Origin: Patescibacteria group bacterium | GTDB taxonomy: Bacteria; Patescibacteriota; Minisyncoccia; UBA6257; 2-01-FULL-56-20 | Reading direction: 5' to 3' | NCBI GenBank assembly: GCA_038077975.1 | Contig: JBBUGM010000006.1 | Span: 4,905-68,904, forward strand | Length of the DNA stretch: 64,000 bases | Shown here: in pieces, positions 1 to 64,000 of the stretch | Layout: the number at the start of each line of letters is the position of its first letter | Numbering within the stretch: position 1 is the first letter of the stretch | Position numbers and translations under genes: made by a program | The notes under the pieces: generated by a model | The model's input: only the letters and a program-made list of their open reading frames with translations | What the model was told of the DNA's origin: nothing | Database searches by the model: none

Positions 1-2
1 TG

Positions 3-497
3 AGCAACCCCAATCTCGATCATGCCGCGAAAAGCTTCCGCTATACATTCTCTCTCTCCGATCCCACCGGTAAAGTCGTTGCAACTTTTTCCGGAAACTC
101 ATTCCTTTACGCGCGTGAAGTGAAATATATTTTGCTTCCGAACGTTCCCACGCCCGCGGAGGCATTTACTAGCGTTAGTTTCAAAGCCCAAAACGCAGAG
201 TGGGTGGTGAGGGATGAATTTCCCGGCCCGCCGACATTAACCGTTTCCGGGCTAGACACCCGTGTTGAAGGCAACAACCTTATCGTTGAGGGCCGCGTGA
301 CGAATGGAGATATTTTGGCTTTTTCGGAATTGCGCGTTATCGCTCTTTTCCAAGGGCAGTTCGGCCAGCTCGCTGGGGCATCGGAAACGATTATAGACAG
401 GATAGTTCCCAACGAAACCAAGTCATTCTCCATCATCTATCCAGCGATACCGAATGCCGACTTGGCAGGGACGAAGGTATTCGTATACGCCCGCTAA
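3..497 (+). CDS. hypothetical protein (5' partial, continues upstream of window)
   Basis: Open frame runs from position 3 with no stop until 495-497; no recognisable motif. Confidence 0.4.
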   Translation, partial: SNPNLDHAAKSFRYTFSLSDPTGKVVATFSGNSFLYAREVKYILLPNVPTPAEAFTSVSFKAQNAEWVVRDEFPGPPTLTVSGLDTRVEGNNLIVEGRVTNGDILAFSELRVIALFQGQFGQLAGASETIIDRIVPNETKSFSIIYPAIPNADLAGTKVFVYAR

Positions 498-501
498 TTT
501 A

Positions 502-1548
502 ATGTCCCTCTTCCTCCCCGTCGGAATCCTTGTTTTTGCTGGGCTTTTGGCGATCTCGAGCGTTGCCCCCGCGCTTTTCTCTCTACAGCTTATGTGGGTG
601 GCGCTTGGCGTCGGCATCCTTGCCATTTTTTATTTTTTCGACTGGAGAATTCTTTTGACCTACAGGTGGTTTACCGGAGCGCTTTATATTTTTTCCGTGG
701 CGCTACTCACATTCGTTTATTTTTTCGGACCGGAGACAAGAGGTGTGCGCGGATGGATCACGTTCGGTCCGCTTAACTTTCAACCGGTCGAACTTATGAA
801 GGTCGCACTCATACTTTTGTATGCCGGTTATTTTTCACGGAAACACTGGAACATTTCGCGATGGAGCACGATTGCGCGCTCTTTTGTTTTTTTCGCGGTG
901 CCGGCCGCGCTTGTCGCTCTCCAGCCAGACCTCGGCTCGGCGACAATTCTTTTCGGCATCTGGTTCGGTTTTATTTTCTTATCCGGCTTTTCCGGAAAGA
1001 GATTGCTATTACTGCTATTCATCTTCATTATCGCCGCCGTTCTTATGTGGTTTTATTTTCTCGCCGACTATCAGCAGGCGAGGATTACCGGACTCTTTTT
1101 TCCGGAACGAGATGCCTTGGGCGTGAACTACAGCACAGCGCAGTCAAAGATAGCGATCGGTTCTGCCGGATTTTTCGGCAAGGGTTACGGGCAGGGTTCG
1201 CAGGGACAACTAGGGTTTCTTACGGAGCCCGAAAGCGACTTTGTCCTTGCCGCGATAATCGAGGAGTGGGGAATCTTCGGAGGAGCGGTAGCAATAGCGG
1301 CATTTCTCGCCCTCATCGCCGCAATTATGCGGACAGGGCTTAGGGCCGAGCGAAATTTTGAAAAATTCTTGTGCCTTGGCGTAGTTGTGGTTTTCGGCTT
1401 ACAATTTATGCTTAACGGCGGCTCGACCTTAGGCCTTATGCCCGTAGTCGGCGTCACGTATCCCTTCGTAAGTTATGGCGGTTCGAGCATGGTCACGAAT
1501 TTTTTTCTTTTAGGACTAATCAATGCCATTAAAAGGAAGCAGACGTAA
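502..1548 (+). CDS. FtsW/RodA/SpoVE-family peptidoglycan glycosyltransferase (SEDS)
   Basis: Multi-TM protein with the conserved SEDS segment GKGYGQGSQGQLGFLTEPESDFVLAAIIEEWGIFGG; ATG at 502 lies just after the upstream stop. Confidence 0.8.
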   Translation: MSLFLPVGILVFAGLLAISSVAPALFSLQLMWVALGVGILAIFYFFDWRILLTYRWFTGALYIFSVALLTFVYFFGPETRGVRGWITFGPLNFQPVELMKVALILLYAGYFSRKHWNISRWSTIARSFVFFAVPAALVALQPDLGSATILFGIWFGFIFLSGFSGKRLLLLLFIFIIAAVLMWFYFLADYQQARITGLFFPERDALGVNYSTAQSKIAIGSAGFFGKGYGQGSQGQLGFLTEPESDFVLAAIIEEWGIFGGAVAIAAFLALIAAIMRTGLRAERNFEKFLCLGVVVVFGLQFMLNGGSTLGLMPVVGVTYPFVSYGGSSMVTNFFLLGLINAIKRKQT

Positions 1549-2521
1549 AAAGTTGATCTGGTCGGCGGGGTTTCTCGCGCTATTCCTGCTTCCACTAGGA
1601 TTATTTTTTTATGGACTGATGTCTAGAGATTCCGGGACTTTGCCGCAGACAAAAATTTTTGAAGTGAAAGAAGGAGAAGGTTTTTTGGGAATTTCCCATC
1701 GTCTTGAAGCAGAAGGGGTGATAAGGTCCGAACTTGCCTTCGAAACGTTGTCGTTCTTTACTGGCGCGGCGATCCATTTCAAGCCGGGTATTTATCAATT
1801 CGATTCGACAAAAAACGGCCTTGAGATCTTGCGCGAATTGACGTTTGGGCCGCACCGAGAGATTAGCGTGCGAATTCCCGAGGGCGCGAGCGTATATGAA
1901 GTTGACTCGATCTTGAGCGAGGCCGGCGTTGTTCCGCCGAGAGAACTCTTGGCATACGTTAAAGCACAAAGCCGGCCGATCGAAGGGCGCCTTTTCCCGG
2001 ACACATACAAATTTTTTACCGGTTCGCCACCGAAAGACATAATCGAAAAATTTTTAGAGAACTTCCGCGCGAAAACCGAAGGGTTTTTTGACAAGTTGAG
2101 CGAAGCCAAGATCAATGAAATTATCACGCTCGCTTCGATCATCCAAAAAGAAGTTCCCGGCGAAGAAGACGGGAGGATCGTGGCCGGAATACTCCTTAAG
2201 CGCCTTAAGGCGGGGGTTCCCCTACAAGTAGACGCATCAATATGCTACATTAAGAAAATATTGGGCTATCCGGGGGATTCCCCATGTTATCCACTTCACC
2301 CCCTTGACTTCAAGACGGAGTCGGATTATAATACATACTTACGTAAAGGACTGCCGCCAGGGCCCATTGGAAACCCTGGTATTTCTGCGCTTCGGGCGGC
2401 TCTTAGCCCAAAGAGCTCTTCATATTGGTATTACCTAAGCGACCCCGAAACGCAGCGAACAGTTTTTGCCAGCACGCTGGAAGAGCATAACGAAAATCGG
2501 GCTATGTATTTGGGATTATAA
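1523..2521 (+). CDS. mltG: MltG/YceG-like endolytic murein transglycosylase
   Basis: N-terminal TM, YceG-like motifs (ASIIQKEV, LQVDASICY); 26-nt overlap with the SEDS gene suggests one operon. Confidence 0.7.
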   Translation: MPLKGSRRKKLIWSAGFLALFLLPLGLFFYGLMSRDSGTLPQTKIFEVKEGEGFLGISHRLEAEGVIRSELAFETLSFFTGAAIHFKPGIYQFDSTKNGLEILRELTFGPHREISVRIPEGASVYEVDSILSEAGVVPPRELLAYVKAQSRPIEGRLFPDTYKFFTGSPPKDIIEKFLENFRAKTEGFFDKLSEAKINEIITLASIIQKEVPGEEDGRIVAGILLKRLKAGVPLQVDASICYIKKILGYPGDSPCYPLHPLDFKTESDYNTYLRKGLPPGPIGNPGISALRAALSPKSSSYWYYLSDPETQRTVFASTLEEHNENRAMYLGL

Positions 2522-2691
2522 ACCGGCGATAATAAAACTTTCGTAGCCGACTTTATTTCAAAAGAGGTCGTGTTAACTTAAGCAATCAAAATTAAAAAAT
2601 CACGCTTAAACCCTTCTCTTTGAGGAAGGGGTGCGGATTTTTGTCGTGTTTTTGTTCGGGACGTAAAAATGAGCGAATTTTAAATTCCAAA

Positions 2692-5600
2692 ATGTCGGAC
2701 AAATTGCCTAAAAAAGATTTCTCAAAATCAAAGCCGCTTGTTGAGCCATTTAACCTCAACGAGGCGCAGCTTAGGTCTTACCACTGGTTCATGGACCAGG
2801 GGCTCAAGGAACTTTTTGCGGAAATTTCTCCGATCACGGACAACACCGGCAAAGAACTGGAACTGCATTTCGGCAAGTACCGTTTCGACGAGCCGAAGTA
2901 TGACGAGGTGACATCGCGCTACAAAGACGCGACTTACGAAGCGGCACTAAGAGTTGAGTTGAAGCTGGTACACAAGTCGAGCGGCCGCTCGGAAAAACAA
3001 GAGGCCTATCTCGGCGATTTTCCGGTGATGACGCAGCGTGGCACATTTATTATCAATGGCGTGGAACGCGTTGTTGTTTCCCAGCTCATCCGTTCCGCCG
3101 GAGTTTACTTTACCGCCATTCCTTGGCGCGGACGACAGCTTTTTGGCGCCAAAGTCATCCCGAATCGCGGAGCCTGGCTGGAATTCGAGACGGATATCGA
3201 CGGCGCGATCGAAGTGAAGATCGACCGCAACAGAAAAGTTCCGGTTTCAAGCTTGCTCCGCATCTTCGGCATGGAAGACGAAAAGATCAAAGCCGCTTTT
3301 GCGGACGTTGAGAAGGGACAAACGCGCTACATCGACGCCACCTTCAAGAAGGACGTCGCCAAAAACCAGGAAGAATCGTATCTGGAAATTTACAGGCGTC
3401 TTCGGCCGGGCGATCCGGCAACGCCAGCGACCGCGAAGAACCTGATCGATGCGATGTTCGACCGCGTTGATCGATACGACATCTCCGAAGTCGGTCGTTT
3501 CAAGTTCAACCAGCGCTTGCGTCTTGACGCCAAAAACAAGAACCGATTGCTCGGCGCAGACGACCTTGTCGCCATCGTGCGCGAGATCATCACTTTGAAT
3601 AATCGAGTCGACGCGCAGCCGGACGACATCGATCACTTGGGGAATAGGCGGCTCAAAGCAGTCGGCGAGCTTATCCAAGGAAGATTGCGCATCGGGCTTG
3701 CCCGCTTGCGGAGAATAGTTCAGGATAGGATGTCTACCGAGGAGCGTGATAAGCTCATGCCCGGACAACTCATTAATTTCCGGCCGATCGCTGCGGTTGT
3801 TAAAGAATTTTTTTCTTCTTCCCAACTTTCACAATTTATGGATCAGGTTAACCCTCTCGCGGAATTGGAGCACAAACGCAGGATTTCCGCACTGGGTCCA
3901 GGAGGATTGACGCGCGAAAGAGCGAGTTTTGAAGTGAGAGACGTGCACCGCTCGCATTACGGCAGGATCTGTCCGATCCAAACTCCGGAAGGCGGCAATA
4001 TCGGGCTTATCAACTACTTGGCGAGTTTCGCCAAGATCAACGATTTCGGATTCGTCGAGACGCCTTACGCGAAGGTTGCGGACGGTCGCGTGACGGACGA
4101 AATAGTTTTGCTCGACGCGTTAGAAGAGGAAAGATACAGAATAACGCACGCCGGTGTTCAAAAAGACGCGGAAGGCAACCTTTTAGGCGATCGCGTTGAG
4201 GCGAGGGTAAAAGGAGTTGCCGGCACTTGCGCGCCAAAAGAAGTTGATTTTATCGATATTGCGCCGCATCAATTCGTAAGCGTCGCCACGTCCCTTATTC
4301 CTTTCCTTCAGCACGACGACGCGAACCGCGCCCTGATGGGTTCGAACATGCAAAGGCAGGCGGTGGTTTCCGTAAAACCCTCCGCGCCTTACGTTTCGAC
4401 GGGCGAGGAAGACCGCGTTGCCCTGGATTCCGGCTATGTTATTCAGGCCGAGAGCGCGGGCAAAGTGCTCGAAGCGGACGCGAGCCACATCACTATCAAA
4501 TATCAAAAAGGAGGCCTCAAAACCTACAACCTCGAAAAGTTCAAGAGATCGAACCAGTTCACTTGTATTTCGCAAAAACCGCTCGTCGTACCGGGCGCTG
4601 CGGTGAAGAAGGGCGATATTTTGGCGGACGGCCCCTCGATCGACAACGGCGTTCTCGCCCTTGGGCAGAATCTTTTGGTCGCCTTCATGTCTTGGGGCGG
4701 ATACAACTTCGAAGACGCCGTGATACTTTCCGAGCGCGTCGTGCAGGACGATCTTTTCACGTCGATCCACATCGAGGATTATTACTGTGATGTGCGTGAT
4801 ACGAAACTGGGCCCCGAGATAACGACTCCCGACATCCCAAACGTTTCCGAAGAGAAGTTAAGAAATTTGGACGAAGAAGGCATCATCAGGATCGGCGCGG
4901 AAGTCCGGGCCGGCGACATTTTGGTCGGAAAAATATCTCCGAAAGGAGAAGCGGAACTTACGCCAGAAGAGCGCTTGCTCCGTGCGATCTTCGGCGAGAA
5001 AGCGCGCGACGTTAAAGACACATCGCTCACGCTTTCGCACGGCAAACGCGGCCGCGTTATCAATATCAAAGTTTTTGACCGCGAGAAAGGCGACAAACTC
5101 GAGCCGGGAATCATCAAACGTATACAGGTTGAAATCGCGCAATTAAGAAAAGTGCAGGCGGGCGACAAGCTTGCCGGCAGGCACGGCAACAAGGGAGTTA
5201 TCTCGCAGGTTCGCAGAGTGGAAGATATGCCGCATCTTGAGGACGGCACGCCCGTGGACGTTATTTTGAACCCTTTGGGCGTCGCATCGCGCATGAACCT
5301 CGGACAGATCTTGGAAACCCACCTTGGCTGGGCGGCAAAGACGCTTGGCTACAGGGCGGTTACACCGGGACTTGATTCCGCGAGCGAGGAAGAGATCAAA
5401 GAAGAATTGAAGAAAGCCGGCCTTCCCGAAGACGGGAAAATTAAACTTTTCGACGGCCGCACGGGTAGGCCTTTCGACAAGAAGGTCGCGGTCGGAATCA
5501 TTTATATGATGAAGCTGAACCACTTGGTCGAAGACAAGGCGCACATGCGTTCGATCGGTCCCTACTCTTTGATCACGCAGCAGCCCTTGGGCGGCAAGGC

Positions 5601-8600
5601 GCAGTTCGGTGGCCAGAGATTCGGCGAAATGGAGGTTTGGGCGCTCGAGGGATACGGCGCTCGGCACACGCTCCAGGAGATGCTCACGATCAAGTCGGAC
5701 GACGTTTTAGGGCGCGCCGCCGCGTACGAATCGATCATCAGAGGCGAGACGATCAAAGAGCCGAACCTTCCGGCGTCGTTCAATGTTTTGGTGAACGAAT
5801 TAAAATCGCTTTGTTTCAACGTCAAGCCGCTTTACGCAGACGAAACGCAAAGAAGGGAGGCCTTTTCATCCCTGCAGATATCGATCGCGTCTCCCGAAGA
5901 CATCATGAAATGGTCTCACGGCGAAGTAGTGAAGCCGGAAACCATCAACTACCGGACACAGAGGCCGGAGAAGGACGGGCTTTTCTCCGAGAGGATCTTC
6001 GGTCCGACGAAGGACTACGAATGTTATTGCGGCAAATACAGGAGGGTTCGTTATAAGGGCGTCGTTTGCGACAAGTGCGGAGTCGAGGTGACCCGTGCCT
6101 CGGTTAGGCGCGACCGCATCGGCCACATTCAGCTTGCCGCGCCGGTGGGGCACATTTGGTTCCTCAAAAGCGTGCCGTCGCGCTTAAGTTTGACGCTCGA
6201 TGTTTCCGCTCCGAAGCTCGAAAGGGTGCTCTATTATTCCGCCTACATCGTCACAGAAGTCGATGAAACGGAAAGAAAAAGAGCGCTTGATGATCTCGAA
6301 CGGGAACTCAAAAGCCGCGTCAAGGAGATCGGCAAGAACCGCGGGGCGGAGTCGGAATTGAACGAAGCGGCGAAGGTAACCGAGAACTATCTCGAAAAAT
6401 TGCGTGTCGGTCAGGTGCTAACGGAGACGGAATATTTCAATCTTTCGAAGCGTTTCGGAAGCGTCTTTAAGGCGGGTAGCGGAGCAGAATCGGTGAGGCA
6501 CATTCTCGAAGGATTGGATATGCGGAAAGAAGTTCAGAAGATAGAGAAAGACCTGGAGGATGCGAAGGATCCACTCGCGCAGAGCAAGCTTTTGCGGCGC
6601 CTCAAAATGATGAAGTCGATGATCAAGAACCAGGCGCGGCCGGAATGGATGGTCATCACGACACTCCCGGTTCTTCCGCCCGACTTGCGGCCGATGGTGG
6701 CCTTGGACGGCGGAAGATACGCCACTTCCGACTTGAACGATCTCTACAGGCGCGTCATCAACCGTAACAACCGTTTGAAGCGGCTTTTGGAGATCAAAGC
6801 TCCGGACATTATCGTGCGCAACGAAAAAAGGATGCTACAGGAATCAGTGGATGCCTTGATAGACAACTCCGCTAGGTTCGGCACCCAGCAGATGAGCGCG
6901 CAAAGGCGGCCCCTGCGTTCCTTGGCCGACATGCTCAAAGGCAAGCAGGGCAGATTCAGGCAAAACCTTTTGGGTAAGCGCGTGGACTACTCCGGCCGCT
7001 CCGTTATCGTCGTTGGCCCGCGTCTTAAGATCGACGAATGCGGACTGCCGAAGACGATGGCCCTAGAACTTTTCCGTCCGTTCGTCTTGAGCGAGATTAT
7101 TAAACGTGGACTGGCCCACAACATTCGCGGAGCTGCAAGATTTATGGAAGAAGGCAGTGACGAAGTTTGGGAGATCTTGGAAGAAGTGATGAAAGGCAAG
7201 CGCGTGCTTTTGAACCGCGCGCCGACGCTTCACCGTTTGAGCGTGCAGGCATTCAAGCCGATTTTGATTGAGGGTCTCGCCATACAGGTTCCGCCCTTGG
7301 TTTGCGTTGCCTTCAATGCCGACTTCGACGGCGACCAAATGGCCGTGCATCTTCCGCTTTCACGTCAGGCGCAAAAAGAAAGCGAGGAGATAATGGCCGC
7401 AGGCAGGAATCTTTTGAAACCGGCTACCGGAGAGCTGATCACGACCCCGACACAGGACATGGTTTTGGGAATTTATTATCTGACACAGGCAGAAGATCCA
7501 ATTTCCGGGCAGAGAGCGAAGCGATTTGAAAGCATAGAATCGGCTCTTGTCGCCTATGAATTCGGATTTTTGGGCTTGCGCGAACTTGTGAATTTCCAAG
7601 GGATGGAGACGACCCTGGGGCGCATGATCTTTAATGAATCGTTGGCTGGGCGCGTTCCTTATCAAAACGAAGCTATCACCAAAAAGAAGCTGAGCAAGAT
7701 GATCGAAAGGATATTCATCGAGCGTGGCATCGAAGAAACCAGAGACACCTTAAACAGCGTGAAGTTGCTCGGTTTTGAAATGGCCAGCCGTTCCGGCATC
7801 ACTTGGTCGATGTCCGACCTTGTGGTACCGAAAGCCAAACCGGAAATTTTGGCGGCATCGGAAAAGCAAACGGCAGAAGTATACAGCCAGTTCGAAGAGG
7901 GGTTACTCACCGCGGCGGAGCGCCGGGCGAAAGTTATTAGTATTTGGGAAAAAGCTAAGACGGCAATTTCGAAAGTTATCGCCGTCGGCATCGACAAGAA
8001 CAATTCAATTTACCAGATCGTCGATTCCGGTTCGCGCGGCTCATGGTCTCAGCCGATCCAGATGATGGGCATGAGAGGCCTCGTGCAAAATCCTAAAGGC
8101 GAGATCATCGAACTTCCGATCAAGTCATCGCTTAAAGACGGCATGAGTGTTTTGGAATATTTCATTTCAACGCACGGCGCGAGAAAAGGCACTACGGACA
8201 CGGCTTTAAAAACTGCTCAAGCCGGATATCTTACCCGCCGCCTTGTCGACGTTTCCCAGGACCTCGTTGTCCGCGAAGCGGACTGCAAGACGAAAGACGG
8301 CATCGAGATAGTCCGCGCTGATGGCAAGGAATTCAACCAGTCGCTCGCGAGCCGCGTTTTCTCTCGCACGGCGCTCGAAGACATAAAATCAGGAAGAAAG
8401 ACGCTTATCAAAGCCGGCGAGACGATCAACAAGGCCGTCGCAGAAGAGATCGAAGCCGCAAAGATCGACTCCCTCAAGGTTCGATCGCCGATTTACTGCA
8501 AAACGATCTCGGGACTTTGCGCGAAGTGTTATGGCTTCGATCTCGGCGATGATCAGCCGGTGAGATTAGGCATGGCCGCGGGAGTTGTGGCCGCGCAATC

Positions 8601-9429
8601 GATCGGCGAACCTGGCACGCAGCTCACGATGCGTACTTTCCACACTGGCGGCATCGCCGGTATCGACATTACGCACGGCTTGCCGCGGGTGGAGGAGCTT
8701 TTCGAAGTGAGGCCGCCAAAAGGCAGGGCCATTCTTGCTCCGGCGGACGGGATTATTAAGGAAATAGAAGAGAGAGGGACGGCGAAGGCGGTGCAGTTCG
8801 TCCCGAACGAGGGCAAAAAGAAGAAGCCGCAGGAATTTTTGATCCCGCGCACGGCACTTTTGTTCGTTAAGGCGGGGGACGAAGTTAAGCGCGGCGATCA
8901 GCTTTCCGAAGGGCACTTGGACATCAAGGAACTTTTGGAGATCAAGGGTAAGCCGGAAGTTCAGCGCTACATTATCAACGAAGTGCAAAGGATCTATATG
9001 TCCGAAGGCGCGAGTATCAACAACAAGCATATCGAAATTATCGTGCGCCAAATGTTCTCGCGCGTGCGCATCAAGGATGGCGGCGATTCGTCGGAACTCG
9101 TGATGGGAGAGATCGTGGAAAAGGACAAAGTTTTGGAAGCGAACCGCGAACTGCGGAAGCAGGGCATGAAACAGGTTAAAGCTGAAGAAATATTACTCGG
9201 CATCACAAGGGTCGCGCTTTCCGCGGAAAGCTTCCTTTCAGCCGCTTCTTTCCAGGACACATCGCGCGTGCTCGTTAAAGCCGCGATCGAAGGCAGGATC
9301 GACAAATTGCGCGGCCTCAAAGAAAACGTCATTATCGGCCGCCTCATACCGGTTATCGGCAAGGAAGCCGCCGCAGAAGAAGCAGAGGCGCTTTTGCCAG
9401 GAGCGGAAGAAGTTGCAACCCAAGTGTAA
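2692..9429 (+). CDS. rpoBC: DNA-directed RNA polymerase beta-beta' fusion (RpoB-RpoC in one ORF)
   Basis: N-terminal half is RpoB. C-terminal half is RpoC (Zn finger [23 protein letters not shown], catalytic [11 protein letters not shown]). Junction near nt 5830-5880 has no stop or frameshift. Confidence 0.9.
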
Positions 9430-9521
9430 TGCCAATATGCGAATTCATTCGAATGCAACGAATAATGCGAATTCGTACTATTAGTTGCATTAGTACGCAT
9501 TGGTAGATTAGTATTACGTTT
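9430..9521. promoter_or_regulatory. intergenic region with repeated ATGCGAAT/ATTCGCAT motifs (candidate operator) upstream of rpsF
   Basis: atgcgaattc, ttcgaatgc, aatgcgaattcg repeats; same motif family as 60474-60581. Confidence 0.35.
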
Positions 9522-9956
9522 ATGGAAGAAAAAGACAAAAAAAATTACGAAGTCGCATTTATCCTTGAGAAAGAGGAGAATCTTCAGGATTTTTTGAGGA
9601 TCTCGCGCCAGCACAATATCGAGCCACAAACGGAGGCGCGGGCGCATAAGCTGAATCTTGCTTACAAGATCGAAAAAGCCACGCAGGCCTATTTCGGATT
9701 TTTCAGAACTTCTGCGAATCCTGATGATGTGAAAGCGCTCGAAAAGGACCTGAACACGGCCGCCGGCGTTTTGCGTTTTCTCATCGTCAAACTTCCAAAG
9801 GAAGCGTTTGAGGCGAGGAGGGAAAGAGTTGATATGAGGGATATGAGGAGAGAGAGAAAACCAATGCCCAGAAAAAACATGCCGACACAGCCCAGGGCTT
9901 CGGAAACCTTAAGCAACGAAGCGCTGGAGAAAAAGATTGAAGAAATACTTCAATAA
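9522..9956 (+). CDS. rpsF: 30S ribosomal protein S6
   Basis: S6-like pattern (YEVAFIL..., LAYKIEK, VLRFLIVK) and position directly upstream of ssb. Confidence 0.7.
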   Translation: MEEKDKKNYEVAFILEKEENLQDFLRISRQHNIEPQTEARAHKLNLAYKIEKATQAYFGFFRTSANPDDVKALEKDLNTAAGVLRFLIVKLPKEAFEARRERVDMRDMRRERKPMPRKNMPTQPRASETLSNEALEKKIEEILQ

Positions 9957-10052
9957 AATTTCTAATTTCTAAATCCTAATTTCTAAAATTTGACTATTTT
10001 AAATTTTTGGGATTTGATTAGAGCAATTAGTAATTAGAATAATTAGAAATTT
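9957..10052. repeat. AT-rich inverted-repeat module of CTAATTTCTAA / TTAGAAATTAG units around a TTGACT box
   Basis: aatttctaatttctaaatcctaatttctaa on the left is mirrored by attagtaattagaataattagaaatt on the right. Confidence 0.45.
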
Positions 10053-10541
10053 ATGAATCTCAACAAGGCCCTCCTCATCGGTCGCATCACGGCCGACCCC
10101 CAGCTTCGGACAACTCCCGGTGGGCAGTCGGTTTCAGCATTTTCGGTCGCTACGAACCGTGTTTGGACGGACAAGGCGGGCGCGAAGCAGGAATCTGTCG
10201 AGTTTCACAACATCGTCGTTTGGGGCAGGCAGGCGGAGATAGTGACGCAATATTTAACGAAGGGTAGTATGGTTTTGATCGAAGGACGCCTGCAGACGCG
10301 TTCTTGGCAAGGCAAAGACGGCCAGGAGAGGCGCACGACGGAGATCATTGCCGAGCGGGTGCAGTTCGGTCCCCGTTCGGCAAGCTCCCAGCCTTCGCAG
10401 GGCTACGGCGGGCAGGCAGGGCAGGCGAGGCCTGCAGCTGGCAAGCAAGGTGGCGGTGAAAGTCAGGCGACAAAAGAGGAAGAAGTTCCGACGGTGAATC
10501 TTGATAGTGAAGAAGTGAAGCCGGAGGACCTGCCGTTTTGA
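10053..10541 (+). CDS. ssb: single-stranded DNA-binding protein
   Basis: OB-fold SSB N-terminus (LIGRITADPQLRTTPGG..., VEFHNIVVWG), Gly/Gln-rich linker, acidic C-terminal tail ending DLPF. Confidence 0.85.
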   Translation: MNLNKALLIGRITADPQLRTTPGGQSVSAFSVATNRVWTDKAGAKQESVEFHNIVVWGRQAEIVTQYLTKGSMVLIEGRLQTRSWQGKDGQERRTTEIIAERVQFGPRSASSQPSQGYGGQAGQARPAAGKQGGGESQATKEEEVPTVNLDSEEVKPEDLPF

Positions 10542-10990
10542 TATTCATTTTCTTTATGCCTCAATCACCAGAAAAATCTATTGGCGAAAGCAACCCACCC
10601 CCAGAGAAGCATATTAAAGGCGAAGATTTGGAAATAGCAAAATTATATCAAAAAGAGCACCCAGATTTGGATAGAGATAAATTGGGTGTATTACTAGAAC
10701 GCGAGGGATTTGGAGCTGACCACCATAAGTTCAGTGGATGTAGTGATCGAGCAGAATATATCAATTTGGTTTTAGATAAAATATTTCTATCCCCTGAAGA
10801 AGTTGAACGGCAGAAGCAGATTTTGGCATTATTGAAGCAACTAGAGGACGGAGCAATTTATAAGTCAATTATTGGTTTTATGGGACCAGTTACCAACGAA
10901 GAAGAAAGGCTGCGAAAAATAGAAGATAGGAAAACAAAAATAATAGAAGAACTTCGCAATTTAGGATACGAGATGTATCCTCGGGAATAG
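10538..10990 (+). CDS. hypothetical protein (low-GC gene)
   Basis: 150-aa ORF, markedly lower GC than flanking ribosomal genes, no recognisable motifs. Confidence 0.4.
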   Translation: MIFIFFMPQSPEKSIGESNPPPEKHIKGEDLEIAKLYQKEHPDLDRDKLGVLLEREGFGADHHKFSGCSDRAEYINLVLDKIFLSPEEVERQKQILALLKQLEDGAIYKSIIGFMGPVTNEEERLRKIEDRKTKIIEELRNLGYEMYPRE

Positions 10991-10992
10991 AT

Positions 10993-11277
10993 ATGGCCAG
11001 AGAGCAAGAACCAAATTCAAGAGAGCAGTTAGCGCAAGAGTTTTTGGAAGTGCACGAAAAGTTGAAATCCTTGGTCTATGACCTCGGAGGACCAGCAGGA
11101 TATTTGGAACAATTAGAAGATCCAGTTGGAAAGAGAAATTACACGGATTCAGAAATAGATTCTGGCAAACCACTTTCAGAGATTATAGAGAACGATATAT
11201 ATAAAACAATGGAAGCGGTTGAGGCGGTATCAAAAAAGTGGAGAGAATTAAGAGAAAAACTTAGAGAAATTAACTAA
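10993..11277 (+). CDS. hypothetical protein (low-GC gene)
   Basis: 94-aa ORF 2 nt after the previous stop; same low-GC composition. Confidence 0.4.
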   Translation: MAREQEPNSREQLAQEFLEVHEKLKSLVYDLGGPAGYLEQLEDPVGKRNYTDSEIDSGKPLSEIIENDIYKTMEAVEAVSKKWRELREKLREIN

Positions 11278-11283
11278 TTTATC

Positions 11284-11709
11284 ATGGCGAAAAAGATTAA
11301 AACAGTTCTGAAATTACAGCTCCCTGCCGGGGCCGCAAATCCCGCGCCGCCCGTGGGCACTGCTTTGGGGCCTCATGGAGTTAACATCCAGGAGTTCTGC
11401 AAACAGTTCAACGAGAAGACCAAAGACATGACAGGGGACATTGTGCCGGCGGAAATTACGATCTTCGAAGACCGCAGTTTTAAGTTTATTTTAAAAACCC
11501 CTCCGGCCTCCGCGCTCCTCAAAAAAGCCGCCGGCGTTGAGAAAGGCTCCGGCAACCAGCTCAAGACCAAAGTCGGCAAAGTTACCCGTGCCGATATCCG
11601 CAAGATCGCCGAACGCAAAATGCCCGACTTGAACACGGATAATCTCCAAGCCGCCGAAAAAATAATTGCAGGGACGGCTCGGAACATGGGAATCGACGTA
11701 GTCGATTAG
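11284..11709 (+). CDS. rplK: 50S ribosomal protein L11
   Basis: Full-length L11 similarity ([16 protein letters not shown]...[13 protein letters not shown]...). Confidence 0.9.
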
Positions 11710-11721
11710 CCCATGTTCCGC

Positions 11722-11808
11722 TCGAAACCCCGTGTTGGAAGGCCGCCGCGAAGCGGCGGGAGTGGGAAACCAGAAGGTGTCCCAGACGGGGGTCGGGGTT
11801 TCGAGTAG
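11722..11808 (+). ncRNA. candidate structured RNA element downstream of rplK (three-way junction)
   Basis: 12-bp closing helix ctcgaaaccccg / cggggtttcgag encloses hairpins ccgccgc-gaa-gcggcgg and tggga...tccca; no poly-U tail. Confidence 0.3.
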
Positions 11809-11840
11809 GAAAGTGGGAATTGAAGTAGTAGATTGAAATT

Positions 11841-12098
11841 ATGTCCACTCGCGAATCATTACCAAGGCCAGAGGTTGACGCGGAAATTGCTCGCTTGAGG
11901 GCTTGGCTTGAAATTGCTAGAGACAGAGAGGAATACGACGAAAAACTAAGCGGATCATTTTCCCACTTACAACAGGAGCTGGAATCAACTTTGGGTAAAT
12001 TGCGTGGAGGAGATATTGCAAGTGCCGATCAGATATCCGATGAAAATTTAAAGAACCTAGCGGTAGCTTCCGAGCGACTGAAGAAGTTCCTCCCATAA
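11841..12098 (+). CDS. hypothetical protein
   Basis: 85-aa ORF, weak RBS. Confidence 0.35.
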   Translation: MSTRESLPRPEVDAEIARLRAWLEIARDREEYDEKLSGSFSHLQQELESTLGKLRGGDIASADQISDENLKNLAVASERLKKFLP

Positions 12099-12123
12099 GA
12101 GAAATAAAATCTAAATTAAAATA

Positions 12124-12156
12124 AAAGCCCCTCCGCTACGCGGAGGGGCTTTTTGA
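12124..12156. terminator. bidirectional intrinsic terminator
   Basis: aaaagcccctccgc-tacg-cggaggggcttttt between convergent genes. Confidence 0.6.
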
Positions 12157-12159
12157 TTT

Positions 12160-12831
12160 TTAGTTCTCAACAGGCAGAATGGGCAGAAGAACTCGTTTTA
12201 TATCTTCAAATACTTCGCTTTCCAGCTGATCACCGTTTATGACTACGGTATTATCGCGGAAGAGATCATGTTTCGCCAAGGCGAGGTAGTTCATTCTTAT
12301 CTTCTCCAGCTTTTGCTCTTGCTCGAAAAAATCGCTCTTCTTGATTTTTTTAAATCGCCTCTCAACCCTTGTCATCGCCTTATTTGCTGGCATATCTACG
12401 ACGATGTTCAGATGCGGCCATACAAAAAGCGGACCGATAACCTGTTTGTGCAGCTCTATGAAGTAATCAGCTGACTGATTGTAAAGCATGCCATACGCGA
12501 TGGTCGACATGCAGAATCTATCCATAAGGTACAGTCGTTCGCTGTCTTCTTGTAAAAATGGCCTGATGTAACAGAAGAAATCTTGGGCGCGGTCAATGAC
12601 ATATAGCCGCTGAAATTCGACAGGATTTTCTATCATCGGCACATCGTCTGAAAGCATGTTTCTGATCAATCTGCCAGATGGATTCGATTGATCGTTGGGC
12701 TCGAGAGATCCGGCAGTAAGATACCCTTGCTCTTTAAGCCATGCGAAGATTCGCAAAAACTGAGTGCTTTTCCCCGAGCCGTCGATTCCCTCGAAGGCGA
12801 TCAATTTTCCTTTCATGTCTAGCTCCGGCAT
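12160..12831 (-). CDS. tmk: thymidylate kinase-like dNMP kinase
   Basis: P-loop AFEGIDGSGKSTQ plus DRF...STIAYG motif; start taken at the ATG giving MPELD (TTG at 12876 and the ATG giving MKGK are also possible). Confidence 0.65.
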   Translation of the reverse strand: MPELDMKGKLIAFEGIDGSGKSTQFLRIFAWLKEQGYLTAGSLEPNDQSNPSGRLIRNMLSDDVPMIENPVEFQRLYVIDRAQDFFCYIRPFLQEDSERLYLMDRFCMSTIAYGMLYNQSADYFIELHKQVIGPLFVWPHLNIVVDMPANKAMTRVERRFKKIKKSDFFEQEQKLEKIRMNYLALAKHDLFRDNTVVINGDQLESEVFEDIKRVLLPILPVEN

Positions 12832-12897
12832 TGAGTTACTATCTGATATTGTCTGCCTACTCCAAAAACTAGTCAATAAAATTCTGTGGACAGTAAG

Positions 12898-14187
12898 CTA
12901 TGCGCTCGATTTCATGACAATGTCCAGCACCTCTTTTGCGGTCTTCGGGTCGCTAAGCTGTTTTCTATATTTCTCCGGCACGCAGATGCGGAGAGCGATG
13001 TACGATTGCGCGACCTCCTCCATGTTTTGGAAATGAGCCGGGTAACGTTCCTTAAGGGAAGAGATGCGGCCGTCCTTGTGGATACGCACGTCTTTTGCCT
13101 GGAATCGTCCCGGGTTGAAGACGGGGACGACGAGTACTGCCGCTTCCGGTATGCCGGCGATATTGGCGATTTTCTTCTCGAGCTCGCCGAGGCCGGCTTG
13201 GTTTTTTTGGTCCAGCGCAGAGGACTTCATAAGTTTTCGGACCTCATCATCCTTAAGGCCGAATGTCGCAATCGCCTTATCGTTCGCCGTGCCGAGGTTG
13301 GCGAATTTTTCCGGGCGGATGACTATCGCCTCGCGGAAAAGCTCGCGGCGTTTGAGCATGTCATAGAGTTCCTGGACGACGGGATTTTTTGAAAGGCGCA
13401 TGATGCCCAGGAGTTCCGAGTCGGTGAGAGTCGGCAGGTCTTTCTTTGTGATCTCGCCAGCCAAGAGCAGATAATAAACAGTTTTTTGGAACATACGCTG
13501 GGCGATGGCCGAGGTTTTCCTTAAGTAGACGTTTTTATACATTTTGAGGTAGAAATTTTGCGCCTCGATGGCATTGTCGACGACTTTCTCGTCAATCGCG
13601 AGCTCGCCGTCTATAAAGTATATGTGCTCACGCAGGTAATCTATGCCGCTCGGCCGCGAAAGAATGGTCGCGAGTCCGTCGCGTTCAAGGTAATCGAGTT
13701 TTTCCGTGCCGAGATTTTTGTCGTGCACAGCGAGATAGAGCGGATTTTCATGCCTGGCCATCGACTCCAGTAGTTCGTAGTTGATACCGGCCTCTTCGAT
13801 CGCGCCGCGCAGGCCCCTTATGATCTCAAGGCCCAAGGCGTCGTTGTCTTTGTCGCAGAGGTCCTCGACGACGTGTGAAAAAGCGGGGTGGCCGATGTCG
13901 TGGTAGAGAGCGTAGCCGGAAAGTGCGTCCGCCTCGTCTTCTTTTATAAATCCAAGTTCCAGCCAGCGGTCGGCAAGCTTGCGCGTGGCGTGGTAGGCGC
14001 CCAAGGAATGGGCCTTCCTTGTGTGCGTTGCCGAAGGGAATGTGAGGTAAGACATGCCGAGCTGGCGCTTGTCGCCAAGCGCCTGGAATTCTTGAGTTTC
14101 CATCATGGGCAAAACGGGGCGGATGTCTATAATGCCGTAGATCGGGTCGGCAACAACTTTAGGAGCGCTGATTTGCCTTTTCTTCAT
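12898..14187 (-). CDS. HD-domain dNTP triphosphohydrolase (dGTPase/SAMHD1-like)
   Basis: THTRKAHSLGAYH...YALYHDIGHPAFSH HD motifs, about 430 aa; directly upstream of tmk on the same strand. Confidence 0.75.
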   Translation of the reverse strand: MKKRQISAPKVVADPIYGIIDIRPVLPMMETQEFQALGDKRQLGMSYLTFPSATHTRKAHSLGAYHATRKLADRWLELGFIKEDEADALSGYALYHDIGHPAFSHVVEDLCDKDNDALGLEIIRGLRGAIEEAGINYELLESMARHENPLYLAVHDKNLGTEKLDYLERDGLATILSRPSGIDYLREHIYFIDGELAIDEKVVDNAIEAQNFYLKMYKNVYLRKTSAIAQRMFQKTVYYLLLAGEITKKDLPTLTDSELLGIMRLSKNPVVQELYDMLKRRELFREAIVIRPEKFANLGTANDKAIATFGLKDDEVRKLMKSSALDQKNQAGLGELEKKIANIAGIPEAAVLVVPVFNPGRFQAKDVRIHKDGRISSLKERYPAHFQNMEEVAQSYIALRICVPEKYRKQLSDPKTAKEVLDIVMKSSA

Positions 14188-14274
14188 TTGTCGACTTTAG
14201 TATAAAACATATTTACTGCCGAGTCAATTTTGCGCCTCGCAAACGATTTTAGATTTGCATATAATAAATTCACG

Positions 14275-15732
14275 ATGCAGTATTCGCCAACAATCGGCCT
14301 TGAGATACACGCGGAGCTCAAGACGCGGACAAAGATGTTCTGCGATTCTTTGAATGACCCGAATGAGAAGCACCCGAACACGAATGTTTGCCCGGTTTGT
14401 TTGGGGCATCCGGGTACGCTTCCCACGATAAATAAAGATGCCGTCCGGCACGTTCTTAAAGTCGGCCTAGCTTTGGGCGGGAAGATAAATCCGGTCACGA
14501 AATTCGACCGCAAGAATTATTTTTACCCCGACCTGCCGAAGGGATACCAAATTTCGCAATACGACCAGCCGCTTGTTTTGGGCGGGACTTTGAATGGTGT
14601 GCGCATAACAAGGGTGCATTTAGAGGAAGACACCGGTACATTAATACACCATGACAATAACGATGACAATGACAGAAAAAACAAAAGTCATAGTCATGGT
14701 CAAAAGTCATCGTACAGCCTTGTTGATTACAACAGGGCTGGAACCCCGCTTATGGAGCTTGTAACCGAGCCAGACTTGAAGTCGGCCGAAGAGGTCGTTG
14801 CTTTCGCAAAAGAGCTTCAGCTTATTTTGCGCTATCTCGGAGTTTCCGATGCCGACATGGAAAAAGGGCAGATGAGGATAGAAGCAAACGTGAGTATTAA
14901 CATGGGTACGAAAACGGAGCTCAAAAATATCAATTCGTTCAAGTTCGCCAAAGATGCGATCGAATACGAGATAAAGCGGCAGATCGAGGCCATGGAGGGC
15001 GGCCATGAGATTCGACAGGAAACTCGTGGCTGGGACGAAGCGAAGAAAAAAACCGTGAGCCAGCGCTCCAAAGAAGAAGCGCACGATTACCGCTATTTCC
15101 CCGAGCCGGATCTGCCGCCTTTCGAAACCGGCGCCTTTGATTTAGATAAATTACGGGTGGAAGTGCCGGAACTGCCGCAGGCGAAGCGAGCGCGCTTTAA
15201 AGAAGAATATGGGATCGACGAAAAGAAGGCGATGCTTTTGGCCGACGACCAAAAAACAGCAGAGTTTTTCGAGGAATATATTTCCGAACTCCAGAGTTTT
15301 TTGCCCGGAGCGAAGCCGGGCACAGGCGTGGATTATATTTTGAATGACCTCCGCGGCTTAATGGCCGAGTCCGGAGTGAATTTTGCCGATCTTAAAATCG
15401 AACCGGAGCACATTGCTCATCTCGAGGCCTTAATAAAAAAAGGCACGATTGGCAGCCGGCAGGCGAAAGACGTGCTCAAAAAAATGTTCGAAATCGGCGC
15501 CGACCCCGAGGACATCGTCCGTGACGAAGGGCTCGCCACGGTGAAGGACGAAGGCGAGATCAAATCCGTTATTGAAAGCGTCATTGTGGAAAATCCTTCC
15601 GCCGTCGCCGACTACAAAAAAGGCAAGGCGCAGGCGCTGCAGTTCTTGGTTGGCAAGGCGATGAGCAAGTTAAAGGGCAGGGGAGACCCCGGAAAGTTAA
15701 AAGAGATTCTTGAAAAGGCGCTAACGCAGTAG
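14275..15732 (+). CDS. gatB: Asp/Glu-tRNA(Asn/Gln) amidotransferase subunit B, with a low-complexity DNNDDNDRKNKSHSHGQ insertion
   Basis: GatB N-terminus MQYSPTIGLEIHAEL...CPVCLGHPGTLP; C-terminal GatB/YqeY helix. Confidence 0.9.
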   Translation: MQYSPTIGLEIHAELKTRTKMFCDSLNDPNEKHPNTNVCPVCLGHPGTLPTINKDAVRHVLKVGLALGGKINPVTKFDRKNYFYPDLPKGYQISQYDQPLVLGGTLNGVRITRVHLEEDTGTLIHHDNNDDNDRKNKSHSHGQKSSYSLVDYNRAGTPLMELVTEPDLKSAEEVVAFAKELQLILRYLGVSDADMEKGQMRIEANVSINMGTKTELKNINSFKFAKDAIEYEIKRQIEAMEGGHEIRQETRGWDEAKKKTVSQRSKEEAHDYRYFPEPDLPPFETGAFDLDKLRVEVPELPQAKRARFKEEYGIDEKKAMLLADDQKTAEFFEEYISELQSFLPGAKPGTGVDYILNDLRGLMAESGVNFADLKIEPEHIAHLEALIKKGTIGSRQAKDVLKKMFEIGADPEDIVRDEGLATVKDEGEIKSVIESVIVENPSAVADYKKGKAQALQFLVGKAMSKLKGRGDPGKLKEILEKALTQ

Positions 15733-15744
15733 TATGATGAGCGT

Positions 15745-16068
15745 ATGGCAAAAACAGCAGCTTCAAGCCCCATAACAGCGAAAGAAATAGTTGGCGTCAT
15801 ACTCCGCGACTACGGGCCGGTTGAAAAAGTTATTTTGTTTGGTTCGCGAGCAAGGGGGAATGCCGACGAATCAAGCGATCTCGACCTGATTGTCGTGAAG
15901 AATACCGACAAGCCGTTTGTACGACGATTGGTTGACGCCCCTTATTTTTCAATCCACTCCGACATATTTGTTTACACGCCCAAAGAATTTGAACAAATGC
16001 AAGAAAATGAGAACCCTTTTGTAATGAACGCGCTTGAGCACGGAGTTGTGTTGTATCCCGCGTCTTAA
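15745..16068 (+). CDS. minimal nucleotidyltransferase (MNT) antitoxin-like protein
   Basis: GSRARGNADESSDLDL pol-beta NTase motif, 107 aa. Confidence 0.75.
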   Translation: MAKTAASSPITAKEIVGVILRDYGPVEKVILFGSRARGNADESSDLDLIVVKNTDKPFVRRLVDAPYFSIHSDIFVYTPKEFEQMQENENPFVMNALEHGVVLYPAS

Positions 16069-16069
16069 C

Positions 16070-16480
16070 ATGAAAAATTCTTTTCTAAACGCTCGCCGCT
16101 GGCTGAGGCAGGCTGAATACGACTTTGAACAGGCAGAAAAATCATTTGACGACAAGTCGTACGCCTACGCCGCATTTTTCAGTGAGCAATCGGCACAAAA
16201 ATCACTAAAGGCAGCGCTTTTTAAGAGCGGGAAGCGGGCTATCACGATTCACTCGATTGCGGAACTGGCAAAAGAAGCCGCTGCTGTTGCGGACAAATCA
16301 TTTGCGGAACTTGTTGAAAGCGGCGCGCGGCTCGACAGGCACTACCTTGCCGCGCGTTACCCCGACGCTCTGCCCGAACCAGCCACCCCCTTCGAATCTT
16401 ATGTCGAACAAGACGCGGCAGAGGCGATAGCGTTTGCCCGCAAGATTCTCTCGGCCGCAAAGAAGTTTGTCGAGCGATAA
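16070..16480 (+). CDS. HEPN-domain protein (toxin partner of MNT)
   Basis: Immediately follows the MNT gene; HEPN-like helical protein of 136 aa from the internal ATG. Confidence 0.65.
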   Translation: MKNSFLNARRWLRQAEYDFEQAEKSFDDKSYAYAAFFSEQSAQKSLKAALFKSGKRAITIHSIAELAKEAAAVADKSFAELVESGARLDRHYLAARYPDALPEPATPFESYVEQDAAEAIAFARKILSAAKKFVER

Positions 16481-16500
16481 CGGCGTTTTCGCCAACCGGA

Positions 16501-16632
16501 GCCGCCGCCGACTACAAAAAAGGCAAAGCGCAGGCCTTGCAATTCTTAGTGGGCAAGGCGATGAGCAAGTTAAAGGGCAGGGGAGACCCGGAGAAGTTGA
16601 GGGAATTACTAAAGAAACAGCTGGGGACATAG
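16501..16632 (+). pseudogene. orphan duplicate of the gatB 3' end (attR-like remnant)
   Basis: About 85% identical to 15601-15732 at an exact 900-nt offset; a 20-nt identical core gccgactacaaaaaaggcaa, then decaying identity, ending at an in-frame tag. Confidence 0.7.
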
Positions 16633-16709
16633 TTGCGAGAGAAAATAACTTGGCAAAAACCTAAAGAGCACTAGAATGTGTTTAGAAGCTTTGAGCGGAG
16701 GGATGTAAG

Positions 16710-17045
16710 ATGGGCCTTCGATCTTGGTTGAGTAAGCACGTGGAAGAATTCCGAGTTGAACCCGAACCCGAGTGCGGACACGAAGTTCCATGTCTTTGCG
16801 ACAGCTATTTGCAGGGTCTCTCCTATGAGCAATTACTCAGATTGCGCGTAGGATACAGCATTGTTGTTCTTCCAGATCACTTTCAAAAGTCGCCGACATT
16901 GGCTGCGATTCCGATTATCATTGAGGGAGACGGCGCACCGGAAAATCCCCGAACTGAATTCAGGCGCGCCAAAAACGAAGCGAAATTGGCATGCGCGAAA
17001 ATAGACAGAGTTCTTCACGATAAGTTCAGAGTGATTTTCGTTTGA
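16710..17045 (+). CDS. hypothetical protein
   Basis: 111-aa ORF with GGAGGGA RBS. Confidence 0.4.
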   Translation: MGLRSWLSKHVEEFRVEPEPECGHEVPCLCDSYLQGLSYEQLLRLRVGYSIVVLPDHFQKSPTLAAIPIIIEGDGAPENPRTEFRRAKNEAKLACAKIDRVLHDKFRVIFV

Positions 17046-17168
17046 AGGTCGAATATTCATGGCTACGGCAACAACCGTAGCCATTTAGCTTATAAACGTT
17101 TGCCTTGCCTTTTGCGCGTCAGAGTGTAGCATCTAATCAGGAGCTTTGATACATTGAGGAGGTTAGCC

Positions 17169-17876
17169 GTGAAATTCCCGCATACGATAATTGATGCAGG
17201 CAGGGAGCGCCTTCAATCCTTTGAGGAATCTCTGAAAAAGATTAATCTTGCCGCTAGGGCGTCGCCGGATCGCCATGTTAAAACAGGGACGACCGTTGTG
17301 GCCTTTGTTAGTAAAGACGGACAAGTCGGCGTTATCGCGTCTGACGGTCGCATTTCGATGGGGACAATTTCTTTTAAGGAGGAATACAGGAAAATTTTCT
17401 CCTGTCGTATCGGCTTCGTCGGTGTTGCCGGTTCGTTGACCATGGTTCAGTTGGTCATGCCGAACTACAGATTGGACCTGAATAACTTTTGCGACGGGAG
17501 AAATCGTCTTGTTACCGCATCTGGCGCGGTCCACCGGCTTTTCCAGTATTATTTGCGTGCCGCACAACAGGAGGAAGGACAACTTGAATTACTGCCGCTT
17601 TTTTGGGATTTTGAAGAGAAGCAGTGCCGACTCTACGCGCTAGCGGGAATGTGTCACGTGAGAATGAATCACGCATGTGCGATCGGAAGCGGTGTTGGAG
17701 TAAATGGGCTGGATATTGACCGGCAATATACTCCGACGAATTCCAAAAGCCGTCTTATCGCCAATGCGCGCAAGTACATCATAAGGGCGTCTGCTAAAGA
17801 CGGCGCCACAAATCGCCACATTTTCTATGGAATTATAGATAAAGGGAAATTTGACGAAAAGGAGGAGGTGCTCTGA
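17169..17876 (+). CDS. prcB: proteasome beta subunit (Ntn hydrolase) with propeptide
   Basis: TG|TTVVAFVSKDGQVGVIASDGRISMG matches the beta N-terminus Thr1-Thr2 through D17 and K33 context; AGGAGG RBS then GTG start. Confidence 0.7.
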   Translation: MKFPHTIIDAGRERLQSFEESLKKINLAARASPDRHVKTGTTVVAFVSKDGQVGVIASDGRISMGTISFKEEYRKIFSCRIGFVGVAGSLTMVQLVMPNYRLDLNNFCDGRNRLVTASGAVHRLFQYYLRAAQQEEGQLELLPLFWDFEEKQCRLYALAGMCHVRMNHACAIGSGVGVNGLDIDRQYTPTNSKSRLIANARKYIIRASAKDGATNRHIFYGIIDKGKFDEKEEVL

Positions 17877-18619
17877 TGACCGGACTAGGCAGAGTGAACT
17901 ACGGCGCGTTTCTTGCGGACAAGAGAGCAGAGATTCTCAAACATTTGGAAGGATCTTTGCCGACAGTGATTGTCCCGACGTCAAGGGGCATCTATGTTTT
18001 TGCCGAGGAAATTGCTAAGGTCCATTCCACGATTTTGATCGCAGGCGCCGGAAGAATGCTTCCGTCCATTGCCGATTGGTATCGTGCCCAGATGACAGAC
18101 ATGGTTCAGGGCTGGAGTCCGCGCGAACCGAAAGCAAGCGCCGATGTCAATCTTCTGCAGCAGATTTTTTATCCGAACCTGAGCGTAGTGCCTGATGTTT
18201 TTCTGGCGGACCTTGTTCTTGTAGAAATTGGCGCGCAGAGAAGCAGCGACTACATTGCCCGCGTTGACGCTTTTTGCGAAATGAGCGATTTGAGCGACGA
18301 GAAAGTCGTCATAGTAAGTTATAGGGTCAGAAAAGAAAATGGCCACAACGATGACGAGAGCGTCGACGAGCCCGATACCCCATTATCAATAGAGGCCAGA
18401 AAGCAAGCGGAGGATGCCGTTAAAGCCGAGCGCGAAAACGAACTTAGATCTGAATTTTTAGATCTAGGCATGGCTTTGCCGGATAACATGGAAGAACGGC
18501 AAGGGGGAAAGGCAGGCCTTCTCAAGGCCCTAGAGGAGCAATATCCCGGTAAAGCCGTTTTACTCAGGCGCGATTTTGTCAGAAAAAAGGAGTTTGACTG
18601 GGTTTTTGAACCCCTGTGA
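17876..18619 (+). CDS. prcA: proteasome alpha subunit
   Basis: Pattern like actinobacterial PrcA (…SLPTVIVPTSRGIYVFAEE…ILIAGAGR…); TGATG overlap with prcB, GGAGGAGG RBS. Confidence 0.65.
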   Translation: MTGLGRVNYGAFLADKRAEILKHLEGSLPTVIVPTSRGIYVFAEEIAKVHSTILIAGAGRMLPSIADWYRAQMTDMVQGWSPREPKASADVNLLQQIFYPNLSVVPDVFLADLVLVEIGAQRSSDYIARVDAFCEMSDLSDEKVVIVSYRVRKENGHNDDESVDEPDTPLSIEARKQAEDAVKAERENELRSEFLDLGMALPDNMEERQGGKAGLLKALEEQYPGKAVLLRRDFVRKKEFDWVFEPL

Positions 18620-18625
18620 TAGTTT

Positions 18626-18658
18626 GTGCGGGCCCTCTTTTCGGGCCCGTTCTTTTTT
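18626..18658 (+). terminator. intrinsic terminator after prcBA
   Basis: gcgggccc-tcttttc-gggcccg followed by ttcttttttg. Confidence 0.55.
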
Positions 18659-18706
18659 GTTAGTATTGTGTTAGATGTTTGAACGCTTTGGTTATGGGAG
18701 GATGTG

Positions 18707-20389
18707 ATGCCGAGAGAAAATCCCGAAAGACAGCCGGAACTTAGCGCCCAAGAACTTTTGAATCGGCTGCGAAACTGCGAAGATGCATATGCCCGATCCG
18801 CTAGCGCGAACGATAAATTGGCCGAGTTGATTTTTAAACTTGCCCCGTTTAGAGAGCCGCCATACAGCTTGGCAGTTTTCGTTTCTCTGTCCGATATAAA
18901 CGACGGCAGGGAAGAAGGACTAAGAAGATCGCTCGCGTCGCTGGGGGTCGATTCACCCACGGACGGTTTTTCGAAGTGCTATCTTTTGCTGAATAACGGC
19001 GCCATGGCGATCGGCACGGTTGAAGATGAATTAGGAAGAGGCCTCAAGTCGGGACAAGTGGTTCTTGTAAGCGGCAACATGGGGGTTGTGGCCGCGGTTC
19101 CGGACGAAGAAATCAGGCATCTTAAAAGTGTTACGGTAGCGACCATCGAGCAAGTTGTGGACGATTTTATCCTGATTGACGACGGCGCCGGATATCGAGG
19201 CGGAGGCGTTGTTCTTTCTCCTCGTCTCCGGGAAGAGTTGGGGCGTAAACCTCTTGAGAACGGCGACAAAGTTCTGCTTTTTGGGAAATGTATTTTGCGC
19301 GTGCTTGAGAGACAGGAAAAGCGTATAGGTACGCTCGAGAAGGTGACGTTTGAGGATATCGGCGGCCTGGAAAAACAGGCGCAGGAAATCCGCGACCTTT
19401 TGGGCCTCGATTTCTCCGAGGAGCTTAAGCTCAAAATGAACAGAGAGTTTCCGCGGGGGGCGGTCCTTTACGGACCTCCCGGAAACGGCAAGACCCTACT
19501 TGCCCAAGTTTTGGGCAATGAGCTCGGATTTTTCATCGAGCTTGTCAGCGGTCCGGAAATAGAGAGTATGTGGGTTGGCGAAGGGCCGAAAATGATGAGA
19601 GCGAAGTTCGGGAGAGCCTATAAGAACAGGCCGTCTCTTCTGGTTTTTGACGAAGCTGATGTTCTTTTCCCGGTCCGCGGCGCCTCCGTTAGTGAGGGAT
19701 ACAAAACAGATTACCTTGCGCAGTTCAACGTTCTTATGCAGGGAGTTGAGAGTACCGCAGGCGTTTTCGTGCTTTTGCTGACGAATCGAGTTGACCGCAT
19801 TGATCCGGCAGCCATTCGAGCTGGGCGCGCGGATAAGAAAATTTTCATACCGCGTCCCGGTATGGACGGAGCCAAAAAAATCTTCTCGATCCATCTTAGG
19901 CGCTATCCTTTTGCCGGCGCGGATGACGATAAAACGAAAAGAAATCTCATGCGCGGACTTGCAGAGAAAGTGATCGAGGCAGTTTTCAGACGCGGGTCGG
20001 ATACACATCTTTTTACGGCTTTTCGCGGAACGGACGAGACAAGGTATTACATCAGAGATTTCGTTTCCGGAGCGCTGTTCAAAAATATAGCGGACGAGAT
20101 TTCTTTGCGCGCGATGAAGCGCCTTAAAGAGGATGGCACGGAAGCAGATTCTCCGCAGTGCGGTATCACAGAGATAGATGCGGACGGCGTTGCTGCCCAG
20201 GCGATCAGTAATGAGATACCGCGCGACGACGATTCGAGAAATCAATGGCTTTTAACGAACGGATATAAACCGGCAGACACATTTAGAAACGGTCCGGCTC
20301 TCGAGGACGAGAAAGAGCTGGCAAATCGCAGAAAAGTTATGATCCGCAGGCATGCAGTGAGGAAAACAAAGAAAAAGAGGCCCTCGTAA
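18707..20389 (+). CDS. ARC/Mpa-like AAA+ ATPase (proteasome-associated)
   Basis: N-terminal coiled coil, Walker A GPPGNGKT, Walker B LLVFDEAD; basic C-terminus lacking the usual GQYL tail. Confidence 0.7.
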   Translation: MPRENPERQPELSAQELLNRLRNCEDAYARSASANDKLAELIFKLAPFREPPYSLAVFVSLSDINDGREEGLRRSLASLGVDSPTDGFSKCYLLLNNGAMAIGTVEDELGRGLKSGQVVLVSGNMGVVAAVPDEEIRHLKSVTVATIEQVVDDFILIDDGAGYRGGGVVLSPRLREELGRKPLENGDKVLLFGKCILRVLERQEKRIGTLEKVTFEDIGGLEKQAQEIRDLLGLDFSEELKLKMNREFPRGAVLYGPPGNGKTLLAQVLGNELGFFIELVSGPEIESMWVGEGPKMMRAKFGRAYKNRPSLLVFDEADVLFPVRGASVSEGYKTDYLAQFNVLMQGVESTAGVFVLLLTNRVDRIDPAAIRAGRADKKIFIPRPGMDGAKKIFSIHLRRYPFAGADDDKTKRNLMRGLAEKVIEAVFRRGSDTHLFTAFRGTDETRYYIRDFVSGALFKNIADEISLRAMKRLKEDGTEADSPQCGITEIDADGVAAQAISNEIPRDDDSRNQWLLTNGYKPADTFRNGPALEDEKELANRRKVMIRRHAVRKTKKKRPS

Positions 20390-20458
20390 TGGGGGCCTCC
20401 TTTTATTTGCGGCAATGCCTTATAATGCAGATAGCATATTGATTCTAAGGAGAATAAG

Positions 20459-22000
20459 ATGGCGCTGATCATGGGTTCGGAAACGGAATTTGGACTGACT
20501 TCGCGCGGCAGAGCTGGCATCCACGATTTTTTATTCGAAATCGACAAACAGCGCGGCCCGGCGTTTACTTCAAGAAAAAGCGGTGAAGTTGCCGAGGCGG
20601 CAAAAAAATTGAATTGGTGGGGCGAGGATCTGTCTTTTGACGAAACAGTTGATAAGCGTGCGGGATTTGCGGATGTCGCTAGGCGCCTTGGCATGAGTGG
20701 AGATTATTTAAGCAACGGAGCTCGTTTTTACAGAGATTGCGGCCACCTGGAGTATTCTACGCCTGAATGCCGTAATCCGTGGGAATTGGTCGCTTACGAA
20801 AAGGCCGGCGAGGAGATCGTGCGTTTATGCGTCGCTCGCGCCGCGGAACGCCTCGGTTCGAAAGCAGATTTACTCAAAAGAAATGCCGATTATCATGACA
20901 GTTCTTACGCGTGTCATGCCAACTATCTTCTAAGCAGAAAGCTGTTCAATCTTCTGGTCCCGAGTTTTGATGTTGAAACCTTGGGAGCATCGGACTTTTT
21001 GAGTCGCGAGCAGGCCATTTGGACCGCGCACAACATCAGTATGCAGATATTTGCTGGCGCAGGGAGGATTGTCCCCGGCATTGCATGGCCGGATTGCTTT
21101 ATTCCTTCGCAGCGGCAGAAATTCATTACCCACTTTGCCGCCCTAGATACAACTCATGCGCGCAGTATCATTAATACCCGCGATAGACCCTATGCCGATC
21201 CGTCTCGGTTTGCGAGATTGCATGTAATTTGCTGCGACAGCAACAGGGCTGATTGGTCGAATATCTTGAAGTACGGCACGTCGTCCCTGGTTTTGGGAGC
21301 GCTTGAGGACTTCGCGGCATTAGAGAACGAAAGTTACGGTTATCTTACGCCGGCAAACGCGGTGCAAAGCTTCAGAAATCTCAAAGATAGAAATAGCCAG
21401 ATTGAAACTTCTGCTGGAATAATTACCGCTCTCGATATGCAGAGAAAAATCCTTGAATTTGCGGCTAATTGGCACCAAAAGCACGGGAAGCCCGGGTATG
21501 AATGGGCGCCGCTCCTTTTTGCCATGTGGAAAGAAATTCTTGATCTACTTGAGAGAGATGACGAAAAGTTGCGTATGCTACTCGATCGATATATCAAACA
21601 GAGGGTTTTTGAAAAAGGGTTTGGCAGTTCAGATCAAAACTCCCGGACGTTAAAGTCGTTAGAGCACAACTATCATCTCGTAGATCACAACTCTCTTTTC
21701 GGCCGATTAGAGAAGGAAGGACACGTTGATGTTGTTGTCGGGAGCGACGACGTAGAAGCGGCTTTTGCTTCTCCGCCGCCCACAAGAGCCAGCCTTCGTT
21801 GCAGATTACTCCGGTTTTTAAAGAAAAGATTCGAAGATGGTCGCGGGGTTGTGTCTTGGCACTCTTTGGGCTTCACCGATGGTCGCAGGAAAGTTTTTAT
21901 TTCACTTCCTGACCCTGCGTCAAGCCGCGCACATGAAATTTCCGAAGAGAAAAGTTCGTTTTCAGAGAGATTATTTTCTCGCAAAAGGATCTGGGGTTAA
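20459..22000 (+). CDS. PafA/Dop-family protein (Pup ligase or depupylase), paralog 1
   Basis: GSETEFG N-terminus and NGARFYRDCGHLEYSTPEC signature of the PafA/Dop carboxylate-amine ligase fold. Confidence 0.75.
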   Translation: MALIMGSETEFGLTSRGRAGIHDFLFEIDKQRGPAFTSRKSGEVAEAAKKLNWWGEDLSFDETVDKRAGFADVARRLGMSGDYLSNGARFYRDCGHLEYSTPECRNPWELVAYEKAGEEIVRLCVARAAERLGSKADLLKRNADYHDSSYACHANYLLSRKLFNLLVPSFDVETLGASDFLSREQAIWTAHNISMQIFAGAGRIVPGIAWPDCFIPSQRQKFITHFAALDTTHARSIINTRDRPYADPSRFARLHVICCDSNRADWSNILKYGTSSLVLGALEDFAALENESYGYLTPANAVQSFRNLKDRNSQIETSAGIITALDMQRKILEFAANWHQKHGKPGYEWAPLLFAMWKEILDLLERDDEKLRMLLDRYIKQRVFEKGFGSSDQNSRTLKSLEHNYHLVDHNSLFGRLEKEGHVDVVVGSDDVEAAFASPPPTRASLRCRLLRFLKKRFEDGRGVVSWHSLGFTDGRRKVFISLPDPASSRAHEISEEKSSFSERLFSRKRIWG

Positions 22001-22012
22001 AGGAGGCGAACG

Positions 22013-23533
22013 ATGGTCAGATATTTTGGCACGGAAAGCGAACACAACGTTTCTTATCGTTCGAAGGAGGGAAAGATCCATAATTCCGCCAACGACGGAC
22101 TTCTGTCGCGCAACCCGCCCACTTTAGCCGATACGGAAATTTTACTGTCGGACATTAGCCCGGGAGAGCTTGGGCGTGACATCTTTTTTAACCCGAGCAA
22201 TATTTGGCTTGCGAACGGAGGCAGGCTATACAAAGACGGAGCTCTTACGGAATATGCCACTCCCGAATGCCAAAGCGCAAAGGAGTTGGTTCTTGCCGAG
22301 ATGGCCGGAGACGAAATTGTGGCGCGCGTAGTGAACAAATTAGCCGATGCCAAAGACGTCTACGCCCTTAAAAGAAGCGCTTCGAAAGAAATGGATTTAA
22401 CGCGCGGAGCCCATGAAAGCTACGCGATTCCGGAGAGTTTTCACAAGGAGCTGATAACGGATATGACGTTGAGCCACCGCATTTTCAAGTTTTTTTCGGC
22501 CAGCCGTCAAACTTTTGCCGGAGCCGGCCACCTTGGTTATCTCGGGAGAGACAAGGTGTCTCATCTTATGTTCTGGGTCAGTCCTAGAATATACTTTATC
22601 GACCTTGAGCTGAATACTGGCACAGTAAGGAACACCGGGCGAGCTTTGGTAAACTCCCGTATTAAACCGCTTGTGGCGGGAAACCTCGAGGGGATGCAGA
22701 GGTTACACTGCATAGTCGGCGACATGAATCGGTCTCCGTGGTCGATTTATCTCAAAATAGGAGTCACGGTTTTGGTCTTGGAGTTTCTTCAACTCGTTAG
22801 TTATGAAGCGTTGAATCGTCTTGGCGGAAAGATGAAGTCGGACGGCACGTTGATTCACCGAGCGAAGGCAGCCACGCTTTTCCTAAACGACAATGCCCTG
22901 AAAGACGACTTTGATTTTTTACTCGATATCCAATACCGCTTAAGCGATGCGGTTTGGGGCATGAGGGAAGAGATTTCCGAAAGACACAATGAATTTGAAG
23001 AGATTTTTTCTTTATGGCGGGAAGCGTTGGATGCCGCGGCCTCTGAAGGCGTTGCGCGCAAGAAATTTGAGAAGCGGCTCGATTGGCTGATCAAAAGGAA
23101 GTTTATTCGCGAACTCGTCGGCGGAGAGATTCCTGCTTTGGACAAAATAGAACGAGGCGATAAATTGCGCAAATTACTTTCTTTCGACTTTGCGTATCAC
23201 CGGGTTAACCACAAAGACCTGTATAAATTTCTGGTTAAGTCGGGCGCCATTGAAGAGAAATATGCGGAAAGCGAAGCTGCGCATTATCTCTCTAGCCCTC
23301 CGGGAGGAAGGGCGAAAAGCCGCGTGTTGATTGCGAGACGAGCGCAGGAGTTAGGCATAGTGAGAAATATCACCGATTTTGACTGGGCAAGAATAGGTTT
23401 TATCCGGGATCTTCTGCCGCAGGCCGATTACGACAGAAGAGTGCCGCCGAGACGAGAAATAGCGTTTGACGACAGAAGCCCGGAAACGTTAAAATTACAC
23501 TTAGAAGATATATACAACTGGATTCGAGGGTGA
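22013..23533 (+). CDS. PafA/Dop-family protein, paralog 2
   Basis: GTESEHN N-terminus and NGGRLYKDGALTEYATPEC; GGAGG RBS. Confidence 0.75.
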   Translation: MVRYFGTESEHNVSYRSKEGKIHNSANDGLLSRNPPTLADTEILLSDISPGELGRDIFFNPSNIWLANGGRLYKDGALTEYATPECQSAKELVLAEMAGDEIVARVVNKLADAKDVYALKRSASKEMDLTRGAHESYAIPESFHKELITDMTLSHRIFKFFSASRQTFAGAGHLGYLGRDKVSHLMFWVSPRIYFIDLELNTGTVRNTGRALVNSRIKPLVAGNLEGMQRLHCIVGDMNRSPWSIYLKIGVTVLVLEFLQLVSYEALNRLGGKMKSDGTLIHRAKAATLFLNDNALKDDFDFLLDIQYRLSDAVWGMREEISERHNEFEEIFSLWREALDAAASEGVARKKFEKRLDWLIKRKFIRELVGGEIPALDKIERGDKLRKLLSFDFAYHRVNHKDLYKFLVKSGAIEEKYAESEAAHYLSSPPGGRAKSRVLIARRAQELGIVRNITDFDWARIGFIRDLLPQADYDRRVPPRREIAFDDRSPETLKLHLEDIYNWIRG

Positions 23534-23536
23534 TCC

Positions 23537-23686
23537 ATGCCAGGTCAGAAACAGCGCGAAAGGCATAAACCCGAAGAAGAGGACAGTCAATTCCCAAAGC
23601 CGCCATCCCCGCTCGACGACATACTCAAAGATTTTGTTGAAGAGCAGGAAGAGGTTTTGGATCAGGAAGAAGACGACGGAGAATAA
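23537..23686 (+). CDS. Pup/UBact-like small acidic ubiquitin-like modifier candidate (49 aa, C-terminal Gly-Glu)
   Basis: Not in the ORF track (under 60 aa). Translates to MPGQKQRERHKPEEEDSQFPKPPSPLDDILKDFVEEQEEVLDQEEDDGE; starts 3 nt after the PafA/Dop paralog 2 stop and is followed by a terminator. Confidence 0.55.
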   Translation: MPGQKQRERHKPEEEDSQFPKPPSPLDDILKDFVEEQEEVLDQEEDDGE

Positions 23687-23690
23687 CGTG

Positions 23691-23722
23691 CCCCGTGCCA
23701 ATTTCGGCTCGGGGCTTTTTTA
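23691..23722 (+). terminator. intrinsic terminator after the Pup-like ORF
   Basis: gccccg...cggggc stem followed by ttttttatt. Confidence 0.5.
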
Positions 23723-23741
23723 TTGAGAAAAAGATCGCGTC

Positions 23742-23769
23742 TTGCCCTCTTAGCGATGGTGGCTATAAT
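23742..23769 (+). promoter_or_regulatory. sigma70-like promoter for lon
   Basis: TTGCCC-N16-TATAAT. Confidence 0.4.
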
Positions 23770-23803
23770 GGGATTAGACCATTGATATTCTGTGAGGTGG
23801 TTT

Positions 23804-26380
23804 ATGGACAGCGAAACTCCGCGGAATGGTGAAAACGGCGAAATTTCGCTGGTTTCCATGCCGAAGCGGCTGGTTGTTCTTCCTTTAAGCGGCCTTACGC
23901 CTTTTCCGATGGTGTCCACTATTCTCTCGTTTTCTCGCAATGAGTTTGTGGAAGAAATAAAGAAAGATTTGTTTTTCATCGCCACTGCTTTCGTGCGCGG
24001 TGATAGTATTGGGGTGCAAGGCGAAGAAATAGGCGTTCTTAGCGTCGTAAACAAAGACACAATCGTGACACAAGGAAATGCGCATATAGTCCCGGTGAAT
24101 TTTATCGCCAGGACGTTGATTACCGATGTGAAGACGCGGCTTGAAGTGAACAACCTTAAAATTTTTGAGTGCATCCCCGCGCTAAGCCCAGGCGAAAAGA
24201 TCTCTTCTGAAGCATGGGACGATGTTGAATTCCAAAAAAGAATGGCGACACTCAGAGATCTATTAACCGCTTTTTCGGGAGAAGTTTACACTTTATCGGG
24301 CATGCAGATGAATCGCTTGGGAAAGTTTGCCGCGGAAGATCGAACTAGGGCGTTCAAAAAGTTCATTTTGCGTAAGTCGCTAAGCGTTCTTGAAGGTGCC
24401 CTCCAGCGTCTTCGCGACGCGAACAGAGATGATTTTGGGACGTGCATCGACACAGCTGCGGCGCTCCTCGGAGGGCATCTTTCGGGGGGACTCGTCGATG
24501 ATATTACAAGTGACATATTTTGGGGAAAATCCCGGGACGTGTTAAGGGGTTTAGATGTCATGGAAAGGGCGGAGAGCTTTACGGAATTGCTTAATGAGGC
24601 AAGGGAGCTTGTGGCCGCCGCTGGAGAATTTTCACCAGACGATTCCACGGCGATAAACGAGGATTCTTTGCCAGAGAATGTTCGCGAAGAAATCAAAAAA
24701 CTTTTACCCTATGCGCAGGCTAATCCGCCAACCGCGGAGAGCGTTGTCGCGCAGAAACGCATCGAGTGGCTGCGCAATATTCCATGGACGAAGAGAAGCG
24801 AGGACAAAAAAGATTTTGTGAAGATCGAAGCCATTCTCGAAGAAGATCATTGCGGTTTAGAAGAGGTTAAAGAAAGGATCAGCGAATTCATTGCCGTAAG
24901 AAGATCGAAGCCGGACGCAAAGGGCTCCATCCTGTGCTTGGTTGGCCCTCCCGGCGTCGGAAAAACTTCGCTTGGAAAATCCGTCGCGAGAGCCATGGGA
25001 AGAAAATTCGTTCGGCTTTCGCTGGGCGGAATACACGATGAAGCCGAAATTCGCGGGCACAGGAGCACCTATGTGGGCGCCTTGCCTGGACAGATCATGC
25101 AGGCAATGCGTCGCGCCGGAACAAAGAACCCCGTCTTCATGCTGGACGAAATTGACAAGATCGGAAGCGACTTTCGAGGCGATCCGGCCTCTGCGCTTCT
25201 TGAAGTTCTTGACCCAGAACAAAATCATGCATTTCGAGACAATTATCTTGACCAACCCTTTGACCTTTCGGAAGTTTTCTTCATTCTTACGGCGAATACC
25301 GTGTTCACGATACCGCTCGCGCTTTTGAACAGGATGGAAGTTATCGAACTTCCGGCGTATACGGAAGAGGAGAAGATGGAAATCGCTTTTCGCCACATCA
25401 TTCCCAAAGTAACGAATGAATTCGGCATTAGCGAAGAAAATCTTCAAGCCAAAGAAATTCCGGTCTTTAGTGTTGAATTCGAAAAAAAAGCGGTTCAAAA
25501 TATAGTGAGTGTTTATACGCATGACGCCGGAATGCGCAATTCGGAGAGAGCTATTCAGCGTGTGCTAAGGAAGATTTTGAGAGTCGCCGAGAAAAAGCAA
25601 CTGTCGGAATTGACCAGTGATAATGTTGTCAAAGTCACGCCGGAGCTCCTGCTTTCTTTATTGGGTGAACCGAAGCAGCAAGAATGGCTTCCCGGACTAT
25701 TGGGCAAATTGCCGGTTGGAACTTCCGTTGGTATGTCGATCGACGGAACAGGACAGGGTGGAATTTTGGCAGTGGAAGTATCGCTATCCACGCTGGCATC
25801 TCCAAATGAACCCGTCAAGATCAAAAGAACCGGATCATTGCATCCTGTAATGAAGGAATCGATTGGTGTCGCCGTTGACCGCTTGAACAAAATCGGAGGC
25901 GTGCTCGAAGGAATGGCTAACGGTCTATTTGTTCGCATTCACGTGCCCGATGGCGCGATTCCTAAAGATGGCCCGTCGGCAGGCGTTGCTGAAATCGAGG
26001 CTCTTTACTCGGCGATTTTGAGTTTTAGGAGCGGCAAGTCCATTTCCGCCAAACCGTTTTTTGCGGCGACGGGAGAGATCACGCTCAATATGGATATCTG
26101 CGCGCCTATAGGCGGTGTTACCGCCAAACTCCTTGGGGCGCGACGTGCCGGTATTCGCGAAGCAGCGATTCCGTACGCGAATAGACGTGATATCAAGAAA
26201 GTTCCGGCGGGATGGCGCATCATTACGCCAGAAGACCGCGACGGCAAGTCGTGGAAAGAGCTTTCGCTCGAAGAAAAGCCCGAAGGAAGTTTTACCGTCT
26301 ATTGCGTAGAGAGGCCGGAAGACGTTTTGGAACTTGCTTTCCCGAACGACTATCCGCCTCGAAAGCAGGAAGAGAAATAA
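23804..26380 (+). CDS. lon: ATP-dependent Lon protease
   Basis: LON N-domain, AAA GPPGVGKTSLGKS, proteolytic DGPSAGVA Ser site. Confidence 0.9.
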   Translation: MDSETPRNGENGEISLVSMPKRLVVLPLSGLTPFPMVSTILSFSRNEFVEEIKKDLFFIATAFVRGDSIGVQGEEIGVLSVVNKDTIVTQGNAHIVPVNFIARTLITDVKTRLEVNNLKIFECIPALSPGEKISSEAWDDVEFQKRMATLRDLLTAFSGEVYTLSGMQMNRLGKFAAEDRTRAFKKFILRKSLSVLEGALQRLRDANRDDFGTCIDTAAALLGGHLSGGLVDDITSDIFWGKSRDVLRGLDVMERAESFTELLNEARELVAAAGEFSPDDSTAINEDSLPENVREEIKKLLPYAQANPPTAESVVAQKRIEWLRNIPWTKRSEDKKDFVKIEAILEEDHCGLEEVKERISEFIAVRRSKPDAKGSILCLVGPPGVGKTSLGKSVARAMGRKFVRLSLGGIHDEAEIRGHRSTYVGALPGQIMQAMRRAGTKNPVFMLDEIDKIGSDFRGDPASALLEVLDPEQNHAFRDNYLDQPFDLSEVFFILTANTVFTIPLALLNRMEVIELPAYTEEEKMEIAFRHIIPKVTNEFGISEENLQAKEIPVFSVEFEKKAVQNIVSVYTHDAGMRNSERAIQRVLRKILRVAEKKQLSELTSDNVVKVTPELLLSLLGEPKQQEWLPGLLGKLPVGTSVGMSIDGTGQGGILAVEVSLSTLASPNEPVKIKRTGSLHPVMKESIGVAVDRLNKIGGVLEGMANGLFVRIHVPDGAIPKDGPSAGVAEIEALYSAILSFRSGKSISAKPFFAATGEITLNMDICAPIGGVTAKLLGARRAGIREAAIPYANRRDIKKVPAGWRIITPEDRDGKSWKELSLEEKPEGSFTVYCVERPEDVLELAFPNDYPPRKQEEK

Positions 26381-26386
26381 CAACAA

Positions 26387-26417
26387 GGGCTGTGCTTAGG
26401 CACAGCCCGTTTTTTTA
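26387..26417 (+). terminator. intrinsic terminator after lon
   Basis: gggctgtgc-ttag-gcacagccc followed by gttttttt. Confidence 0.6.
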
Positions 26418-26420
26418 TTC

Positions 26421-26495
26421 GTCATTGCCCGACTAGATCGGGCAATCCAGTTTCGTATTTACATTTTAGATTCTCGGATCGAGTCCGAGAATGAC
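26421..26495. repeat. two-hairpin MITE/REP-like element, copy 1
   Basis: GTCATT-gcccga-ctagatc-gggcaATCC, a 21-nt spacer, then GATTctcgga-tcgag-tccgagAATGAC; hairpin B supplies the last 11 codons of miaA. Confidence 0.5.
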
Positions 26496-27649
26496 AGAGA
26501 GAATTTTTTCACCAACGACTCGGCCTCCTTCTCGCTTTTTATCCAATTTATCCTTTTGTCTTTTCTGAACCACGTCATCTGCCGCTTGGCGTAGGCCCAG
26601 GTATTTTGTTTGATTTGTTTTGCAACTTCCTGCGGAAGCGCCGATTTATGCTGATTTGGCTGATTTATGCTGATCTCTTTAAGAGGCACCGATTGCTCAA
26701 AAATGTTATTTCCTGAGTGGGTCGAAGGATAACATTTTTGAACGCCGCCCTTCGATAAACTCAGGGAAGAATAGCATCCTGCCGCAAGATAATCGATGAT
26801 CTCGCGATAACCAATCGTGTTTATAAGTACCGACGTCCTGCCGTACTTGTTGAGCAATTCTTGCACTTCTTTTACGAGTCCAGCGCGGATCATTTCGTCC
26901 ACGCGGCTTTCTATTCTCTGCCGCAGTTTTACGGGCGGCAATTTTACTCCAAGTTCAAGCGCGTCAAAAAGCGGTTCGCCTTTTTTCCGCTGGGCAGTAA
27001 AGGGTTTTCCGGTTTGGATGGCAACCTCTAGCGCGCGCACGACACGGCGGGGATTTTTGAGGTCAACTATGTAAGCCGCTTCCGGGTCCAGTTTCAAGAG
27101 TTCTTCGGCAACGGAATCTAATCCTTTCTTCTCTATTCTCTCTTTTATCTCCTTGCGTAGCTTCGGATCCGCCTTGACTTCCGGTATGTCTAAATTCTCA
27201 ACGATCGCTTTTACATAAAGTCCCGTGCCGCCAACGAGTATCGGCAGTTTGCCGCGCCGCAATATGCCGCGGATGGCGCGCAAGGCGTCGCGTTTGTAAT
27301 CTGCGAGTGAGTATTCTTCGTCCGGATTTTTGATGTCGATAAGATGATGTGCTATCTTGCTCTTTGCGATTTGCGCTTTGCCCTTTGCGGTGCCGATATC
27401 CATCCCGCGGTATATTTGCCTTGAATCCGCAGAGACAATCTCCCCATTGAATTTTTTGGCGAGCTTAAGCGCGAGTGCGGATTTGCCGCTTGCCGTGGGG
27501 CCCACGATAACCAGTATTTTTGGCAAGGATTTTGTGGCGCGGCGACTCGATGAAGCCAAAAATGCTATTTCCTGAGCTGGTCGAAGGATGGTATTTTTGG
27601 CGGTACCCTTCGACAAGCTCAATGGATGAAAATTACTCGTGTTTGACAT
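26459..27649 (-). CDS. miaA: tRNA dimethylallyltransferase carrying repeat-derived in-frame insertions
   Basis: P-loop GPTASGKS, DSRQIYRGMDIGTAK, YAKRQMTWFR. About 90 aa longer than typical MiaA because of two in-frame copies of a 69-nt palindromic repeat plus a 15-nt microduplication; N-terminal start uncertain. Confidence 0.75.
   Translation of the reverse strand: MSNTSNFHPLSLSKGTAKNTILRPAQEIAFLASSSRRATKSLPKILVIVGPTASGKSALALKLAKKFNGEIVSADSRQIYRGMDIGTAKGKAQIAKSKIAHHLIDIKNPDEEYSLADYKRDALRAIRGILRRGKLPILVGGTGLYVKAIVENLDIPEVKADPKLRKEIKERIEKKGLDSVAEELLKLDPEAAYIVDLKNPRRVVRALEVAIQTGKPFTAQRKKGEPLFDALELGVKLPPVKLRQRIESRVDEMIRAGLVKEVQELLNKYGRTSVLINTIGYREIIDYLAAGCYSSLSLSKGGVQKCYPSTHSGNNIFEQSVPLKEISINQPNQHKSALPQEVAKQIKQNTWAYAKRQMTWFRKDKRINWIKSEKEAESLVKKFSLSFSDSIRESKM
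26698..26766. repeat. 69-nt palindromic repeat, copy A (inside miaA, in frame)
   Basis: aaaaatgttatttcctgagtgggtcgaagg...cccttcgataaactcaggg with inverted arms; encodes the ...SLSLSKGG... insert. Confidence 0.6.
27558..27625. repeat. 69-nt palindromic repeat, copy B (miaA 5' region / N-terminal extension)
   Basis: aaaaatgctatttcctgagctggtcgaagg...cccttcgacaagctcaatgg, about 80% identical to copy A. Confidence 0.6.
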
Positions 27650-27671
27650 AGTTCTTCTTTTCCGCTATAAT
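27643..27671 (+). promoter_or_regulatory. consensus sigma70 promoter TTGACA-N17-TATAAT
   Basis: Perfect -35 and -10 hexamers; drives the small plus-strand gene and overlaps the annotated miaA ATG. Confidence 0.55.
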
Positions 27672-27707
27672 ACCATTAGATTTAACTTTTGGCAAAGGAG
27701 CAATGCG

Positions 27708-27902
27708 ATGAAACGATTCGGATATTTTTTGATGGCAGTGGCTGCTGTTGTGGGCATAGGGTTTGCCGCCAGGCAAATTGCGCGTTTCCGCGACGAGCGC
27801 GACGCGCGCTTGTTGCTGGATCTTCATGACGAAGAGGAGAAAGAGGATGAAAACCTCTTCATGGCCCGTCGTGCAGAGATGCGGCCCCGCTGGATCATGT
27901 AA
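27708..27902 (+). CDS. small membrane protein (64 aa)
   Basis: AAGGAG RBS 8 nt upstream of ATG; one TM helix then a charged tail. Confidence 0.5.
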   Translation: MKRFGYFLMAVAAVVGIGFAARQIARFRDERDARLLLDLHDEEEKEDENLFMARRAEMRPRWIM

Positions 27903-27912
27903 TGTTTGTTTC

Positions 27913-27942
27913 GACCCCGTTTTTCTTCGGAAAACCGGGGTC
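27913..27942 (+). terminator. intrinsic terminator (12-bp stem)
   Basis: gaccccgttttt-cttcgg-aaaaccggggtc. Confidence 0.5.
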
Positions 27943-27972
27943 TTGACTTTTTATAGAGTTCCATGGTATAAT
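27943..27972 (+). promoter_or_regulatory. sigma70-like promoter TTGACT-N18-TATAAT
   Basis: Hexamers close to consensus upstream of the 28047 gene. Confidence 0.45.
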
Positions 27973-28046
27973 GTTAAACAGCAAGACAGTAGTAAAATCC
28001 TCCGTTGCCGGCTTCGGCTGGCGCTAACGGATCAAAGAGGTGATGT

Positions 28047-28355
28047 ATGGATCTCCAAAATGTTCAGATCGTCCTTCTCGTTGCGGGTGTGGCCCTTCTC
28101 ATTGCTTCCGTGGCAGTTTTTCTGCTACGGCGTGCCCATGCAGATGTCCAAGGATCTTTGCAGGAATCTCCGGTTGTGCGGGAGGCTGTTTCGCTTGGGC
28201 CTGGCGACCGCGTCACTTATCCTCATAGGAAGAGGACAGGGAATGGGAAAGCCACTATCTTGAGCATCAAAGACCGGCGCGGTGAACCGTGGGCTCGGAT
28301 GTTCAATGGGTCAAGCTTTCTTTCCCGCCCACTCCGGGAACTGCAGCGAGCCTAA
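28047..28355 (+). CDS. hypothetical membrane-anchored protein
   Basis: AAAGAGGTG RBS, N-terminal TM helix. Confidence 0.45.
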   Translation: MDLQNVQIVLLVAGVALLIASVAVFLLRRAHADVQGSLQESPVVREAVSLGPGDRVTYPHRKRTGNGKATILSIKDRRGEPWARMFNGSSFLSRPLRELQRA

Positions 28356-28470
28356 GACAAGCACAACCACAGCCGTAGCGCATTCCCAAAAGGGCTCCTC
28401 GATTCAATCGCGGGGCCCTTCGAATTTATGGCAGCTTCTCACAAGGATTTTCTCTTATTGGTGTTTTTCG

Positions 28471-28496
28471 TAGCGCTATCCTATAGGATAGCGCTA
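28471..28496. repeat. perfect 26-bp palindrome adjacent to the thrS stop
   Basis: tagcgctatcctataggatagcgcta equals its own reverse complement. Confidence 0.5.
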
Positions 28497-28498
28497 GC

Positions 28499-30250
28499 TT
28501 ATATAGTTTTCTCTTCTATTTCTCTTTGAAGTTGTTCGATGAATTTTTCGGTTTTTACTTCGCCGAGCTGACTTTTGCGGTAATGCCTTACGTTCACCGT
28601 GCCGTTTTTTTCTTCTTTTTCTCCGACAACGAGCACATAAGGGATCTTTCTCATTTCCGCTTCGCGGATGCGTTTACCGAGAGTATCATTCGCATCGCTC
28701 ATTTCTACCCGGATACCGCTTTCGCGGATTTTTGCAAATACGCCGGACGCATACTTGCTGAATTTTTCGCTTAGGGGTAAAACGGCGGCCTGTACAGGCG
28801 CGAGCCACAAAGGGAACGCTCCGGCGAAGTGCTCGATCGCGATGGCCAGGAACCTTTCAAGCGAACCCATGATCGCGGCGTGTATCATTACTATCCTTTC
28901 TTTTTCGCCTTTCTCATTTATGCACGTGAGGTCGAACCTCTCCGGCATGTTGATGTCGAGCTGTATCGTCGCCACTTGCCATTCGCGGCCCAAAGAATCC
29001 TTCGCGAGGAAATCGAGTTTCGGGCCGTAGAAATTGGCTTCACCCATTCCCTCGAATGTTTTGGCTTTTTTGCTTTTCGCTATCTCGCGCAAGATATCCT
29101 CCGCCTTTTTCCAGTCGGCGGCAAACCCCAGGTATTTTTCCGGCTGTTTTGGGTCGTGGAGTGAGATCCGCACCTTGAGTTCGAAGCCGAAGACGCCATA
29201 AAATTCTTCAACGATGTCCCAGATCGCGGAAAATTCTTCCTTTATTTGCGACTGACGGCAAAAAACGTGGGCGTCGTCCTGCGTTATCGCGCGCACCCTG
29301 ACGAGGCCGGAGAGTTCGCCGGTTTGCTCGTCGCGGTAAACTTTGGTCGTCGAGGCGTATCTTTGCGGCAGTTCGCGGTAGCTCCATTGCTTCCTCGCAT
29401 AAATTTGCGTGTGGTGCGGGCAGTTCATCGGCTTTAGGGCGAACAAGTGTTCCTCGCGCGTTTTTATCTTAAAGAGGTCATCCTTGAATTTTTCCCAATG
29501 CCCGCTTTTTTCATAGAGATCTTTTTTCGTGATGTGCGGTATATCAACCTGTTCATATCCGCGCGCTTTGCGGAGTTGCCAGACGAAGTCATCAAGAAGA
29601 TTTCTCACAAGCGTTCCCTTCGGGGTCCAGAGAGGGAGACCGGAGCCCACGAGTTCGGAAAAAGTGAAGAGGTCCAGCGCGGGGCCGAGTATTTTGTGGT
29701 CTCGCTTTTCCGCCTCTGCGCGCATCCTCACGTATTCCTCAAGCTCTTTTTTGGAAGAGAATGCCAGGCCATAGATGCGCTGAAGTTGTGGTTTTTTCTC
29801 GTCTCCACGCCAGTATGCGCCGGCAAGCTTGTCGAGCTTGAAAGCATCTGCGAGTATCTCGGAGGTGTTTTCCACGTGTCCGCCGTGGCAGAGGTCGACA
29901 AAAACATCGCCGGTGTAGTAGGCCGTGAGCTGCAGTTTTTCTTTGGAAAAATCTTTTATGAGATTGAGTTTGAACGGCTGTTTCGAAAAAAGTTTTTTTG
30001 CCTCGGCAAGTGTAAGTTTTTTGCCGGAGAACGGCAGTTTCTGCGCGATAAGCGCACGCATCGTTTTTTCGAATTCTTTAAGATCGTCGGGTGTGAGCGC
30101 GCGCGGCAGAAGAAAATCATAGTAAAAGCCGTTTTCGATCGTGGGGCCGATACCGAGCATGGCGTCGGGGAAATTTTTCAAAACAGCGGCGGCAAGCAAG
30201 TGCGCCAACGAATGGCGAATGTTGTCGAGGGAAGTTTCGTTTTTGACCAT
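28499..30250 (-). CDS. thrS: threonyl-tRNA synthetase (no N-terminal TGS domain)
   Basis: HSLAHLLAAAV editing-domain motif, class II core, C-terminal anticodon-binding domain; start at the ATG giving MVKNE. Confidence 0.85.
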   Translation of the reverse strand: MVKNETSLDNIRHSLAHLLAAAVLKNFPDAMLGIGPTIENGFYYDFLLPRALTPDDLKEFEKTMRALIAQKLPFSGKKLTLAEAKKLFSKQPFKLNLIKDFSKEKLQLTAYYTGDVFVDLCHGGHVENTSEILADAFKLDKLAGAYWRGDEKKPQLQRIYGLAFSSKKELEEYVRMRAEAEKRDHKILGPALDLFTFSELVGSGLPLWTPKGTLVRNLLDDFVWQLRKARGYEQVDIPHITKKDLYEKSGHWEKFKDDLFKIKTREEHLFALKPMNCPHHTQIYARKQWSYRELPQRYASTTKVYRDEQTGELSGLVRVRAITQDDAHVFCRQSQIKEEFSAIWDIVEEFYGVFGFELKVRISLHDPKQPEKYLGFAADWKKAEDILREIAKSKKAKTFEGMGEANFYGPKLDFLAKDSLGREWQVATIQLDINMPERFDLTCINEKGEKERIVMIHAAIMGSLERFLAIAIEHFAGAFPLWLAPVQAAVLPLSEKFSKYASGVFAKIRESGIRVEMSDANDTLGKRIREAEMRKIPYVLVVGEKEEKNGTVNVRHYRKSQLGEVKTEKFIEQLQREIEEKTI

Positions 30251-30312
30251 CTTTCTATTATAACCGCAGTTTGTGTTTAAACGAAACGAGAATTGATATA
30301 TCATTAATAAAT

Positions 30313-31545
30313 ATGCTCGACATCAAACTTCTTCGCGATAGTCCTCAAGTTGTGAAAGACGGCATTGCCGTGAAAGGCGCGGGCCCTAAGCTCGTCGACG
30401 AGTTTTTGCGCCTAGACGGAGAATGGCGAACTTTCACGGCGAATTTGGACGAAAAACGCGCTTTGCAGAATAAATTGAGCAAGGAAAGGAATATCGAAGC
30501 GGCGAAGAAGAACAAAGAAGAGATAAAAGAATTGGAATCAAAATTGGCGGCAACGGAAAAGTCGCGCGAGGAAATATTGTTGCAAATCCCGAACTTGCCG
30601 GATGCGGCCGCTCCCCGAGGCAAAAGCGAGGCGGAAAATAAAGTTCTCCGCGAAGTCGGAAAAAAGCCGAAATTCGATTTTACCCCCAAAGACCATCTCG
30701 AACTTGGCGAGGCCTTGGGCATCATTGATTTCGAGACTGCCTCAAGAGTTTCCGGTTCGGGATTTTACTATCTCAAAAACGACGGCGTGCTACTGGAGTT
30801 CGCGCTTGTGCATTATGCCTTGGATTTTTTGCGGAGCAAAGGATTCGATTTGTGGTTCACGCCGGATTTGGCGCGGGAAAAATATTATCTGGGAACGGGA
30901 TATAATCCCCGCGGTCCGGAGGCGCAGACGTATCTCATCGAAAATTCCGACCTCGGCCTCGTTGCCACCTCCGAGGTGACGCTTGCCGGTATTCACGCGG
31001 GGGAGTCGTTTGCCGCTGAGGCCTTGCCGAAGCGCTACGCCGGCTATTCGCATTGCTTCAGGCAGGAAGCGGGCGCTTACGGCAAGTATTCGCGGGGACT
31101 TTACCGCGTGCATCAGTTCACGAAAGTGGAAATGTACGTCTTCACCCGCCCCGAGGATTCGGCGAAAATGCACGAAGAACTTCTCGCGCTCGAAGAAGAG
31201 CTTTGGCAGGGCCTCAAGGTGCCTTACCGCGTGGTTGAGATATGCACCGGGGACTTAGGCGCTCAGGCATCGAGAAAATTCGACCTCGAAGCGTGGATGC
31301 CCGGCCGCAACGATTGGGGAGAGATCACTTCGACCTCGAACACGACCGATTACCAGGCGCGGCGCCTCAATATCCGATACAAAAAAGGCGGCGAGAAACC
31401 GGAATTCGCGCACACCCTGAATGGCACCGCGATCGCGACTTCGCGGGCGATCATCGCGATATTGGAAAACTACCAGCGCAAGGACGGCAAAGTGGACGTG
31501 CCCAAGGCGTTAGAGAAGTATATGGGGAAGAAAGTGATCGGATGA
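30313..31545 (+). CDS. serS: seryl-tRNA synthetase
   Basis: MLDIKLLRD... N-terminal coiled-coil arm, class II motifs, about 411 aa; divergent from thrS. Confidence 0.9.
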   Translation: MLDIKLLRDSPQVVKDGIAVKGAGPKLVDEFLRLDGEWRTFTANLDEKRALQNKLSKERNIEAAKKNKEEIKELESKLAATEKSREEILLQIPNLPDAAAPRGKSEAENKVLREVGKKPKFDFTPKDHLELGEALGIIDFETASRVSGSGFYYLKNDGVLLEFALVHYALDFLRSKGFDLWFTPDLAREKYYLGTGYNPRGPEAQTYLIENSDLGLVATSEVTLAGIHAGESFAAEALPKRYAGYSHCFRQEAGAYGKYSRGLYRVHQFTKVEMYVFTRPEDSAKMHEELLALEEELWQGLKVPYRVVEICTGDLGAQASRKFDLEAWMPGRNDWGEITSTSNTTDYQARRLNIRYKKGGEKPEFAHTLNGTAIATSRAIIAILENYQRKDGKVDVPKALEKYMGKKVIG

Positions 31546-31706
31546 ATTTTTATTGAGTCGACTTACCCTTTTTGGTTGTAGTCCTATTTTCTTATTCGCG
31601 CGAATAAGAAAATAAGACAATCAAAAACAAACAGAAAGCGAAAAATCTTATTGAACCGTTCGCACGAATGGTTCCATGCGAGGTTTTTGAGCCGATACCG
31701 CCGCAC

Positions 31707-31734
31707 TTGCATTTTTCCGCCAGCGTGTTATAAT
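31707..31734 (+). promoter_or_regulatory. sigma70-like promoter TTGCAT-N16-TATAAT
   Basis: Followed by AAAGGAGG RBS and ATG at 31784. Confidence 0.4.
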
Positions 31735-31783
31735 TGGGCCAGCGTGGGGAAACTCACGACTTTACAGAAAAAGGAGGCTGACC

Positions 31784-32380
31784 ATGTCAAAAGACATGCT
31801 CGGCACTTTGGTAAGAAAGTTGGTCAATGTCCCGGAGGAAGCACTCGGCACGTTGATCGATCTCTCGGAGAAGCTTGCCGGCCCGAACGGTAAGGAGTGG
31901 CTGGTTGCCCTCAAGCATTTCCTTCGCAAGGAAGGCATGGCAATGTTGGAAGTCTTCCGCGTCACGGTCGACTACTCGATGACCATCGAGCAGATGATCG
32001 CCGCGGGCCGCTACGACTGGCAGAACAACGACGTGAACGACAAGCACTTCCCAATTCCGCCCTCGAAACGCGGGAAACAGGAAGTCGCGATCGAACTCAT
32101 CAAATTCGACCGCGATATGGAGTCCAATGAAGTTCTCCGCGAGCTCGACAAGATGGGCCTCCGCTCAGCCGAGTTGCCGGAACTTCTGGCCTTCGGCGCC
32201 GCCTACCCCGAGAAGCAACGTGAATTTCCGGTCGTTGCTCTTGGTTCCGTGTGGCACTACTGGGACGGCGATCGCGGCGTTGCGTGCCTCTGCAGGCACG
32301 CCGGCGGGCGCTACCTCGACCTCCGTTGGTGGTGCGGCAGGTGGTTCTCGCACGGTCGCTTCGCAGCCGTTAGCAAGTAG
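31784..32380 (+). CDS. hypothetical protein
   Basis: 198-aa ORF with strong promoter and RBS; no motif recognised. Confidence 0.5.
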   Translation: MSKDMLGTLVRKLVNVPEEALGTLIDLSEKLAGPNGKEWLVALKHFLRKEGMAMLEVFRVTVDYSMTIEQMIAAGRYDWQNNDVNDKHFPIPPSKRGKQEVAIELIKFDRDMESNEVLRELDKMGLRSAELPELLAFGAAYPEKQREFPVVALGSVWHYWDGDRGVACLCRHAGGRYLDLRWWCGRWFSHGRFAAVSK

Positions 32381-32434
32381 CATTGGTCCTCGGACGCTAG
32401 GATCCTCTGGCCTTTCAGATCCTTTGATCCTTTC

Positions 32435-32474
32435 GCCCGTTGAAACTCCGGTTTCAACGGGCGTATTTTTTTTG
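32435..32474 (+). terminator. intrinsic terminator
   Basis: cgcccgttgaaac-tccgg-tttcaacgggcg followed by tattttttttg. Confidence 0.6.
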
Positions 32475-32508
32475 AGCAAAAAATACGATAGCATGAAAGG
32501 GATATCTT

Positions 32509-33747
32509 ATGGCAAAAGTTTTAACAAAAACACACAGAACGTGGATTGAAATCGATTCGCGGGCGGCGAAGAAGAATTATGATACGTTTCGGAAGTTGAT
32601 CGGCCCTGTTCGACCCCTTCGACAAGCTCAGGGTATAAAAGCTCAGGGCAAGCGCGGAACGCAATTGTGGTCTGTTGTGAAGTCGAATGCCTACGGGCAC
32701 GGGATAGTCGTTTTTTCGAAATTAGCCGACCGCTTAGGGGTCAATGGTTTTTGCGTTGATTCTTTGGTTGAGGGAATTCGTCTGCGCAAAGAAGGAATTA
32801 AAAAGCCGATCTTGGTTCTGGGCCCGACCTTGCCGGCACTACTTCACGAAGCGGCGAAAAGGAAAATAACGATCACAATTTCCAATTTTGATTCTTTGAA
32901 AGTATTAACATCGATTGTAGCTAAAAAAGCTACAATCGACGGAGTGCCGGAATTTCATTTGAAGATCGATACCGGCATGCACCGCCAAGGGTTCTACCTC
33001 GCGGATTTACCAAAGGTTCTTAAATCCCTAAATTCTAAATCCTCAATCCTAAATTCTCGTTTGCGGGGCATCTACACCCACTTCGCTTCGGCAAAAGACA
33101 CGAATTACCCGACTTATACCGAAAAACAATTCGCCGAATTCCAAAAAGCGATAAAGCTTTTCGAAGACGCCGGTTTTCCCGCCGAAGGCGGGTCCGCCTC
33201 TGGCGGAAAGAATTCCATTACCGTCCATTGCGCGGCAACAGGCGGGACACTCGTGAACCCAAAATATCATCTCGATGCCGTGCGAGTTGGCATCGGACTT
33301 TACGGATTATGGCCGTCAAAAGAACTGGAGGTCCAGCTCGGCCGCAAAATCAAACTCTATCCGGTTTTATCATGGCGAGCTGTTGTGAGCGAGGTGAAAA
33401 ATTTGGAGGCAGGGGATTATATTGGTTACGACCTCGTTGAACGCGCCCCGCGGCCGATGAAAATGGCCGTGATCCCCGTTGGCTACTGGCACGGATTGCC
33501 GCGTTCGCTCTCCGGCATCGGTGAAGTGCTTATAAATGGCCGCCGCGCGAAAATTCTTGGCCGCATTTCGATGGACCTCATCGCCGTGGGGCCGGTTACG
33601 GGTGTAAAGCCGGGGGATATCGCGACTTTCATCGGTAAAGACGGCAAAGAAAATTTTCTCGCATTCGACGTCGCGGCGCGCGGCGGCACTATCCACTACG
33701 AACTCTTAACGCGACTTAATCCCTTAATCGAGCGCATCATCCAATAG
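32509..33747 (+). CDS. alr: alanine racemase with two repeat-derived in-frame insertions
   Basis: PLP-lysine motif VVKSNAYGHG and C-terminal racemase domain. Insert 1 (32598-32640) matches one arm of the miaA 69-nt repeat. Insert 2 (33001-33060) is the CTAAATTCTAAATCC AT-rich repeat. Confidence 0.85.
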   Translation: MAKVLTKTHRTWIEIDSRAAKKNYDTFRKLIGPVRPLRQAQGIKAQGKRGTQLWSVVKSNAYGHGIVVFSKLADRLGVNGFCVDSLVEGIRLRKEGIKKPILVLGPTLPALLHEAAKRKITITISNFDSLKVLTSIVAKKATIDGVPEFHLKIDTGMHRQGFYLADLPKVLKSLNSKSSILNSRLRGIYTHFASAKDTNYPTYTEKQFAEFQKAIKLFEDAGFPAEGGSASGGKNSITVHCAATGGTLVNPKYHLDAVRVGIGLYGLWPSKELEVQLGRKIKLYPVLSWRAVVSEVKNLEAGDYIGYDLVERAPRPMKMAVIPVGYWHGLPRSLSGIGEVLINGRRAKILGRISMDLIAVGPVTGVKPGDIATFIGKDGKENFLAFDVAARGGTIHYELLTRLNPLIERIIQ

Positions 33748-33806
33748 AGCACAAAAGTCCAAACCACAAATTACAAACAAATTTGAAACACAAAACGGCG
33801 CGCCGT

Positions 33807-33863
33807 GTCATTCCTGCGGAAGCAGGAATCCAGTCCTGGTTCCCAAATCAAGTTTGGGATGAC
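33807..33863. repeat. two-hairpin MITE/REP-like element, copy 2
   Basis: GTCATTcctgc-ggaa-gcaggAATCC, 9-nt spacer, tcccaaa-tcaag-tttgggaTGAC; same architecture and flanks as 26421-26495 with compensatory stem changes. Confidence 0.5.
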
Positions 33864-33884
33864 GGCATGGCCGTCGGTTTTTTT
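33861..33884 (+). terminator. intrinsic terminator after alr
   Basis: gacggc-atg-gccgtc followed by ggttttttt. Confidence 0.6.
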
Positions 33885-33934
33885 GGATTTTGATATTTGA
33901 ATTTGTGTATTGTTTGTAATTTGGGATTTGTAAT

Positions 33935-34771
33935 TTGGACTTTATGCCAAAAGCAGATGTTTATGTCCCCGACGGCCGCGGCGAGCGCAGAAAAAAGCGC
34001 TTTATTTTTGTCATTGTCATGGTCATTGTCACCGCGTATCTCTCGGTCCTTGCCGCCGGCTGGCTGATTTTGCGTAATCCGGTTTTCCGCATCCAAAATG
34101 TCGAAGTTGTCGGCAATATCGATGTCTCGGGCGAAAGAATAAAAGGAGTTGTTCTTTCGCGCATTGTACGCGGAAGTTTTTGGCGGGCCTTGATTGGCAT
34201 CAACAATGTCCTCATCTGGCCGGAGCGTTTAAGCGCGGAGGACCTCGTTTTTTTACCGGAAGTGAAGAGCGTGGAACTAGAGAAAGATTACGCATCGCGA
34301 AGCGTTTTAATAAACGTTGACGAACGCAAACCGCGCGGCATCTGGTGTCTTGCCTCGCCGCCCGTAGGCGATAACTGTTGGTGGTTCGATGACGCTGGCG
34401 TGCTTTTCCGCCGCGCAATATTCGCCGAAGGAAGCTTGATCACTGTTGTTGTTGACTACTCCCAGGAAAATTTCGGCCTGGGATACAAGATCTTACCGGA
34501 GGAATTCATTGATAATGCCTTTTCCGTTTTCGATGTCGTGCGTAGTAGCGGATTAAGAATCAAAGAGGTACGCCTAAACGACCTTGAACTTGAAGAGGTG
34601 GAGGTTTTGACTTTCGACGGTCCGCGCGTTTTGTTCAGCTTACGTTTTCCGTCCGTTAACGCGCTCGAGGTTATACAAAAATTATTTTCCGCCAAAGGCG
34701 GATCCGCCCCTGGCGGGAAAGATTTGGATTATTTGGATTTCAGAGTGGAAAACAGGGTATACTATAAATAG
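33935..34771 (+). CDS. FtsQ/DivIB-like cell-division protein (TM plus POTRA)
   Basis: Short cytoplasmic tail, one TM, then a POTRA-like segment VFRIQNVEVVGNIDVSGERIKGVV. Confidence 0.55.
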   Translation: MDFMPKADVYVPDGRGERRKKRFIFVIVMVIVTAYLSVLAAGWLILRNPVFRIQNVEVVGNIDVSGERIKGVVLSRIVRGSFWRALIGINNVLIWPERLSAEDLVFLPEVKSVELEKDYASRSVLINVDERKPRGIWCLASPPVGDNCWWFDDAGVLFRRAIFAEGSLITVVVDYSQENFGLGYKILPEEFIDNAFSVFDVVRSSGLRIKEVRLNDLELEEVEVLTFDGPRVLFSLRFPSVNALEVIQKLFSAKGGSAPGGKDLDYLDFRVENRVYYK

Positions 34772-34794
34772 AACTGATTTTTTGGCGGTGCAGC

Positions 34795-35076
34795 GTGGCC
34801 GGTGTTCGATACAGTAACAAAAAGTTTATAGCCGCTTATAAAGAGTGGTTTAGGCGGCAAATTGACATGAATGCGCGCATAGTTTTATGCGAAGACGACG
34901 TGCCGCGCTCTGCAAGTGAGATTGTGAAAGCTCTTAGGGCCGGCGAAGATTGGGCGGTGAAGTCGTTGATAAAAAAACTTGTCATGGTCGCGCGAAAAAA
35001 ACGCATGGACCCCTTTAAGCTTTTGCGAAGCTTTAAGGTTAGAACTATTTATACAACTTGTCCGATCAAATCATGA
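34795..35076 (+). CDS. hypothetical protein
   Basis: 93-aa ORF, no motif. Confidence 0.3.
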   Translation: MAGVRYSNKKFIAAYKEWFRRQIDMNARIVLCEDDVPRSASEIVKALRAGEDWAVKSLIKKLVMVARKKRMDPFKLLRSFKVRTIYTTCPIKS

Positions 35077-35123
35077 CGGCGCGCTGTGCGCGCCGTTCTA
35101 ATTTTTAAGGTAAAATTTTCTCA

Positions 35124-37073
35124 ATGGCGGTTGACGAGATAAAAAAGACGGGTCTTCCGCGCGGAATTGGTTGGGGGATTTTCGCGCTGATTTTGGTTTT
35201 CATCGGCGGGCTATTTTTAACTTTCGGCCGGACGAAAGATATTACCGCGGAAAGGGTGGCAGGCAACATCGATGAATTGAAGAGCGGCGTCGAAGACCTG
35301 CGCAACTTTAACACCGAATCGGCTAAAGAGAGATTTTCTCGAATAGGAACGGAGATAGTCGATATTAGGGATTCGGTGGGAATTTTCGGCTCGCTTTTTA
35401 GTGGCACGGGAGAGCTTTTGCTAAATTTTCAAAACGTGACAGCGCAAGGCATCGCCTTGAGTGGCGAGATGGAATTCCTGCGCGCGAACGCGCTCGGTCT
35501 TTTCCTTGAAGACGGAAAGACGCTTCTCGAACATCTTAAAACTGTCCAGGGTGCGCTTAGAAGTGTTGATGAGTCGGCGCGCAAGCTCGCTACGGCGGCG
35601 TCCGGTCTCAATGAGGCCGCTTCGCTCGCCGGAGAATTCTATTTGCCGTTCCAGCTCGATCTCGCGCGGTTCATGGGTTTTCTTGATGCGCTTTTGCCGA
35701 AGCTCGAAGCGGAAGAGATAAATTTTTTGGTCCTTTTCCAAAATCCGTCGGAGATAAGGCCCGCGGGAGGATTTCTCGGGAGCTATGCCGTGGTTTCGGT
35801 GAAGGGGGGCCAGCTCCAAAACGTGGAAGTGCACGACGTAAACGACGTCGACCGTACTTTTGAAGATAAGATCACGCCGCCGCGGCCGCTTCAGGCGGTT
35901 GCGAGGTCATGGCGTCCGTATGACGCAAATTGGTTTTTCGATTTTGCTCTCTCGGCAAAAAAGGTTGCGAAATTTTTCGAGACATCCGGACTGTACCGAG
36001 ACAAGGCCGCCCCTGACGGTGCCGCAGCCCCGTTTGACGGGGTGATGGCAGTTTCTCCTAAGGTTGTCGAAGACATTCTTGCGCTTACCGGCCCCATCGA
36101 ACTACCGGAAAGAAAATTGGTTTTTAATGAAGATAATTTTTTGATGGAAACCCAGCGCCTTGTGCAGGAAGGCCAGGCGACGAACTCGACATATCCCAAA
36201 AAAATATTGGAAGAACTCGCGCCGCTTATATTTGAGCGCGTCAAAACGATGGACGACGCGCAAAAAAATGAATTTTGGAATTTGGTTTCTGATTGGATCA
36301 GCCGCAAGGACATTATGGTTTATTTTGTGGAGCCGAAACTCCAGAGTTTCGCGCGGTACTACGGGGCAACGGGTGAGACATACGAATTATCGCAGGATTG
36401 GAATGGCAATTACTTAGCGCTCGTCGATGCGAACATTGGCGGCGGCAAATCGGATCTTTTCATTAAGCAAAATATCGTCTTGGAGAGCCAGATCAATGCC
36501 GACGGCACTATTTCCAACCATCTGGTCGTTGATCGCATCCACGAGGGTAATAGATCGAAGTACTGGTGGTACAAGGAAACGAACCAAAATTACCTTCAGG
36601 TTTTCGTGCCAAGTTCCGCGCGGCTTACGAACTTCAAAGGTGGCGTGGACAAAACAATTACGCCGAAAGTGAATTACGTAAAAGAGGGATATGACGTGGA
36701 CAGCGATGTTTCCGCTATCGAAAGTTCGGAGGAAGCGGTTTTCAATTTCCCTGCGGTTCGTATGCACAAAGAACTGGGCAAGTCGGTTTTCTCCACCTGG
36801 TCGGCAACAAAAGCGGGCGCGAGAACACAGCTTGTTTTCGATTACGTGACGCGGCTCGCTCTCGCTCCCGAGGACGGAGTGGAATATCACTTTGTTTTCG
36901 AAAAACAAGCCGGGACTGCTCGCAATTATAAATTCCAGATCAGCGCCCCGGCCGGATTTCGTTTCGCGGAGAGCGGCTTGCCGGTATTTGCGTATGAAGC
37001 AGTGAGTAACGCTACGTCTTCTAGTGCGCTCCCGGGGCGGTTGATCGTAGATTTGACATTGGAGAGGATCTGA
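35124..37073 (+). CDS. DUF4012-like membrane-anchored extracytoplasmic protein
   Basis: N-terminal TM, 649 aa, motif NPSEIRPAGGFLGSYAVV recalled from the DUF4012 family. Confidence 0.5.
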   Translation: MAVDEIKKTGLPRGIGWGIFALILVFIGGLFLTFGRTKDITAERVAGNIDELKSGVEDLRNFNTESAKERFSRIGTEIVDIRDSVGIFGSLFSGTGELLLNFQNVTAQGIALSGEMEFLRANALGLFLEDGKTLLEHLKTVQGALRSVDESARKLATAASGLNEAASLAGEFYLPFQLDLARFMGFLDALLPKLEAEEINFLVLFQNPSEIRPAGGFLGSYAVVSVKGGQLQNVEVHDVNDVDRTFEDKITPPRPLQAVARSWRPYDANWFFDFALSAKKVAKFFETSGLYRDKAAPDGAAAPFDGVMAVSPKVVEDILALTGPIELPERKLVFNEDNFLMETQRLVQEGQATNSTYPKKILEELAPLIFERVKTMDDAQKNEFWNLVSDWISRKDIMVYFVEPKLQSFARYYGATGETYELSQDWNGNYLALVDANIGGGKSDLFIKQNIVLESQINADGTISNHLVVDRIHEGNRSKYWWYKETNQNYLQVFVPSSARLTNFKGGVDKTITPKVNYVKEGYDVDSDVSAIESSEEAVFNFPAVRMHKELGKSVFSTWSATKAGARTQLVFDYVTRLALAPEDGVEYHFVFEKQAGTARNYKFQISAPAGFRFAESGLPVFAYEAVSNATSSSALPGRLIVDLTLERI

Positions 37074-37129
37074 TATATAATGCTTCCAGCATCGGCGGAT
37101 TCTAATCTGCCGAAAACAAGGAGGATAGC

Positions 37130-37408
37130 GTGAAGAAAGCACTTGTGTCACTTTTCGTTCTGATGGCTGTGGCCTCCACACTCAACTTCATGGCAAATCA
37201 AAAAGTTACCGATAAAGTCACTGATTACGATTCTCTTGCGGTTGTGCATCAAACACGCGACGGATGGTTTGTAACCCATCCTTCATTCGCGCGACGCCTG
37301 CCCGATGAAATGAAGGATCTGTTCCCAATCCCACGCCGCATCTCAATTCATTACGAATTCCTAAAGAAAGAAAAAGTAGTAATTACGACAGAAACGATAG
37401 AGTACTAA
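37130..37408 (+). CDS. small secreted protein
   Basis: GGAGG RBS, signal-peptide-like N-terminus MKKALVSLFVLMAVAS. Confidence 0.45.
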   Translation: MKKALVSLFVLMAVASTLNFMANQKVTDKVTDYDSLAVVHQTRDGWFVTHPSFARRLPDEMKDLFPIPRRISIHYEFLKKEKVVITTETIEY

Positions 37409-37531
37409 GTTCTTTTCCCCTAGCCCCGTGCGATTTCCGCGCGGGGTTTTCTTTTACGGACCAGAATTTTTACCTTGCGAGCCCAAAATTTTCCGATTGC
37501 AATCCAGCAAAAAATTTGGTACAATTAAAGT

Positions 37532-37777
37532 ATGAAAACAAACATTTTAAGGCGGCTTCCAAAAAACCTTTATGGATATTTTTGGGAAATTGATCGGAAG
37601 TCTCTCGACGCTAAAAAGTATGGCGCGTACATCGTTAAACGCCTTTTGGAGCATGGCCGGCCGGAGGCGATCCGTTGGGCGTGGAAACATATCCCAAGGC
37701 GGGTATGGCGTAAGGCGCTCCAGTCGCGCGAGATTTCGCAAAGAACCCGCTCGTTTTGGGAATCGCTCGTGCGCTGA
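37532..37777 (+). CDS. small basic protein, putative AbiEi-like antitoxin partner
   Basis: 81-aa ORF ending 9 nt before the AbiEii-like gene. Confidence 0.35.
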   Translation: MKTNILRRLPKNLYGYFWEIDRKSLDAKKYGAYIVKRLLEHGRPEAIRWAWKHIPRRVWRKALQSREISQRTRSFWESLVR

Positions 37778-37786
37778 CACACTTTT

Positions 37787-38425
37787 ATGGTTGTCCTCGA
37801 CAATCTGCCAAAAAATACGCGGGGCGCCCTCGAAAAACTTGCCGGCGCCGCTTTTATAAAAAAATTTTATCTTGCCGGCGGCACGGCCGCGACGCTTTTT
37901 TTTAGACACCGGGAATCCAAAGACCTCGATTTCTTTTCCGAGGACCATTTTCGGACACCAACACTTATTAGACACCTCGCGAAAATCGGCTCATTCGTTA
38001 CTACTAAAACCGCAGAAGATACGCTAGAAGGCAGATTTGAAAAAGTAAAAATTAGCTTTTTCACGCTTCCATACAAATTGCTCGAAAAATCGCTCAAGTA
38101 CAAAAATATGCGCATTGCTTCCCTGGTTGATATTGCGACGATGAAAATTCTTGCCATATCTGATCGCGGTACGCGGCGCGATTTTATAGATCTTTACTGT
38201 CTGGCTACGCGGGTAAAGCCGCTCGACAAACTACTTCTCGATTTTGAGAGAAAATTCGGGAAATACGACTACAATTTACACCACATCATCGCAAGCTTAA
38301 CTTATTTCAAGGACGCAGAGGAGGAACCGATACCGCATCTTTATATCGATCTTGAGTGGAAGAATGTTAAGAGGTTTTTTTTACACGAAAAACCGCTTCT
38401 TGCAAAGAAGTTTTTGATTGGATAG
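37787..38425 (+). CDS. AbiEii/DUF1814-like nucleotidyltransferase toxin
   Basis: YLAGGTAATLFFRHRESKDLDFF nucleotidyltransferase motif. Confidence 0.7.
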   Translation: MVVLDNLPKNTRGALEKLAGAAFIKKFYLAGGTAATLFFRHRESKDLDFFSEDHFRTPTLIRHLAKIGSFVTTKTAEDTLEGRFEKVKISFFTLPYKLLEKSLKYKNMRIASLVDIATMKILAISDRGTRRDFIDLYCLATRVKPLDKLLLDFERKFGKYDYNLHHIIASLTYFKDAEEEPIPHLYIDLEWKNVKRFFLHEKPLLAKKFLIG

Positions 38426-38486
38426 TTCCCTTGGCGACAAAGCCTCTTCTGCCTTCTCCGACTCGACAGAGGCGAGGCGAGCGAGA

Positions 38487-38559
38487 TCGGCTTGCCGGTA
38501 TTTGCGTATGAATCGCACGAATCTTCATCATCGACGAATCAGATGCCGGGGCGGTTGAT
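38487..38559 (+). pseudogene. orphan duplicate of the 3' end of the DUF4012-like gene (attR-like remnant)
   Basis: 25-nt identical core cggcttgccggtatttgcgtatgaa (36974-36998 vs 38487-38511), a diverged middle, then shared ccggggcggttgat. Confidence 0.6.
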
Positions 38560-38677
38560 ATCATATTTTGCGCGACGCAGATTTAACGGCGGATGAATTG
38601 ATGAATTTGTTATAGACTAATTTGATTTTTATCGAGCATTAAGATATACTGCGGGCAGTACTTAGAGGAGGATTCAC

Positions 38678-38947
38678 TTGAAGACAGCTGATAAAGTTGA
38701 GCTTCTGGGAGCAGCATCTGGTGTCATCACAACCGCATCTTTCGTGCCGCAAGTAGTGAAAATCTGGTGGGCTTATCCCGCGCCGGCAAACGACATTTCT
38801 CTCTTGGCGTTCGCCGCGCTCACTTTCGGCGTCGCCGGCTGGATCGCCTATGGTGTGTTCAGGAGATCGCCTTCTTTGATAATCGCTAACTCGCTCACAT
38901 TTGTATTCGCCGGTTCGATCCTTGTCTACAAGCTCATTTGCGGCTAA
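38678..38947 (+). CDS. SemiSWEET/PQ-loop-like 3-TM transporter
   Basis: 89 aa, three TM helices, PQ motif FVPQVVKI in TM1; GAGGAGG RBS with TTG start. Confidence 0.5.
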   Translation: MKTADKVELLGAASGVITTASFVPQVVKIWWAYPAPANDISLLAFAALTFGVAGWIAYGVFRRSPSLIIANSLTFVFAGSILVYKLICG

Positions 38948-39050
38948 TCGATTCCTCGCCCCGCGCGATTTTCGCGCGGGGCTTTGTATTGTCTTATATC
39001 GTGCGATCGCAGCGTATAAGAATTTTCTGCGCGGGGCGGAGGATACTCGA

Positions 39051-40802
39051 TTATTTTTTGAGTATCTCTCTGAACGTTTCCGGCGGGATGTCAACGCGCG
39101 CCATTGATTGCAGTTTTTCCTTCCCCCTCGCCTGTTTTTTCCAAAGCTTCATTTTGCGCGTTCTGTCGCCGCCGGTTTTTCCGAAATTGCCCAAAAGTTT
39201 CTTCATGGCCGGAATCGTTTCGCGGGCAATGATGCGCCCGTGCGCTTGCGCTTGTATCGCCTGCGTAAATTGCTGTTTGGGCAAAAGCTCCTTGAGGCGT
39301 TCCACGGTTTGCCGCGCCTCGCGCTCAATGTCTTTTTCCGCAACTATGCGCGTTAGAGCCGGCACAACGTCGCCCACAACAAGAATTTCGAGTTTCGCCA
39401 CCTCCGCCTCTTCTTCGCCTGCAAGCTCGTAGCTGAATGATGCGTAACCTTGGGAAGCGGACTTCAACTTGTCATCAAAATCGCGGATAAGTTCCGCAAG
39501 CGGCATTTTTGCTTCGACAATGACGCTGTCGCCCATGGTTTGCACTTCGAGTATTTCAATATCAAAAACGTTCTTCAGCATCGCCACGGAATTCAAATAT
39601 TCCTTTGGCGCCAGAATTTCGAGCTTGATCATTGGCTGCCATGCTTTGTCCGGCTTGTCGGGAAAATCCTGCGGCTGTTTGATAACTTTTTTCGTGCCAC
39701 TCTCTTCGATTGTGTAGGCAATGGTGGGGAAACTGGTAAGGAATTCCAAGCTGAATTCTCTTTCGAGGCGGCTTGAGACGATCTCGAAATGAAGCTGTCC
39801 TAAAAATCCTACCTTTAGTCCACGCCCAAGGGCCTCGTTCGCTTCGGGCTCGATCGAAAGCGCCGGATCCGAAAGGCGCAAACGATCCAGGCCTTTCTTC
39901 AAATCCTCGAATTTGGTTTTGCCATCCGGATAATAAGAAATGAAGACGACCGGTGCCACCTCGCGATAGCCCGGAAGCGGAGTCGCTTCGCGGCCTGCTG
40001 GTCTTATTGTGTCACCAATACGGACAAGCGCCGGCTCTTTGAGCCCTGTTGCAACATAGCCGATCTCGCCGGAACGAACCGCTTCGGAACGCTTGAATTC
40101 GGGAGTAAAATATCCGACTTCTTTGGGATGAAACCTGGTTCCGCCGGAAGCAAATTGCATTTCACTTCCGCCGAAGTCGCCCGAAAAGACGCGCACGAAT
40201 GCGATGATACCCTTGTGATCATCGTAGAGTGAGTCGAAAATCAATGCCTTCTCGCCATCCGTAGCACGCGGTGCAGGGAATTTTTCGATGGTTGCATTGA
40301 GCAATTCCTCAACTCCGACGCCCGTCTTTGCCGAAATACGAAAAATCTCTTCGGCGGGAACTCCGAGAAGTTCGGCGGTTGCCTTCACTGTTTTTTCGAT
40401 GTTCGGTAAGTTGAGATCAATTTTGTTCACGGCGCCGATTATTTTTAGACCCGCCCTTCTCGCGGCTCGCAAATTGGAAAGCGTCTGCGCCTGAATTCCT
40501 TTCGTGGCATCAACAAGCAGGATCGCGCCCTCGACCGCCGCAAGAGCGCGTGAAACCTCGTAGGAGAAATCGCTGTGTCCCGGCGTGTCGATCAGATTCA
40601 GAATGTGACCCTTGTACGACATCCTTACCGGCGCCATCTTGATTGTGATTCCCCGTTCGCGCTCGAGCTCCATCTTATCCAAATACTGCGGCTTCATCTG
40701 CCGCTTATCCACCGTTCCTGTGATTTCCAAAAGCCGATCGGCGAGAGTCGATTTACCGGAATCGATGTGGGCAATAATACAGAAGTTGCAAATATTATTC
40801 AT
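39051..40802 (-). CDS. lepA: elongation factor 4
   Basis: G domain AHIDSGKSTLADRLL, DTPGHSDF, and LepA-specific C-terminal domain. Confidence 0.9.
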   Translation of the reverse strand: MNNICNFCIIAHIDSGKSTLADRLLEITGTVDKRQMKPQYLDKMELERERGITIKMAPVRMSYKGHILNLIDTPGHSDFSYEVSRALAAVEGAILLVDATKGIQAQTLSNLRAARRAGLKIIGAVNKIDLNLPNIEKTVKATAELLGVPAEEIFRISAKTGVGVEELLNATIEKFPAPRATDGEKALIFDSLYDDHKGIIAFVRVFSGDFGGSEMQFASGGTRFHPKEVGYFTPEFKRSEAVRSGEIGYVATGLKEPALVRIGDTIRPAGREATPLPGYREVAPVVFISYYPDGKTKFEDLKKGLDRLRLSDPALSIEPEANEALGRGLKVGFLGQLHFEIVSSRLEREFSLEFLTSFPTIAYTIEESGTKKVIKQPQDFPDKPDKAWQPMIKLEILAPKEYLNSVAMLKNVFDIEILEVQTMGDSVIVEAKMPLAELIRDFDDKLKSASQGYASFSYELAGEEEAEVAKLEILVVGDVVPALTRIVAEKDIEREARQTVERLKELLPKQQFTQAIQAQAHGRIIARETIPAMKKLLGNFGKTGGDRTRKMKLWKKQARGKEKLQSMARVDIPPETFREILKK

Positions 40803-40992
40803 AAATCAAAGCATAACCGCTTGTGCAGAAAAGAGAAAGGCGCAACGAGAAGCCCACCCGAAACGTTCCGGGAGATTTTGAAAAAGTAAGTATTATTATA
40901 TCGTACGATCGGAACATTTAATAAAAATGCCCCGAGCGAATTAGTGTAAATTTGTAGTTCCGATTGTTTTTCAGTATCCTTAAATTGCAATT

Positions 40993-41280
40993 ATGAAACT
41001 TATTTCCGTAATCGTTCTCGTGGGCATTCTGGTTCTTCTCGGCACCCAAATCTATTCTTTTTGGGGCCGCCGAAGCGAGCTTAAGGCCGAATTCGGGGAA
41101 TTGCAGGCAAAATTGGATCGCTCGCAGGCAGATAACGCAAAATTCCAGGCAGAACTCGACTATTATTTGAATCCCGCTAACTTAGAAAAAGAACTGCGCG
41201 CGCGCTTCAATTATAAAAGACCGGGAGAGAAGCTTTTAATCATAGTTCCTCGCAGCGAAACGACAACGGCAAGCAATTGA
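40993..41280 (+). CDS. FtsB/DivIC-like septum-formation protein (TM plus coiled coil)
   Basis: 95 aa, N-terminal TM then heptad-rich segment. Confidence 0.4.
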   Translation: MKLISVIVLVGILVLLGTQIYSFWGRRSELKAEFGELQAKLDRSQADNAKFQAELDYYLNPANLEKELRARFNYKRPGEKLLIIVPRSETTTASN

Positions 41281-41403
41281 CCTAATTAACCTAATTTCTA
41301 ATTGCCCTAATCAATATCCAAAAAACAAAGCGGTAAAATTTAGAAATTTATTCATTGGGATTTATTTAGGTCAATTAAGTTAATTAGAAATTAGACATTT
41401 ATA
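41281..41403. repeat. AT-rich inverted-repeat module of CTAATTTCTAATT / AATTAGAAATTAG units
   Basis: cctaattaacctaatttctaattgccctaatc on the left, ttaattagaaattagac on the right; same family as 9957-10052. Confidence 0.45.
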
Positions 41404-41979
41404 ATGATCCGTTATCGCATCTACATCATTTTCTCCATCATCATTGCTTTGGGCGTGAGCGCCATTTTTTTGGTCTCGCAGGGATATTATCCGGTCGCGC
41501 TTGTGGAAGGCGATTTTGTGAGCGCATATGAGTTCGCGCGCGAATACCGTGCCGCGACTATTTATTACCAAAACCTTTTGAAGACCTACGGTGCCGCCTT
41601 TGAAGAGAAAGAAAAGATCTCGTCCGCCGATCTGGAACTCGCGGTGATCAACAGTTTGATAGAAAATAATTTGATAGCGAAAGGCGCGCGCGCGGAAACG
41701 GGAGAGGACTTCGAATATTTGCTGGAAAACAAATTGAGCAAGTTCGTGGGCGATGCCGAGCTTGAGAAAGCCGCGCTTGCGCTCTACGGCCTCGAGGGCA
41801 ATGAATTCCGCGAAGACGTCCTCATTCCGCAGGCGGAACGGGAGATCTTGGCCGGGCGGCTTTTCTTGCGCGGAGAAAAGATCGAAGATTGGTTGGCAAG
41901 CACCAAGCAGGCGGCGCAGGTTATCATTTTTTCGCCGCAATTCGAATGGAACGGGGAGAGCGTCGTGACCCAACAGTAG
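41404..41979 (+). CDS. hypothetical membrane-anchored protein
   Basis: 191-aa ORF with N-terminal TM. Confidence 0.4.
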   Translation: MIRYRIYIIFSIIIALGVSAIFLVSQGYYPVALVEGDFVSAYEFAREYRAATIYYQNLLKTYGAAFEEKEKISSADLELAVINSLIENNLIAKGARAETGEDFEYLLENKLSKFVGDAELEKAALALYGLEGNEFREDVLIPQAEREILAGRLFLRGEKIEDWLASTKQAAQVIIFSPQFEWNGESVVTQQ

Positions 41980-42016
41980 AAAACCGCTCCGGGCATAGTG
42001 CCGGAGCGGATGTATT

Positions 42017-43096
42017 TTAGTCCCAAATCGCAGGATGGTCGTGTTTTCTTCTGCCGAATCTTGTCATCCATGCATTGTGTTCGAAGTTTATGAACTCACG
42101 GCCGCTGAACGAATATTCCGCTTCCACCATATCAATGACTTCAGGCATCTGGGGGAGAAAGAGATCGTCGTCGGGATTCAAGGAGCAGAGAACATGGCTT
42201 TGCAGAAGATCGCGTATCTTGAGGTAGCCCGTATTGGGGATCAGGCCAGAGGAATAATTCGATCCCGGACAAAGTTCAATGCCGATCCTATTTTCTACGA
42301 CATATTTGACGAGGTCATTATCATAAGCGAGAGGAATGGCGTGTCCGACGCGGTCGGCGCCAAGATTAAAGATGGCGGTACGGATGTTGCGCAAAAGAGA
42401 TGGCTTGTCGCGCTCGGCCAGTTGGCGGATGCGGCTTGCAAGCCCCGCTCGTTCCGATGAGTTGCTTCCTGCAGGATAATCCGTTGCCACCCATTCCCCG
42501 GCATGAATCGAAATTTTAAGTCCAAGTTTTTTAGCTAACCGGAACGCCACCATGTGTTTTTCCGGAGGATGACCGGCTTCGTCGCAGACAAGTCCTACGC
42601 CGACAACGTAATTCCGATCGCACTCAGATGCGAGACGGATCAACTCCTCGCTTCTTGCTAGATCAACTTCTCTGCCGATCGTAAAAAGCAGATTGACCTC
42701 AATTTGCGGAAATTCTGATTCGGCCCTTTTGATCCCCTCAATGAGCGCACCGATCACCTCTTTTTCTTTCATACCTCCGAACATATGATACTGCGGCGCA
42801 ATTGTTGCTTCGCAATAGAGGAATCCTTGTTCTGCGCGCGTTCTCGTATAAGCTTCTCCGGCAAGGGCCAAAGTTTCGCGCGATTGCATCACGCCTGTCG
42901 TGTTGGAAAATCTTTCGACAATGTCGAGCTGGACATTGTTGAAAAGCGTTTTCACCTGTTCACACTGCTCCGCAAAAGTTCCCTTGAAAGGATATGGTTT
43001 TTTGCTGATCCGGAAGAGTTCCGGGAGAACAGTCATAAGCGGATACGAGCCATCAAGGTGATCATGTAGGAGAACTCTGGGAATGGAATGTTTCAT
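42017..43096 (-). CDS. add: adenosine deaminase-family metallohydrolase
   Basis: LHDHLDGS and SIHAGEW motifs of the adenosine/AMP deaminase fold. Confidence 0.8.
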   Translation of the reverse strand: MKHSIPRVLLHDHLDGSYPLMTVLPELFRISKKPYPFKGTFAEQCEQVKTLFNNVQLDIVERFSNTTGVMQSRETLALAGEAYTRTRAEQGFLYCEATIAPQYHMFGGMKEKEVIGALIEGIKRAESEFPQIEVNLLFTIGREVDLARSEELIRLASECDRNYVVGVGLVCDEAGHPPEKHMVAFRLAKKLGLKISIHAGEWVATDYPAGSNSSERAGLASRIRQLAERDKPSLLRNIRTAIFNLGADRVGHAIPLAYDNDLVKYVVENRIGIELCPGSNYSSGLIPNTGYLKIRDLLQSHVLCSLNPDDDLFLPQMPEVIDMVEAEYSFSGREFINFEHNAWMTRFGRRKHDHPAIWD

Positions 43097-43221
43097 GTTG
43101 TGCTTCCTCGGTTTGTGAATTTATCCTATCGCAAGTTTAATTTTACGATGTTAATTTGTCAATTTCGCGCCTTCATCAACCTTTATGCCGTTTCTGGTCA
43201 TCGGACACGCTATAGAGTACA

Positions 43222-44778
43222 ATGAATCCTGGGTCAATTATCCACATGCTCAATTCTCAATCAAAAGTTAATGACAGGAAGATGCAAGTCGGAGAACTTG
43301 GGACTCCGGCCTTGTCAAAAGAAGAACGCCTCGCTATCGAGAAGTTTTTTTTGGCGAAAGGGCTTCCTCTCGACCGCGCGGTGACTTTTGCCGACGTTAC
43401 GCTTCCCGAGCGCTATTCCGACATCCGCACGCGCTCGGAGGTTTATGATTTTAAGACGGAACTTGTTCCGGGCTTTTCGCTTGCCATTCCGGTTGTGAGT
43501 GCGAACATGGAATCGGTAACGGGTCTTGAGTTATCCGTGGCGCTTGAGTGCGAAGGGGGATTGGCTTTCCCGCCGCAGACCCTGCCGGTCGGCGAGCGCG
43601 TGGAGCTTATCGAACGCATTGCGCGGGCAGATTCCGCTTTTATTGAAAATCCGCTTACGGCAAGGCCGGAGTGGACGCTTAACAAGGCAAAAGAATTGAT
43701 GGCGGAGTATGGCGTGAAGAGTTTGATAGTTACGGACGAGAAGAAGAAAGTAGTCGGCATCTTTACAAAAAGAGATTGGTTCTACGAGAACGACGACAAG
43801 ACATTGGTGGGCGATCTGATGACCAAAAAGGTAATAACGGCGGAGCGCGGCGTTAATTTCGAAAAAGCAGGCGAGATCTTGCGCAAAAATAAAATTGAAA
43901 AACTCCCGCTTGTGGGGAAGCAAGGAGGCCTCGCGGGGCTTATCACCGCTAACGGCCTTTTCTATAAATATCGGCATCCGCGGGCGACGCGTGACGATAT
44001 GGGAAGGTTCGTCCGTACGGGCTCGATCGGCGTCGGCAAATCTTTTAGCGATACGCACCTCAAAGAAGTCGAATCGCAAGTTAAGGCAGGCATATCATTG
44101 CTCTTAGTTGACACTGCAAGGGCGTTTTCGGTGAACACCGAAGAAGCTGTGAAGAGAATAAAAAAAGAATTTCCCGCGCTTCCGCTCGTTGTTGGCAATG
44201 TTTCTACCGCCGAAGGGGCAAAATTTTTATTCGAGACGGGTGCGGATATCGTGAAAGTCGGCCAGGGTCCCGGTTTTGCCTGCCGCACGCGCGCGATCGG
44301 AGTCGGCGTGCCGCAACTCTCCGCCGTTGCGGAATGCGCGGTTATTGCCTCGTGCTACGGTAAAACCGTCATTGCCGACGGAGGAATGAAAAGTCCGGGT
44401 GACGCGGCGAAGGCCTTAATCGCCGGAGCGCGGGCCGTGATGCTGGGCAATATGCTCGTGCGCGCGCAAGAATCCGCCGCGCCGATGTTCGTTGACGAAG
44501 ACGGCAGGCCGGTAAAAAATTATGTCGGTTCTGCGTCTTTCGCCGCGCAGATGGCGCGTCTCGAACGCGGCGATCTCTCGCATCTCCGCCGCCCGGAAGG
44601 CGTAACGAAAGTTGTTCCGGTCACAGGCACGGTGGAAGAGATTGTGAATGACCTAATGCGCGGCTTGAGTTCTACGATGGCTTACTTGGGAGTGCGCAAT
44701 CTCAAAGAACTTCGTGAGCACGGGAGATTTATTTCGCAAACTTCTGCAGGGTATGTGGAGGGCGTGAAGAAAGGATGA
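43222..44778 (+). CDS. IMP dehydrogenase/GMP reductase-family protein with CBS pair
   Basis: TIM-barrel motif VGQGPGFACRTR with catalytic Cys in place; CBS-like segments; atypical N-terminus. Confidence 0.65.
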   Translation: MNPGSIIHMLNSQSKVNDRKMQVGELGTPALSKEERLAIEKFFLAKGLPLDRAVTFADVTLPERYSDIRTRSEVYDFKTELVPGFSLAIPVVSANMESVTGLELSVALECEGGLAFPPQTLPVGERVELIERIARADSAFIENPLTARPEWTLNKAKELMAEYGVKSLIVTDEKKKVVGIFTKRDWFYENDDKTLVGDLMTKKVITAERGVNFEKAGEILRKNKIEKLPLVGKQGGLAGLITANGLFYKYRHPRATRDDMGRFVRTGSIGVGKSFSDTHLKEVESQVKAGISLLLVDTARAFSVNTEEAVKRIKKEFPALPLVVGNVSTAEGAKFLFETGADIVKVGQGPGFACRTRAIGVGVPQLSAVAECAVIASCYGKTVIADGGMKSPGDAAKALIAGARAVMLGNMLVRAQESAAPMFVDEDGRPVKNYVGSASFAAQMARLERGDLSHLRRPEGVTKVVPVTGTVEEIVNDLMRGLSSTMAYLGVRNLKELREHGRFISQTSAGYVEGVKKG

Positions 44779-44979
44779 CTTGTCATTGCGAGGCCGAAGC
44801 CGCCAGGCGAAGGCCGTGGCAATCCATAAATGCTAGAATGAAACACATGAGAGAAACTATTTCAACCAAAAAATCCGCCCAAAATATTCAAGACGAAATT
44901 TTCAGCAAGATGTCGCCTGGAAAAAAAATAAAATCAGCCGCAGAGCTTGCGGCGCTGTGCTTAAAACTTAACCGCCTCA

Positions 44980-45552
44980 ATGGAGCTAACCAGTCAGGAA
45001 AAAATTCTGATTGATGTAGCAAGAACGCTTGAAAAGCTACACCTCCCGTATTTTGTTACAGGTGGTTTTGCGGTTTCTCTCTGGGGTCGCCCTCGAGCCA
45101 CTTTTGACGTGGACATCGTGATTCAGCTTATGAACTCGGATATCAATCCACTTGCTAAGGCGCTAAAAGAAGTTTCTAAATTGGGTTACATAGACGAAGA
45201 CATGATGAAAGACGCTGTCAAATGGCACCGAGAATTTAATTTCATTGATCCGGAAAGCGGCATGAAGGTGGATTTTATGGTTAGTCCCAATGACGAGTTC
45301 TCCCGTTCAAGATTTAAACGGAAGAGCGCGAAAGAAATCGGTGGACAGCAAGTATATTTTACATCACCGGAGGACTTGATATTGAGCAAACTCTTATGGC
45401 AAAAGGAATCCGGCTCCGAATTGCAGCTTAGAGATGTGGAATCGATCATCAAAATTTCTGGTCGTAAGCTCGACAGGTCTTATTTGGAAGAATGGGCAAG
45501 AAAATTGGGCGTTTGGGATGTTTTGGACGGCATTTTAGAAGACGCGGCATAG
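44980..45552 (+). CDS. predicted nucleotidyltransferase-fold protein
   Basis: YFVTGGFAVSLWGRPRATFDVDIVI NTase-like core; preceded by a small overlapping ORF (about 44838-45014). Confidence 0.45.
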   Translation: MELTSQEKILIDVARTLEKLHLPYFVTGGFAVSLWGRPRATFDVDIVIQLMNSDINPLAKALKEVSKLGYIDEDMMKDAVKWHREFNFIDPESGMKVDFMVSPNDEFSRSRFKRKSAKEIGGQQVYFTSPEDLILSKLLWQKESGSELQLRDVESIIKISGRKLDRSYLEEWARKLGVWDVLDGILEDAA

Positions 45553-45660
45553 TTCTGGTTGCCGGCTTTTCCCCAATTCCGCGCCCTTGCGCGGTTCTTC
45601 TTTTTTTGCAATGATGAAGGCAGGAATTGAACTTGAAAATTCAAGAAGAGGAGGACTCGA

Positions 45661-48399
45661 ATGAGTCGAAACCCGAAAGAGCAAGACAGCAAGCGAGATC
45701 CGCAAGCAGAACAGGCAGAGAAAGAAAAACAGCAAGTGATGCGGTTTTCGAAAAAACTGCGTCCGTATCTCAAAAAGTCAGGCCGTATTCGCAACCAGCA
45801 AGTTGTGCAGGCGTCCAATGTCGAAAAGAACAAGGCCCGCGGTTTTCTGGCCAAACTTGTCGAACTGGGATACTTGATCAACGTTGCCGATTCAGAAGAC
45901 GGCTGTACATGGTATTTCTCGAACGAAGAAGGTTTTTACGAATCCGAAGAGCTCTACAAACTCATCCCCGAACAAGAGCGGAACAGAATTTTGGAACACA
46001 TCGATGATGAAGTCATCACGCTCGACAGTTTGGCCAATGCGTTGTATGGCAACCGAGCGCGTGGAGTGAACTTCTTGGAGACATTCCTTGATTATTATGT
46101 TGACCTGGGATTGATCCAGTTCAGCAACAAGGAAGACGGATATTTACTGACCGAGCGTGGCGCTGAACTTGGCGTTGATGCTCAGTCCGTGAGAACTCTC
46201 GAGGCCACCGCACTTGAAAACGATATTTTCGTTAAGAGCGAAGAAAACGCAGAGCTTCCCGCGTCTTTGAAGACAGTGGGAGAAGCTTTGAAACAGGATA
46301 TCGTGAACAAAACGGTTCCCGTTATCGACCTTACCAAAGAACTTGGCGGCAAGGACCTCAAAATCCTTTTTGTCGGCGAAGTTCTCTACGGCAGTCAGTA
46401 CACCGACCAAGAGCTTCTTGACTGGGTGCTTGACGCTACGGACAAACCCAACCTCATTATCACGAGCGGGCTTGTTCAAGGCAGGTTTGAGACCAAGAAC
46501 AAGGCGAAGACGAGGATGCTCGCGGAAACGGGCGGTCTCCACAGGATCGAAACCCAATTCCATTCGGCCGGCATGTTGCTCGATTGGTTCGAGAAGATCG
46601 CGACCAACAGGGTTTGTCTGATCCAGAGCGATGACGATTGGCGTCTCGCCGAAGATTATGCGACCTTGATGCATCTTGCCGAAGGCAAAAACCCCTGGAA
46701 GTTTGGCGTTGATTGGACCAGTTTTTCTGCCGAAATGAAGCGTCGCCTTGAAAACAAGGAATTGCGGCGCAAGATCCGCATTCAGTGGGAAATCATTCAA
46801 GCGTACATGGGACGCATTGGTCGTTCGCTTCTGAACAAAAAGGAAGTGAAAGCCAGAATTGGCATTCGCAAGAGCGAATATCGCCTGATCATCGAGACCA
46901 TGGTTGCGAAACGCAACAACTTCGATTACCCGAAGGAATACGAAAAAGTCGTGAACGTTGAAGCTCTCTATGGCAATATCGGTAAACGCATTGTCACTCC
47001 CGATACCTTGCGCCTCAAAGTCAGAGAGGGTAAGGAGATCAGAGTTACCCATAATGCCGGATTTTCGGACATCACTCAATATCAGGACACGATCCAACAC
47101 CTTGATGCGATCGCGAGACACCTCGGCCTTTCCAGACAGGAATTGCCCTGGGTGCTTGCCGATTTCCACCAAGAATCCCTTTTCGGCGAATACCTGATGG
47201 GAACCTGGATCATGAACCTGCCGGGCATGCAGAACACGATGCCTGCGGCCGCATACACGCTCAAAGAATGGAACGCGAAGATCCTTGAATCTAAGGAACG
47301 GAGACAAAGCCGGGTTCGCAAAGAACCTGCTTCGCCCGCTGCGACGGAAATTAATTTCTGCGCAGATGGCCGTATCCGTATCCGGCTGATGAATCGACAC
47401 GTGATGGAAGTTCTCGCTGCGCAAAAAGGTGAAAAGGAACGAAGAGAAGTTGGTGTCCTTGGAACCGATCTGCAGTTCGGCTCGATCACCAATTGGCCCG
47501 AACTTTCCGCCAAGTTTCTCGACTACGGCCTCTATGGTCGCAGGGCGACGAAACTCTGGCTGAACGGCGACATCATCCACGGCAACATTTACCCGCAGCA
47601 TACCGCGGAGAGCAGGCCGATGCGTTTGACCTCTCTGCACGCTCAAAAGAAATTCGCTTTTAACTTGCTTGCTCCGCTGATCCTTGACGCCCCGAACTTG
47701 AATGATTGCGCGGCTTGGCTTGGCAACCATGAATGGAACAACTTTGATGCCAAGCGTTCCGGCGACAGCCCTCTCACCTTTCTTGAGATCGGCCTCCAAG
47801 GCGTTCTCATGGAAAGGAAGCGCGTGGGTACCGAAACCCCGCTCGAGAGAGCCATGACCGTCAGCCGGATCCGCTGGCGCGATACGCACAATCCGCAGGG
47901 CGACATCATCAACTGGCCTTTCTTCGCCGACACGATTTGCGGCTTCAAGGTTGCCATTCAGCACATGTGGCAGCCGTTTGCCGGAAAGACGCCGGCCAAT
48001 GAAGGCAAAAAGTGGCTCAAGAACATGGCACGCGCGGCAAGAGGATTTGACCTTTTGCTTGGCGGCGACAAGCACTCTGTTTGGATGGCTGGACTTGGCG
48101 ACAAGTTCATCGTTCAGGCGGGTGCGGGTGCGAGCCAAAGCGGCTATGAACTTGCGCGCGGACTCATGTCCACGGTGATGTTCACACTTGTCGAATTTTC
48201 GAACCGCGACGGCATTACCGTTGAGTTCGTGCCCTGGGAATTTTTGCTGAACAACTATGAATTCCAATGCCCGGCCTACAAAGGCAGGGATGCGGAATTT
48301 GTTCGTCCGGCTCCGGGGACTAAGGCGTACAAACAAGGCAAGATGGCTCCGGCCATCGAAGAGATGATCGAAGACCTGACTGCCTATCCCGAAGTCTAA
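45661..48399 (+). CDS. large hypothetical protein: N-terminal wHTH-like region plus C-terminal degenerate metallophosphatase-like motifs
   Basis: GAGGAGG RBS; 912 aa; C-terminal half has DLQFG, GDIIHGN, GNHEW, GGDKH in calcineurin-like order. Antisense 730-aa ORF judged a shadow. Confidence 0.6.
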   Translation: MSRNPKEQDSKRDPQAEQAEKEKQQVMRFSKKLRPYLKKSGRIRNQQVVQASNVEKNKARGFLAKLVELGYLINVADSEDGCTWYFSNEEGFYESEELYKLIPEQERNRILEHIDDEVITLDSLANALYGNRARGVNFLETFLDYYVDLGLIQFSNKEDGYLLTERGAELGVDAQSVRTLEATALENDIFVKSEENAELPASLKTVGEALKQDIVNKTVPVIDLTKELGGKDLKILFVGEVLYGSQYTDQELLDWVLDATDKPNLIITSGLVQGRFETKNKAKTRMLAETGGLHRIETQFHSAGMLLDWFEKIATNRVCLIQSDDDWRLAEDYATLMHLAEGKNPWKFGVDWTSFSAEMKRRLENKELRRKIRIQWEIIQAYMGRIGRSLLNKKEVKARIGIRKSEYRLIIETMVAKRNNFDYPKEYEKVVNVEALYGNIGKRIVTPDTLRLKVREGKEIRVTHNAGFSDITQYQDTIQHLDAIARHLGLSRQELPWVLADFHQESLFGEYLMGTWIMNLPGMQNTMPAAAYTLKEWNAKILESKERRQSRVRKEPASPAATEINFCADGRIRIRLMNRHVMEVLAAQKGEKERREVGVLGTDLQFGSITNWPELSAKFLDYGLYGRRATKLWLNGDIIHGNIYPQHTAESRPMRLTSLHAQKKFAFNLLAPLILDAPNLNDCAAWLGNHEWNNFDAKRSGDSPLTFLEIGLQGVLMERKRVGTETPLERAMTVSRIRWRDTHNPQGDIINWPFFADTICGFKVAIQHMWQPFAGKTPANEGKKWLKNMARAARGFDLLLGGDKHSVWMAGLGDKFIVQAGAGASQSGYELARGLMSTVMFTLVEFSNRDGITVEFVPWEFLLNNYEFQCPAYKGRDAEFVRPAPGTKAYKQGKMAPAIEEMIEDLTAYPEV

Positions 48400-48405
48400 A
48401 AAATA

Positions 48406-48441
48406 TGGCCCCTGCGCAATGCGCCGGGGCCTTTTTGTTTC
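48406..48441. terminator. bidirectional intrinsic terminator
   Basis: ggcccctgcgcaatgcgccggggcc followed by tttttgtttcttttc, between convergent genes. Confidence 0.55.
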
Positions 48442-48446
48442 TTTTC

Positions 48447-48992
48447 TTAAAATGTTCCGTCTATCGCGGCGAGGATTCCTGTTCGATCACTTTGCATATA
48501 GAGCGGATTTTTGCGGTAAGGAAAGTGGCGGCGGAATTTCTTGTTGCGCACTTCAACCCAAAGGCGGAATTGCGAATCCCAGCGCGTGTTCCAATAAGGA
48601 CGTCCCAGTTCTCTGTTGAGCTTCACTCGGCGCTGCCTCATATTTTCGAAAGATTTGCTTCCCTTGCCTCTGTAATAGCGTTTGGCCTGACGCGTGTCCC
48701 AGTGGATTACATACGGTTTATCGGTGTTTTGCGCGCCATCGCCAACATGGTGGAAAGCGCAAAGCGTGATGCCGTTTTCCGGGGAATTCACGTCCCAGCC
48801 GCAGCCCTTATAGTGAGCATCGTAATATCCGCGCGGCGCGATGTGATGCACCTGAAGATGCGTTTTGTTGCGGCACCTCTCCCACTTCTTTGTTCCCGCG
48901 TTGTATGTCATAAAACAGCACTGATGTCCGTCGCGTTCAAGTATCCAGAGGCGTTGTGATTTGGTGAGGCCAGGAACTTTTTCTTTTGCCAC
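48447..48992 (-). CDS. HNH endonuclease
   Basis: RDGHQC...C...LQVHHIAP...NGITLCAFHH HNH/Zn-finger motif, 181 aa. Confidence 0.75.
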   Translation of the reverse strand: MAKEKVPGLTKSQRLWILERDGHQCCFMTYNAGTKKWERCRNKTHLQVHHIAPRGYYDAHYKGCGWDVNSPENGITLCAFHHVGDGAQNTDKPYVIHWDTRQAKRYYRGKGSKSFENMRQRRVKLNRELGRPYWNTRWDSQFRLWVEVRNKKFRRHFPYRKNPLYMQSDRTGILAAIDGTF

Positions 48993-49036
48993 AATGCACC
49001 GCCGATTTTGAAGGTCTGTGCTTATTATACCAGGCT

Positions 49037-49073
49037 ATGGAAGTCCGACTTCCATTAGGAAGTCGGACTTCAT
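49037..49073. promoter_or_regulatory. tandem palindromic operator-like sites in the divergent HNH/pcm promoter region
   Basis: atGGAAGTCcGACTTCCat followed by aGGAAGTCgGACTTCat. Confidence 0.4.
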
Positions 49074-49085
49074 AAAATTAGAGCA

Positions 49086-49790
49086 ATGGCTCGTACCAAC
49101 AAAGAACTTGCTGAAGAGCTCATCCGCGACGGATATTTGAAGTCGCCGCTTTTGATCAGGGCCTTTCGCGCGATCAACCGCAAAGATTTCGTTCCGAAAG
49201 AATTTTGGGACGAGGCATACGGAAATTATCCGCTCGATATCGGCGAGAGGCAGACGATCTCGCAGCCGTTAACGGTCGCTTTTATGCTCGAGCTTCTTTC
49301 GTCGCAGCCAGGAGAAAACATTTTGGATATTGGCACGGGTTCTGGATGGGTGGCCGCTATTTTGGCCTACGTGGTTAGCCAAAACAGCGGAGATCAAAAT
49401 GTCGGAAGAGTTATCTCAATCGAGCGCATCAAAAAACTTTCAGAAAGTGCAGAGAAAAATTTGAGAAAATATGGATTTATAAAAAAAGGAATTTTAAAAT
49501 TTATCGTCGGTGATGGCTCGCGTGGGTATGAAGCGGAAGCTCCATATGACAAAATTATTGTCGGAGCTGCCGTTCAGGTGGCGGAGATCCGCCGAAGCCC
49601 AGAAGGGCGAAGGAGGACCGCCGCGGCAGGGGAGCGAATTCCCATAGCATGGAAGAAGCAACTTAAGGTGGGAGGCAGAATAGTCGCGCCTGTCGGAAAT
49701 TCCGTGGTCGTCGTCGACAAAATTTCGGAAAAGAAGTTTCGCTCTCGCGAATATTTTGGGTTCAGTTTTGTTCCGCTTGTGAAAGGATAA
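49086..49790 (+). CDS. pcm: protein-L-isoaspartate O-methyltransferase
   Basis: ERQTISQPLTVAFMLELL and LDIGTGSGW SAM-binding motifs. Confidence 0.8.
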   Translation: MARTNKELAEELIRDGYLKSPLLIRAFRAINRKDFVPKEFWDEAYGNYPLDIGERQTISQPLTVAFMLELLSSQPGENILDIGTGSGWVAAILAYVVSQNSGDQNVGRVISIERIKKLSESAEKNLRKYGFIKKGILKFIVGDGSRGYEAEAPYDKIIVGAAVQVAEIRRSPEGRRRTAAAGERIPIAWKKQLKVGGRIVAPVGNSVVVVDKISEKKFRSREYFGFSFVPLVKG

Positions 49791-49815
49791 TCGGACAGCG
49801 GTAGCTAAAAATATT

Positions 49816-49916
49816 TGTCATTCTCGGACTTGATCCGAGAATCCAGACAATGCCCTTCGGGACACACGTCTTCGACTGCGGCCATGGACTAGATTCCCGC
49901 TTTCGCGGGAATGACA
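49816..49916. repeat. two-hairpin MITE/REP-like element, copy 3 (longest)
   Basis: tGTCATTctcgga-cttgatc-cgagaATCC, 42-nt spacer, GATTcccgc-tttc-gcgggAATGACa; terminal inverted repeats GTCATT / AATGAC. Confidence 0.55.
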
Positions 49917-50106
49917 AAAACGCATTATTCGCCAAGCTCACTTTTGGACACTTGCGCCTATGGCGCGATATTGGCGATATCAATCAATATCCATAAGTAT
50001 CAATAAATATCAGCAAGTACCGGTAGCTTCCGAACACTCTTGCATTATGGGGGGCACAGGCATACCCTAATCGTAGATATTCGACTCTTTAAGGAAGGGT
50101 GATTCG

Positions 50107-52824
50107 ATGAAACGAAACTCTGTTTTTGTGCTGTGTTTCATGCTTTTGGCCGTTTCTTTGGCCTTGGCCCAGGATACGCCCGGGCAAGGACCGCAGGGAC
50201 CGCAAGGACCCCAGCAAGGACCGCCGGGTGATTTGCCCAATAACCAAACCCCCGAGGTTCGTAAACAGACCGAAGCCGAAAAAATCCAAGAACTTCAAAA
50301 GAGAATCGCAAATAAAGAAAAAGAAGTTGGTGAAAAAGAACAAAAACATCAGGCCTTGATTAAGGAGTCGGTCGACAAATTCGGATTTACCGCCGAAGAA
50401 CTCGCCGTGCTCGAAGAACTTGTTGCGGAGAAAGAAAAAAACCGCAGGAAGGAACTCGAAAACCGAGTGCCCGAGGACAAGCGCAAACAAGCTTCGAAGA
50501 TCATAAAGTCCCTCAAGGATCTCACGAAAAAGAGAAGCGAACTTGCCCGCCTAAGAGAAGACCTTTCCGCGCTTCAAGCCCGTCAAGATTCGCCGGAGTC
50601 CGTGAAGAGTGGATCGCCGGAAACCAAGGGCGGTTCTTTCGACAAGAAAGCGGAAAAGAAGATCGCGGAAAAGATCAAAGATTTAGAAACGGAATTGGCC
50701 AGGACAAAGTCGGATTTCGAGCGCAAGAAGATCGAACGCGAACGTGAAATTCAAGAAGAGCAATCGGAAGAGAAACGCGCCGAACTTGAGGAAAAATTCG
50801 CGAACTTTATCGAAGACAATCGCGAAAAAGTCCAAAAACTCGAAACCAGGATCGAGGTACTGCAAGGGATGCCTGTTGAGGCCCTACGCAGGGAAGATGA
50901 TGAGTTCAAGAAAGTTGCGCCTTATTGCGGTTTGCGCGATCCCAGAGATTTTTGGGGAGACCCGCAAGATACGATCGAAGACCTGGACTTGCCCGACAAG
51001 TGTACTTACGTCGACAGAGTAAGCGTCACCGTGCCTGTCGGCCAGATCAGCGCGGCGACCGCTGCCGTTTGTACTGCGAGAGGGATGTTGTGGAGCAATC
51101 AGCTCACGATCAACAACCTTTCAGCGCTTTTTTTCCACTACTACCCCGTGAATTCTCCGCCCCTGCTCATCGGTTACACCCCGTATTTTCCACAACTCTC
51201 GATGTTGCAATTCGAGCTTTCCCCGATCTCTCGCGACCAGCTTATTGCGGAAATCTGCAAAATGGGAGGAGTTGCTTCCGCCGGAGATTTCGACTGGGTC
51301 GAGGTTCTGACCGCGTCTCCGAGCGAAGCTCATTCTCCCGAACAAATGCTTGCTCAGATCTTTATGGATCCGCAACGGCGTAGCGGCGGGCAGATGTCCG
51401 GTTTTCCCGCGCCCAAGAGCGAAATGCCCGACTTCGGCCTCTGCAACATCGTTTTCGATCCAACCCTGAGCGATCTGCTTCTCAAAGAAGGCGAAGCATT
51501 CGAGGCGATCGTGAACAGCTTCTCCAAGGAGCTTCAGCCGCTCGAAGCCGGTTTGCAGGAATTTGAGGATTTCGAGAAGGCCATTGAACAATTGCGCAAG
51601 AATTTCGGTTCGAATTCCGGACCGGAAATCCTTGCTTTGGCCGAGAAAGCCGAATCTTCAAAGTACCTGCTACCCTATGCCTCGGAACTCCGCAATATCG
51701 CAGGCAAAGCTGGCGCAGGCGACTTGAAGGGTGCGAAGAAAGATCTCGAAAAATTGAACAACAAGAAGATCAAGAAAGACCACAAAAACCTGCTTAAGGA
51801 ATATGTCAGGTACGCGCAACATATTGCGCGCGCGGCCGATCTTCGTAATCAGTTCGAATTTACCGCGATCCAAACTCAAGGAGCAATTAGCGACCTCATC
51901 AAGATCAAACCGAAGGAAGAGCGGGACCCTCTCTACGCGCTCGAAAAAAAGCGCATGGAGTCGGCCCGCGCCTTCCAGGATCGCTACGATGATCTCAAGA
52001 AAGCTCTTGCGAGAGAACTTAACGACGCAGACCACATGGAGCCGGTTATTGTCGATTTCGGCGATAAGCGAATGGTCCTTACGTCTTTTGAAGGCGTTCG
52101 CAGGAACCAGAGAACAATGAGCGCTCGCCTGAAGATGAAGTTTTCTTCTTCCTATCTGCCGATGAAGGCGGATGGGACGATCGATCTTGACGCGAAGCCG
52201 CTCGATGACGCCATCCCCGCGGTTTTCGAGATAGACGAACTCCTTGGTCTTGGCATCAAGGGTATCGTACCGCCTCATGGCCCGATCGTATGGCTCGAAG
52301 AGCTGAAGGAACAAGGGCATAAGCAAGTTACTGCCGATCTGCCGAAAGGAAAACCTGGCCGCAATTTCGTTTCCGTCGAAGAATTGATCCGTTTTGGCGG
52401 GAATGATCAGCGCCTAATGATCGATGGACAGGAAATCGCACTTACCGACCTTGCCGGGAAGGGTGTTTACTTGTTTTTGGTGCGTTCCAACGCAGAGCCC
52501 GATCCAACGTATCACCCCGACTATATCCCGAGCAGAGAGAATCAATATCTCTCGGTCGCGAAATTTGTCGCAGAGGACTCCGCGCAAAATAAAACTGTTA
52601 AAAAGCAGTTCACCATCGTGCGTCTCATTTTCGAGAGCAAGCGAACTCTAAGCACTCTCAATAACGAAGAGAATCCGCAGACGATCGAAGTTCCGTTCCG
52701 TCTTCGTCCCGGACTCTACCGCAACCGATTCATCGTTTATGATGTCTTCCAGAAGAAGGGCGTAAAGCTGCCACCGATCGATTTTCGCGTTTTGCTGCCG
52801 GAGGAAACTCCGACGCAACCCTAA
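50107..52824 (+). CDS. large secreted protein with collagen-like GPQ repeats and long K/E-rich coiled-coil region
   Basis: Signal peptide MKRNSVFVLCFMLLAVSLALA, QGPQGPQGPQQGPPG, then about 200 aa of charged heptad-like sequence and a globular C-terminal region. Confidence 0.6.
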   Translation: MKRNSVFVLCFMLLAVSLALAQDTPGQGPQGPQGPQQGPPGDLPNNQTPEVRKQTEAEKIQELQKRIANKEKEVGEKEQKHQALIKESVDKFGFTAEELAVLEELVAEKEKNRRKELENRVPEDKRKQASKIIKSLKDLTKKRSELARLREDLSALQARQDSPESVKSGSPETKGGSFDKKAEKKIAEKIKDLETELARTKSDFERKKIEREREIQEEQSEEKRAELEEKFANFIEDNREKVQKLETRIEVLQGMPVEALRREDDEFKKVAPYCGLRDPRDFWGDPQDTIEDLDLPDKCTYVDRVSVTVPVGQISAATAAVCTARGMLWSNQLTINNLSALFFHYYPVNSPPLLIGYTPYFPQLSMLQFELSPISRDQLIAEICKMGGVASAGDFDWVEVLTASPSEAHSPEQMLAQIFMDPQRRSGGQMSGFPAPKSEMPDFGLCNIVFDPTLSDLLLKEGEAFEAIVNSFSKELQPLEAGLQEFEDFEKAIEQLRKNFGSNSGPEILALAEKAESSKYLLPYASELRNIAGKAGAGDLKGAKKDLEKLNNKKIKKDHKNLLKEYVRYAQHIARAADLRNQFEFTAIQTQGAISDLIKIKPKEERDPLYALEKKRMESARAFQDRYDDLKKALARELNDADHMEPVIVDFGDKRMVLTSFEGVRRNQRTMSARLKMKFSSSYLPMKADGTIDLDAKPLDDAIPAVFEIDELLGLGIKGIVPPHGPIVWLEELKEQGHKQVTADLPKGKPGRNFVSVEELIRFGGNDQRLMIDGQEIALTDLAGKGVYLFLVRSNAEPDPTYHPDYIPSRENQYLSVAKFVAEDSAQNKTVKKQFTIVRLIFESKRTLSTLNNEENPQTIEVPFRLRPGLYRNRFIVYDVFQKKGVKLPPIDFRVLLPEETPTQP

Positions 52825-52837
52825 AAATGAATAACCG

Positions 52838-52868
52838 CGTTGCTTGAGCAACGCGGTTTTTTTGTTTT
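52838..52868. terminator. bidirectional intrinsic terminator
   Basis: aaccgcgttgc-ttga-gcaacgcggtt followed by tttttt. Confidence 0.6.
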
Positions 52869-52874
52869 GAAAAA

Positions 52875-53936
52875 TTATCTGCCAAGCTGTCGGGTGTACC
52901 AGATATCGTAGTCGAAAGGACGGAAAATACCTTTTTCATCGGTTTCGCCGACTTGTAGGATCACTTCCTTCCCTTTATTGCCTTTTTTGAGGTAGAAGCC
53001 GACCTCATACATTTTACCGAAGAGTTCTGCGATTTTATCGAACTTTTCTCCCGCCTCGTTCGGTTTTTCCGCGGTGAGGCGCCTCCCTCCGGTCATTGCC
53101 GTGAGGAATTCGAGGTCTTCCTGAGACAGGCGTAATTGTGGCTTGTCGCTGAAACGTCCGGCAAAATCAACGATGTAAATGCTGGTGTTTGATAGAGCGA
53201 AAGCAGTGACGAGGTCATCAACCCCGACCGTTCTGCAGGAAGCAGATGCCGCAGTGCAGGGTGTCCCGCTCGCGCTGTCAATGAGTTTGCGTTTCAGTTC
53301 GCGCGACTGGTCGAAGGTGTCAGTTACGACAATTACCATGTTGCGCCGGTTTTCGTTATCGCGGCCAAGCATTTCCTCTGAGGCATAGTAGAGCGTGTCG
53401 AGCAAGCTCGTATTGTTGTCGACGGCCTCGATCGAGGCAATGCCCGTTCTTACCGTTTCGATATCCTTCGTCCAGGGAACAACAACAGAACGTTTGTCGT
53501 TCATTGTCCAGACGGAGAATTCATCGTCCGTTCGGCTGATAGTACGAATGAAACGGCGTTGGGCCGGTTTCGAAAAACGGTTGAGATGCGCTCTCGCCGA
53601 TGCCGAATTGTCATCAATAAATAGCAAGTTGACCGGAGGCCGGTTGAATTCATTGGAGAAAGCGATCTCTTCAGGGTTGGCGCAGGGAGTTTTCGGTTGT
53701 TCTTCGAGTTTCATTTTCTTGCTGCGCTTGGTGGTTGTTTCTGTTGGGCAAGCCCGCCAGTTTTCTTGCTTGATGCCCGAGATGGCCATGCCTTTGCGTT
53801 CGACCGTGACCATGCGTACCACGAGTTCGACGTCTACGCGGATCGTTGTGCCTTCTTGAGAATGGTTTTGCGCCGTGGCCAATGCCGGCTGAAACAGCAG
53901 ACAGAGCATTACTCCGAAGTGCAGGATCTTTTTCAT
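52875..53936 (-). CDS. secreted von Willebrand factor A (VWA)-domain protein
   Basis: Signal peptide, MIDAS-like DDNSAS (DxSxS) and downstream VVTDTFD; GGAAGGTGG RBS. Confidence 0.55.
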   Translation of the reverse strand: MKKILHFGVMLCLLFQPALATAQNHSQEGTTIRVDVELVVRMVTVERKGMAISGIKQENWRACPTETTTKRSKKMKLEEQPKTPCANPEEIAFSNEFNRPPVNLLFIDDNSASARAHLNRFSKPAQRRFIRTISRTDDEFSVWTMNDKRSVVVPWTKDIETVRTGIASIEAVDNNTSLLDTLYYASEEMLGRDNENRRNMVIVVTDTFDQSRELKRKLIDSASGTPCTAASASCRTVGVDDLVTAFALSNTSIYIVDFAGRFSDKPQLRLSQEDLEFLTAMTGGRRLTAEKPNEAGEKFDKIAELFGKMYEVGFYLKKGNKGKEVILQVGETDEKGIFRPFDYDIWYTRQLGR

Positions 53937-54009
53937 TGAAACCACCTTCCATATTCAAAATTTGCTGGTTTTATAATACACTAAGCGTAAAGAAAGTACA
54001 AGGAGGATC

Positions 54010-54136
54010 GCCGCAAACTTTTTGAGAACCGGCGTCGCTTCGCTTCCGGCGAGCGAAGCGCATCTGCATCTCGCCCCGGCGGCTCTTCGAGACCAAGCCC
54101 GCCGGGCCTCCGATAGCTTCTCAAAAAGTTTGCGGC
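54010..54136. repeat. 127-bp structured region bounded by a perfect 19-bp inverted repeat
   Basis: gccgcaaactttttgagaa ... ttctcaaaaagtttgcggc enclosing two GC-rich hairpins. Confidence 0.45.
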
Positions 54137-54163
54137 TCGCTTTATGATTGGCGAGGCAGTAAC

Positions 54164-54197
54164 GCGGGATTAGTACAGTGGCAGTACGGTTGCTTCC
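54164..54197 (+). pseudogene. tRNA-Gly 5'-half pseudo-copy
   Basis: 29 of 34 nt identical to the 5' half of the tRNA at 54259; no T-arm or acceptor 3' strand follows. Confidence 0.4.
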
Positions 54198-54258
54198 TCC
54201 CGTTTCTGTTTGAGCGAAGCGAATTACAGAAACGCAACCCCGTTCAATTTTGCGCGAT

Positions 54259-54332
54259 GCGAGGTTAGTACAGTGGTAGTACGCCTGCTTCCCAAGCAGG
54301 AGACGCGAGTTCGATTCTCGTACCTCGCTCCA
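54259..54332 (+). tRNA. tRNA-Gly (anticodon CCC), CCA encoded
   Basis: Hand-folded cloverleaf: acceptor gcgaggt/acctcgc, D-arm gtac-agtggta-gtac, anticodon arm cctgc-ttCCCaa-gcagg, T-arm gcgag-ttcgatt-ctcgt, then tCCA. Confidence 0.85.
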
Positions 54333-54502
54333 AGCTAAGCAAAATTGCTACGGGGCCAATGTTGAAGTGACGCCAGTTCCCTGCCCGCCGAAGCCACTTC
54401 GGCGCAGGCGGGGATTCTGGTATCCCGCTCAAAAACTTGACGTTTATACAAAGCACCGAATATACTCAAGGTAGAAAATGTATATCAACACGGGGGCGTA
54501 GC

Positions 54503-54673
54503 GTGAAAACACGTTTCAAGGTGGGAGATTGGATTCGTGCTGTAGCTGGTCCAGAAAAAGGAAAAGCAACTACTATTACGAATGTTGTCACGAGTGGCGA
54601 AGAACCGGTTTACGTGGGTTATTACTGTGGACTTCCAATTTGGGTGCGCGAGAGTGAGGCAGAACCGTACTAA
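54503..54673 (+). CDS. small hypothetical protein (56 aa, GTG start)
   Basis: GGGGG RBS then GTG; followed by a terminator. Confidence 0.3.
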   Translation: MKTRFKVGDWIRAVAGPEKGKATTITNVVTSGEEPVYVGYYCGLPIWVRESEAEPY

Positions 54674-54681
54674 CCAGAAAC

Positions 54682-54711
54682 AGGCAGTGTAGCAAGCGCG
54701 CACTGCCTTTT
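54682..54711 (+). terminator. intrinsic terminator
   Basis: ggcagtgtagcaagcgcgcactgcc followed by ttttctttt. Confidence 0.55.
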
Positions 54712-54835
54712 CTTTTATGTAAAATCAGACACGAAAAATCGTTTTCCATCCCAATCCAATAGGTTCTAACGTCGTTCGCTAAACCGCTCAAATAAAAAAC
54801 TGCTCGTAAAAGCAGTTTTCACTTTTATAAAGCCC

Positions 54836-55603
54836 CTATTTTTTTCTTTTGATCGCCGCAACTGCGAAAATTGCCGCGGCTACGACTACTACCGTTGGCC
54901 CGAGTTCGAGTTCGTATGCCGAAGAGAGCGCGAATCCGGCGACAACCGAGAGCGCCGCGAATATTGCCGAGTATGCGAGGAATTGCCCCAAGCTGTGCGT
55001 GACCTGCCTTGCGGCGGCCGCAGGGATGATGATGAGCGAGCCGGCAAGGAGAGCTCCCAAGAATTGCAGGCCGGAGAGTATCGTGAGCGCGAAGAGTAGC
55101 AAGAACCAAAGGTTTACCGAACTCGTTTTTATATTCATAGCTGCGGCTAGGTCTTCGGAGAAAAGCGCGATGATAAGTTTGTTTCGCAGTATCCAAAGCA
55201 TGACGATGACGAAGATACTTACAGCCATTCCGAAAATAAATTCATTTAAGGAAAGTTTTACGAAGCCGCCGAAAAGCGCGTCTATCAAATCTTCTTCGGA
55301 ATTGATCAATAGCGCTCCCAAGGCCACAGAAGAGGCGAAGATGACCCCGATCGCCGCATCGGATGAGAGCGTGGTCTTTTTTTCAAGCTGCCAAATAACG
55401 ATCGCGCCAAGGATCAATGTTGTCCCGCCCCCCAAGATCGGATTCAAACTCCAGAGCAAGGCCAATCCCAGTCCGGGTATCGCAAGGTGAGACATCACGT
55501 CGCCCGCGAGCACGGTTTTTTTCATCAAGGCGAAGGCGCCGACAAGTCCGGCGGCGCTTGCCGCGAACACAGAGAGGACGACAGAAAAATATTCGTTAAT
55601 CAT
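54836..55603 (-). CDS. znuB: ABC-3 family metal (Zn/Mn) transporter permease
   Basis: 8-TM ABC-3 permease pattern; overlaps the ATPase gene start. Confidence 0.75.
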   Translation of the reverse strand: MINEYFSVVLSVFAASAAGLVGAFALMKKTVLAGDVMSHLAIPGLGLALLWSLNPILGGGTTLILGAIVIWQLEKKTTLSSDAAIGVIFASSVALGALLINSEEDLIDALFGGFVKLSLNEFIFGMAVSIFVIVMLWILRNKLIIALFSEDLAAAMNIKTSSVNLWFLLLFALTILSGLQFLGALLAGSLIIIPAAAARQVTHSLGQFLAYSAIFAALSVVAGFALSSAYELELGPTVVVVAAAIFAVAAIKRKK

Positions 55604-56300
55604 TTTTATGGTAATAGTGATGATAGTATTTATGCGGCCCGTAAATTTTTTCCAAAGCTTCCGGTGTTAATGTTTCTTGGGGTTCGCCGAAGCAAATTTC
55701 CGATTTATTGAGGCACAGAACTTTCGTCGCATAGCGGTAGACGAAATGAAGGTCGTGAGAAACAACGACAGGTGTAATATTGTGTTCGTCCTGCAAGCGA
55801 TGGATGAGGTCATAGATCTTTTCTTCGCCGGGGATATCGATGCTCGCGGTCGGCTCGTCTAAGAGAAGTACGTTAGGTTCGCCCAATAAGGCAAATGCGA
55901 TAAGCGCGCGCTGGAATTCTCCGCCGGAGAGATGTCCGATGGGCGTGCGGAGCCGTTCTCTGTCGAGTCCAACATCTTTTACGACTTTCTCGATAACACC
56001 ATTTTTTATTTTTAAGACCCTGCTTTTCGCTTCAAGTAAATTGCGCAGATTAAGCGGTAAGTGTCTGTCGGCCTCGATTTTCTGCGGAACGTAACCAATT
56101 TTTATATTTTTCTGCCAGCGTACTGTGCCGGAGTAAGGCGTGACGTGAAGAAGCGCGCGCAAAAGCACTGTCTTCCCAGAGCCGTTGGGGCCGATGATCG
56201 CGAGCGATTCGCCGGCATCGAGTTTGAAACTCAAGTTATTGAGAGCGATAAAGTCGCCAAAGGCAACTTTTAAGTTTTCTACAGCCAAAATTTCAGACAT
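55596..56300 (-). CDS. znuC: ABC transporter ATP-binding protein (Zn/Mn type)
   Basis: Walker A GPNGSGKT, signature LSGGEFQR, Walker B LLLDEP. Confidence 0.8.
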   Translation of the reverse strand: MSEILAVENLKVAFGDFIALNNLSFKLDAGESLAIIGPNGSGKTVLLRALLHVTPYSGTVRWQKNIKIGYVPQKIEADRHLPLNLRNLLEAKSRVLKIKNGVIEKVVKDVGLDRERLRTPIGHLSGGEFQRALIAFALLGEPNVLLLDEPTASIDIPGEEKIYDLIHRLQDEHNITPVVVSHDLHFVYRYATKVLCLNKSEICFGEPQETLTPEALEKIYGPHKYYHHYYHKND

Positions 56301-56327
56301 TATGTTAATATTAACCTATCTAAGTAA

Positions 56328-59300
56328 ATGCGCAGAATTCTAGTTTTGTCGGTCATGTTTTTGGCGCTTGGTTTATCTTTTCTGCCTCGCGGCGCGGATG
56401 CGTTTTCCTTTTCTAATCTCCGCGCGGAAAATATTTATGGGCCTGGCGCGCAGATAAAGTGGACGACAGATGAGTCGGGAGATTCGAAAGTGTATTACGG
56501 GACATCGCCCGGCAACTACCCTAATCACGCAGCGGGGGATTGCCTTTCACCAAGCTCTCCGGTTTTTGAACACTGCGTTAATTTAACAAACCTCGCAGCG
56601 AGTACAAAATATTATTATGTTGTTAAAACCACTGTTGCCTCCGGCAGTTATCCAGAGTACACCTCCGAAGAGAAAAATTTTGATTCAGCAACATCCTCTT
56701 CGACTTCAACCAGTACCTCAACAGGTACATCTCCACCTGCGGCGCCTTCTGGGTTTATAGCGGCTCTTTCCGGAAATGACGTAAAGCTCGACTGGCAAGA
56801 CAATTCGAGCGACGAATCGGATTTCAAGATATTCCGAAGGCCGCAGGGTGGCATTTGGGCTTTTATTATATCTCTTAGCCAAAACGTAACTTCTTTTACG
56901 GAGTTTGGTTTTGCGGTTAATTTCTCGCCGGGAACTTATGAGTATCATGTTAACGCCTGCAATCCGGCCGGTTGCTCTCCCGACTCGAATATCGTCTCCG
57001 TTAGCATTGGGGGCGCACCTCCATCAACAACCACGACAGAGGCGACTTCGTCTCAACCCACTGCGCAGACGACCGTCGTCTCCGGCATCGCTCTCGACCC
57101 AATCGGTAAAGCGGTTGCGGGCGCGGGTGTCAGAATTTTTAAAGAGGACTTCAGCAGAAATTATGGGATCTTAAGCGGGGCGGATGGTTCTTGGAAAATC
57201 AGCGGCGTCGAAGCCGGCAATTATTGGCTTGAAGCCATGCCTCCGCCGGAGAGAACAGAACTTTCGCGCGCGGAACCATTTAGATTTAGCATTTCAGACA
57301 ACGAAACAAAGGTGTTCACCTTAAAATTCGTCGGCACAAGCAAGAATGTTTCGGGAGCCGCCTCTTTCTCCGACGGCACTCCCATCTCGGATGCCGAAGT
57401 CGGCGCCTATTCAAGTGAAACGAAGCAATGGAAGAGCGTTTTTGTTGACTCCGGTGGCAGATATAACTTGGCTTTGAGTGGCGGCATTTGGCAGTTGGGC
57501 ACCCGGCCGCGCGATCCCGCGAGCGCAAAGTGGTCGTGGAACGGGCCTTTTTCTGAAGTGGTTTTTGCGGATGACATAACTCCAGAGAGCCGCACGGTCA
57601 ACTTCGTCATACCGATTTCCGACTCCAAGGTCATCATCAGTGTGCGCGACGAGGCGGGTAAACCATTGGAAGGCGCGGGGATAATGCTCGATACTTTGAG
57701 CGCAGGCGATCAATCGTCCCTGCGTCCACCGCCGGATTACAAAAAAAGCGATGCCCAGGGCCTCGCGACTTTCCTTGCTAGAGCCGGGACATATTACCTC
57801 CGCGCATTCCTTCCTTCCGAATTAGGATACCTGAATCCGGAAGAGCAAAAGATATCTATTCTGTCTGGCGAAACAAAAGACATCGCATTCGTTTTCCGCC
57901 GGCCGACGCTTTTTGAAACAGTCAAGGTTTTCGGCACGACAAAAATTTCCGGCGTCGGACCTGTCGACGCATTCGTTTGGGCATGGTCGGAGAAAGGTGG
58001 AAACGTTAACTTGCGGGCAAGCGCCGGGGGAGAATTCATCGCCGTGCTTCAGCGGGGCGACAAATGGAGGATAGGAGCAGGCAAGGAAGAGAACGGCATT
58101 CCGTATAAATCCGGAGAGATAATTTTAGACACTTCCCAGCCGGTGGGTTTGGTTGAGCTCATACTCGAAAGGTACGGTTTGGAGGCATTGCCGCCGCCGG
58201 TTTCTACAAGTCAGTCGGCAACCAAAGAGATATTTGTGCAAACCGCCGATGGCGCCGAGGTGAGAATTCCGCCGTCCGCCGCGGGGACGAGCGGCACGGT
58301 CAGTGTTGAGATCACGCCAACGATCGAGGCGCCGTCCCAGCCGGCAGCGAAGGTTGTAAGCACCGTCTACGAAGTAACCATAAAAGACAGCGCCGGCACG
58401 AACATAGAAACATTGCAGGATGAAACGGAAATAGTTATTCCCTACGATCCGGAAGTATTGAAAGATCAGGGCATTACGGAAGACGCGGTTGTCCCTAGTT
58501 TCTTCGACGAGTCGACTGGTGTATGGGTGAAAGTAGAGAGTTATACAGTTGATAAAATTCGCAAAGTTTTCATTTTGCGCGTCACGCACCTGACGATATT
58601 TGCCCTTGTTGCCGCGGCGGACACAACGCCGCCTAACCCCCCGACGAACGTGACTGCATCGTATGGCACGGATGGATCAATCGTTATTTCGTGGATAAAC
58701 CCCACTGCCGATTTCAGCCATGTGAGAGTTTATCGCTCAACGGAAAGAGGATTCTTGGGCGACGTAATCGCGACGAACCTCAAAAAGAATACGCTTACAG
58801 ACATAAATGTTACAAAGGGGGTTGTTTATTACTATGTCGTGCGCGCGGTTGATCCGGCTGGTAACGAGACATCGAACAAGAACCAGGTCGTGATCGAGGC
58901 GACGCAAACTTTATCCGTGCCGCAAGGAGCAATCGCAAAGCTCGAAATATTGCGCAACCTTTCCGCGGGCTCGTCGGGCGAGGACGTTAAAGCGCTTCAG
59001 AGTTTGCTTCTCGCCGAAGGCGTCTATCCCCAAGGCCTAATCACCGGATTTTTCGGGGAACTTACTCGCCAGGCAGTTATCAGATTTCAGGAGAAATACG
59101 CGGACGAGGTTTTAGCTCCTGCGGGGCTCACTTCCGGCAATGGTTTTGTCGGGCCGCTCACGCGTAAAAAAGTGAATGCGCTTACCCTTGGTGCGGCCGC
59201 GCCGGCCGCGGAAGCCCCTCCCGCAGAGACGCCTCCACAAGCTCCTCTGGGACAGGCAACCAAAGCAGAAATTTTGCGCGACCTTACGGTCGGTTCGACG

Positions 59301-59510
59301 GGAGAAGATGTAAAAGCGCTTCAAGAATTGCTTCTTGCCGAAGGGGTGTATACAGAAGGCCTTATCACGGGATTTTTCGGATCGCTCACCAAGCAAGCTG
59401 TTATTAGGTTCCAGGAGAAATATGCGGATGAGGTTTTGGCTCCGGCCGGGCTCGTGAACGGAACCGGATACGTTGGTCCCGCGACGAGAGCGAAGATCCA
59501 AGAGCTCTAA
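56328..59510 (+). CDS. large cell-surface protein: FN3-like and carboxypeptidase-regulatory-like domains plus two C-terminal peptidoglycan-binding repeats
   Basis: Signal peptide, Ser/Thr-rich linkers, tandem about 84-aa repeats (nt 58929-59180 and 59257-59507) with the PG_binding_1-like motif GEDVKALQxLLLAEGVY...GFFGxLTxQAVIRFQEKY. Confidence 0.7.
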   Translation: MRRILVLSVMFLALGLSFLPRGADAFSFSNLRAENIYGPGAQIKWTTDESGDSKVYYGTSPGNYPNHAAGDCLSPSSPVFEHCVNLTNLAASTKYYYVVKTTVASGSYPEYTSEEKNFDSATSSSTSTSTSTGTSPPAAPSGFIAALSGNDVKLDWQDNSSDESDFKIFRRPQGGIWAFIISLSQNVTSFTEFGFAVNFSPGTYEYHVNACNPAGCSPDSNIVSVSIGGAPPSTTTTEATSSQPTAQTTVVSGIALDPIGKAVAGAGVRIFKEDFSRNYGILSGADGSWKISGVEAGNYWLEAMPPPERTELSRAEPFRFSISDNETKVFTLKFVGTSKNVSGAASFSDGTPISDAEVGAYSSETKQWKSVFVDSGGRYNLALSGGIWQLGTRPRDPASAKWSWNGPFSEVVFADDITPESRTVNFVIPISDSKVIISVRDEAGKPLEGAGIMLDTLSAGDQSSLRPPPDYKKSDAQGLATFLARAGTYYLRAFLPSELGYLNPEEQKISILSGETKDIAFVFRRPTLFETVKVFGTTKISGVGPVDAFVWAWSEKGGNVNLRASAGGEFIAVLQRGDKWRIGAGKEENGIPYKSGEIILDTSQPVGLVELILERYGLEALPPPVSTSQSATKEIFVQTADGAEVRIPPSAAGTSGTVSVEITPTIEAPSQPAAKVVSTVYEVTIKDSAGTNIETLQDETEIVIPYDPEVLKDQGITEDAVVPSFFDESTGVWVKVESYTVDKIRKVFILRVTHLTIFALVAAADTTPPNPPTNVTASYGTDGSIVISWINPTADFSHVRVYRSTERGFLGDVIATNLKKNTLTDINVTKGVVYYYVVRAVDPAGNETSNKNQVVIEATQTLSVPQGAIAKLEILRNLSAGSSGEDVKALQSLLLAEGVYPQGLITGFFGELTRQAVIRFQEKYADEVLAPAGLTSGNGFVGPLTRKKVNALTLGAAAPAAEAPPAETPPQAPLGQATKAEILRDLTVGSTGEDVKALQELLLAEGVYTEGLITGFFGSLTKQAVIRFQEKYADEVLAPAGLVNGTGYVGPATRAKIQEL

Positions 59511-60473
59511 ATGCCAAAAAGCATTTTCGGCAAATTGTCGGTTATCGCCGTCATAGTTGCCGTCTTTGGCGGCTTTTCCTTTGCCGGTTATTACTATTTT
59601 AGAGAGGAGAATATTCTTCCGGCGAGAGAACTGCGCATCGCGCATTTTTATAACGATCCAGAAACAAGCATTGAGAAGATTGGTCTTAGGGTTTTTTACG
59701 CGGTTCCCAAAAATCGCGAAAAAGATTTTGATCAAAAATGGCGCGGAAAAATCGATCCGGTGCTCCTCCGGGCGTCGCGATTTCATTTTTTAGAGCTGCG
59801 CGGTCTTTCCGAGTTAGACTACAAACTTTTTCCTCAGCCGGTTTTTTTGGAACACGACGATCCATTTTATTCCACCTCGACCGACGGCGGCAATCCGCGC
59901 GCCTTGATTGCTATTGCTGAAGAAATTGACAGGCGTGTCTTCGGCGCAGGCGGCGATCTTTATGATCCCGAATTTGCGAAATTTGAAGAAGGCCCGCCTC
60001 GCGTCGATGAGCCGACGCGAGTCGAGGCGGGCGAATATCCGGCGATGGGTATTATTTACGAAGGCGTTGGAGCTTCTGGCGGCATTATCTATAAGACAGA
60101 AGAGGACTTGACGCGCGCAGAGATCGCAATGCGTTTAGGCGTGCCGGAATCAATGGTTTTCCTCTTGGACATCGAGTCGGTGCGCGGATTTTTCATCTTG
60201 AATTACGAATTTTTGAGCGACAAGGAGTTTTCTGTTTTTGGCCCCACCTACCTTTACCACGAGTTCGGCCACTCGTATGGTTTGCCGGACCGCGACGAAG
60301 CGGCCCCGTTTAGTGTCGACTCGCCTCAACTCGGCGAAGCGGGCGATCAAGCGCGGTTCGAGGCCAACAAAGCGCCTCCTGGCAATGACATTATGGGCTA
60401 CGGCCGGAAAGAGCCGCTTGAGGTAATGTATATTGGAAGGGATTTGCTCAAAGGGTTAGGGGTTATTGATTAA
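59511..60473 (+). CDS. membrane-anchored putative zinc metallopeptidase
   Basis: N-terminal TM and HExxH motif LYHEFGHSYGLPD. Confidence 0.5.
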   Translation: MPKSIFGKLSVIAVIVAVFGGFSFAGYYYFREENILPARELRIAHFYNDPETSIEKIGLRVFYAVPKNREKDFDQKWRGKIDPVLLRASRFHFLELRGLSELDYKLFPQPVFLEHDDPFYSTSTDGGNPRALIAIAEEIDRRVFGAGGDLYDPEFAKFEEGPPRVDEPTRVEAGEYPAMGIIYEGVGASGGIIYKTEEDLTRAEIAMRLGVPESMVFLLDIESVRGFFILNYEFLSDKEFSVFGPTYLYHEFGHSYGLPDRDEAAPFSVDSPQLGEAGDQARFEANKAPPGNDIMGYGRKEPLEVMYIGRDLLKGLGVID

Positions 60474-60581
60474 GACCTAATGCGAAATGCGCGAACACGA
60501 TTATGCGAATCATGCGAAAACGAAACCGTTTTATTTCGCAATATTCGCATAGTTAATTCGTAATTTCGCATTATTATAATT
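60474..60581. promoter_or_regulatory. intergenic region with four TGCGAA and three TTCGCA repeats (candidate operator array) upstream of the histidine kinase
   Basis: atgcgaaatgcgcgaac...atgcgaatcatgcgaaaacg...atttcgcaatattcgcatag...aatttcgcatt. Confidence 0.4.
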
Positions 60582-62429
60582 ATGTTCCGCGGCAAACTGC
60601 GCAACAAAATAATTTTCTTTATGGTGCTTGTGAGTGTCGTGCCGGTGCTCGCCGCTGGCTTTTTGTCCGTGTGGAGTATCACCTTATCGCACAAAATTGA
60701 TGTCGCCAATCTCGAAACGGCTCTTATTGAGCAGAAATACAACGAAATCAAGCGTTTTATGGATAACACGGTGCTTGGGAATATCATTGTTAACGTATCC
60801 TATGAACAGACAACGGACGTTGCGCCGCAAGATCAAAAGTTCTTGTTGGGCGGTATTTTGGAGAGGGTCCCGGGGCTGGAATGGGTTTCTTTCATCAATT
60901 TAGAAGGCCGCGAAACCACGAGATTGACACGTTTGGAGCCGGATGGCGTTTCTGAAGAAGACCTGCGAAATTGGAGCGGGATAGAGGGATTCTCCGAAGC
61001 CAAAGCAGAGAACACTTATTTGAGCCCGGTTCATTTCACCTTGAACGGTCCGATGGTTACGGTTTTGGCTCCCGCGAAAAATAAAAACGGAGTTGTGATA
61101 TTTGTTACGGCTGCCGAAGCAAATTTAGAGAAGATCAGAGAAGTGGTGGAAAATGCGTCGCTCGGCAGCTCGGGGTATGTTTACCTTGCCGATCAATCGG
61201 GGTCGTTTATCGTCGGTAGCGGCCCATTCGATAATATTGGCGGGGGGACCAGCTTGGAGGGCGTCGGCATCATTTCCGGTCTTACGGGACGGAGCGGGAT
61301 ACGCGCATCCGATTGGAAAATCTCGGCGCGGCGCGAAGATGCGAAAGACGACATCACCATAAAGAGGGATTTTCTTGGCACAGAAGGACAGAGGAAATAC
61401 GAAAGCTTTTTTGGAGAAAAAGTGGTTGCCGCCGGCAGGTTTCTGCCGGAGTATAACTGGGCTCTGATCGCCGAGTGGCCCGTAAAGGAGGCGGATGCGA
61501 GCGTCAACGAACTTATCTACAACAACGGAATGGTTTCCATAGCCGTTTTTGCGGCAGCGGTAGGCGCGAGCATTTTACTTGCCACATTTATCGTTCGTCC
61601 CGTTAAAACTTTGGAGGCGGGGACGGAAAGGGTTGCTCAAGGCAAGTTCGAAGAAAAAATAGAGATAAAAACCGGCGACGAGCTTGAAGAGCTGGGTGCG
61701 GCGTTCAACAAAATGATGGCTGGCCTAAAGCGCTTGGAAGAACTGAAAGAAGAGTTCGTCTTCGTTGCCGCGCACGAATTGCGCACACCAGTCGCGGCGA
61801 TGAAGGGGTATTTATCGCTTATTTTGGACGGCACGACTGGCGGAGTGAATGACCGCACCAAGGATTTTATAACTAAAGTAATTCAATCCAACAATCGCCT
61901 TGTTCAGCTTGTGAACGATCTCCTCGAAGTTTCTCGTTCCGAAGCCGGCCGGCTGACGATCAGGGTTTCGCCGATCGATCTTGTGTCTCCGATCCATGAT
62001 GTCTTGGTAGAGCTCGAAAAAATGGCTGAAGAAAAGCATGTGCAGCTCGTGCATGAAACTTTGCCGCAAATGCCAAAAATTTTAGCAGACCCAGATCGCT
62101 TGAAGGAAGTACTCGTGAACTTGGTCGGAAATTCCATCAAATACATGGGCGGCTCGGGCACTGTTACTATTTCTCACGAGCTAAAAGCTAACGAGCTCAT
62201 TACTCACATCAAAGATACCGGCATCGGCATGTCCAAAGAAGCCCAGGAGAAACTTTTTGAAAAGTTTTACAGGATTGCCACGGACAAGACGCGCGAAATC
62301 ACGGGCACCGGCCTCGGCCTTTTCATCGTCAAAGAGATCATCGAAAAAATGAACGGAAAAATTTGGGCAACGTCAGAAGGGGAGGGGAAGGGGTCTACGT
62401 TCAGCTTCAGTTTGCCAGTTGCAAAGTAG
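60582..62429 (+). CDS. sensor histidine kinase (TM, extracytoplasmic sensor, HAMP, HisKA, HATPase)
   Basis: H-box FVAAHELRTPVAAMKGY, N-box VNLVGNSIKY, G-box GTGLGLFIVKEII. Confidence 0.85.
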   Translation: MFRGKLRNKIIFFMVLVSVVPVLAAGFLSVWSITLSHKIDVANLETALIEQKYNEIKRFMDNTVLGNIIVNVSYEQTTDVAPQDQKFLLGGILERVPGLEWVSFINLEGRETTRLTRLEPDGVSEEDLRNWSGIEGFSEAKAENTYLSPVHFTLNGPMVTVLAPAKNKNGVVIFVTAAEANLEKIREVVENASLGSSGYVYLADQSGSFIVGSGPFDNIGGGTSLEGVGIISGLTGRSGIRASDWKISARREDAKDDITIKRDFLGTEGQRKYESFFGEKVVAAGRFLPEYNWALIAEWPVKEADASVNELIYNNGMVSIAVFAAAVGASILLATFIVRPVKTLEAGTERVAQGKFEEKIEIKTGDELEELGAAFNKMMAGLKRLEELKEEFVFVAAHELRTPVAAMKGYLSLILDGTTGGVNDRTKDFITKVIQSNNRLVQLVNDLLEVSRSEAGRLTIRVSPIDLVSPIHDVLVELEKMAEEKHVQLVHETLPQMPKILADPDRLKEVLVNLVGNSIKYMGGSGTVTISHELKANELITHIKDTGIGMSKEAQEKLFEKFYRIATDKTREITGTGLGLFIVKEIIEKMNGKIWATSEGEGKGSTFSFSLPVAK

Positions 62430-62474
62430 CATGCTATCATTACGTTAGAAACTTTTGGAAGCGAGGTTACGATT

Positions 62475-62759
62475 ATGTGTACAAGGCAGTCAAAGTGCGG
62501 CATCATTGTTTCTCTTGAACAACGTATGTCTGCCAGAAACGCCGAATTAACCGAGTCCAAGAGAGAAAGCTTAGATCGGGCCGTACTGGATGCCATACGG
62601 ACACATCCTGCCCTGACTCCGGTTTTGTTAATGTTTTACCTGGAAAATACTTATCCGATTTCGTGGAGGGACGGCGACATCAAAGATGCTTTGTATCGAC
62701 TCACGGAAAGCGGCAAAATTGTACTCAACAGCGACCGCACATTTGGCTTGGCTGCTTGA
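62475..62759 (+). CDS. hypothetical small protein
   Basis: 94-aa ORF, no response regulator motif. Confidence 0.3.
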   Translation: MCTRQSKCGIIVSLEQRMSARNAELTESKRESLDRAVLDAIRTHPALTPVLLMFYLENTYPISWRDGDIKDALYRLTESGKIVLNSDRTFGLAA

Positions 62760-62858
62760 AGGTTCGTATTCCCCGTCCATGTCGGATGGGGATTTTTTGT
62801 AAATTCCAAAACACGATGCTATGATGTGAGTAGAATTTTGTGAACAGGAGTAGCCGAG

Positions 62859-63149
62859 ATGGATAACCGTTTGTTGTCGGCAACGGTGAAGAAGCTATAT
62901 ACCTTTGCCGATGTGCATGACGCTACTCTTACTATTGAAAGGGACGCTAATCTCGACCAATTCGTAGCATTTCTCCGCGACAAGAAGACCAAGGAAAGAT
63001 TGGGACTAAAAACTGAAAAAGGTATTTATGATAGCGTCATTTTTGAACATGTATCAGGCGTAGACCGGTCTCCAGTTGTGGCAATATGCAGATTAGCCGA
63101 AAAAGTTGAGAGCCACGACTTTCAGCTTGTGGTTCGGAGGAAGCGGTAA
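62859..63149 (+). CDS. hypothetical small protein
   Basis: GGAG RBS; stop overlaps the next start (ATGA). Confidence 0.35.
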   Translation: MDNRLLSATVKKLYTFADVHDATLTIERDANLDQFVAFLRDKKTKERLGLKTEKGIYDSVIFEHVSGVDRSPVVAICRLAEKVESHDFQLVVRRKR

Positions 63150-63376
63150 TGACCGACGCCGAGCGCCTGGAAAGATTGACCGAGATCGCGAGCTTCGCAA
63201 ATCGCGAACCCTTGACCGACGCAGAGTTCGCATTCTTGGAAAATAACTTCGAATGGAACGCGCAACTTTTGCGCCGAGTCCGTTTTACCCGCGCGCGTCC
63301 CTTCGAGGCCTTCCTCGATGGCTTTACAGAGAGGTGTCTAACTTGTAGAGTCGAACGCAATTATTGCTGTGATTAA
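63149..63376 (+). CDS. hypothetical small protein
   Basis: 75-aa ORF translationally coupled to the previous one; terminator-like hairpin follows. Confidence 0.35.
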   Translation: MTDAERLERLTEIASFANREPLTDAEFAFLENNFEWNAQLLRRVRFTRARPFEAFLDGFTERCLTCRVERNYCCD

Positions 63377-63407
63377 AATATTTCCCCGTCCGAAAATGGA
63401 CGGGGAA

Positions 63408-63749
63408 TTAATTTTCCAGAATCACCTCAAACGCGACGTATTCTTTTACCGGACCGAGCAGTTCAAGGTTTTCTTTTATTGCTTCCTGTTTGTTTTTCGC
63501 GCACGGTTCGATTTGCTCGAACGGTATCAGCCGGAAAATTGTTTGGAGTGAGCCGAAAACGACTCTGCCAATCTTTCCGTACAAGCGTGGGCCGCTGTAG
63601 CCGCAAGACAAAGTTGTTTTTCTTCCGGTGCGGAGCTGACCTCTATTCCACTGCCGTTCAGCGCGTCGCACTTCCCATCGCTTTCCGCGCGAACGGAAAT
63701 CCTCGAACGATTCTGTCGCGAGCGGTACGAAAACGGGTGTTTCGTTCAT
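63408..63749 (-). CDS. hypothetical protein (possibly ASCH/PUA-like)
   Basis: 113-aa ORF; weak resemblance to ASCH domains only. Confidence 0.3.
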   Translation of the reverse strand: MNETPVFVPLATESFEDFRSRGKRWEVRRAERQWNRGQLRTGRKTTLSCGYSGPRLYGKIGRVVFGSLQTIFRLIPFEQIEPCAKNKQEAIKENLELLGPVKEYVAFEVILEN

Positions 63750-64000
63750 ACTGCTTTACGTCTCATCACTTCGTCTCTCTCTATGCGGCGCGATGGCAAT
63801 GCTAACGTACCAGTTTTAGCAAGCTGCACTTCATTCAGGAGCTGCAGTAAGCTCGGGTCGTTCACAAAATCCCACGAACCCTTATATTTCCGGCTAATTT
63901 TTTCTCTCCACTCTTGAGTTAAACGGACATATTCGTACCGCTCTTCTATTGGAACAAAGTCCATGTCCGGATCCCAGAGGATCCTCGCGAGCGTGATTAC
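63746..64000 (-). CDS. hypothetical protein (partial, open to window end)
   Basis: Frame stays open beyond 63964 to the window edge; 4-nt overlap with the downstream gene. Confidence 0.3.
   Translation of the reverse strand, partial: VITLARILWDPDMDFVPIEERYEYVRLTQEWREKISRKYKGSWDFVNDPSLLQLLNEVQLAKTGTLALPSRRIERDEVMRRKAV

What the first reader, a model, noticed from the sequence alone, without database searches (positions are those of the whole stretch)
2692..9429. RNA polymerase beta and beta' encoded as one 2,245-aa polypeptide
RpoB motifs run continuously into the RpoC zinc finger and the NADFDGDQ catalytic loop, with no stop or frameshift around nt 5830-5880. Natural rpoB-rpoC fusions are known from only a few lineages (e.g. 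Helicobacter, Wolbachia). The two halves here are also compact: RpoB about 1,070 aa and RpoC about 1,175 aa, so they lack lineage-specific insertions.
Basis: seen in the sequence. Interest (0 to 1): 0.55.

Follow-up and report, generated by a model that had tools for sequence, protein, structure and literature searches.

The report
Fused RNA polymerase β–β′ gene in Parcubacteria
The two large RNA polymerase subunits really are encoded as one 2,245-residue protein here; the fusion is inherited by a whole clade of ultra-small groundwater bacteria (Patescibacteria, including Liptonbacteria), and it is a new, independent example of a fusion type already known from Helicobacter and Wolbachia.

Summary
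Window 2692-9429 (+) is one ATG-to-TAA frame of 2,245 codons holding a complete β followed by a complete β′. There is no stop or frameshift, and all catalytic motifs are intact.

It is not an assembly error. The identical protein sits on 5 contigs, at least 120 distinct fused homologues (69-81 % identity) exist in public data, and 35 of 80 related species genomes have the same uninterrupted junction. On a β+β′ tree the fused genomes form one clade (bootstrap 100/100). That clade nests among Paceibacteria/Parcubacteria relatives with separate rpoB and rpoC, so there was one ancestral fusion, independent of the Helicobacter, Wolbachia and Mycoplasma wenyonii fusions.

The junction is a short connector of fixed length (22 residues between anchors in 101 of 109 proteins; consensus P-x-Y-x-x-E-x-D-R-K-D-x-F). 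It consists of a trimmed β tail joined to residue 2 of β′. The β′ start codon is gone and no conserved internal ribosome-binding site or start remains, so β′ can only be made as part of the fusion.

The most likely result is a tethered, otherwise canonical RNAP core with obligate 1:1 stoichiometry. This is a new member of a known kind and of modest interest. I found no published description. Public annotation calls the protein only "subunit beta′".

The parts
2522..2691 (+). Intergenic leader between yceG/mltG and the fused gene. It contains a hairpin (CCCUUCUC...AGGAAGGGG) followed by U-rich runs.
   Evidence: The fold z-score of -1.57 is not significant. No Rfam family matches. No sigma-70-like promoter lies here; the nearest is at 2304-2332 inside yceG.
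2692..5859 (+). β-derived module (aa 1-1056): Rpb2 domains 1-7, the Rif-region [21 protein letters not shown] (nt 5161-5196), and a trimmed C-terminal tail.
5833..5868 (+). Connector [12 protein letters not shown] (aa 1048-1059) between the last β strand (FNVKPL) and the first β′ strand (SLQISI). The fusion point is at about nt 5859/5860, where the stop codon, spacer and β′ ATG of split relatives are missing.
   Evidence: Junction comparison. AlphaFold2 model: flanking strands have pLDDT of about 89-92 and the connector about 69.
5860..9426 (+). β′-derived module (aa 1057-2245). It starts at the equivalent of β′ residue 2 and carries the Zn finger (nt 6022-6081), NADFDGDQ (nt 7315-7338), the bridge helix, the trigger loop and the second Zn site.
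   Evidence: The model's β′ part matches solved β′ chains.
9427..9429 (+). TAA, the only stop codon of the fused gene.

Best explanation
This is a genuine, vertically inherited rpoB::rpoC translational fusion.

Origin. In the ancestor of a Liptonbacteria-containing clade of Paceibacteria (Parcubacteria, Patescibacteria), the rpoB stop codon, the short spacer and the rpoC start codon were lost. The starting arrangement already had the two genes only a few nucleotides apart and often in the same frame. A trimmed β tail of about 9-11 residues was joined to residue 2 of β′.

How it works. One ribosome makes a polypeptide of about 250 kDa. Its β and β′ halves fold into the canonical modules. A short connector of conserved length and sequence bridges the last β strand and the first β′ strand. 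The protein then joins α2 and σ to give an otherwise ordinary bacterial RNA polymerase with obligate 1:1 β:β′ stoichiometry and no separate β′-recruitment step.

Shown: continuity of the frame, conservation, single origin, intact motifs, and absence of an internal start.
Inferred: that the protein stays uncleaved, and that tethering helps assembly or stoichiometry rather than being a neutral frozen accident.
For: Continuity and domain order. The identical protein is on 5 contigs, and the source contig has about 13x coverage. At least 120 fused homologues of 2,240-2,322 aa exist. 35 of 80 species genomes are fused at the same point and 44 are split. The fused taxa form one clade with bootstrap 100/100; the sister L054 and the next clade out are split. 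Identity within the clade is 68-98 %, with no reversion to split. The linker has a fixed length in 101 of 109 proteins with near-invariant P, Y, R, D and F, whereas split relatives have β tails of variable length, about 8-55 residues, that are charged. There is no conserved internal SD or start: 8 of 35 loci have any SD-like 4-mer and 2 of 35 also have a usable start. 18 of 44 split relatives have both genes in one frame separated by a stop plus 3-84 nt. The AF2 model (mean pLDDT 79.6) places confident strands on both sides of a 12-residue connector, and the β′ part matches solved β′ chains. The synteny ftsW-yceG-rpoBC-rpsF-ssb is the same in fused and split relatives, so only the junction changed. 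Engineered β-β′ fusions give active enzyme (PMC12858399; bioRxiv 10.64898/2026.04.06.716786; bioRxiv 10.1101/2021.11.05.467461). Natural fusions occur in Helicobacteraceae and Wolbachia (PMC7483510).
Against: There is no protein-level evidence, so post-translational cleavage of the linker cannot be excluded. Raw reads were not available. Whole genomes could not be scanned for a second, separate rpoB or rpoC, or for rpoZ. The tree is neighbour-joining on a trimmed alignment, not maximum likelihood. The structure tool returns no coordinates, so the distance the connector must span was not measured. Any selective benefit of the fusion is untested.
Confidence: 0.85

Rival explanations
1. Assembly or sequencing artefact: a lost stop codon or an indel in this contig falsely joins two ordinary genes.
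For: The sequence comes from a single metagenome-assembled contig at modest coverage (about 13x by the contig name). Some related MAGs do carry obvious assembly problems nearby: a frame break in L034, N runs in L043, and a masked junction in L066.
Against: The same in-frame junction, with a conserved linker sequence and no β′ start codon, is present in 35 independent species genomes and at least 120 protein clusters from NCBI, ENA, JGI and Logan assemblies. The fused state maps to one clade with bootstrap 100/100. The sequence at the junction is not "stop mutated": it is a remodelled linker of fixed length.
Confidence: 0.01
2. Polyprotein: the fusion is translated as one chain but is then cleaved at the conserved linker, so the mature enzyme has ordinary separate β and β′.
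For: The linker is unusually conserved (P-x-Y...D-R-K-D-x-F), as a recognition site might be. Its modelled confidence is only intermediate (pLDDT about 69), which would fit an exposed segment.
Against: No protease motif or autoprocessing domain lies at the junction (Pfam). From my own recollection of Zakharova et al. (not held in the library), the Helicobacter fusion stays intact. Engineered fusions are used uncleaved (PMC12858399). Conservation is equally explained by the linker packing against the β/β′ interface.
Confidence: 0.08
3. Neutral frozen accident. The fusion is functional but gives no advantage. It became fixed by drift in small populations with reduced genomes, and it persists because re-splitting would require regaining a stop, a ribosome-binding site and a start all at once.
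For: Engineered fusions and engineered splits of RNAP subunits are both tolerated (bioRxiv 10.1101/2021.11.05.467461; PMC7483510). Fusions have arisen many times in unrelated lineages, mostly as small or singleton clusters. The starting arrangement needed only a tiny deletion.
Against: After the fusion the linker was not left to drift. It has fixed length and several near-invariant residues, in contrast to the variable tails of split relatives. No reversion is seen in 35 species spanning 68-98 % identity. This shows constraint on the linker but does not prove the fusion itself is beneficial.
Confidence: 0.35

Closest known systems
Helicobacter/Campylobacterota fused β-β′ (NCBIfam PRK09603; reported in Helicobacteraceae per PMC7483510, citing Zakharova et al. 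1999 and Lane & Darst 2010)
   Same: rpoB and rpoC form one ORF in β-to-β′ order, with the β C-terminus tethered to the β′ N-terminus. It is a lineage-wide trait.
   Different: The origin is independent. The window protein scores 2,212 bits against a cut-off of 5,372 for that model, and its clade nests among split Paceibacteria. It is much smaller (2,245 aa against a model length of 2,890). Its linker is short and unrelated.
Wolbachia fused β-β′ (NCBIfam PRK14844)
   Same: The same kind of fusion, also in a bacterium with a reduced genome.
   Different: The window scores 2,107 bits against a cut-off of 4,632. It belongs to a different phylum, and the model is 2,839 positions long against 2,245 aa here.
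Other database fusions: Mycoplasma wenyonii WP_014849752.1 (2,648 aa), an Anaerolineaceae MAG (2,744 aa), a Deltaproteobacteria MAG, and several unnamed metagenomic clusters
   Same: Single polypeptides spanning both halves of the junction-centred query.
   Different: Identity is 37-57 %. Their linkers cover 43-105 residues over the span that is 53 residues here, with no sequence similarity. Most are singletons or small clusters, whereas this clade has at least 120 clusters.
Engineered rpoB-rpoC fusions (E. coli synthetic fusion; M. tuberculosis plasmid pMP61 with linked rpoBC)
   Same: They show that tethering the β C-terminus to the β′ N-terminus is compatible with an active RNAP (PMC12858399; bioRxiv 10.64898/2026.04.06.716786; bioRxiv 10.1101/2021.11.05.467461).
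   Different: Those are artificial constructs with designed linkers. Here the linker is natural, short, and conserved across a clade.
Split rpoB/rpoC of sister Paceibacteria (Harrisonbacteria-, Wolfebacteria-, Colwellbacteria- and Ryanbacteria-labelled MAGs; loci L019, L035, L038, L049, L051, L054 and others)
   Same: Compact β and β′ at 60-72 % identity and the same neighbourhood, ftsW-yceG-rpoB-rpoC-rpsF-ssb.
   Different: They keep a variable charged β tail, a stop codon, a spacer of 1-134 nt (in a few loci the genes overlap instead) and the β′ start M-DF-xAIKLKIASP.

Membership tests
Bacterial RNAP β subunit (RpoB) | Full-length match above the curated cut-off, with Rpb2 domains 1-7 in order. 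| tested here: met
   PRK00405 scores 1528 bits against 896 over aa 7-1045. Pfam finds Rpb2_1, 2, 3, 45, 6 and 7.
Bacterial RNAP β subunit (RpoB) | Conserved active-site and Rif-region motifs. | tested here: met
   [12 protein letters not shown] at aa 824 and SQLSQFMDQ at aa 377.
Bacterial RNAP β′ subunit (RpoC) | Full-length match above the curated cut-off, with Rpb1 domains 1-5 in order. | tested here: met
   TIGR02386 scores 1543 bits against 963.5 over aa 1061-2221. Pfam finds Rpb1_1 to Rpb1_5.
Bacterial RNAP β′ subunit (RpoC) | The catalytic NADFDGD loop, N-terminal Zn finger, bridge helix and trigger loop. | tested here: met
   Found at aa 1542, 1111, 1829 and 1977.
Natural β::β′ translational fusion (the general kind) | One ORF in β-to-β′ order, with no stop or frameshift at the junction. 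| tested here: met
Natural β::β′ translational fusion (the general kind) | The junction is reproducible in independent genomes, so it is not an artefact. | tested here: met
   35 species genomes and at least 120 protein clusters.
Natural β::β′ translational fusion (the general kind) | The mature protein persists as a single uncleaved polypeptide in active RNAP. | not testable with these tools
   This needs proteomics or expression experiments. There is no internal start for a separate β′.
Helicobacter-type fused β/β′ (NCBIfam PRK09603 equivalog) | Score at or above the curated cut-off of 5,372 bits. | tested here: not met
   2,212 bits, matched in 6 pieces.
Wolbachia-type fused β/β′ (NCBIfam PRK14844 equivalog) | Score at or above the curated cut-off of 4,632 bits. 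| tested here: not met
   2,107 bits.
Helicobacter- or Wolbachia-type fusion | Common descent of the fusion event. | tested here: not met
   The fused clade nests inside split Paceibacteria with bootstrap 100/100, and linkers of other fused lineages are unrelated.

The most novel reading that the evidence does not exclude
The fusion is an ancient, clade-defining rare genomic change of a Liptonbacteria-containing order of Paceibacteria, and it is maintained because it is useful. In ultra-small cells holding very few RNAP molecules, tethering β to β′ would remove stoichiometric noise and replace an assembly aid, such as translational coupling or the ω subunit. The conserved 12-residue connector would then be a structured part of the β/β′ interface. 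It would also be the smallest natural single-chain ββ′ core known (2,245 aa), which is attractive for structural and synthetic biology.
Probability: 0.25. Interest if true: 0.5.

Novelty: new member of a known kind. Interest (0 to 1): 0.35.

Why it matters
The finding matters in four modest ways.

1. It gives a clean, essentially homoplasy-free marker (a rare genomic change) for delimiting one deep clade within the taxonomically confused Parcubacteria. Several member MAGs carry wrong labels such as "Saccharibacteria".
2. It shows that β-β′ fusion has been fixed and kept over long evolutionary time in a species-rich free-living or episymbiotic lineage, not only in Helicobacter and Wolbachia. 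The linker has itself come under constraint.
3. It flags an annotation problem: the gene is deposited as "subunit beta′" only. Pipelines that count rpoB or rpoC as single-copy markers, or normalise coverage by rpoB, should be aware of it.
4. It offers a naturally minimal single-chain ββ′ for expression and structural work.

It does not change the understanding of how RNA polymerase works.

Tried and rejected
- First AlphaFold2 run (951-aa fragment, 14-row alignment): mean pLDDT 45, unusable. A 103-row alignment was too large.
- Relic rpoC ribosome-binding site. The window has AAGAAGGGAGG inside the linker codons, but it is not conserved in the clade (8 of 35 loci) and has no usable in-frame start (2 of 35). 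I rejected it as an internal initiation signal.
- My first motif-based classification counted only 33 fused loci. It was superseded by a tblastn and frame-walk classification and by inspection, which removed L066 as an N-run artefact.
- Regex extraction of junctions from other fused lineages failed and was replaced by alignment columns.
- Rfam found no RNA family in the leader or elsewhere except one tRNA. The leader fold is not significant, z = -1.57.
- Literature. Eight searches found no report of rpoB-rpoC fusion in CPR, Patescibacteria or Parcubacteria (also 74). The primary papers on Helicobacter fusions (PMC93870, PMC2813377) are not held and are cited only through PMC7483510.
- A search for a Pup-like small ORF next to the proteasome cluster found none in 16400-17200.
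Full report
**1. The observation**

The + strand of the window carries one stop-free frame from 2620 to 9429. Its first ATG is at 2692 and the only stop (TAA) is at 9427-9429, giving 2,245 residues. From the window's base composition, the chance of 2,269 consecutive sense codons is about 1e-50.

Pfam places the seven β domains (Rpb2_1, 2, 3, 45, 6, 7; aa 22-1045) directly before the five β′ domains (Rpb1_1 to 5; aa 1057-2172). NCBIfam gives full-length matches above cut-off to rpoB (PRK00405, aa 7-1045) and rpoC (TIGR02386, aa 1061-2221).

All hallmark motifs are intact:
- [12 protein letters not shown] and the Rif-region SQLSQFMDQ in β.
- The N-terminal zinc finger, NADFDGDQ, bridge helix, trigger loop and second zinc site in β′.

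Its size estimates are slightly off: the parts are about 1,056 and 1,189 aa rather than about 1,070 and 1,175.

**2. It is not an artefact**

The identical protein is in NCBI and ENA as a "Patescibacteria group bacterium" MAG protein and is found on five contigs. The window comes from ENA ERZ1292626, contig Hain_H43_01um_R3_37 (180,597 bp, coverage about 13), from Hainich groundwater.

A search of 5.8 billion protein clusters returned at least 120 distinct fused homologues. They are 2,240-2,322 aa long, 69-81 % identical, and carry all β and β′ Pfam domains. Where they are named, the names are Liptonbacteria, Ryanbacteria, Paceibacterota or Minisyncoccia.

In the collection with one genome per species, the 80 best related loci were fetched and each junction was classified by tblastn plus frame-walking, then inspected:
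- 35 are fused at the same point.
- 44 have separate rpoB and rpoC.
- L066 only looked fused because a masked run of N covers its junction.

**3. Anatomy of the junction**

Split relatives end β with a tail of variable length, about 8-55 residues beyond the last conserved strand, rich in charged residues. Then come a stop (mostly TAA), a spacer of 1-134 nt (a few loci overlap instead), and a β′ beginning M-DF-x-AIKLKIASPEEI.

In the fused clade the sequence reads ...NELK(S/A)L-x-FN(I/V)-x-P-(L/I/V)-Y-x-x-E-x-D-R-(K/R)-D-x-F-(S/K)-A-L-(K/R)-I...ASP. The trimmed β tail runs straight into the equivalent of β′ residue 2. The stop, spacer and initiator Met are gone.

Among the 109 fused proteins in which both anchors were found, 101 have exactly 22 residues between them. 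Positions P6, Y8, R14, D16, F18, A20 and L21 are 85-100 % conserved. After the fusion the linker became constrained, unlike the free tails it derives from.

In the window the connector is [12 protein letters not shown] (aa 1048-1059, nt 5833-5868), and the fusion point is at about nt 5859/5860. The SD-like GGAGG inside the window's linker codons is not conserved (8 of 35 loci), and only 2 of 35 loci have any SD-like element with a suitably spaced in-frame start. β′ therefore cannot be made separately.

**4. One origin, independent of known fusions**

I built a neighbour-joining tree on 1,833 trimmed columns of concatenated β+β′. All 36 fused sequences (35 loci plus the window) fall in a single clade with bootstrap 100/100.

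The sister of that clade (L054, support 99/100) is split, and so is the next clade out (Harrisonbacteria-like L019, L035, L038, L048, L049, L051). Wolfebacteria-, Colwellbacteria-, Azambacteria- and Ryanbacteria-labelled lineages lie further out.

Identity within the clade is 68-98 % (median 73 %), and no member has reverted. The gene neighbourhood ftsW/rodA - yceG/mltG - rpoB(C) - rpsF - ssb is the same in the fused clade and in many split relatives, so only the junction changed.

Eighteen of the 44 split relatives already have both genes in one frame separated by a stop plus 3-84 nt, for example TAA + 3 nt + ATG in L013 and L038. A deletion or substitution of a few nucleotides would therefore have sufficed. 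This last step is inference.

The two curated fused-protein families score far below their cut-offs: Helicobacter-type PRK09603 at 2,212 against 5,372 bits, and Wolbachia-type PRK14844 at 2,107 against 4,632 bits.

I also ran an exhaustive HMMER scan of 1.84 billion representatives at 50 % identity, using a junction-centred query of 1,191 aa. The whole clade collapsed into one representative (P0043). About 25 other representatives longer than 2,000 aa span both halves at 37-57 % identity. Those that carry names are Mycoplasma wenyonii, an Anaerolineaceae MAG and a Deltaproteobacteria MAG, and several are singletons. Their linkers differ entirely in length and sequence. β-β′ fusion is thus a recurrent, convergent event, and this clade is one independent and unusually species-rich instance.

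**5. Structure**

No solved chain among the best PDB matches is a fused β-β′. The best hits are separate β chains (C. difficile, B. subtilis, cyanobacteria) and separate β′ chains.

A first AlphaFold2 attempt with 14 rows was unusable, with pLDDT 45. A second attempt used a 601-aa fragment (aa 900-1500) and a 79-row alignment mixing fused and free β and β′. It gave mean pLDDT 79.6 and pTM 0.69. In that model:
- The last β helix and strand (aa 1028-1047) have pLDDT of about 87-89.
- The first β′ strand (aa 1060-1065) has pLDDT of about 92.
- The 12-residue connector between them has intermediate confidence (about 69).

The β′ portion superposes on solved bacterial β′ chains (Foldseek probability 1.00, 49-55 % identity). 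The tool returns no coordinates, so the distance the connector spans could not be measured.

That the β C-terminus and β′ N-terminus are neighbours in bacterial RNAP rests on established knowledge and on the function of engineered fusions. An E. coli synthetic fusion is noted in bioRxiv 10.1101/2021.11.05.467461. The M. tuberculosis linked rpoBC plasmid pMP61 yields active enzyme (PMC12858399; bioRxiv 10.64898/2026.04.06.716786).

**6. Mechanism**

The best-supported reading (confidence about 0.85) is a tethered but otherwise canonical RNAP core. One translation event yields β then β′. The conserved connector ties the two modules together, and the protein assembles with α2 and σ. Stoichiometry is necessarily 1:1, and the separate β′-recruitment step and rpoB-rpoC translational coupling are no longer needed.

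Continuity, conservation, single origin, motif integrity and the lack of an internal start are shown. That the chain stays uncleaved, and that tethering is beneficial, are inferred.

The rivals are:
- Assembly artefact: about 0.01, effectively refuted.
- Polyprotein cleaved at the linker: about 0.08, untestable here.
- A functional but selectively neutral frozen accident: about 0.35 as the answer to why it persists. This is compatible with the main statement.

**7. Compactness**

β here is shorter than the generic rpoB profile (1,096 positions) and than the closest solved β chains (1,100-1,266 aa). β′ is of minimal size, comparable to the rpoC profile of 1,147 positions. Split relatives have equally short β (1,067-1,085 aa). 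Compactness is therefore a trait of the group and not a consequence of the fusion.

**8. Novelty and literature**

Natural fusions are textbook for Helicobacteraceae and Wolbachia (PMC7483510, citing Lane & Darst 2010 and Zakharova et al. [quoted passage not shown]

Eight full-text searches found no paper linking such a fusion to CPR, Patescibacteria, Parcubacteria or Liptonbacteria. The study that produced the Hainich MAGs does not mention it. The library lacks most subscription journals, so this is absence of evidence only.

The sequences are public but annotated only as "subunit beta′" or "hypothetical protein".

Verdict: real, ordinary in mechanism, and a new member of a known kind. Interest is about 0.35.

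Noticed in passing
window 17154-23533 (+), with Lon at 23792-26380: A Pup-proteasome-like cluster in a Patescibacteria contig. It contains a proteasome subunit (PF00227), an adjacent 247-aa ORF with no Pfam hit (possibly the second subunit), an AAA ATPase, and two Pup-ligase family proteins (PF03136, a possible Dop/PafA pair). No Pup-like small ORF was seen in 16400-17200, and no paper tying Pup-proteasomes to CPR stood out.
   Followed up: partly
window 454-2521 and 9522-11709; loci L001-L080: The fused gene is not in the classical rplKAJL-rpoBC operon. Upstream are ftsW/rodA and yceG/mltG. Downstream are rpsF (S6), ssb, two ORFs without Pfam hits (10538-10990 and 10993-11277) and rplK (L11). 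The ftsW-yceG-rpoB(C)-rpsF-ssb order is conserved in fused relatives and many split ones.
   Followed up: yes
window 2304-2332 and 2609-2655: The only strong sigma-70-like promoter match near the gene (TTGACT-17-TATAAT, 11 of 12) lies inside the 3′ part of yceG. The 170-nt leader holds a GC hairpin followed by U-rich runs, resembling a terminator or attenuator. The fold is not significant (z = -1.57) and no Rfam family matches.
   Followed up: partly
loci L011, L013, L014, L018, L019, L026, L029, L031, L033, L035, L038, L039, L041, L042, L045, L047, L072, L077: In 18 of 44 split relatives, rpoB and rpoC are in the same reading frame, separated only by one stop codon and a short spacer of as little as 3 nt. 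This arrangement is one small mutation away from a fusion.
   Followed up: yes
L034 about 8444-8453; L043 about 6955-6969; L066 junction: Two fused-clade MAGs have a frame break inside the β part (aa about 825-859); L043 also holds a run of N. L066 has a masked N run exactly at the junction, which mimics a fusion. These are probably assembly or scaffolding defects.
   Followed up: partly
record titles of L001, L005, L008, L009, L012, L016, L026, L031, L042, L077 and others: Many MAG records whose RNAP clearly groups with Paceibacteria/Parcubacteria are titled "uncultured Candidatus Saccharibacteria", "Gammaproteobacteria" or "Planctomycetota". Proteins named Ryanbacteria occur both inside the fused clade (P0023) and outside it (L080). 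The taxonomic labels in this group are unreliable.
   Followed up: no
P0001, P0016, P0024, P0057 and others: Public annotation calls the 2,245-aa fusion "DNA-directed RNA polymerase subunit beta′", "subunit beta" or "hypothetical protein". None flags it as β/β′. This could mislead marker-gene counts and rpoB-based coverage normalisation.
   Followed up: no
P0121-P0157, P0222: About 25 further clusters (at 50 % identity) of fused β-β′ proteins have unrelated linkers. They include Mycoplasma wenyonii (WP_014849752.1), an Anaerolineaceae MAG, a Deltaproteobacteria MAG, and unnamed clusters with 6-21 members (P0131, P0134, P0135). Fusion is more recurrent than the few textbook cases suggest.
   Followed up: partly
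window 45661-48399 (+, 912 aa), 46144-48336 (-, 730 aa), 50107-52824 (+, 905 aa): Two large ORFs have no Pfam hit. A 730-aa antisense ORF lies entirely within the first of them.
   Followed up: no
window 16034-16480, 37787-38425, 44980-45552: Scattered toxin-antitoxin or defence-type genes: a HEPN-domain protein, an AbiEii nucleotidyltransferase toxin, and a DUF6036 nucleotidyltransferase.
   Followed up: no

Follow-up and report, generated by a model that had tools for sequence, protein, structure and literature searches.

Chromosomal toxin-antitoxin (TA) modules plainly move by horizontal transfer, yet most of them carry no mobility gene, and the route by which they travel has long been unclear. 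A locus in a groundwater Patescibacteria genome raises this question anew: a TA cassette of two genes lies directly 3' of the essential gatB gene and is flanked by two copies of the last 44 codons of gatB. How did this cassette come to lie there, and where does the second gatB end come from? We addressed both questions in a stretch of 64,000 nucleotides (the window, meaning the whole stretch of DNA that was analysed), in which the features of the locus are the following.

14275-15732, forward strand: gatB, Asp/Glu-tRNA amidotransferase subunit B, 485 aa, intact (PF02934 357 bits, PF02637 130 bits)
15601-15733, forward strand: repeat copy 1, functional gatB end (its last 43 codons, the stop codon and 1 nt)
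15606-15626, forward strand: 21-nt run that is identical in both copies
15652-15689, forward strand: 38-nt identical run (codons GKAMSKLKGRGDP), the longest run, in mid-repeat; a candidate crossover or gene-conversion tract
15710-15738, forward strand: promoter-like site TTGAAA-17 nt-TATGAT (consensus match only), which covers the last part of tail 1 with the gatB stop codon and ends 6 nt short of the MNT start codon
15745-16068, forward strand: MNT (minimal nucleotidyltransferase), predicted antitoxin, 107 aa, with the motif GSRARGNADESSDLDL
16070-16480, forward strand: HEPN-domain protein, predicted toxin, 136 aa (PF05168 94.2 bits, cut-off 22)
16501-16633, forward strand: repeat copy 2, displaced gatB tail (AAADYKKGKAQALQFLVGKAMSKLKGRGDPEKLRELLKKQLGT, then stop), without gene body and without an upstream start codon
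16710-17045, forward strand: first native gene downstream, 111 aa, no family match; proteasome and Pup-ligase genes follow

The best relatives of this gatB gene product are Patescibacteria GatB proteins, with 72-79% identity. That the end of gatB recurs 900 nt downstream had already been noticed in a sequence-only reading of the window, and the direct repeat indeed runs from 15601-15733 to 16501-16633; this pair is the only direct repeat of at least 35 nt within 6 kb that was found in the 64-kb window. Its identity is 104/132 (79%) and not about 85% as first claimed; direct comparison gives 90% for the 98 nt on the 5' side and 47% for the remaining 34 nt. The 20-nt core that had been described at the upstream end exists (15607-15626) and belongs to the 21-nt run, the upstream end of the repeat being near-identical over 26 nt, but identity does not decay from there as had been proposed, since the 38-nt run lies in mid-repeat and the edges of the homology are sharp (2/20 matches just upstream and 8/27 just downstream). 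Both identical cores are present at the two tail copies only, with 0 expected in shuffles. An extension of the repeat upstream to 16465, suggested by an HMM match, was rejected on the 2/20 matches seen in direct comparison. Copy 2 was correctly seen as a tail that lacks a gene body; its reading frame is kept and ends in a stop codon at the homologous position. No promoter-like match was found in the part of copy 2 that corresponds to the promoter-like site, and no match to Rfam or structured-RNA families in 15300-17200. A look-up of one protein from the window likewise gave no recorded entry.

Since the whole arrangement is 100% identical in three independent assemblies of Hainich groundwater samples, it is not an assembly artefact. 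A chimeric join of strain variants during metagenome assembly could in principle create such a structure, and short-k Logan contigs do break inside the 38-nt identical run, but the three assemblies come from different samples and assemblers with contigs of up to 180 kb, the two tails differ at 28 positions, amino-acid changes among them, and analogous structures are present in unrelated data sets, which makes this explanation extremely improbable.

The 767 nt between the tails hold an intact MNT gene and an intact HEPN gene, as the sequence-only reading had proposed and as Pfam matches confirm; the two genes are co-oriented, with the nucleotidyltransferase first, and are separated by a 1-nt spacer instead of overlapping. 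The MNT protein matches PF18765 (41.2 bits, cut-off 26.9) and PF01909 (41.1 bits, cut-off 21), and its GS...DxD motif, read directly from the sequence, is present as GSRARGNADESSDLDL; its score against the NCBIfam MntA model stays below threshold (32 bits, cut-off 60), and its relatives in the PDB are HI0073 and MNT chains. Relatives of the HEPN protein in the PDB are TT1696, 1WOL and TM0613. This protein has no PF01934 match, and it carries RLDRH (R-x3-H) inside a conserved RLDRHYLxxRYPDA block, the reference RNase motif being Rx4-6H. Both roles are predictions, and the pair is a predicted TA module and a possible member of the experimentally characterised HepT/MntA (type VII) family. Even the closest HEPN homologues reach no more than 70% identity, and they come from several phyla; homologues between 70% and 100% identity, sought as a clue to the donor, were not found. 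Considering this spread and the GC3 of the cassettes, which is lower than that of their hosts, a foreign origin of the cassette is plausible.

To whom, then, do the two gatB tails belong? The window tails differ by 16.5 synonymous and 11.5 non-synonymous changes, giving a pN/pS of 0.19 with a pS of 0.59. Two loci from the set that we compared with the window gave pN/pS values of 0.23 (gatB tails of L055) and 0.05 (secA tails of L096), and the three pairs together show 41 synonymous and 28 non-synonymous changes (P = 1.8e-11 against neutrality, and P = 1.1e-5 against a model in which one copy is neutral and decays). Copy 2 also keeps all nine invariant residues of the GatB tail. These results show that the two tails are two functionally constrained alleles: their differences are biased to synonymous positions, and the frame, the stop and the invariant residues are kept. 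Two functional gatB alleles in turn indicate that the cassette would have arrived with a foreign gatB terminus, and in this respect the earlier proposal of a small cassette inserted with its own gatB end holds up.

The same figures bear on a different origin of the repeat, namely a de novo 'insertion with long target duplication', in which an illegitimate event duplicated 133 nt of the resident gatB and the copies then diverged in place, while occasional gene conversion kept the middle identical. Such a mode is documented for restriction-modification genes (PMC2853133), and two loci described below, L091 with a perfect repeat of 59 nt and L110 with a repeat of 97% identity, look like fresh target duplications. 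Against it, the divergence of the window tails is strongly biased to synonymous changes, as it is in L055 and L096, and a pS of 0.59 is too deep for a copy 2 that shows no frameshift, no stop and no change of an invariant residue. We therefore consider a de novo duplication unlikely at gatB.

As to which tail is which, copy 1 is closest to P0003-type tails (74%), while the rest of the C-terminal domain is closest to P0002; copy 1, at least in its 3' part, is probably the incoming foreign tail. Copy 2 resembles a tail remnant in L088, the closest relative, better than copy 1 does (57/83 nt), and this likeness makes copy 2 look native; it is probably the original end of gatB. No clear mosaic breakpoint was found in gatB upstream of the tail, P0002 being the nearest relative up to the tail, and the host and donor halves of the tails hold too few sites to be separated by base composition.

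The reading that we prefer, and to which we give an even chance of being right, is that a foreign MNT-HEPN cassette entered the chromosome together with a foreign gatB 3' end, by recombination through the homology of that end. This could have happened in two ways: either a single Campbell-type crossover of a circular molecule made of tail and cassette (insertion-duplication), or a double crossover with donor DNA in which two gatB tails flanked the cassette from the start. Both would yield the same product, in which a gatB gene with a functional end is followed by the cassette and, beyond it, by the native tail that was pushed aside. At no stage would the essential gene be broken, and no dedicated integrase would be needed, as RecA-dependent homologous recombination after DNA uptake would probably suffice. 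Patescibacteria are reported to have genes for homologous recombination and competence (PMC12455944). Recombination between the two tails could also excise the cassette as a circle and leave gatB intact, after which the loss of the TA genes would presumably be counter-selected by the toxin. The first unit of this kind may have been created by an illegitimate 'insertion with long target duplication'.

Several observations complicate this account of an incoming gatB end. At a pS of about 0.6, donor and recipient should not share 38 identical nt in a row, and one has to assume in addition that heteroduplexes were repaired at the crossover or that gene conversion took place later. Tails as diverged as these would also be poor substrates for homologous recombination. 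Exact-protein look-ups with the MNT protein and the downstream ORF returned nothing beyond the same strain and contigs that end within the 38-nt run; neither an empty site in the same species nor a donor genome, a circle or an excised form turned up, and direction and mechanism are consequently inferred from sequence patterns in segments of at most 44 codons. Finally, the perfect intergenic repeat of L091 cannot stem from a distant donor, so that at least some events must have made the duplication de novo.

Site-specific integration was the explanation first offered for the repeat. According to it, a tyrosine or serine recombinase, encoded elsewhere or since lost, would have joined an attP site containing the gatB terminus to an attB site in gatB, leaving attL and attR. 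Much of the geometry would suit such an event: the upstream boundary is sharp with 26 near-identical nt next to it, the stop codon marks the end of the homology, a tail supplied by the element makes the gene whole again, and gatB tails are targeted repeatedly, in two cases from nearly the same codon. In L055, a gatB tail repeat surrounds a RelE/YoeB-like pair; this repeat starts within about 4 codons of the start of the window's repeat, and it has a 44-nt identical run at codons homologous to those of the window's 38-nt run. But an identical core is missing from the upstream end of the repeat in L055, whose gatB tail also departs from that of the window at many positions. No recombinase family was found among the genes called within 6 kb or at 22.5-43.7 kb of the window, and the unit holds two TA genes only. 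Moreover, one dedicated att site would not predict that the MNT-HEPN family is bracketed elsewhere by a secA tail, by intergenic DNA, by a gene head and by the tail of an opposite-strand gene, the repeats at these other loci being unrelated sequence. An attP-type fragment with a gatB tail was not found in 2.9 million viral contigs either, where a scan with a GatB-tail alignment returned only two phage proteins with a YqeY-like C-terminal domain. The att interpretation is improbable in our view; a recombinase may still be encoded elsewhere in the genome.

Relatives of the window species bear on the order of events. Two more distant genomes, L085 and L001 (GatB 72-75% identical), have a single gatB end each, in line with what the sequence-only reading had expected of uninserted relatives; the same-species genome without the insert that would make this comparison direct was not found. 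In L088, the closest relative (79% identity in GatB), a functional tail is followed 79 nt downstream by a decayed and frameshifted remnant, with no TA genes between. Displaced gatB tails occur at two further Patescibacteria loci in addition to L088, namely L055 and L087, the latter with gatB, a 221-aa gene and then a tail remnant of 17 codons. A relative with the duplication and no TA genes had been named beforehand as an observation that would speak against cassette insertion, and L088 goes part of the way towards it. One may then imagine that a foreign gatB allele displaced the tail first, without cargo, and that the TA cassette landed later between the two tails, as the arrangement in L088 and the likeness of its remnant to the window's copy 2 could suggest. 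The functional tails of the window and of L088, however, differ markedly (AMSKLKGRGDPGKL and VMQKTKGRAQVDKL, respectively), and for this reason we take the displacement in L088 to be a separate event, in which cargo either never existed or has since disappeared. In addition, the repeats hug a TA cassette on both sides at eight or more other loci, and the gaps in the window are small (12 nt from the gatB stop to the MNT start, and 20 nt from the HEPN stop to the start of copy 2). We consider displacement before cargo quite unlikely for the window; the remnant in L088 nevertheless shows that a displaced tail can occur without a cassette, which counts against our preferred reading.

The joint arrival of cassette and gene end also agrees with the displaced gatB tails that accompany different cargo in L055 and L087, with a second case in the window itself (a DUF4012 tail with an AbiE cassette, described below) and with what is seen at other genes. 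A flanking repeat of at least 40 nt was found at 8/47 MNT-HEPN cassettes, compared with 2/117 control segments. In L045, an MNT-HepT pair lies between two rplK tails, and L096 has the order secA, HicB-HicA, secA tail, MNT-HEPN, secA tail, with three copies of the secA tail in all. The perfect 59-nt repeat of L091 (59/59) is intergenic and surrounds a homologous MNT-HEPN cassette adjoining secA; the bracket of L102 is a duplicated gene head (pilT-like), that of L152 is the tail of an opposite-strand gene (GH76-like), and the repeat of L110 is 97% identical. Repeat pairs from L017 (a scaffold gap), L008 (a palindromic repeat element), L099 and L111 (repeated promoter or small-ORF units of tandem cassettes), and L037, L043, L077 and L156 were left out. 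Altogether, these similar brackets suggest a recurrent addition of TA genes that leaves the target gene unbroken and has no integrase gene nearby.

Which known systems does this resemble? Insertion with long target duplication has been described for restriction-modification complexes (Nobusato et al. 2000; Furuta, Abe and Kobayashi 2010, PMC2853133; review PMC3874152), where the insertions have no integrase, the repeats are of about 100 bp and the species are mostly naturally competent (PMC2853133, PMC3874152). It is defined by an insert of less than 20 kb, no mobility genes and direct repeats of more than 30 bp of local sequence, and the locus studied here has a 767-nt insert and 133-nt repeats. 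Both are small 'addiction-type' complexes without a mobility gene, flanked by direct repeats of the local target that vary from 30 to several hundred bp and often cover a gene 3' end; for restriction-modification complexes, the life cycle that has been proposed uses the repeats for excision or amplification. At gatB, a TA pair and not a set of restriction-modification genes is carried, the repeat corresponds exactly to the coding end of an essential gene, and the copies are not near-identical derivatives of the resident sequence (79%), as they are in L091 and L110. In the literature searched, we found no description of TA cassettes with long target duplications, nor a paper on gatB as an attachment site.

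Phage 21 and e14 integrate into the 3' end of icd, and others into tRNA genes, with the element supplying a replacement end. The gatB locus shares with them a target gene that a diverged replacement end keeps intact, a leftover of the old end on the far side of the insert, and copy differences that are largely synonymous; in contrast, these elements span many kilobases with their own integrase, while the unit here is 900 nt long with two TA genes and no recombinase nearby. In short, it has the target-end repeats and the replacement end of an integrase-type element, but not the adjacent recombinase or the reused attachment core. Comparable, too, are Campbell-type insertion-duplication of circular DNA with a chromosomal fragment, which is used for laboratory mutagenesis and tagging in Streptococcus and Bacillus, and homology-facilitated illegitimate recombination (PMC3240628). 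In these systems, one homologous crossover leaves the insert flanked by two copies of the shared segment; it depends on RecA and not on an integrase, and the gene remains functional if the segment includes its 3' end. They differ in being laboratory tools or rare laboratory events, not known as a natural recurrent route for TA genes, and no circular intermediate was seen at the gatB locus. The TA cassettes of chromosomal integrons and the 'minimal mobile elements' of Neisseria are small promoter-containing cassettes exchanged at fixed positions. They are often TA pairs and can stack in tandem, as in L096, but the locus here has no attC-like site and no integron integrase nearby, and what is repeated is coding DNA of the adjacent gene. 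Minimal mobile elements are swapped by a double crossover, with one exchange in each of two different flanking genes, and nothing is duplicated.

Should the pattern hold up, TA genes would have a simple and testable route: part of a conserved essential gene accompanies the cassette, and host recombination brings it in while leaving that gene unbroken. It would explain how ultra-small, competent and tightly packed Patescibacteria gain defence or addiction genes beside essential genes, it would extend 'long target duplication' from restriction-modification genes to other addiction modules, and repeated gene tails would become a sequence signature of recent insertions and their donors in metagenomes. 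More tentatively, and with less confidence than for gatB itself, it is possible that TA and abortive-infection cassettes of Patescibacteria and other phyla form an integrase-less mobile class, each using the end of a housekeeping gene (gatB, secA or rplK; 3' end or 5' head) as a portable homology arm. Such an arm would let a cassette enter new genomes by host homologous recombination without inactivating the gene; cassettes could then stack in tandem and excise through the repeats, and conserved gene ends would be to these cassettes what tRNA genes are to integrase-bearing islands.

A scan for tail repeats within 3.5 kb, covering 1070 ORFs in 85 loci and the window, gave as clear instances two gatB cases and one further case in the window; its other matches were not counted (the L091 intergenic repeat read as ORFs, a scaffold-gap artefact, L037 and L043). 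The features of this second case are the following.

36966-37046, forward strand: repeat copy 1, part of the 3' tail of a DUF4012 gene (35124-37073)
37130-38425, forward strand: cargo, with a 92-aa ORF, a DUF6922 protein (37532-37777) and an AbiEii toxin-type nucleotidyltransferase (37787-38425)
38480-38560, forward strand: repeat copy 2, a decayed DUF4012 tail (tblastx E = 1.5e-7)

This cargo is an AbiE cassette (PF21956 36 bits, PF08843 60 bits). Its second tail copy shows 55% amino-acid identity with one 25-nt and one 14-nt identical run, the decay that is expected of an unconstrained copy, which counts in favour of the de novo target duplication considered above.

The window belongs to a Patescibacteria genome (candidate phyla radiation) that was assembled from Hainich groundwater, and the best relatives of its GatB protein are found in Patescibacteria, with 72-79% identity. 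A low-complexity insertion in GatB (HHDNNDDNDRKNKSHSHGQKSS, window 14640-14712) is common to the homologous proteins P0002 and P0004 and absent in other relatives. At its 3' end, gatB is followed by a minimal nucleotidyltransferase (MNT) gene, a HEPN-domain gene and a second copy of its own tail.

Features of the gatB locus (window coordinates)
14275-15732: gatB
15601-15733: repeat copy 1, comprising the last 43 gatB codons, the stop codon and 1 further base
15745-16068: MNT nucleotidyltransferase gene (PF18765 and PF01909, both above cut-offs)
16070-16480: HEPN gene (PF05168, 94 bits)
16501-16633: repeat copy 2, a recurrence of 15601-15733

The sequence-only reading had described this repeat as about 85% identical, with a 20-nt core at its upstream end. 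The 900-nt offset that it gave stands, but identity is 79% (105/133) and uneven, with 90% across the first 98 nt and 47% across the last 34 nt, and the core, a 21-nt identical run (15606-15626), is shorter than a second run of 38 nt (15652-15689). Both boundaries of the homology are abrupt (2/20 matches upstream, 8/27 downstream), these identical cores have no further occurrence in the window, and the pair is the only direct repeat of at least 35 nt within 6 kb across the whole window. The two enclosed genes are present as reported, 1 nt apart rather than overlapping, and copy 2 indeed lacks a gene body; it translates in frame as AAADYKKGKAQALQFLVGKAMSKLKGRGDPEKLRELLKKQLGT* and has no usable start codon. 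The arrangement is identical in three independent assemblies and is therefore not an assembly artefact. A 922-nt Logan contig (L084) corresponds to window 15660-16581, with both ends inside the 38-nt run and a 22-nt overlap between them. This is explained by a break in a short-k assembly graph, but a 900-nt circle would look identical. By family assignment, the cassette is a predicted toxin-antitoxin pair in which HEPN would be the toxin, a putative RNase, and MNT the antitoxin, and it falls in the PF05168 branch, not in the experimentally studied HepT/MntA branch.

If copy 2 were a local duplication of the gatB end that simply decayed, about half of the divergence would have arisen without constraint, giving an expected pN/pS near 0.5 or higher. 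Nei-Gojobori counts gave 16.5 synonymous and 11.5 non-synonymous differences between the copies (pS 0.59, pN 0.11, pN/pS 0.19), with a synonymous to non-synonymous ratio of 8 to 2 in the first 32 codons. When the window was pooled with two analogous cases, 41 synonymous and 28 non-synonymous changes were counted (P = 1.8e-11 against neutrality; P = 1.1e-5 against one copy being neutral), which argues against such a decay. Copy 2 also retains 9/9 of the positions that are invariant in the GatB-tail alignment. This synonymous-biased divergence and the kept invariant positions show that both tails diverged while part of a working gatB and are two functional alleles; one of them must then have arrived with the cassette from another lineage. 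At this depth of synonymous divergence, chance would not be expected to leave 38 identical nt in a row, and we infer that this run is a crossover or gene-conversion tract. Immediately ahead of the MNT gene, the final part of tail 1 and the stop codon are covered by a promoter-like sequence (TTGAAA-17-TATGAT, 15710-15738; consensus match only), which would fit tail 1 being part of the incoming unit.

In L088, the closest relative (GatB 79% identical), an intact gatB is followed, 79 nt further on and with no genes between, by a frameshifted tail remnant. This remnant is similar to window copy 2 (57/83 nt, with the ending LLKKxL common to both) and much less similar to the functional tail of the window or to that of L088 itself; the two functional tails differ in their middle. 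The simplest reading, based on few sites, is that copy 2 represents the native tail type of a small clade comprising the window and L088, and that the two lineages were struck independently, again as judged from few sites. The remnant without cargo also leaves room for a tail that was shifted before the cassette arrived. The sequence-only reading had expected relatives lacking the insertion to carry a single gatB end; L088 provides this cargo-free remnant, and our search for an empty site, a donor or a circular form of the gatB cassette found none.

A survey of gatB in 80 species-level loci and four closer relatives revealed three further tail events, in L055, L087 and L088. In L055 (GatB 51% identical), a two-gene cassette, whose RelE/YoeB-like toxin scores below curated thresholds, is followed by an intact tail copy. 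The start of this repeat is no more than about four codons from that of the window repeat, nearly all differences between its copies fall at third codon positions, and a 44-nt identical run lies at the same gatB codons as the run in the window. In L087, a 221-aa gene of no known family (3328-3993) precedes a 17-codon tail remnant. As a control, 1070 stop-to-stop ORFs of at least 150 aa from the survey loci and the window were tested for tail recurrence up to 3.5 kb downstream: the clear recurrences were two gatB loci and a second case in the window, and the other matches comprised ORFs called within the L091 intergenic repeat, an artefact of a scaffold gap and one ambiguous match each in L037 and L043. 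An apparent glyA tail duplication in L017 (3130-3250) was rejected as an artefact of a scaffold gap (an N run with repeated ends). Among close relatives, the gene immediately 3' of gatB is different in each: an SLFN/AlbA_2 protein gene (L085 6680-7669), the 221-aa protein gene (L087) or the toxin-antitoxin pair (window). This position behaves as a variable hot spot.

Such bracketing extends beyond gatB and beyond any single sequence. A HEPN-alignment scan of metagenomes returned 80 loci, and bracketing was counted for 47 MNT-HEPN cassettes flanked by 400 nt or more on either side: a direct repeat of at least 40 nt brackets 8/47 cassettes compared to 2/117 shifted control segments, and the repeats are local host sequence, different at each locus.

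Bracketed cassettes at other genes and sequences
L096 (Acidobacteria), 1943-3462: secA SEC-C (zinc-motif) tail in three copies, with HicB-HicA between copies 1 and 2 and MNT-HEPN between copies 2 and 3
L091: perfect 59-nt intergenic repeat adjoining secA, around MNT-HEPN
L102: head of a pilT-like gene, fused in frame to MNT, around MNT-HEPN
L152: tail of an opposite-strand gene, around MNT-HEPN
L045 (Patescibacteria), 904-2477: rplK (ribosomal protein L11) tail, around an MNT-HepT pair
Window, 35124-38560: DUF4012 tail (36966-37046) with a decayed copy (38480-38560), around a 92-aa ORF, a DUF6922 protein and an AbiEii-type toxin

Copies 1 and 2 in L096 differ by 5 synonymous changes and 1 non-synonymous change, and the third copy is degenerate; in L045, the last 8 codons show 4 synonymous and 0 non-synonymous changes. 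L096 contains stacked toxin-antitoxin cassettes, each with a copy of the same secA tail after it. In L002 (3247-4089), direct repeats of 60 nt, which are 95% identical and include a pilin-like gene start, enclose a fragment of a reverse-transcriptase gene (PF00078).

Integration at a dedicated att site, as first proposed for gatB, agrees with a cassette that arrived with its own gatB end, as the two-allele divergence suggests. Its site-specific character is not supported: relatives of one cassette family are bracketed by unrelated repeat sequences, and, in line with the earlier remark that no integrase is retained, a recombinase gene is present neither within 6 kb of gatB nor at window 22.5-43.7 kb, although recombinases encoded elsewhere in the genome might act here. 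Homologous recombination could proceed by two routes. A circular molecule consisting of a gene tail and a cassette could enter by a single crossover (insertion-duplication), or a double crossover with a donor fragment already bearing the bracketed cassette could give an identical product. Insertion-duplication is a standard laboratory outcome. Either route would leave the target gene intact, would account for the allele-like divergence of the repeats and would fit the use of very conserved gene ends (gatB, the secA zinc motif, rplK). Recombination and competence genes have been reported in Patescibacteria (PMC12455944). Homology fails to account for how a cassette first becomes bracketed at a new site, as exemplified by the perfect intergenic repeat of L091, which matches the "insertion with long target duplication" of restriction-modification genes (PMC2853133, PMC3874152); homology-facilitated illegitimate recombination (PMC3240628) may be one origin of such a unit. 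Overall, the rearrangement is of a known kind, in a variant with toxin-antitoxin cassettes as cargo, and its distinctive trait appears to be that the repeated terminus of an essential gene is a foreign allele; these readings draw on short segments.

Viral contigs L094 (7533-8141) and L095 (7665-8141) encode small proteins with GatB/YqeY-tail-like C-termini (…DYKKGK…GQVMKE.KGKA…); they are complete phage genes rather than attachment-site fragments. Two GatB homologues of 646-650 aa (P0028 and P0054) carry a PDDEXK_3 domain (GxxExxY, PF13366) inserted in frame into the catalytic domain, at its variable loop. Finally, window 17154-23686 holds an apparently complete Pup-proteasome gene set in this Patescibacteria genome, with a proteasome-family subunit neighbored by a 247-aa ORF without family match, an AAA ATPase and two Pup-ligase family genes, followed by a Lon protease gene; a 49-aa acidic ORF ending in ...DDGE* in this region looks like Pup.

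Follow-up and report, generated by a model that had tools for sequence, protein, structure and literature searches.

The closest described systems are the Pup-proteasome and the UBact systems. The Pup-proteasome system of Actinobacteria and Nitrospirae consists of the ATPase Mpa/ARC, Dop, Pup, PrcB, PrcA and PafA, encoded in the order arc-dop-pup-prcB-prcA-pafA in every full-set locus that was sampled. Pup-ligase homologues are known outside Actinobacteria. UBact systems were reportedly described by Lehmann et al. in 2017, in a paper that is said to list some CPR-type candidate phyla. We sampled them in Poribacteria, Armatimonadota, Bipolaricaulota and some Nitrospirae, with the order AAA-lig-UBact-prcB-prcA-lig. 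In the literature collection searched, queries on UBact, pupylation and the proteasome in CPR, Patescibacteria or Parcubacteria returned nothing relevant.

The window, i.e. the whole stretch of 64,000 nucleotides that was analysed, belongs to a contig from a Hainich groundwater metagenome-assembled genome (MAG) of a Patescibacteria (CPR) bacterium with a tiny genome. It contained six co-oriented genes (17169-23722, plus strand) in the order prcB-prcA'-arc-lig1-lig2-tag. All six plus-strand ORFs of the initial annotation were recovered at the same positions, and its claim of an unusual gene order held against the sampled Pup-type and UBact-type loci. The features were:

17169..17876, plus strand: 20S proteasome beta subunit (PrcB-like), 235 aa, recognised by PF00227, hhalign and catalytic residues
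17876..18619, plus strand: very divergent 20S alpha-like subunit, 247 aa, recognised by hhalign, AF2 and Foldseek
18626..18650, plus strand: terminator- or attenuator-like hairpin with T-run, 3' of the alpha gene (−17.4 kcal/mol, z −4.4)
18707..20389 (start 18704/18707), plus strand: Mpa/ARC-type AAA+ proteasomal ATPase, 560 aa, recognised by pup_AAA and hhalign
20377..20399, plus strand: hairpin with T-run over the ATPase stop codon (−19.3 kcal/mol, z −3.0)
20459..22000, plus strand: Pup-ligase-family enzyme 1 (Lig1, Dop-like), 513 aa, PF03136 287.8 bits
22013..23533, plus strand: Pup-ligase-family enzyme 2 (Lig2, divergent paralogue, presumed ligase), 506 aa, PF03136 176.6 bits
23537..23686, plus strand: Pup/UBact-like tag candidate, acidic, 49 aa, ending in ...EEDDGE, last operon gene, G-E/G-Q end conserved
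23690..23722, plus strand: intrinsic-terminator-like hairpin with T-run at the operon end (−19.8 kcal/mol, z −3.4)

The gene junctions were tight (1-nt overlap; 12- and 3-nt gaps). Beyond the operon-end hairpin, a promoter-like site for Lon was observed at 23742-23769. The locus has the same six functional parts as the Pup-proteasome system: a beta subunit with Thr1 and a propeptide, an alpha subunit carrying an H0 helix, an ATPase with Mpa-like OB and post-AAA regions, two PF03136 paralogues, Lig1 being the Dop-like one, and a small, disorder-prone tag candidate whose Gly-Glu end recalls the Pup(E) of many actinobacteria. With UBact systems it shares a non-actinobacterial host, the G-E/Q tag end, two PF03136 enzymes and an ATPase without GQYL. 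We consider it likely that the operon encodes a complete Pup/UBact-like system for protein tagging and proteasomal degradation. In the public MAG, NCBI names the beta, alpha and tag proteins 'hypothetical protein' and labels both PF03136 enzymes 'PafA2 family'. In contrast to the Pup-proteasome system, the NCBIfam equivalog cutoffs of 20S_bact_beta, pup_AAA, Dop and PafA were all missed widely.

The operon is conserved among CPR bacteria. The gene set prcB-alpha'-AAA-lig-lig-small ORF was kept in loci L085-L087, L089-L091, L095 and L096, with ligase identities of only 35-46%, and the housekeeping context L11-tmk-gatB ... miaA-thrS was common to at least eight independently assembled relatives. 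Further CPR variants (L055 from Niyogibacteria, L097 and L098) had the component set of the window, with the tag gene last and its product ending in EEGE or EGQ. The gene order of L098 was identical to that of the window, whereas in L055 and L097 arc and the ligase(s) precede prcBA. Across three different gene orders, the six genes were co-located and co-oriented in every relative. A metagenome scan with a 6-sequence alpha alignment added two loci, one of them a duplicate of L091. The best identity to 80 GTDB loci was 35% among the matches listed, from a scan that gave at least 600 stretches, and closer GTDB relatives may exist.

The tag candidate was preceded by a Shine-Dalgarno sequence (GAGG) 7 nt upstream. 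It had been described as an un-called 49-aa ORF; its existence, acidity and Gly-Glu end stood, but it is in fact called, both in the ENA/Logan gene sets and by NCBI (MEK9179944.1, 'hypothetical protein'). Of 11 CPR-type loci, 10 had a small ORF with a G-E or G-Q end as their last operon gene, starting 3-20 nt behind the gene before it. By comparison, a G[EQ] end was seen in only 1.2% of the ORFs of 40-110 aa from the sampled loci, and the operon span held no second small ORF with a G-E/Q end. This recurrence in diverged loci argues against a reading in which proteasome, ATPase and ligases are real, the ligases use another tag or substrate, and the small ORF has a role other than that of a conjugated modifier, for example as assembly factor, regulator or leader-like peptide. 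Its size and disorder-prone composition also fit Pup and UBact, even though a short, low-complexity, acidic ORF would suit the non-modifier reading as well. Tags of the relatives end in EGE, GGE, HGE or EGQ, i.e. the terminal G-E/Q is kept and the double Gly is not universal; in L089 the ORF runs four residues beyond G-Q, which counts in favour of a non-modifier.

So do the profile searches that had been proposed for this ORF, in which neither tag model matched. With the Pup models (PF05639, TIGR03687), neither the window tag nor those of five relatives matched at E ≤ 10, in contrast to an actinobacterial positive control (75 and 70.5 bits). The UBact models (PF20513, NF033388) gave none at E ≤ 10 for the CPR tags, compared with 67 and 76 bits for a Poribacteria control, and the window tag does not have the basic ...RYRQR[TS]GE end of UBact. 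Profile comparison with hhalign yielded 0.6-0.7% for Pup and 0.1% for UBact, neither significant; the best single-sequence hints were 67% (L055 tag with Pup) and 11% (L098 tag with UBact). Since the hhalign comparisons were not significant and the HMMs did not match, we rejected that the tag is a Pup or a UBact, and kept that it works like them. Being neither by HMM, it is a third sequence type. Because no Pup or UBact homology was detectable, its role is proposed from its position, size, composition and G-E/Q end. On balance we regard the non-modifier reading as unlikely and favour a tag that, by analogy with Pup and UBact, would be conjugated to proteins.

The initial annotation had raised a glutamine-synthetase-like identity for 20459-23533 as a test; both enzymes were unambiguously of PF03136 (PafA/Dop family). 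The signatures claimed for the two enzymes were found exactly as described in Lig1 (GSETEFG and NGARFYRDCGHLEYSTPEC), but only in degenerate form in Lig2 (GTESEHN and NGGRLYKDGALTEYATPEC). In Lig2, Leu replaces the His of the H-x-EY motif, and this His is missing in most members of the Lig2 clade. Lig1 matched Dop best in the PDB (152 bits, compared with 122 for PafA), scored 18-78 bits higher on Dop-position than on PafA-position HMMs, and had an insert of Dop-loop length (74 aa), the D-xx-H spacing and EYSTPEC. The best PDB match of Lig2 was PafA (88.5 bits, compared with 81 for Dop), and its NGGR...EYATPEC resembles PafA and the second ligase of UBact loci; its scores on Dop-position and PafA-position HMMs were ambiguous. 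The Dop and PafA equivalogs (TIGR03688 and TIGR03686) reached 217 (cutoff 492) and 134 (cutoff 551), respectively. In an unrooted NJ ligase tree, Lig1 and Lig2 each formed their own long-branch clade, which sets them apart from the Pup-proteasome system. Neither this tree nor the alpha-loop comparison nor the HMM score placed Lig2 in PafA. As to the placement of the paralogues suggested initially, Lig1 came out Dop-like by scores, loop and motif, the tree left Lig2 unassigned to PafA, and the ligase and depupylase roles were only partly resolvable.

The ATPase was ARC/Mpa-like, as first annotated. Its best NCBIfam match was pup_AAA (TIGR03689; 183 bits over residues 33-491, equivalog cutoff 505), and hhalign gave 100% both for Mpa-type ATPases, in an alignment that spans the second OB region to the post-AAA domain, and for UBact-type ATPases, over almost the full length (columns 33-563). 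A comparison of C-termini confirmed the reported lack of GQYL: the window ATPase ends in ...RKTKKKRPS, without a C-terminal GQYL/HbYX motif and unlike the G[QH]YL ends of the Pup-proteasome system. The GQYL tail was missing from all five CPR ATPases compared, with no conserved C-terminal docking motif among them. For want of HbYX/GQYL, the ATPase might act apart from the 20S particle, with tag-independent 20S degradation, or the tagging might be regulatory or non-degradative; corynebacteria have pupylation with ARC and without a proteasome. The terminator-like hairpins between prcBA, arc and lig-lig-tag fit such a division, and the hairpin and T-run sites 3' of the alpha and ATPase genes could uncouple expression. 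However, the six genes stay strictly together in one orientation in every relative despite three gene orders, and the sampled UBact-type ATPases are without GQYL too. We judge these readings improbable, and retain degradation of tagged proteins, for which the HbYX-less ATPase would dock onto the 20S particle.

The GTG start of the beta gene agreed with the public gene call. The protein matched the Pfam Proteasome family (PF00227; 46.8 bits, E 3.5e-12; cutoff 22.4), and its hhalign probability with actinobacterial PrcB was 98.8%. The claim of a propeptide followed by Thr-Thr was borne out: a 40-aa propeptide ends in ...KTG, directly before TTVVAF. In the alignment with canonical PrcB, Thr1, Asp (ASDGR), Lys (RKIF), GSG and D-x-x-T coincided. 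The catalytic residues are retained, with the Thr1 nucleophile and the equivalents of Asp17/Lys33/Ser129/Asp166.

The alpha-like gene overlaps the beta gene by 1 nt (ATGA), as noted initially. Its product had no Pfam or NCBIfam match even at E ≤ 10, in contrast to the Pup-proteasome system, so that HMMs could not verify the 'alpha' call. Only profile-profile and structure comparisons recognise the protein as alpha, and both supported the call. A family profile of 19 sequences gave hhalign values of 95.9% with bacterial PrcA (E 5.5e-9) and 3.5% with PrcB; 94.6% with UBact-type alpha was reached with that profile only. The AF2 model from 19 sequences (pLDDT 86.4, pTM 0.83) was used, as 6 sequences alone gave an unusable model (pLDDT 39). 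The modelled protein has a proteasome alpha fold with an N-terminal H0-type helix (residues 9-25); an acidic disordered insert lies at about residues 153-166. Its top Foldseek matches in the PDB were Mycobacterium tuberculosis 20S and eukaryotic alpha chains (probability 1.0, TM 0.57-0.68). The family is rare, with 17 members among 1.84e9 representatives; word-indexed searches found 2 proteins with a single sequence and 6 with 6 sequences. UBact-type alpha is likewise diverged from the canonical form (21-38 bits on the proteasome HMM), and CPR alpha is diverged further. The alphas of L055 and L097 are less so (L055: 95.8% to UBact-type alpha in hhalign; L097: PF00227-positive).

It is very unlikely that the two genes specify an Ntn-hydrolase complex of another kind (HslV-, Anbu- or BPH-like) instead of an alpha/beta 20S particle. 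The beta scores are low, on Pfam as well as on 20S_bact_beta (30 bits; equivalog cutoff 192), HslV models match weakly (18 and 15 bits; cutoffs 137 and 158) and the alpha is unrecognisable by HMM. Nevertheless, the 20S models scored best, which for 17169-17876 settled in favour of 20S the HslV test that the initial annotation had set on 17169-18619. In addition to the PrcB match, the partner resembles alpha rather than beta and carries the N-terminal helix specific to alpha subunits, the adjoining ATPase is Mpa-type and not HslU, and Anbu and BPH are single-gene homo-oligomers.

Although Pup-proteasome systems are typical of Actinobacteria and Nitrospirae, an actinobacterial contaminant contig, as raised initially, or a very recent transfer from either group is for practical purposes refuted by the best identity of 35% among the matches listed, a gene order and tag unlike all Pup-type loci, flanking CPR housekeeping genes in an order shared by independently assembled relatives, the Patescibacteria bin and protein organism name at NCBI ('Patescibacteria group bacterium'), and uniform GC content throughout the window. 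The operon is chromosomal in a CPR bacterium and in its native context. An anti-phage defence system was considered and rejected: PADLOC gave no assignment, the ATPase matching generic AAA models only (IetA, TRIP13) and the other five proteins none, and the housekeeping context is conserved.

The mechanism we propose for the tagging and degradation system is modelled on the actinobacterial Pup-proteasome system. The largely disordered acidic 49-aa peptide would be made with its C-terminal Glu ready; as the window tag already ends in Glu, no deamidation would be needed, whereas the tags of L097 and L098 end in Gln and thus imply a deamidation step. One PF03136 enzyme, most likely Lig2, would phosphorylate the gamma-carboxylate of this Glu with ATP and then join the tag to substrate lysines, and the Dop-like Lig1 would remove it. 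A hexamer of the Mpa/ARC-like AAA+ ATPase would recognise the tag, presumably via its N-terminal helical region, and unfold the tagged protein into a 20S particle of Thr1 beta and divergent alpha subunits, probably with alpha7-beta7 stoichiometry.

Patescibacteria may carry a third prokaryotic ubiquitin-like tag family beside Pup and UBact, for which the only defining traits are size, disorder, acidic tail and G-E/Q C-terminus. This family would have co-evolved with a Dop-like/ligase pair of its own, with an Mpa-type ATPase lacking HbYX and with an HMM-invisible 20S alpha; we put this forward tentatively, as a possibility somewhat short of even. If true, it suggests that further tags are probably hidden among 'hypothetical' small ORFs. 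Tag and alpha can diverge beyond detection by Pfam and NCBIfam, and because the models miss both, surveys by Pup, UBact or PF00227 undercount such systems. An ATPase that lacks HbYX and a second ligase that lacks the His are natural experiments on the requirements of the machine. The unrooted NJ tree leaves room for both ligase clades to lie outside the split between Dop and PafA; in that case the lineage would inform the question of when and where Pup-like tagging originated. With this locus, the reach of Pup/UBact-type tagging with a complete 20S proteasome would extend to CPR bacteria, which are ultra-small and genome-reduced; some 6.5 kb out of a very small genome would be devoted to regulated proteolysis beside Lon.

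Six plus-strand ORFs were arranged head to tail at 17169–23722 of the window, followed by a gene for Lon protease:

17169–17876, plus strand: proteasome beta subunit, 235 aa
17876–18619, plus strand: alpha-like protein, 247 aa
18626–18650, plus strand: hairpin and T-run 3' of the alpha gene
18707–20389, plus strand: AAA ATPase, 560 aa
20377–20399, plus strand: hairpin and T-run spanning the ATPase stop codon
20459–22000, plus strand: Lig1, PafA/Dop-family enzyme, 513 aa
22013–23533, plus strand: Lig2, PafA/Dop-family enzyme, 506 aa
23537–23686, plus strand: small ORF, candidate tag, 49 aa
23690–23722, plus strand: hairpin and T-run 3' of the tag ORF (−19.8 kcal/mol, z −3.4)
23792–26380, plus strand: Lon protease, with its own promoter-like site at 23742–23769

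The beta and alpha-like genes overlapped by 1 nt, gaps of 12 and 3 nt preceded Lig2 and the small ORF, respectively, and a GAGG ribosome-binding site was located 7 nt 5' of the tag ORF. The terminal hairpin and T-run account for the end coordinate that the initial annotation had assigned to the locus (23722). Lon is outside the conserved unit; it stood between tag and miaA in the window genome only, while relatives ran from tag to miaA directly. Its first ~290 residues matched no Lon N-domain model.

The contig that contains the window is 103,871 bp long and comes from the 0.1 µm fraction of well H43, Hainich aquifer. Independent assemblies of other samples also yielded this locus, and the same proteins are deposited at NCBI under a MAG named "Patescibacteria group bacterium", in which the beta, alpha-like and tag proteins are each a "hypothetical protein" and the ligases alone are named (PafA2 family). 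The nearest ligase homologues shared just 35–46% identity, and the top identity among the 80 GTDB loci listed was 35%. The closest relatives (loci L085–L087, L089–L091, L095 and L096) had the order [L11-tmk-(HD)-gatB]-prcB-alpha'-AAA-lig1-lig2-small ORF-[miaA-thrS], as in the window. Since the same operon and flanks recur across the contigs with the closest homologues, the operon is native to this CPR clade and vertically kept. Contamination, which the initial annotation had proposed to check, is ruled out by the gene order and housekeeping flanks common to the relatives, and the NCBI MAG is likewise patescibacterial.

Several features of the surroundings were recorded. A single 2269-aa ORF (2620–9429, plus strand) contained Rpb2_1–7 (RNA polymerase beta) followed by Rpb1_1–5 (beta') domains; as all beta and beta' domains lie in one ORF, rpoB and rpoC are fused. 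The fusion also occurred in the relative L095 (2240 aa). Between gatB and the proteasome operon, an NTP_transf_2 nucleotidyltransferase and a HEPN protein (15745–16068 and 16070–16480, plus strand) resemble a toxin–antitoxin or defence pair; the former matched the PADLOC candidate system PDC-S09, and the pair was missing at that position in L087, L090 and L091. A 111-aa ORF directly 5' of the beta gene (16710–17045, plus strand) had no Pfam, NCBIfam or PADLOC match; L087 and L090 carried an unannotated gene there, of unrelated length (251–252 aa). The 637-aa gatB product of L091/L092 (1433–3346) had a PDDEXK_3 nuclease domain within GatB_N, which may be a mobile insertion. Further downstream in the window, ORFs of 912 and 905 aa (45661–48399 and 50107–52824, plus strand) had no Pfam match at E ≤ 1e-5, and a 730-aa ORF was antisense to the former.

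Gene order was compared in an automated pass over the 80 GTDB loci listed, which yielded two patterns. Pup-type loci (Actinobacteria, Nitrospirae sampled) were ordered AAA-dop-Pup(...YVQKGG[EQ])-prcB-prcA-pafA, and UBact-type loci (Poribacteria, Armatimonadota, Bipolaricaulota sampled) AAA-lig-UBact(...RYRQR[TS]GE)-prcB-divergent prcA-lig. In contrast to both, CPR loci paired two ligases side by side and always placed the tag gene last, so that the gene order previously described as unusual is indeed unlike either pattern. Among farther CPR variants, the Niyogibacteria locus L055 was ordered arc-lig-lig-prcB-prcA-tag, L097 arc-lig-prcB-prcA-tag, and L098 as in the window. L097 (873–5832) had one ligase gene in its assembled part and an alpha subunit that was still PF00227-positive; in L098 (594–7407) the beta subunit barely exceeded the PF00227 threshold (23.8 bits). 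Many Verrucomicrobiota/Chthoniobacterales loci (L007, L009, L021, L027 and others) contained an AAA gene and a single PF03136 gene, and neither proteasome genes nor a small ORF ending in G-E/Q occurred within about 8 kb; the remainder of the system, if present, would lie elsewhere.

The beta subunit matched the Pfam Proteasome model with 46.8 bits. In NCBIfam, 20S_bact_beta (30 bits) ranked over archaeal beta and HslV (18 bits), every score being far under the equivalog cutoffs. Profile comparison of CPR beta with actinobacterial PrcB gave 98.8% probability. In a multiple alignment with canonical PrcB, the propeptide ended ...TG|TT, and the Asp (ASDGR), Lys (RKIF), GSG and D-x-x-T occupied the canonical positions; the first hairpin had a 2-residue insertion and one loop was absent.

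The alpha-like protein had no Pfam or NCBIfam match at E ≤ 10, and was not found by an iterated proteasome HMM that scored canonical alpha at 212–262 bits and UBact-locus alpha at 21–38 bits. Its family had just 17 members among 1.84 billion representatives in an exhaustive HMMER search. A 19-sequence alignment matched bacterial PrcA in hhalign (95.9%, E 5.5e-9), including the N-terminal H0-helix region, and UBact-locus alpha (94.6%), compared with 3.5% for PrcB. The AlphaFold2 model from this alignment (pLDDT 86.4, pTM 0.83; a 6-sequence alignment reached a pLDDT of only 39) showed a helix at 9–25 followed by the proteasome-fold strand/helix order, an acidic insert (153–166) being its sole disordered part. 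Foldseek against the PDB retrieved 20S chains from M. tuberculosis and alpha chains from eukaryotes (e.g. 1ryp_F, 5a0q_G) with probability 1.0 and TM 0.57–0.68. On the basis of these profile and model comparisons, we accept the protein as a predicted, very divergent 20S alpha subunit.

The top NCBIfam model for the ATPase was pup_AAA (183 bits, residues 33–491). Profile comparison gave 100% both for Mpa-type ATPases, where the match ran from the second OB region to the Mpa-specific post-AAA segment, and for UBact-locus ATPases, where it covered almost the entire length. The lack of a GQYL terminus noted earlier held in all five CPR ATPases compared, which had no C-terminal motif in common, in contrast to G[QH]YL in 14/14 Pup-type ATPases sampled. 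UBact- and Verrucomicrobia-type ATPases in the sampled loci ended in x-V-I or x-V-V.

Lig1 and Lig2 both matched PF03136 (287.8 and 176.6 bits). The Dop versus PafA discriminators applied to them come from a study in which Pup-ligase homologues beyond Actinobacteria were already documented (PMC7947786). Lig1 scored higher against Dop (152 bits) than PafA (122 bits) in the PDB, had a 74-aa insert at the site of the Dop loop, and showed a D-x-x-H spacing that lacks the additional residue of PafA, together with EYSTPEC. For its clade, Dop-position HMMs beat PafA-position HMMs by 18–78 bits. Judged by these several sequence criteria, Lig1 is Dop-like. Lig2 was more diverged, and PafA-like by a slim margin (PafA 88.5, Dop 81 against the PDB). 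It shared NGG[RK]...EYA[TS]PEC with PafA and the second ligase of UBact loci; the His of H-x-EY was missing in most members of its clade and was Leu in the window. A neighbour-joining tree, alpha-loop comparison and HMM contrast gave no assignment of Lig2 to Dop or PafA. In a second Hainich assembly (L004, 11555–13074; 0.2 µm fraction, coverage ~5), two ORFs of 128 and 380 aa stood in place of an intact Lig2, a break that probably reflects a frameshift due to low coverage and not a pseudogene. L089 (GCA_964535895.1) had a third Pup-ligase paralogue 3' of the tag ORF (7073–8530), nearest that genome's Lig2.

An ORF of 46–64 aa closed each of the 11 CPR-type loci sampled. Its N-terminal half was rich in Pro/Lys/Glu, and it had a short hydrophobic-patterned motif, either P-[IL]-D-[FY]-x-x-[FY] or DD-[IL]-L-K. 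The C-termini were EEGE, GGE, HGE, DDGE or EGQ, with the sole exception of L089 (6795–6992), in which ...QEQKPGQ was followed by four extra residues (RLNL) before the stop; this could be a tag precursor needing trimming or a sequencing artefact. A G[EQ] terminus occurred in just 1.2% of 40–110-aa ORFs in the sampled loci, a background that counts real Pup and UBact genes too. The L097 and L098 tags ended in EGQ, which implies a deamidation step. Pup (PF05639, TIGR03687) and UBact (PF20513, NF033388) models matched the positive controls from L023 and L005 with 67–76 bits, and none matched a CPR tag at E ≤ 10 (window tag and five relatives). The CPR tag alignment gave 0.6–0.7% against Pup and 0.1% against UBact in hhalign; Pup against UBact was likewise undetectable (0.8%). 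Single-sequence comparisons (L055–Pup 67%, L097–Pup 37%, L098–UBact 11%) are hints only. Because it is like Pup and UBact by all contextual criteria and matches no model of either family, the candidate tag appears to be Pup/UBact-like yet outside both families as currently modelled.

The identities of the components, their catalytic residues and their conservation are shown by these comparisons, and the best-supported reading, by analogy, is that the CPR operon follows the Pup paradigm. The tag, ending in Glu, would be ready for use; Lig2, the presumed ligase, would use ATP to phosphorylate the tag's gamma-glutamyl group and then transfer the tag to lysine, and the Dop-like Lig1 would take it off. 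The Mpa-like ATPase would recognise the tagged protein and unfold it for degradation by the alpha/beta particle. We infer the conjugation and enzyme roles, as well as stoichiometry and docking mode. The UBact paper reportedly documents Pup-ligase homologues beyond Actinobacteria and is said to list some CPR-type candidate phyla; a limited literature search found no paper describing a CPR proteasome locus. New are a not yet modelled family of candidate tags, an alpha subunit past HMM detection, the rearranged operon and, in a CPR host, the tail-less ATPase. The operon introduces no new principle; it is of value to specialists and directly testable.

Follow-up and report, generated by a model that had tools for sequence, protein, structure and literature searches.

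The locus described here raises the question of whether a short gene at the end of an operon for proteasome-related proteins encodes a protein modifier of the Pup type. The gene is found in a 64-kb stretch of Patescibacteria DNA (hereafter the window, by which the whole stretch analyzed is meant) and directly follows two genes of the Pup ligase family. Our analyses revealed a genuine, conserved gene that is inherited together with those of the two enzymes. Its product is probably a Pup-type degradation tag that is conjugated via a C-terminal Glu and that belongs to a third family, distinct from Pup and UBact.

The small gene and its operon

The small ORF is located on the forward strand at positions 23537–23686, with an ATG at 23537 and a TAA at 23684–23686, and encodes a 49-aa protein (MPGQKQRERHKPEEEDSQFPKPPSPLDDILKDFVEEQEEVLDQEEDDGE) that consists of a disordered N-terminal half, an acidic helix and an 8-residue tail ending with D-G-E. 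Re-translation of the window yielded coordinates and a 49-aa string identical to those in the initial annotation, and the start is indeed 3 nt past the second Pup_ligase gene, whose TGA stop (23531–23533) is separated from the ATG by the sequence TCC. A Shine-Dalgarno sequence (GAGGG; 23526–23530, forward strand) is found 6 nt upstream of the ATG, and an intrinsic terminator with a 9-bp interrupted GC stem and U6 closes the operon (23690–23721, forward strand). The terminator hairpin (23690–23715; −19.8 kcal/mol, z = −3.6) begins 3 nt past the stop codon of the small ORF and is followed by the U6. The small ORF is the last gene of the operon and is provided with its own Shine-Dalgarno sequence. 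We noticed that the small ORF shares its reading frame with the preceding ligase-family gene, with only TGA TCC between them, such that read-through of the stop codon would yield a ligase-tag fusion. This shared frame is probably coincidental, because it is not kept in L001, one of the related loci described below.

The ORF was initially described as un-annotated and as one that length-based gene callers miss. Both descriptions were incorrect, as GenBank holds it as the hypothetical protein MEK9179944.1 (locus tag AAB897_00845) of a Patescibacteria MAG, and the ORF and its relatives are called in NCBI, ENA, JGI and Logan assemblies. The description of the protein itself fared better. The strongly acidic C-terminal helix is evident from the net charge of −12 for residues 25–49 and from the helix that AlphaFold2 predicted for residues 25–47 with a pLDDT of ~80, and the translation ends with Gly followed by Glu (i.e., D-G-E). 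The N-terminal part, which had been called basic and disordered-looking, is predicted to be disordered, with residues 1–24 unstructured in the AlphaFold2 model, but it is not basic as a whole: the net charge of residues 1–24 is 0, and the basic stretch is confined to residues 1–11.

The genes of the operon encode, in order, a proteasome beta-like subunit, a subunit-sized protein, an Mpa-like AAA ATPase, the Dop-like Pup_ligase paralog P1, the PafA-like Pup_ligase paralog P2 and the 49-aa protein. The beta-like subunit (17154–17876, forward strand; Pfam PF00227, E = 3.5e-12) has a propeptide and a Thr1 motif in which Gly precedes TTVVAF (…HVKTGTTVVAF in the translation), and a beta-like gene also heads the operon in L002, L005, L011, L019 and L021. 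The following gene (17876–18619, forward strand) occupies the alpha-subunit position, and its subunit-sized product had no significant sequence match in Pfam, NCBIfam or PDB. All full-length relatives possess a gene at this position, which encodes 222–247 aa without a Pfam match and in which the motifs PPTIVV and GIY[VI]F are kept; the product may be an alpha subunit that has diverged strongly, or a protein of another kind.

The AAA ATPase (18704–20389, forward strand) is Mpa/ARC-like. Among the models that cover nearly its full length, NCBIfam TIGR03689 (pup_AAA) scored best, with 183 bits over residues 33–491, although this score is under the curated cutoff of the model, and the ATPase matched the Mpa chains of PDB with ~140 bits. 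An N-terminal helical segment is found ahead of a conserved EPPY motif; this N-terminal helix is short and variable among the ATPases of the lineage and is very short in L002. A C-terminal docking motif of the HbYX/GQYL type is absent from the ATPases of the window, L002, L005, L011, L012, L019 and L021. The ATPase of the window ends with a basic tail (…RKTKKKRPS), compared to …TTGHYL in Mpa of Nitrospira. The ATPases of the relatives share a conserved WxL..GY motif ~15–25 residues before their ends. Terminator-like hairpins with T-runs are also found inside the operon at 18628–18650, past the gene in the alpha position, and at 20377–20399, where the hairpin overlaps the ATPase stop codon; these could be internal attenuation points.

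The operon is framed by housekeeping genes in conserved synteny, with GatB upstream and MiaA-ThrRS downstream. The possibility that it is a defense system was rejected, because PADLOC gave nothing beyond generic AAA hits and the gene neighborhood is stable and of a housekeeping kind. Between GatB and the proteasome operon are genes for an MNT nucleotidyltransferase (15745–16068) and a HEPN protein (16034–16480), a typical toxin-antitoxin pair that was not seen at the corresponding place in L021. A full-length Lon protease gene (AAA + Lon_C; 23792–26380) is located directly past the terminator of the small gene and before MiaA, whereas in the relatives MiaA directly follows the small gene. Elsewhere in the window are a 2269-aa ORF (2620–9429, forward strand) and a gene for a DUF4012 protein (35124–37073).

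Conservation of the small gene in related loci

When the 49-aa sequence was used as a direct protein query, it retrieved only itself. Relatives of P2 comprised 11 matches among 5.8 billion clusters, as well as nine metagenome loci, and no relatives were found in the GTDB species genomes, which were scanned twice, once with the single P2 sequence and once with an alignment of P2. The latter result suggests that the lineage is uncommon or that the representatives do not cover it. Among the loci of the close group (i.e., L001, L002/L010/L023–25, L003/L004, L005, L011, L012, L019, L020 and L021/L022), the identity of P2 varies from 30 to 45%. A gene of 46–65 aa is found in every one of these loci on the same strand as P2, at −41 to +12 nt from the P2 stop codon. 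In most of the related loci the homologous ORF is preceded by a Shine-Dalgarno sequence of the GGAG/GAGG type, and a hairpin with a T-run is found 3′ of it in L001, L002, L010, L003, L011, L019, L020 and L021.

The check for conservation that the initial annotation had proposed thus gave a clear result: the position, size, acidic helix and G-[EQ] end are kept in 10 other lineages with divergent neighbors. The ORF is short, of low complexity and without a database family, and on these grounds could be suspected of being a random ORF or a false gene call within the untranslated 3′ end of the operon. Such an origin is refuted, because position, strand, length, motifs and terminus are conserved across these loci; moreover, the terminator in most relatives lies after the ORF, not before it. 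We consider an artefact of this kind extremely improbable.

A family profile built from the small proteins added P0017, P0018 and P0020, and then P0021–P0023. The motifs found in the family (alignment A5) are P.P...P, PIE[KR][FY][RK], which is degenerate in the window protein, [LI]D[FY]S.[YF] and E.[VI].E[DE].[LI]. All but one of the 13 distinct family proteins terminate with GE, GQ or GGE (12/13), compared to a background of 4 G[EQ] endings among 373 mechanical ORFs of 40–100 aa in the window (1.1%). The GGE terminus is found in four sisters (L011/P0020, P0021, P0022 and P0023) and a terminal Gln in P0025, P0013 and P0017. The near-identical proteins P0019 and P0025 differ in the last residue, which is E in one and Q in the other. 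An E/Q difference at the last residue is known for Pup. Comparison of L002 and L010 revealed three synonymous and three non-synonymous changes, which are too few for use.

The exception is P0018 (L019, 6795–6992), which ends with …PGQRLNL, four residues past the expected Gln. At the DNA level, the four extra codons continue the reading frame up to a double stop (TAA TAA). P0018 may require C-terminal trimming, may be an inactive tag or may result from a wrong assembly.

In 10 of the 13 proteins, for both GGE and xGE ends, the last bulky hydrophobic residue is followed by exactly eight more residues. The window protein had been likened to a Pup that is shorter and has a single Gly. The single Gly is correct, but a shortened tail is not: because the length of the tail is fixed at eight residues and sisters of the window protein end with GGE, the single Gly is a substitution inside the tail.

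Comparison with Pup and UBact

Pup occurs together with PafA, Dop, Mpa and the 20S proteasome in Actinobacteria and Nitrospirae, and, to our knowledge, pupylation has been studied almost exclusively in Actinobacteria. Outside Actinobacteria, the only named tag family that we know of is UBact, and we know of no experimental test of it. In 2017, Lehmann and co-workers reportedly listed UBact in the CPR groups Parcubacteria, Yanofskybacteria and Terrybacteria. None of the papers covered by our literature search ties pupylation or Pup to Patescibacteria or Parcubacteria.

The window locus resembles the Pup system in several respects. In both, a small, disordered and acidic protein is helical toward its C-terminus and terminates in an extended tail, with Gly followed by Glu or Gln at the very end, and both possess an operon that encodes an Mpa-like AAA ATPase, a proteasome beta subunit with Thr1 and two paralogs of the glutamine-synthetase fold, one resembling Dop and the other PafA. 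The alternation of E and Q at the terminus is also shared, as is the GGE end in four members of the family. UBact is likewise a Pup-like tag outside Actinobacteria that has a single Gly followed by Glu/Gln and is linked to homologs of Dop, PafA, Mpa and the 20S proteasome.

The curated models of these families did not, however, recognize the new proteins. No match at E ≤ 10 was found between Pfam PF05639 (Pup) or PF20513 (UBact) and the 14 family sequences scanned, including the window protein, or between NCBIfam TIGR03687 (Pup) or NF033388 (UBact) and the ten family sequences tested. Under these models, Pup of Mtb, which served as a control, scored 79.7 bits (PF05639) and 74.7 bits (TIGR03687), and a Nitrospira-type UBact control scored 75.4 bits (PF20513) and 77.8 bits (NF033388); the two control sequences were validated by these strong matches to the curated models. 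Alignment to the Pup and UBact families, which had been suggested as a check, gave no support either: hhalign of the family alignment against the controls yielded probabilities of 0.08% for Pup and 0.11% for UBact. A HMMER scan of 1.84 billion representatives with the family profile (E ≤ 0.001) yielded nine matches, of which eight were family clusters and one was a spurious repeat protein, and none of the inspected matches resembled the Pup or UBact controls. Against the PDB sequences, the family profile gave only noise, with no Pup chain among the matches. Neither the 64-kb window nor the related loci contain a canonical Pup- or UBact-like ORF, and no UBact or Pup ORF was found near the Mpa-Dop-PrcBA-PafA genes of the Nitrospira locus L006. 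Because Pup and UBact showed no detectable resemblance to the family at the sequence level, the analogy with Pup rests on genomic context and on the terminus. The core of the initial annotation, a Pup/UBact-like modifier encoded after two PafA/Dop paralogs, is therefore upheld by position and conservation, but membership in a curated family is not, as the HMMs were negative.

Further differences are found in the tail, the gene order and the partner proteins. The tail of Pup comprises 5 residues (QKGGQ), with a charge of −3 over the last 20 residues, and that of the UBact control 6 residues (RQRTGE, within …KYRQRTGE), which are basic, with a charge of +5 over the last 20; the tail of the Patescibacteria family comprises 8 residues and is polyacidic, and the charge of the window protein over the last 20 is −10. 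Pup has two Gly and the window protein one (D-G-E). In UBact, a basic R-[TS] context appears to precede Gly and the terminal Glu/Gln, as it does in the control sequence; the window protein also has G-E, with D-D in front of it. In the window the putative tag gene is last, after the PafA-like gene, in contrast to the Pup gene, which is located between dop and prcB. Unlike its counterpart in the Pup system, the window ATPase lacks GQYL, the alpha subunit is unrecognizable and some relatives possess 3–4 ligase paralogs. The duplication that gave P1 and P2 also maps poorly onto the orthology of Dop and PafA in a rough NJ tree.

These results bear on the possibility that the protein is a very divergent member of the known UBact (or Pup) family, in which case the UBact sequences of CPR bacteria could belong to the same family. 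The operon is indeed built on the same logic and the G-[EQ] end is shared, some sisters end with GGE as Pup does, and the ends of the L003 and L005 proteins (K-Q-G-E and Q-K-Q-G-E) recall the basic tail of UBact. Short disordered proteins also quickly lose detectable similarity. Moreover, Pup has been defined broadly, as proteins of 50–90 aa with a G[EQ] signature, helices plus an extended tail and linkage to the PafA family (Iyer et al., 2008; PMC2588565). The window protein conforms to this broad definition, with its 49 aa being one residue below the quoted range, but with its D-G-E end it lacks the Gly-Gly-Glu/Gln that characterizes curated Pup. Against this possibility are the failure of PF05639 and PF20513 to match any of the 14 sequences and of TIGR03687 and NF033388 to match any of the ten, while the controls scored 75–80 bits, the probability of ~0.1% in the profile-sequence comparison by hhalign, the scan of 1.84 billion representatives, which gave family clusters and none among the inspected matches like the controls, and a tail whose length and charge are unlike those of both Pup (5 aa) and the UBact control (6 aa, basic). 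We therefore regard membership in UBact or Pup as rather unlikely and favor a third family. Judging from the sequences available so far, this family appears to be confined to a small lineage labeled Patescibacteria.

A separate system was observed in L009, a 495-kb contig, at 8001–11087. It includes an 82-aa ORF (9620–9868) that ends with GGE, is located between Pup_ligase genes and had no match to the Pup or UBact HMMs. Its neighbors are genes for ThiF (E1-like), JAB, YukD-like, Prok-RING and CHAT proteins and for an 816-aa ATPase.

Ligase paralogs and the proposed tagging pathway

P1 (20459–22000, forward strand; PF03136, E = 2e-85) and P2 (22013–23533, forward strand; PF03136, E = 1.2e-51) are recorded in GenBank as MEK9179942.1 and MEK9179943.1, both as "proteasome accessory factor PafA2 family protein." P1 is Dop-like, given that its best PDB matches were Dop with 152 bits and PafA with 122 bits, and P2, the more divergent of the two, is PafA-like, with 88.5 bits to PafA over its full length and 81 bits to Dop over its N-terminal half only. 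The NG.R motif of P1 is found at residue 86 (residue 89 in Nitrospira Dop), which corresponds to an insert of the size of the Dop loop ahead of this motif. In the rough NJ tree of the ligase paralogs, classical Dop and PafA group together, nearer to P1. P1 does not fall with Dop as an ortholog in this tree, nor P2 with PafA, and the labels used here rest on the PDB scores and the Dop-loop-sized insert.

The active sites of both enzymes are complete. P1 retains GxExE, the Y.D motif, EY.TPEC, the His of HxNY and RLH, and the catalytic Asp and the Mg ligands are retained in P2. The elements of the carboxylate-amine ligase active site (i.e., GxExE, the Tyr and Asp of Y.D, the Glu of EY.TPEC and two His) are all present in P1, P2 and their relatives. 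The motifs kept in P1 and P2 are the counterparts of the Mg-binding residues and catalytic Asp of Acidothermus Dop (PMC8599861). The AlphaFold2 model of P2 (pTM 0.83) had 4BJR, Dop structures and 4B0T as its best Foldseek matches, with a TM of ~0.7 to the PafA/Dop fold. We also noticed that the motif of P1 reads CHANY in the window and WHGNF in L002 (3530–5050), such that the Dop-like paralog in the sub-clade of the window has lost the Glu of the otherwise conserved H-E-N-Y motif and kept the Mg-binding His.

Extra Pup_ligase paralogs are encoded 3′ of the small gene in L012 (5454–6935 and 7001–8545) and L019 (7073–8530 and a cut gene from 8594), such that these loci possess 3–4 ligase-family genes each; in the rough NJ tree, the extra paralogs fall with the PafA-like P2 clade. 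In Actinobacteria, one PafA serves all substrates. The multiplication in L012 and L019 might hint at substrate-specific ligases.

From the gene content and the motifs described above, we infer conjugation of the small protein, a division of roles between the two paralogs, recognition by the ATPase and degradation. In the proposed pathway, P2 would use ATP to phosphorylate the side-chain carboxylate of the C-terminal Glu of the tag, and the activated tag would then be joined to lysines of target proteins through an isopeptide bond. P1 would remove the tag, and in the relatives whose tag ends with Gln, P1 would first deamidate it. The occurrence of such relatives (P0025, P0013 and P0017) implies that the deamidase activity is kept in the lineage. 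That one of the paralogs is purely a depupylase in the genome of the window, as the initial annotation proposed, is plausible. The acidic amphipathic helix (residues ~25–41) is the likely element to occupy the binding groove of the enzymes, from which the fixed 8-residue tail would extend to the active site. The Mpa-like AAA ATPase and the beta-type proteasome would then receive the tagged proteins. This degradation step calls for caution, because the docking motif is absent from the ATPase, its N-terminal helices are short and variable, and the protein in the alpha position is unrecognizable.

Modeling did not place the tag in the enzyme with confidence. In an AlphaFold2 model of a direct P2-tag fusion, for which homologs of P2 served as the alignment, the enzyme part had a pTM of 0.83, but the tag helix had a pLDDT of 42–64, compared to ~80 when modeled alone, the pLDDT of the last 7 residues of the tag was <50, and no confident docking was obtained. 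The first Foldseek match of the fusion model was the PafA-Pup fusion 4BJR, but with an rmsd of 11 Å we do not take this match as supporting.

The lack of a confident placement for the terminus would suit a small acidic protein that is not conjugated at all and acts as a regulator or pseudo-substrate occupying the groove, as a proteasome assembly factor or as an adaptor of the ATPase. Acidic disordered proteins are often competitive regulators, and the terminus of P0018 is blocked (GQRLNL) while the rest of its sequence is kept. The G-[EQ] end in 12 of the 13 proteins and the interchange of E and Q are, however, hard to explain without a chemistry of the terminal side chain, both enzymes have complete active sites, and the fixed tail of 8 residues suggests a ruler from the groove to the active site. 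A role without conjugation is therefore improbable, and a Pup-type tag conjugated via its C-terminal Glu is the reading that we prefer.

The kind of system and the proposed mechanism are already known, and no concept is overturned; what is new is the sequence family and its tail, in a phylum that has received little study. A broader reading, which we put forward only tentatively and which may well prove wrong, is that this lineage of Patescibacteria possesses a self-contained and diverged system of tagging and degradation that is characterized by a third tag family, ligases that have multiplied in some genomes, an ATPase without the canonical docking motif and an unrecognizable alpha subunit. 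Our result shows that a lineage of ultra-small bacteria with reduced genomes keeps a full operon for a putative tag, ligase, deligase, ATPase and proteasome. The putative tag escapes the Pfam and NCBIfam models of Pup and UBact that were tested and is labeled "hypothetical" in GenBank, and the family alignment may serve as the seed for a new model with which such tags can be detected. The multiplied paralogs provide a lead on ligase multiplication, and the family as a whole would be a natural variant with which to ask what parts of Pup matter, such as one Gly vs. two, the length of the tail and the charge of the tail.
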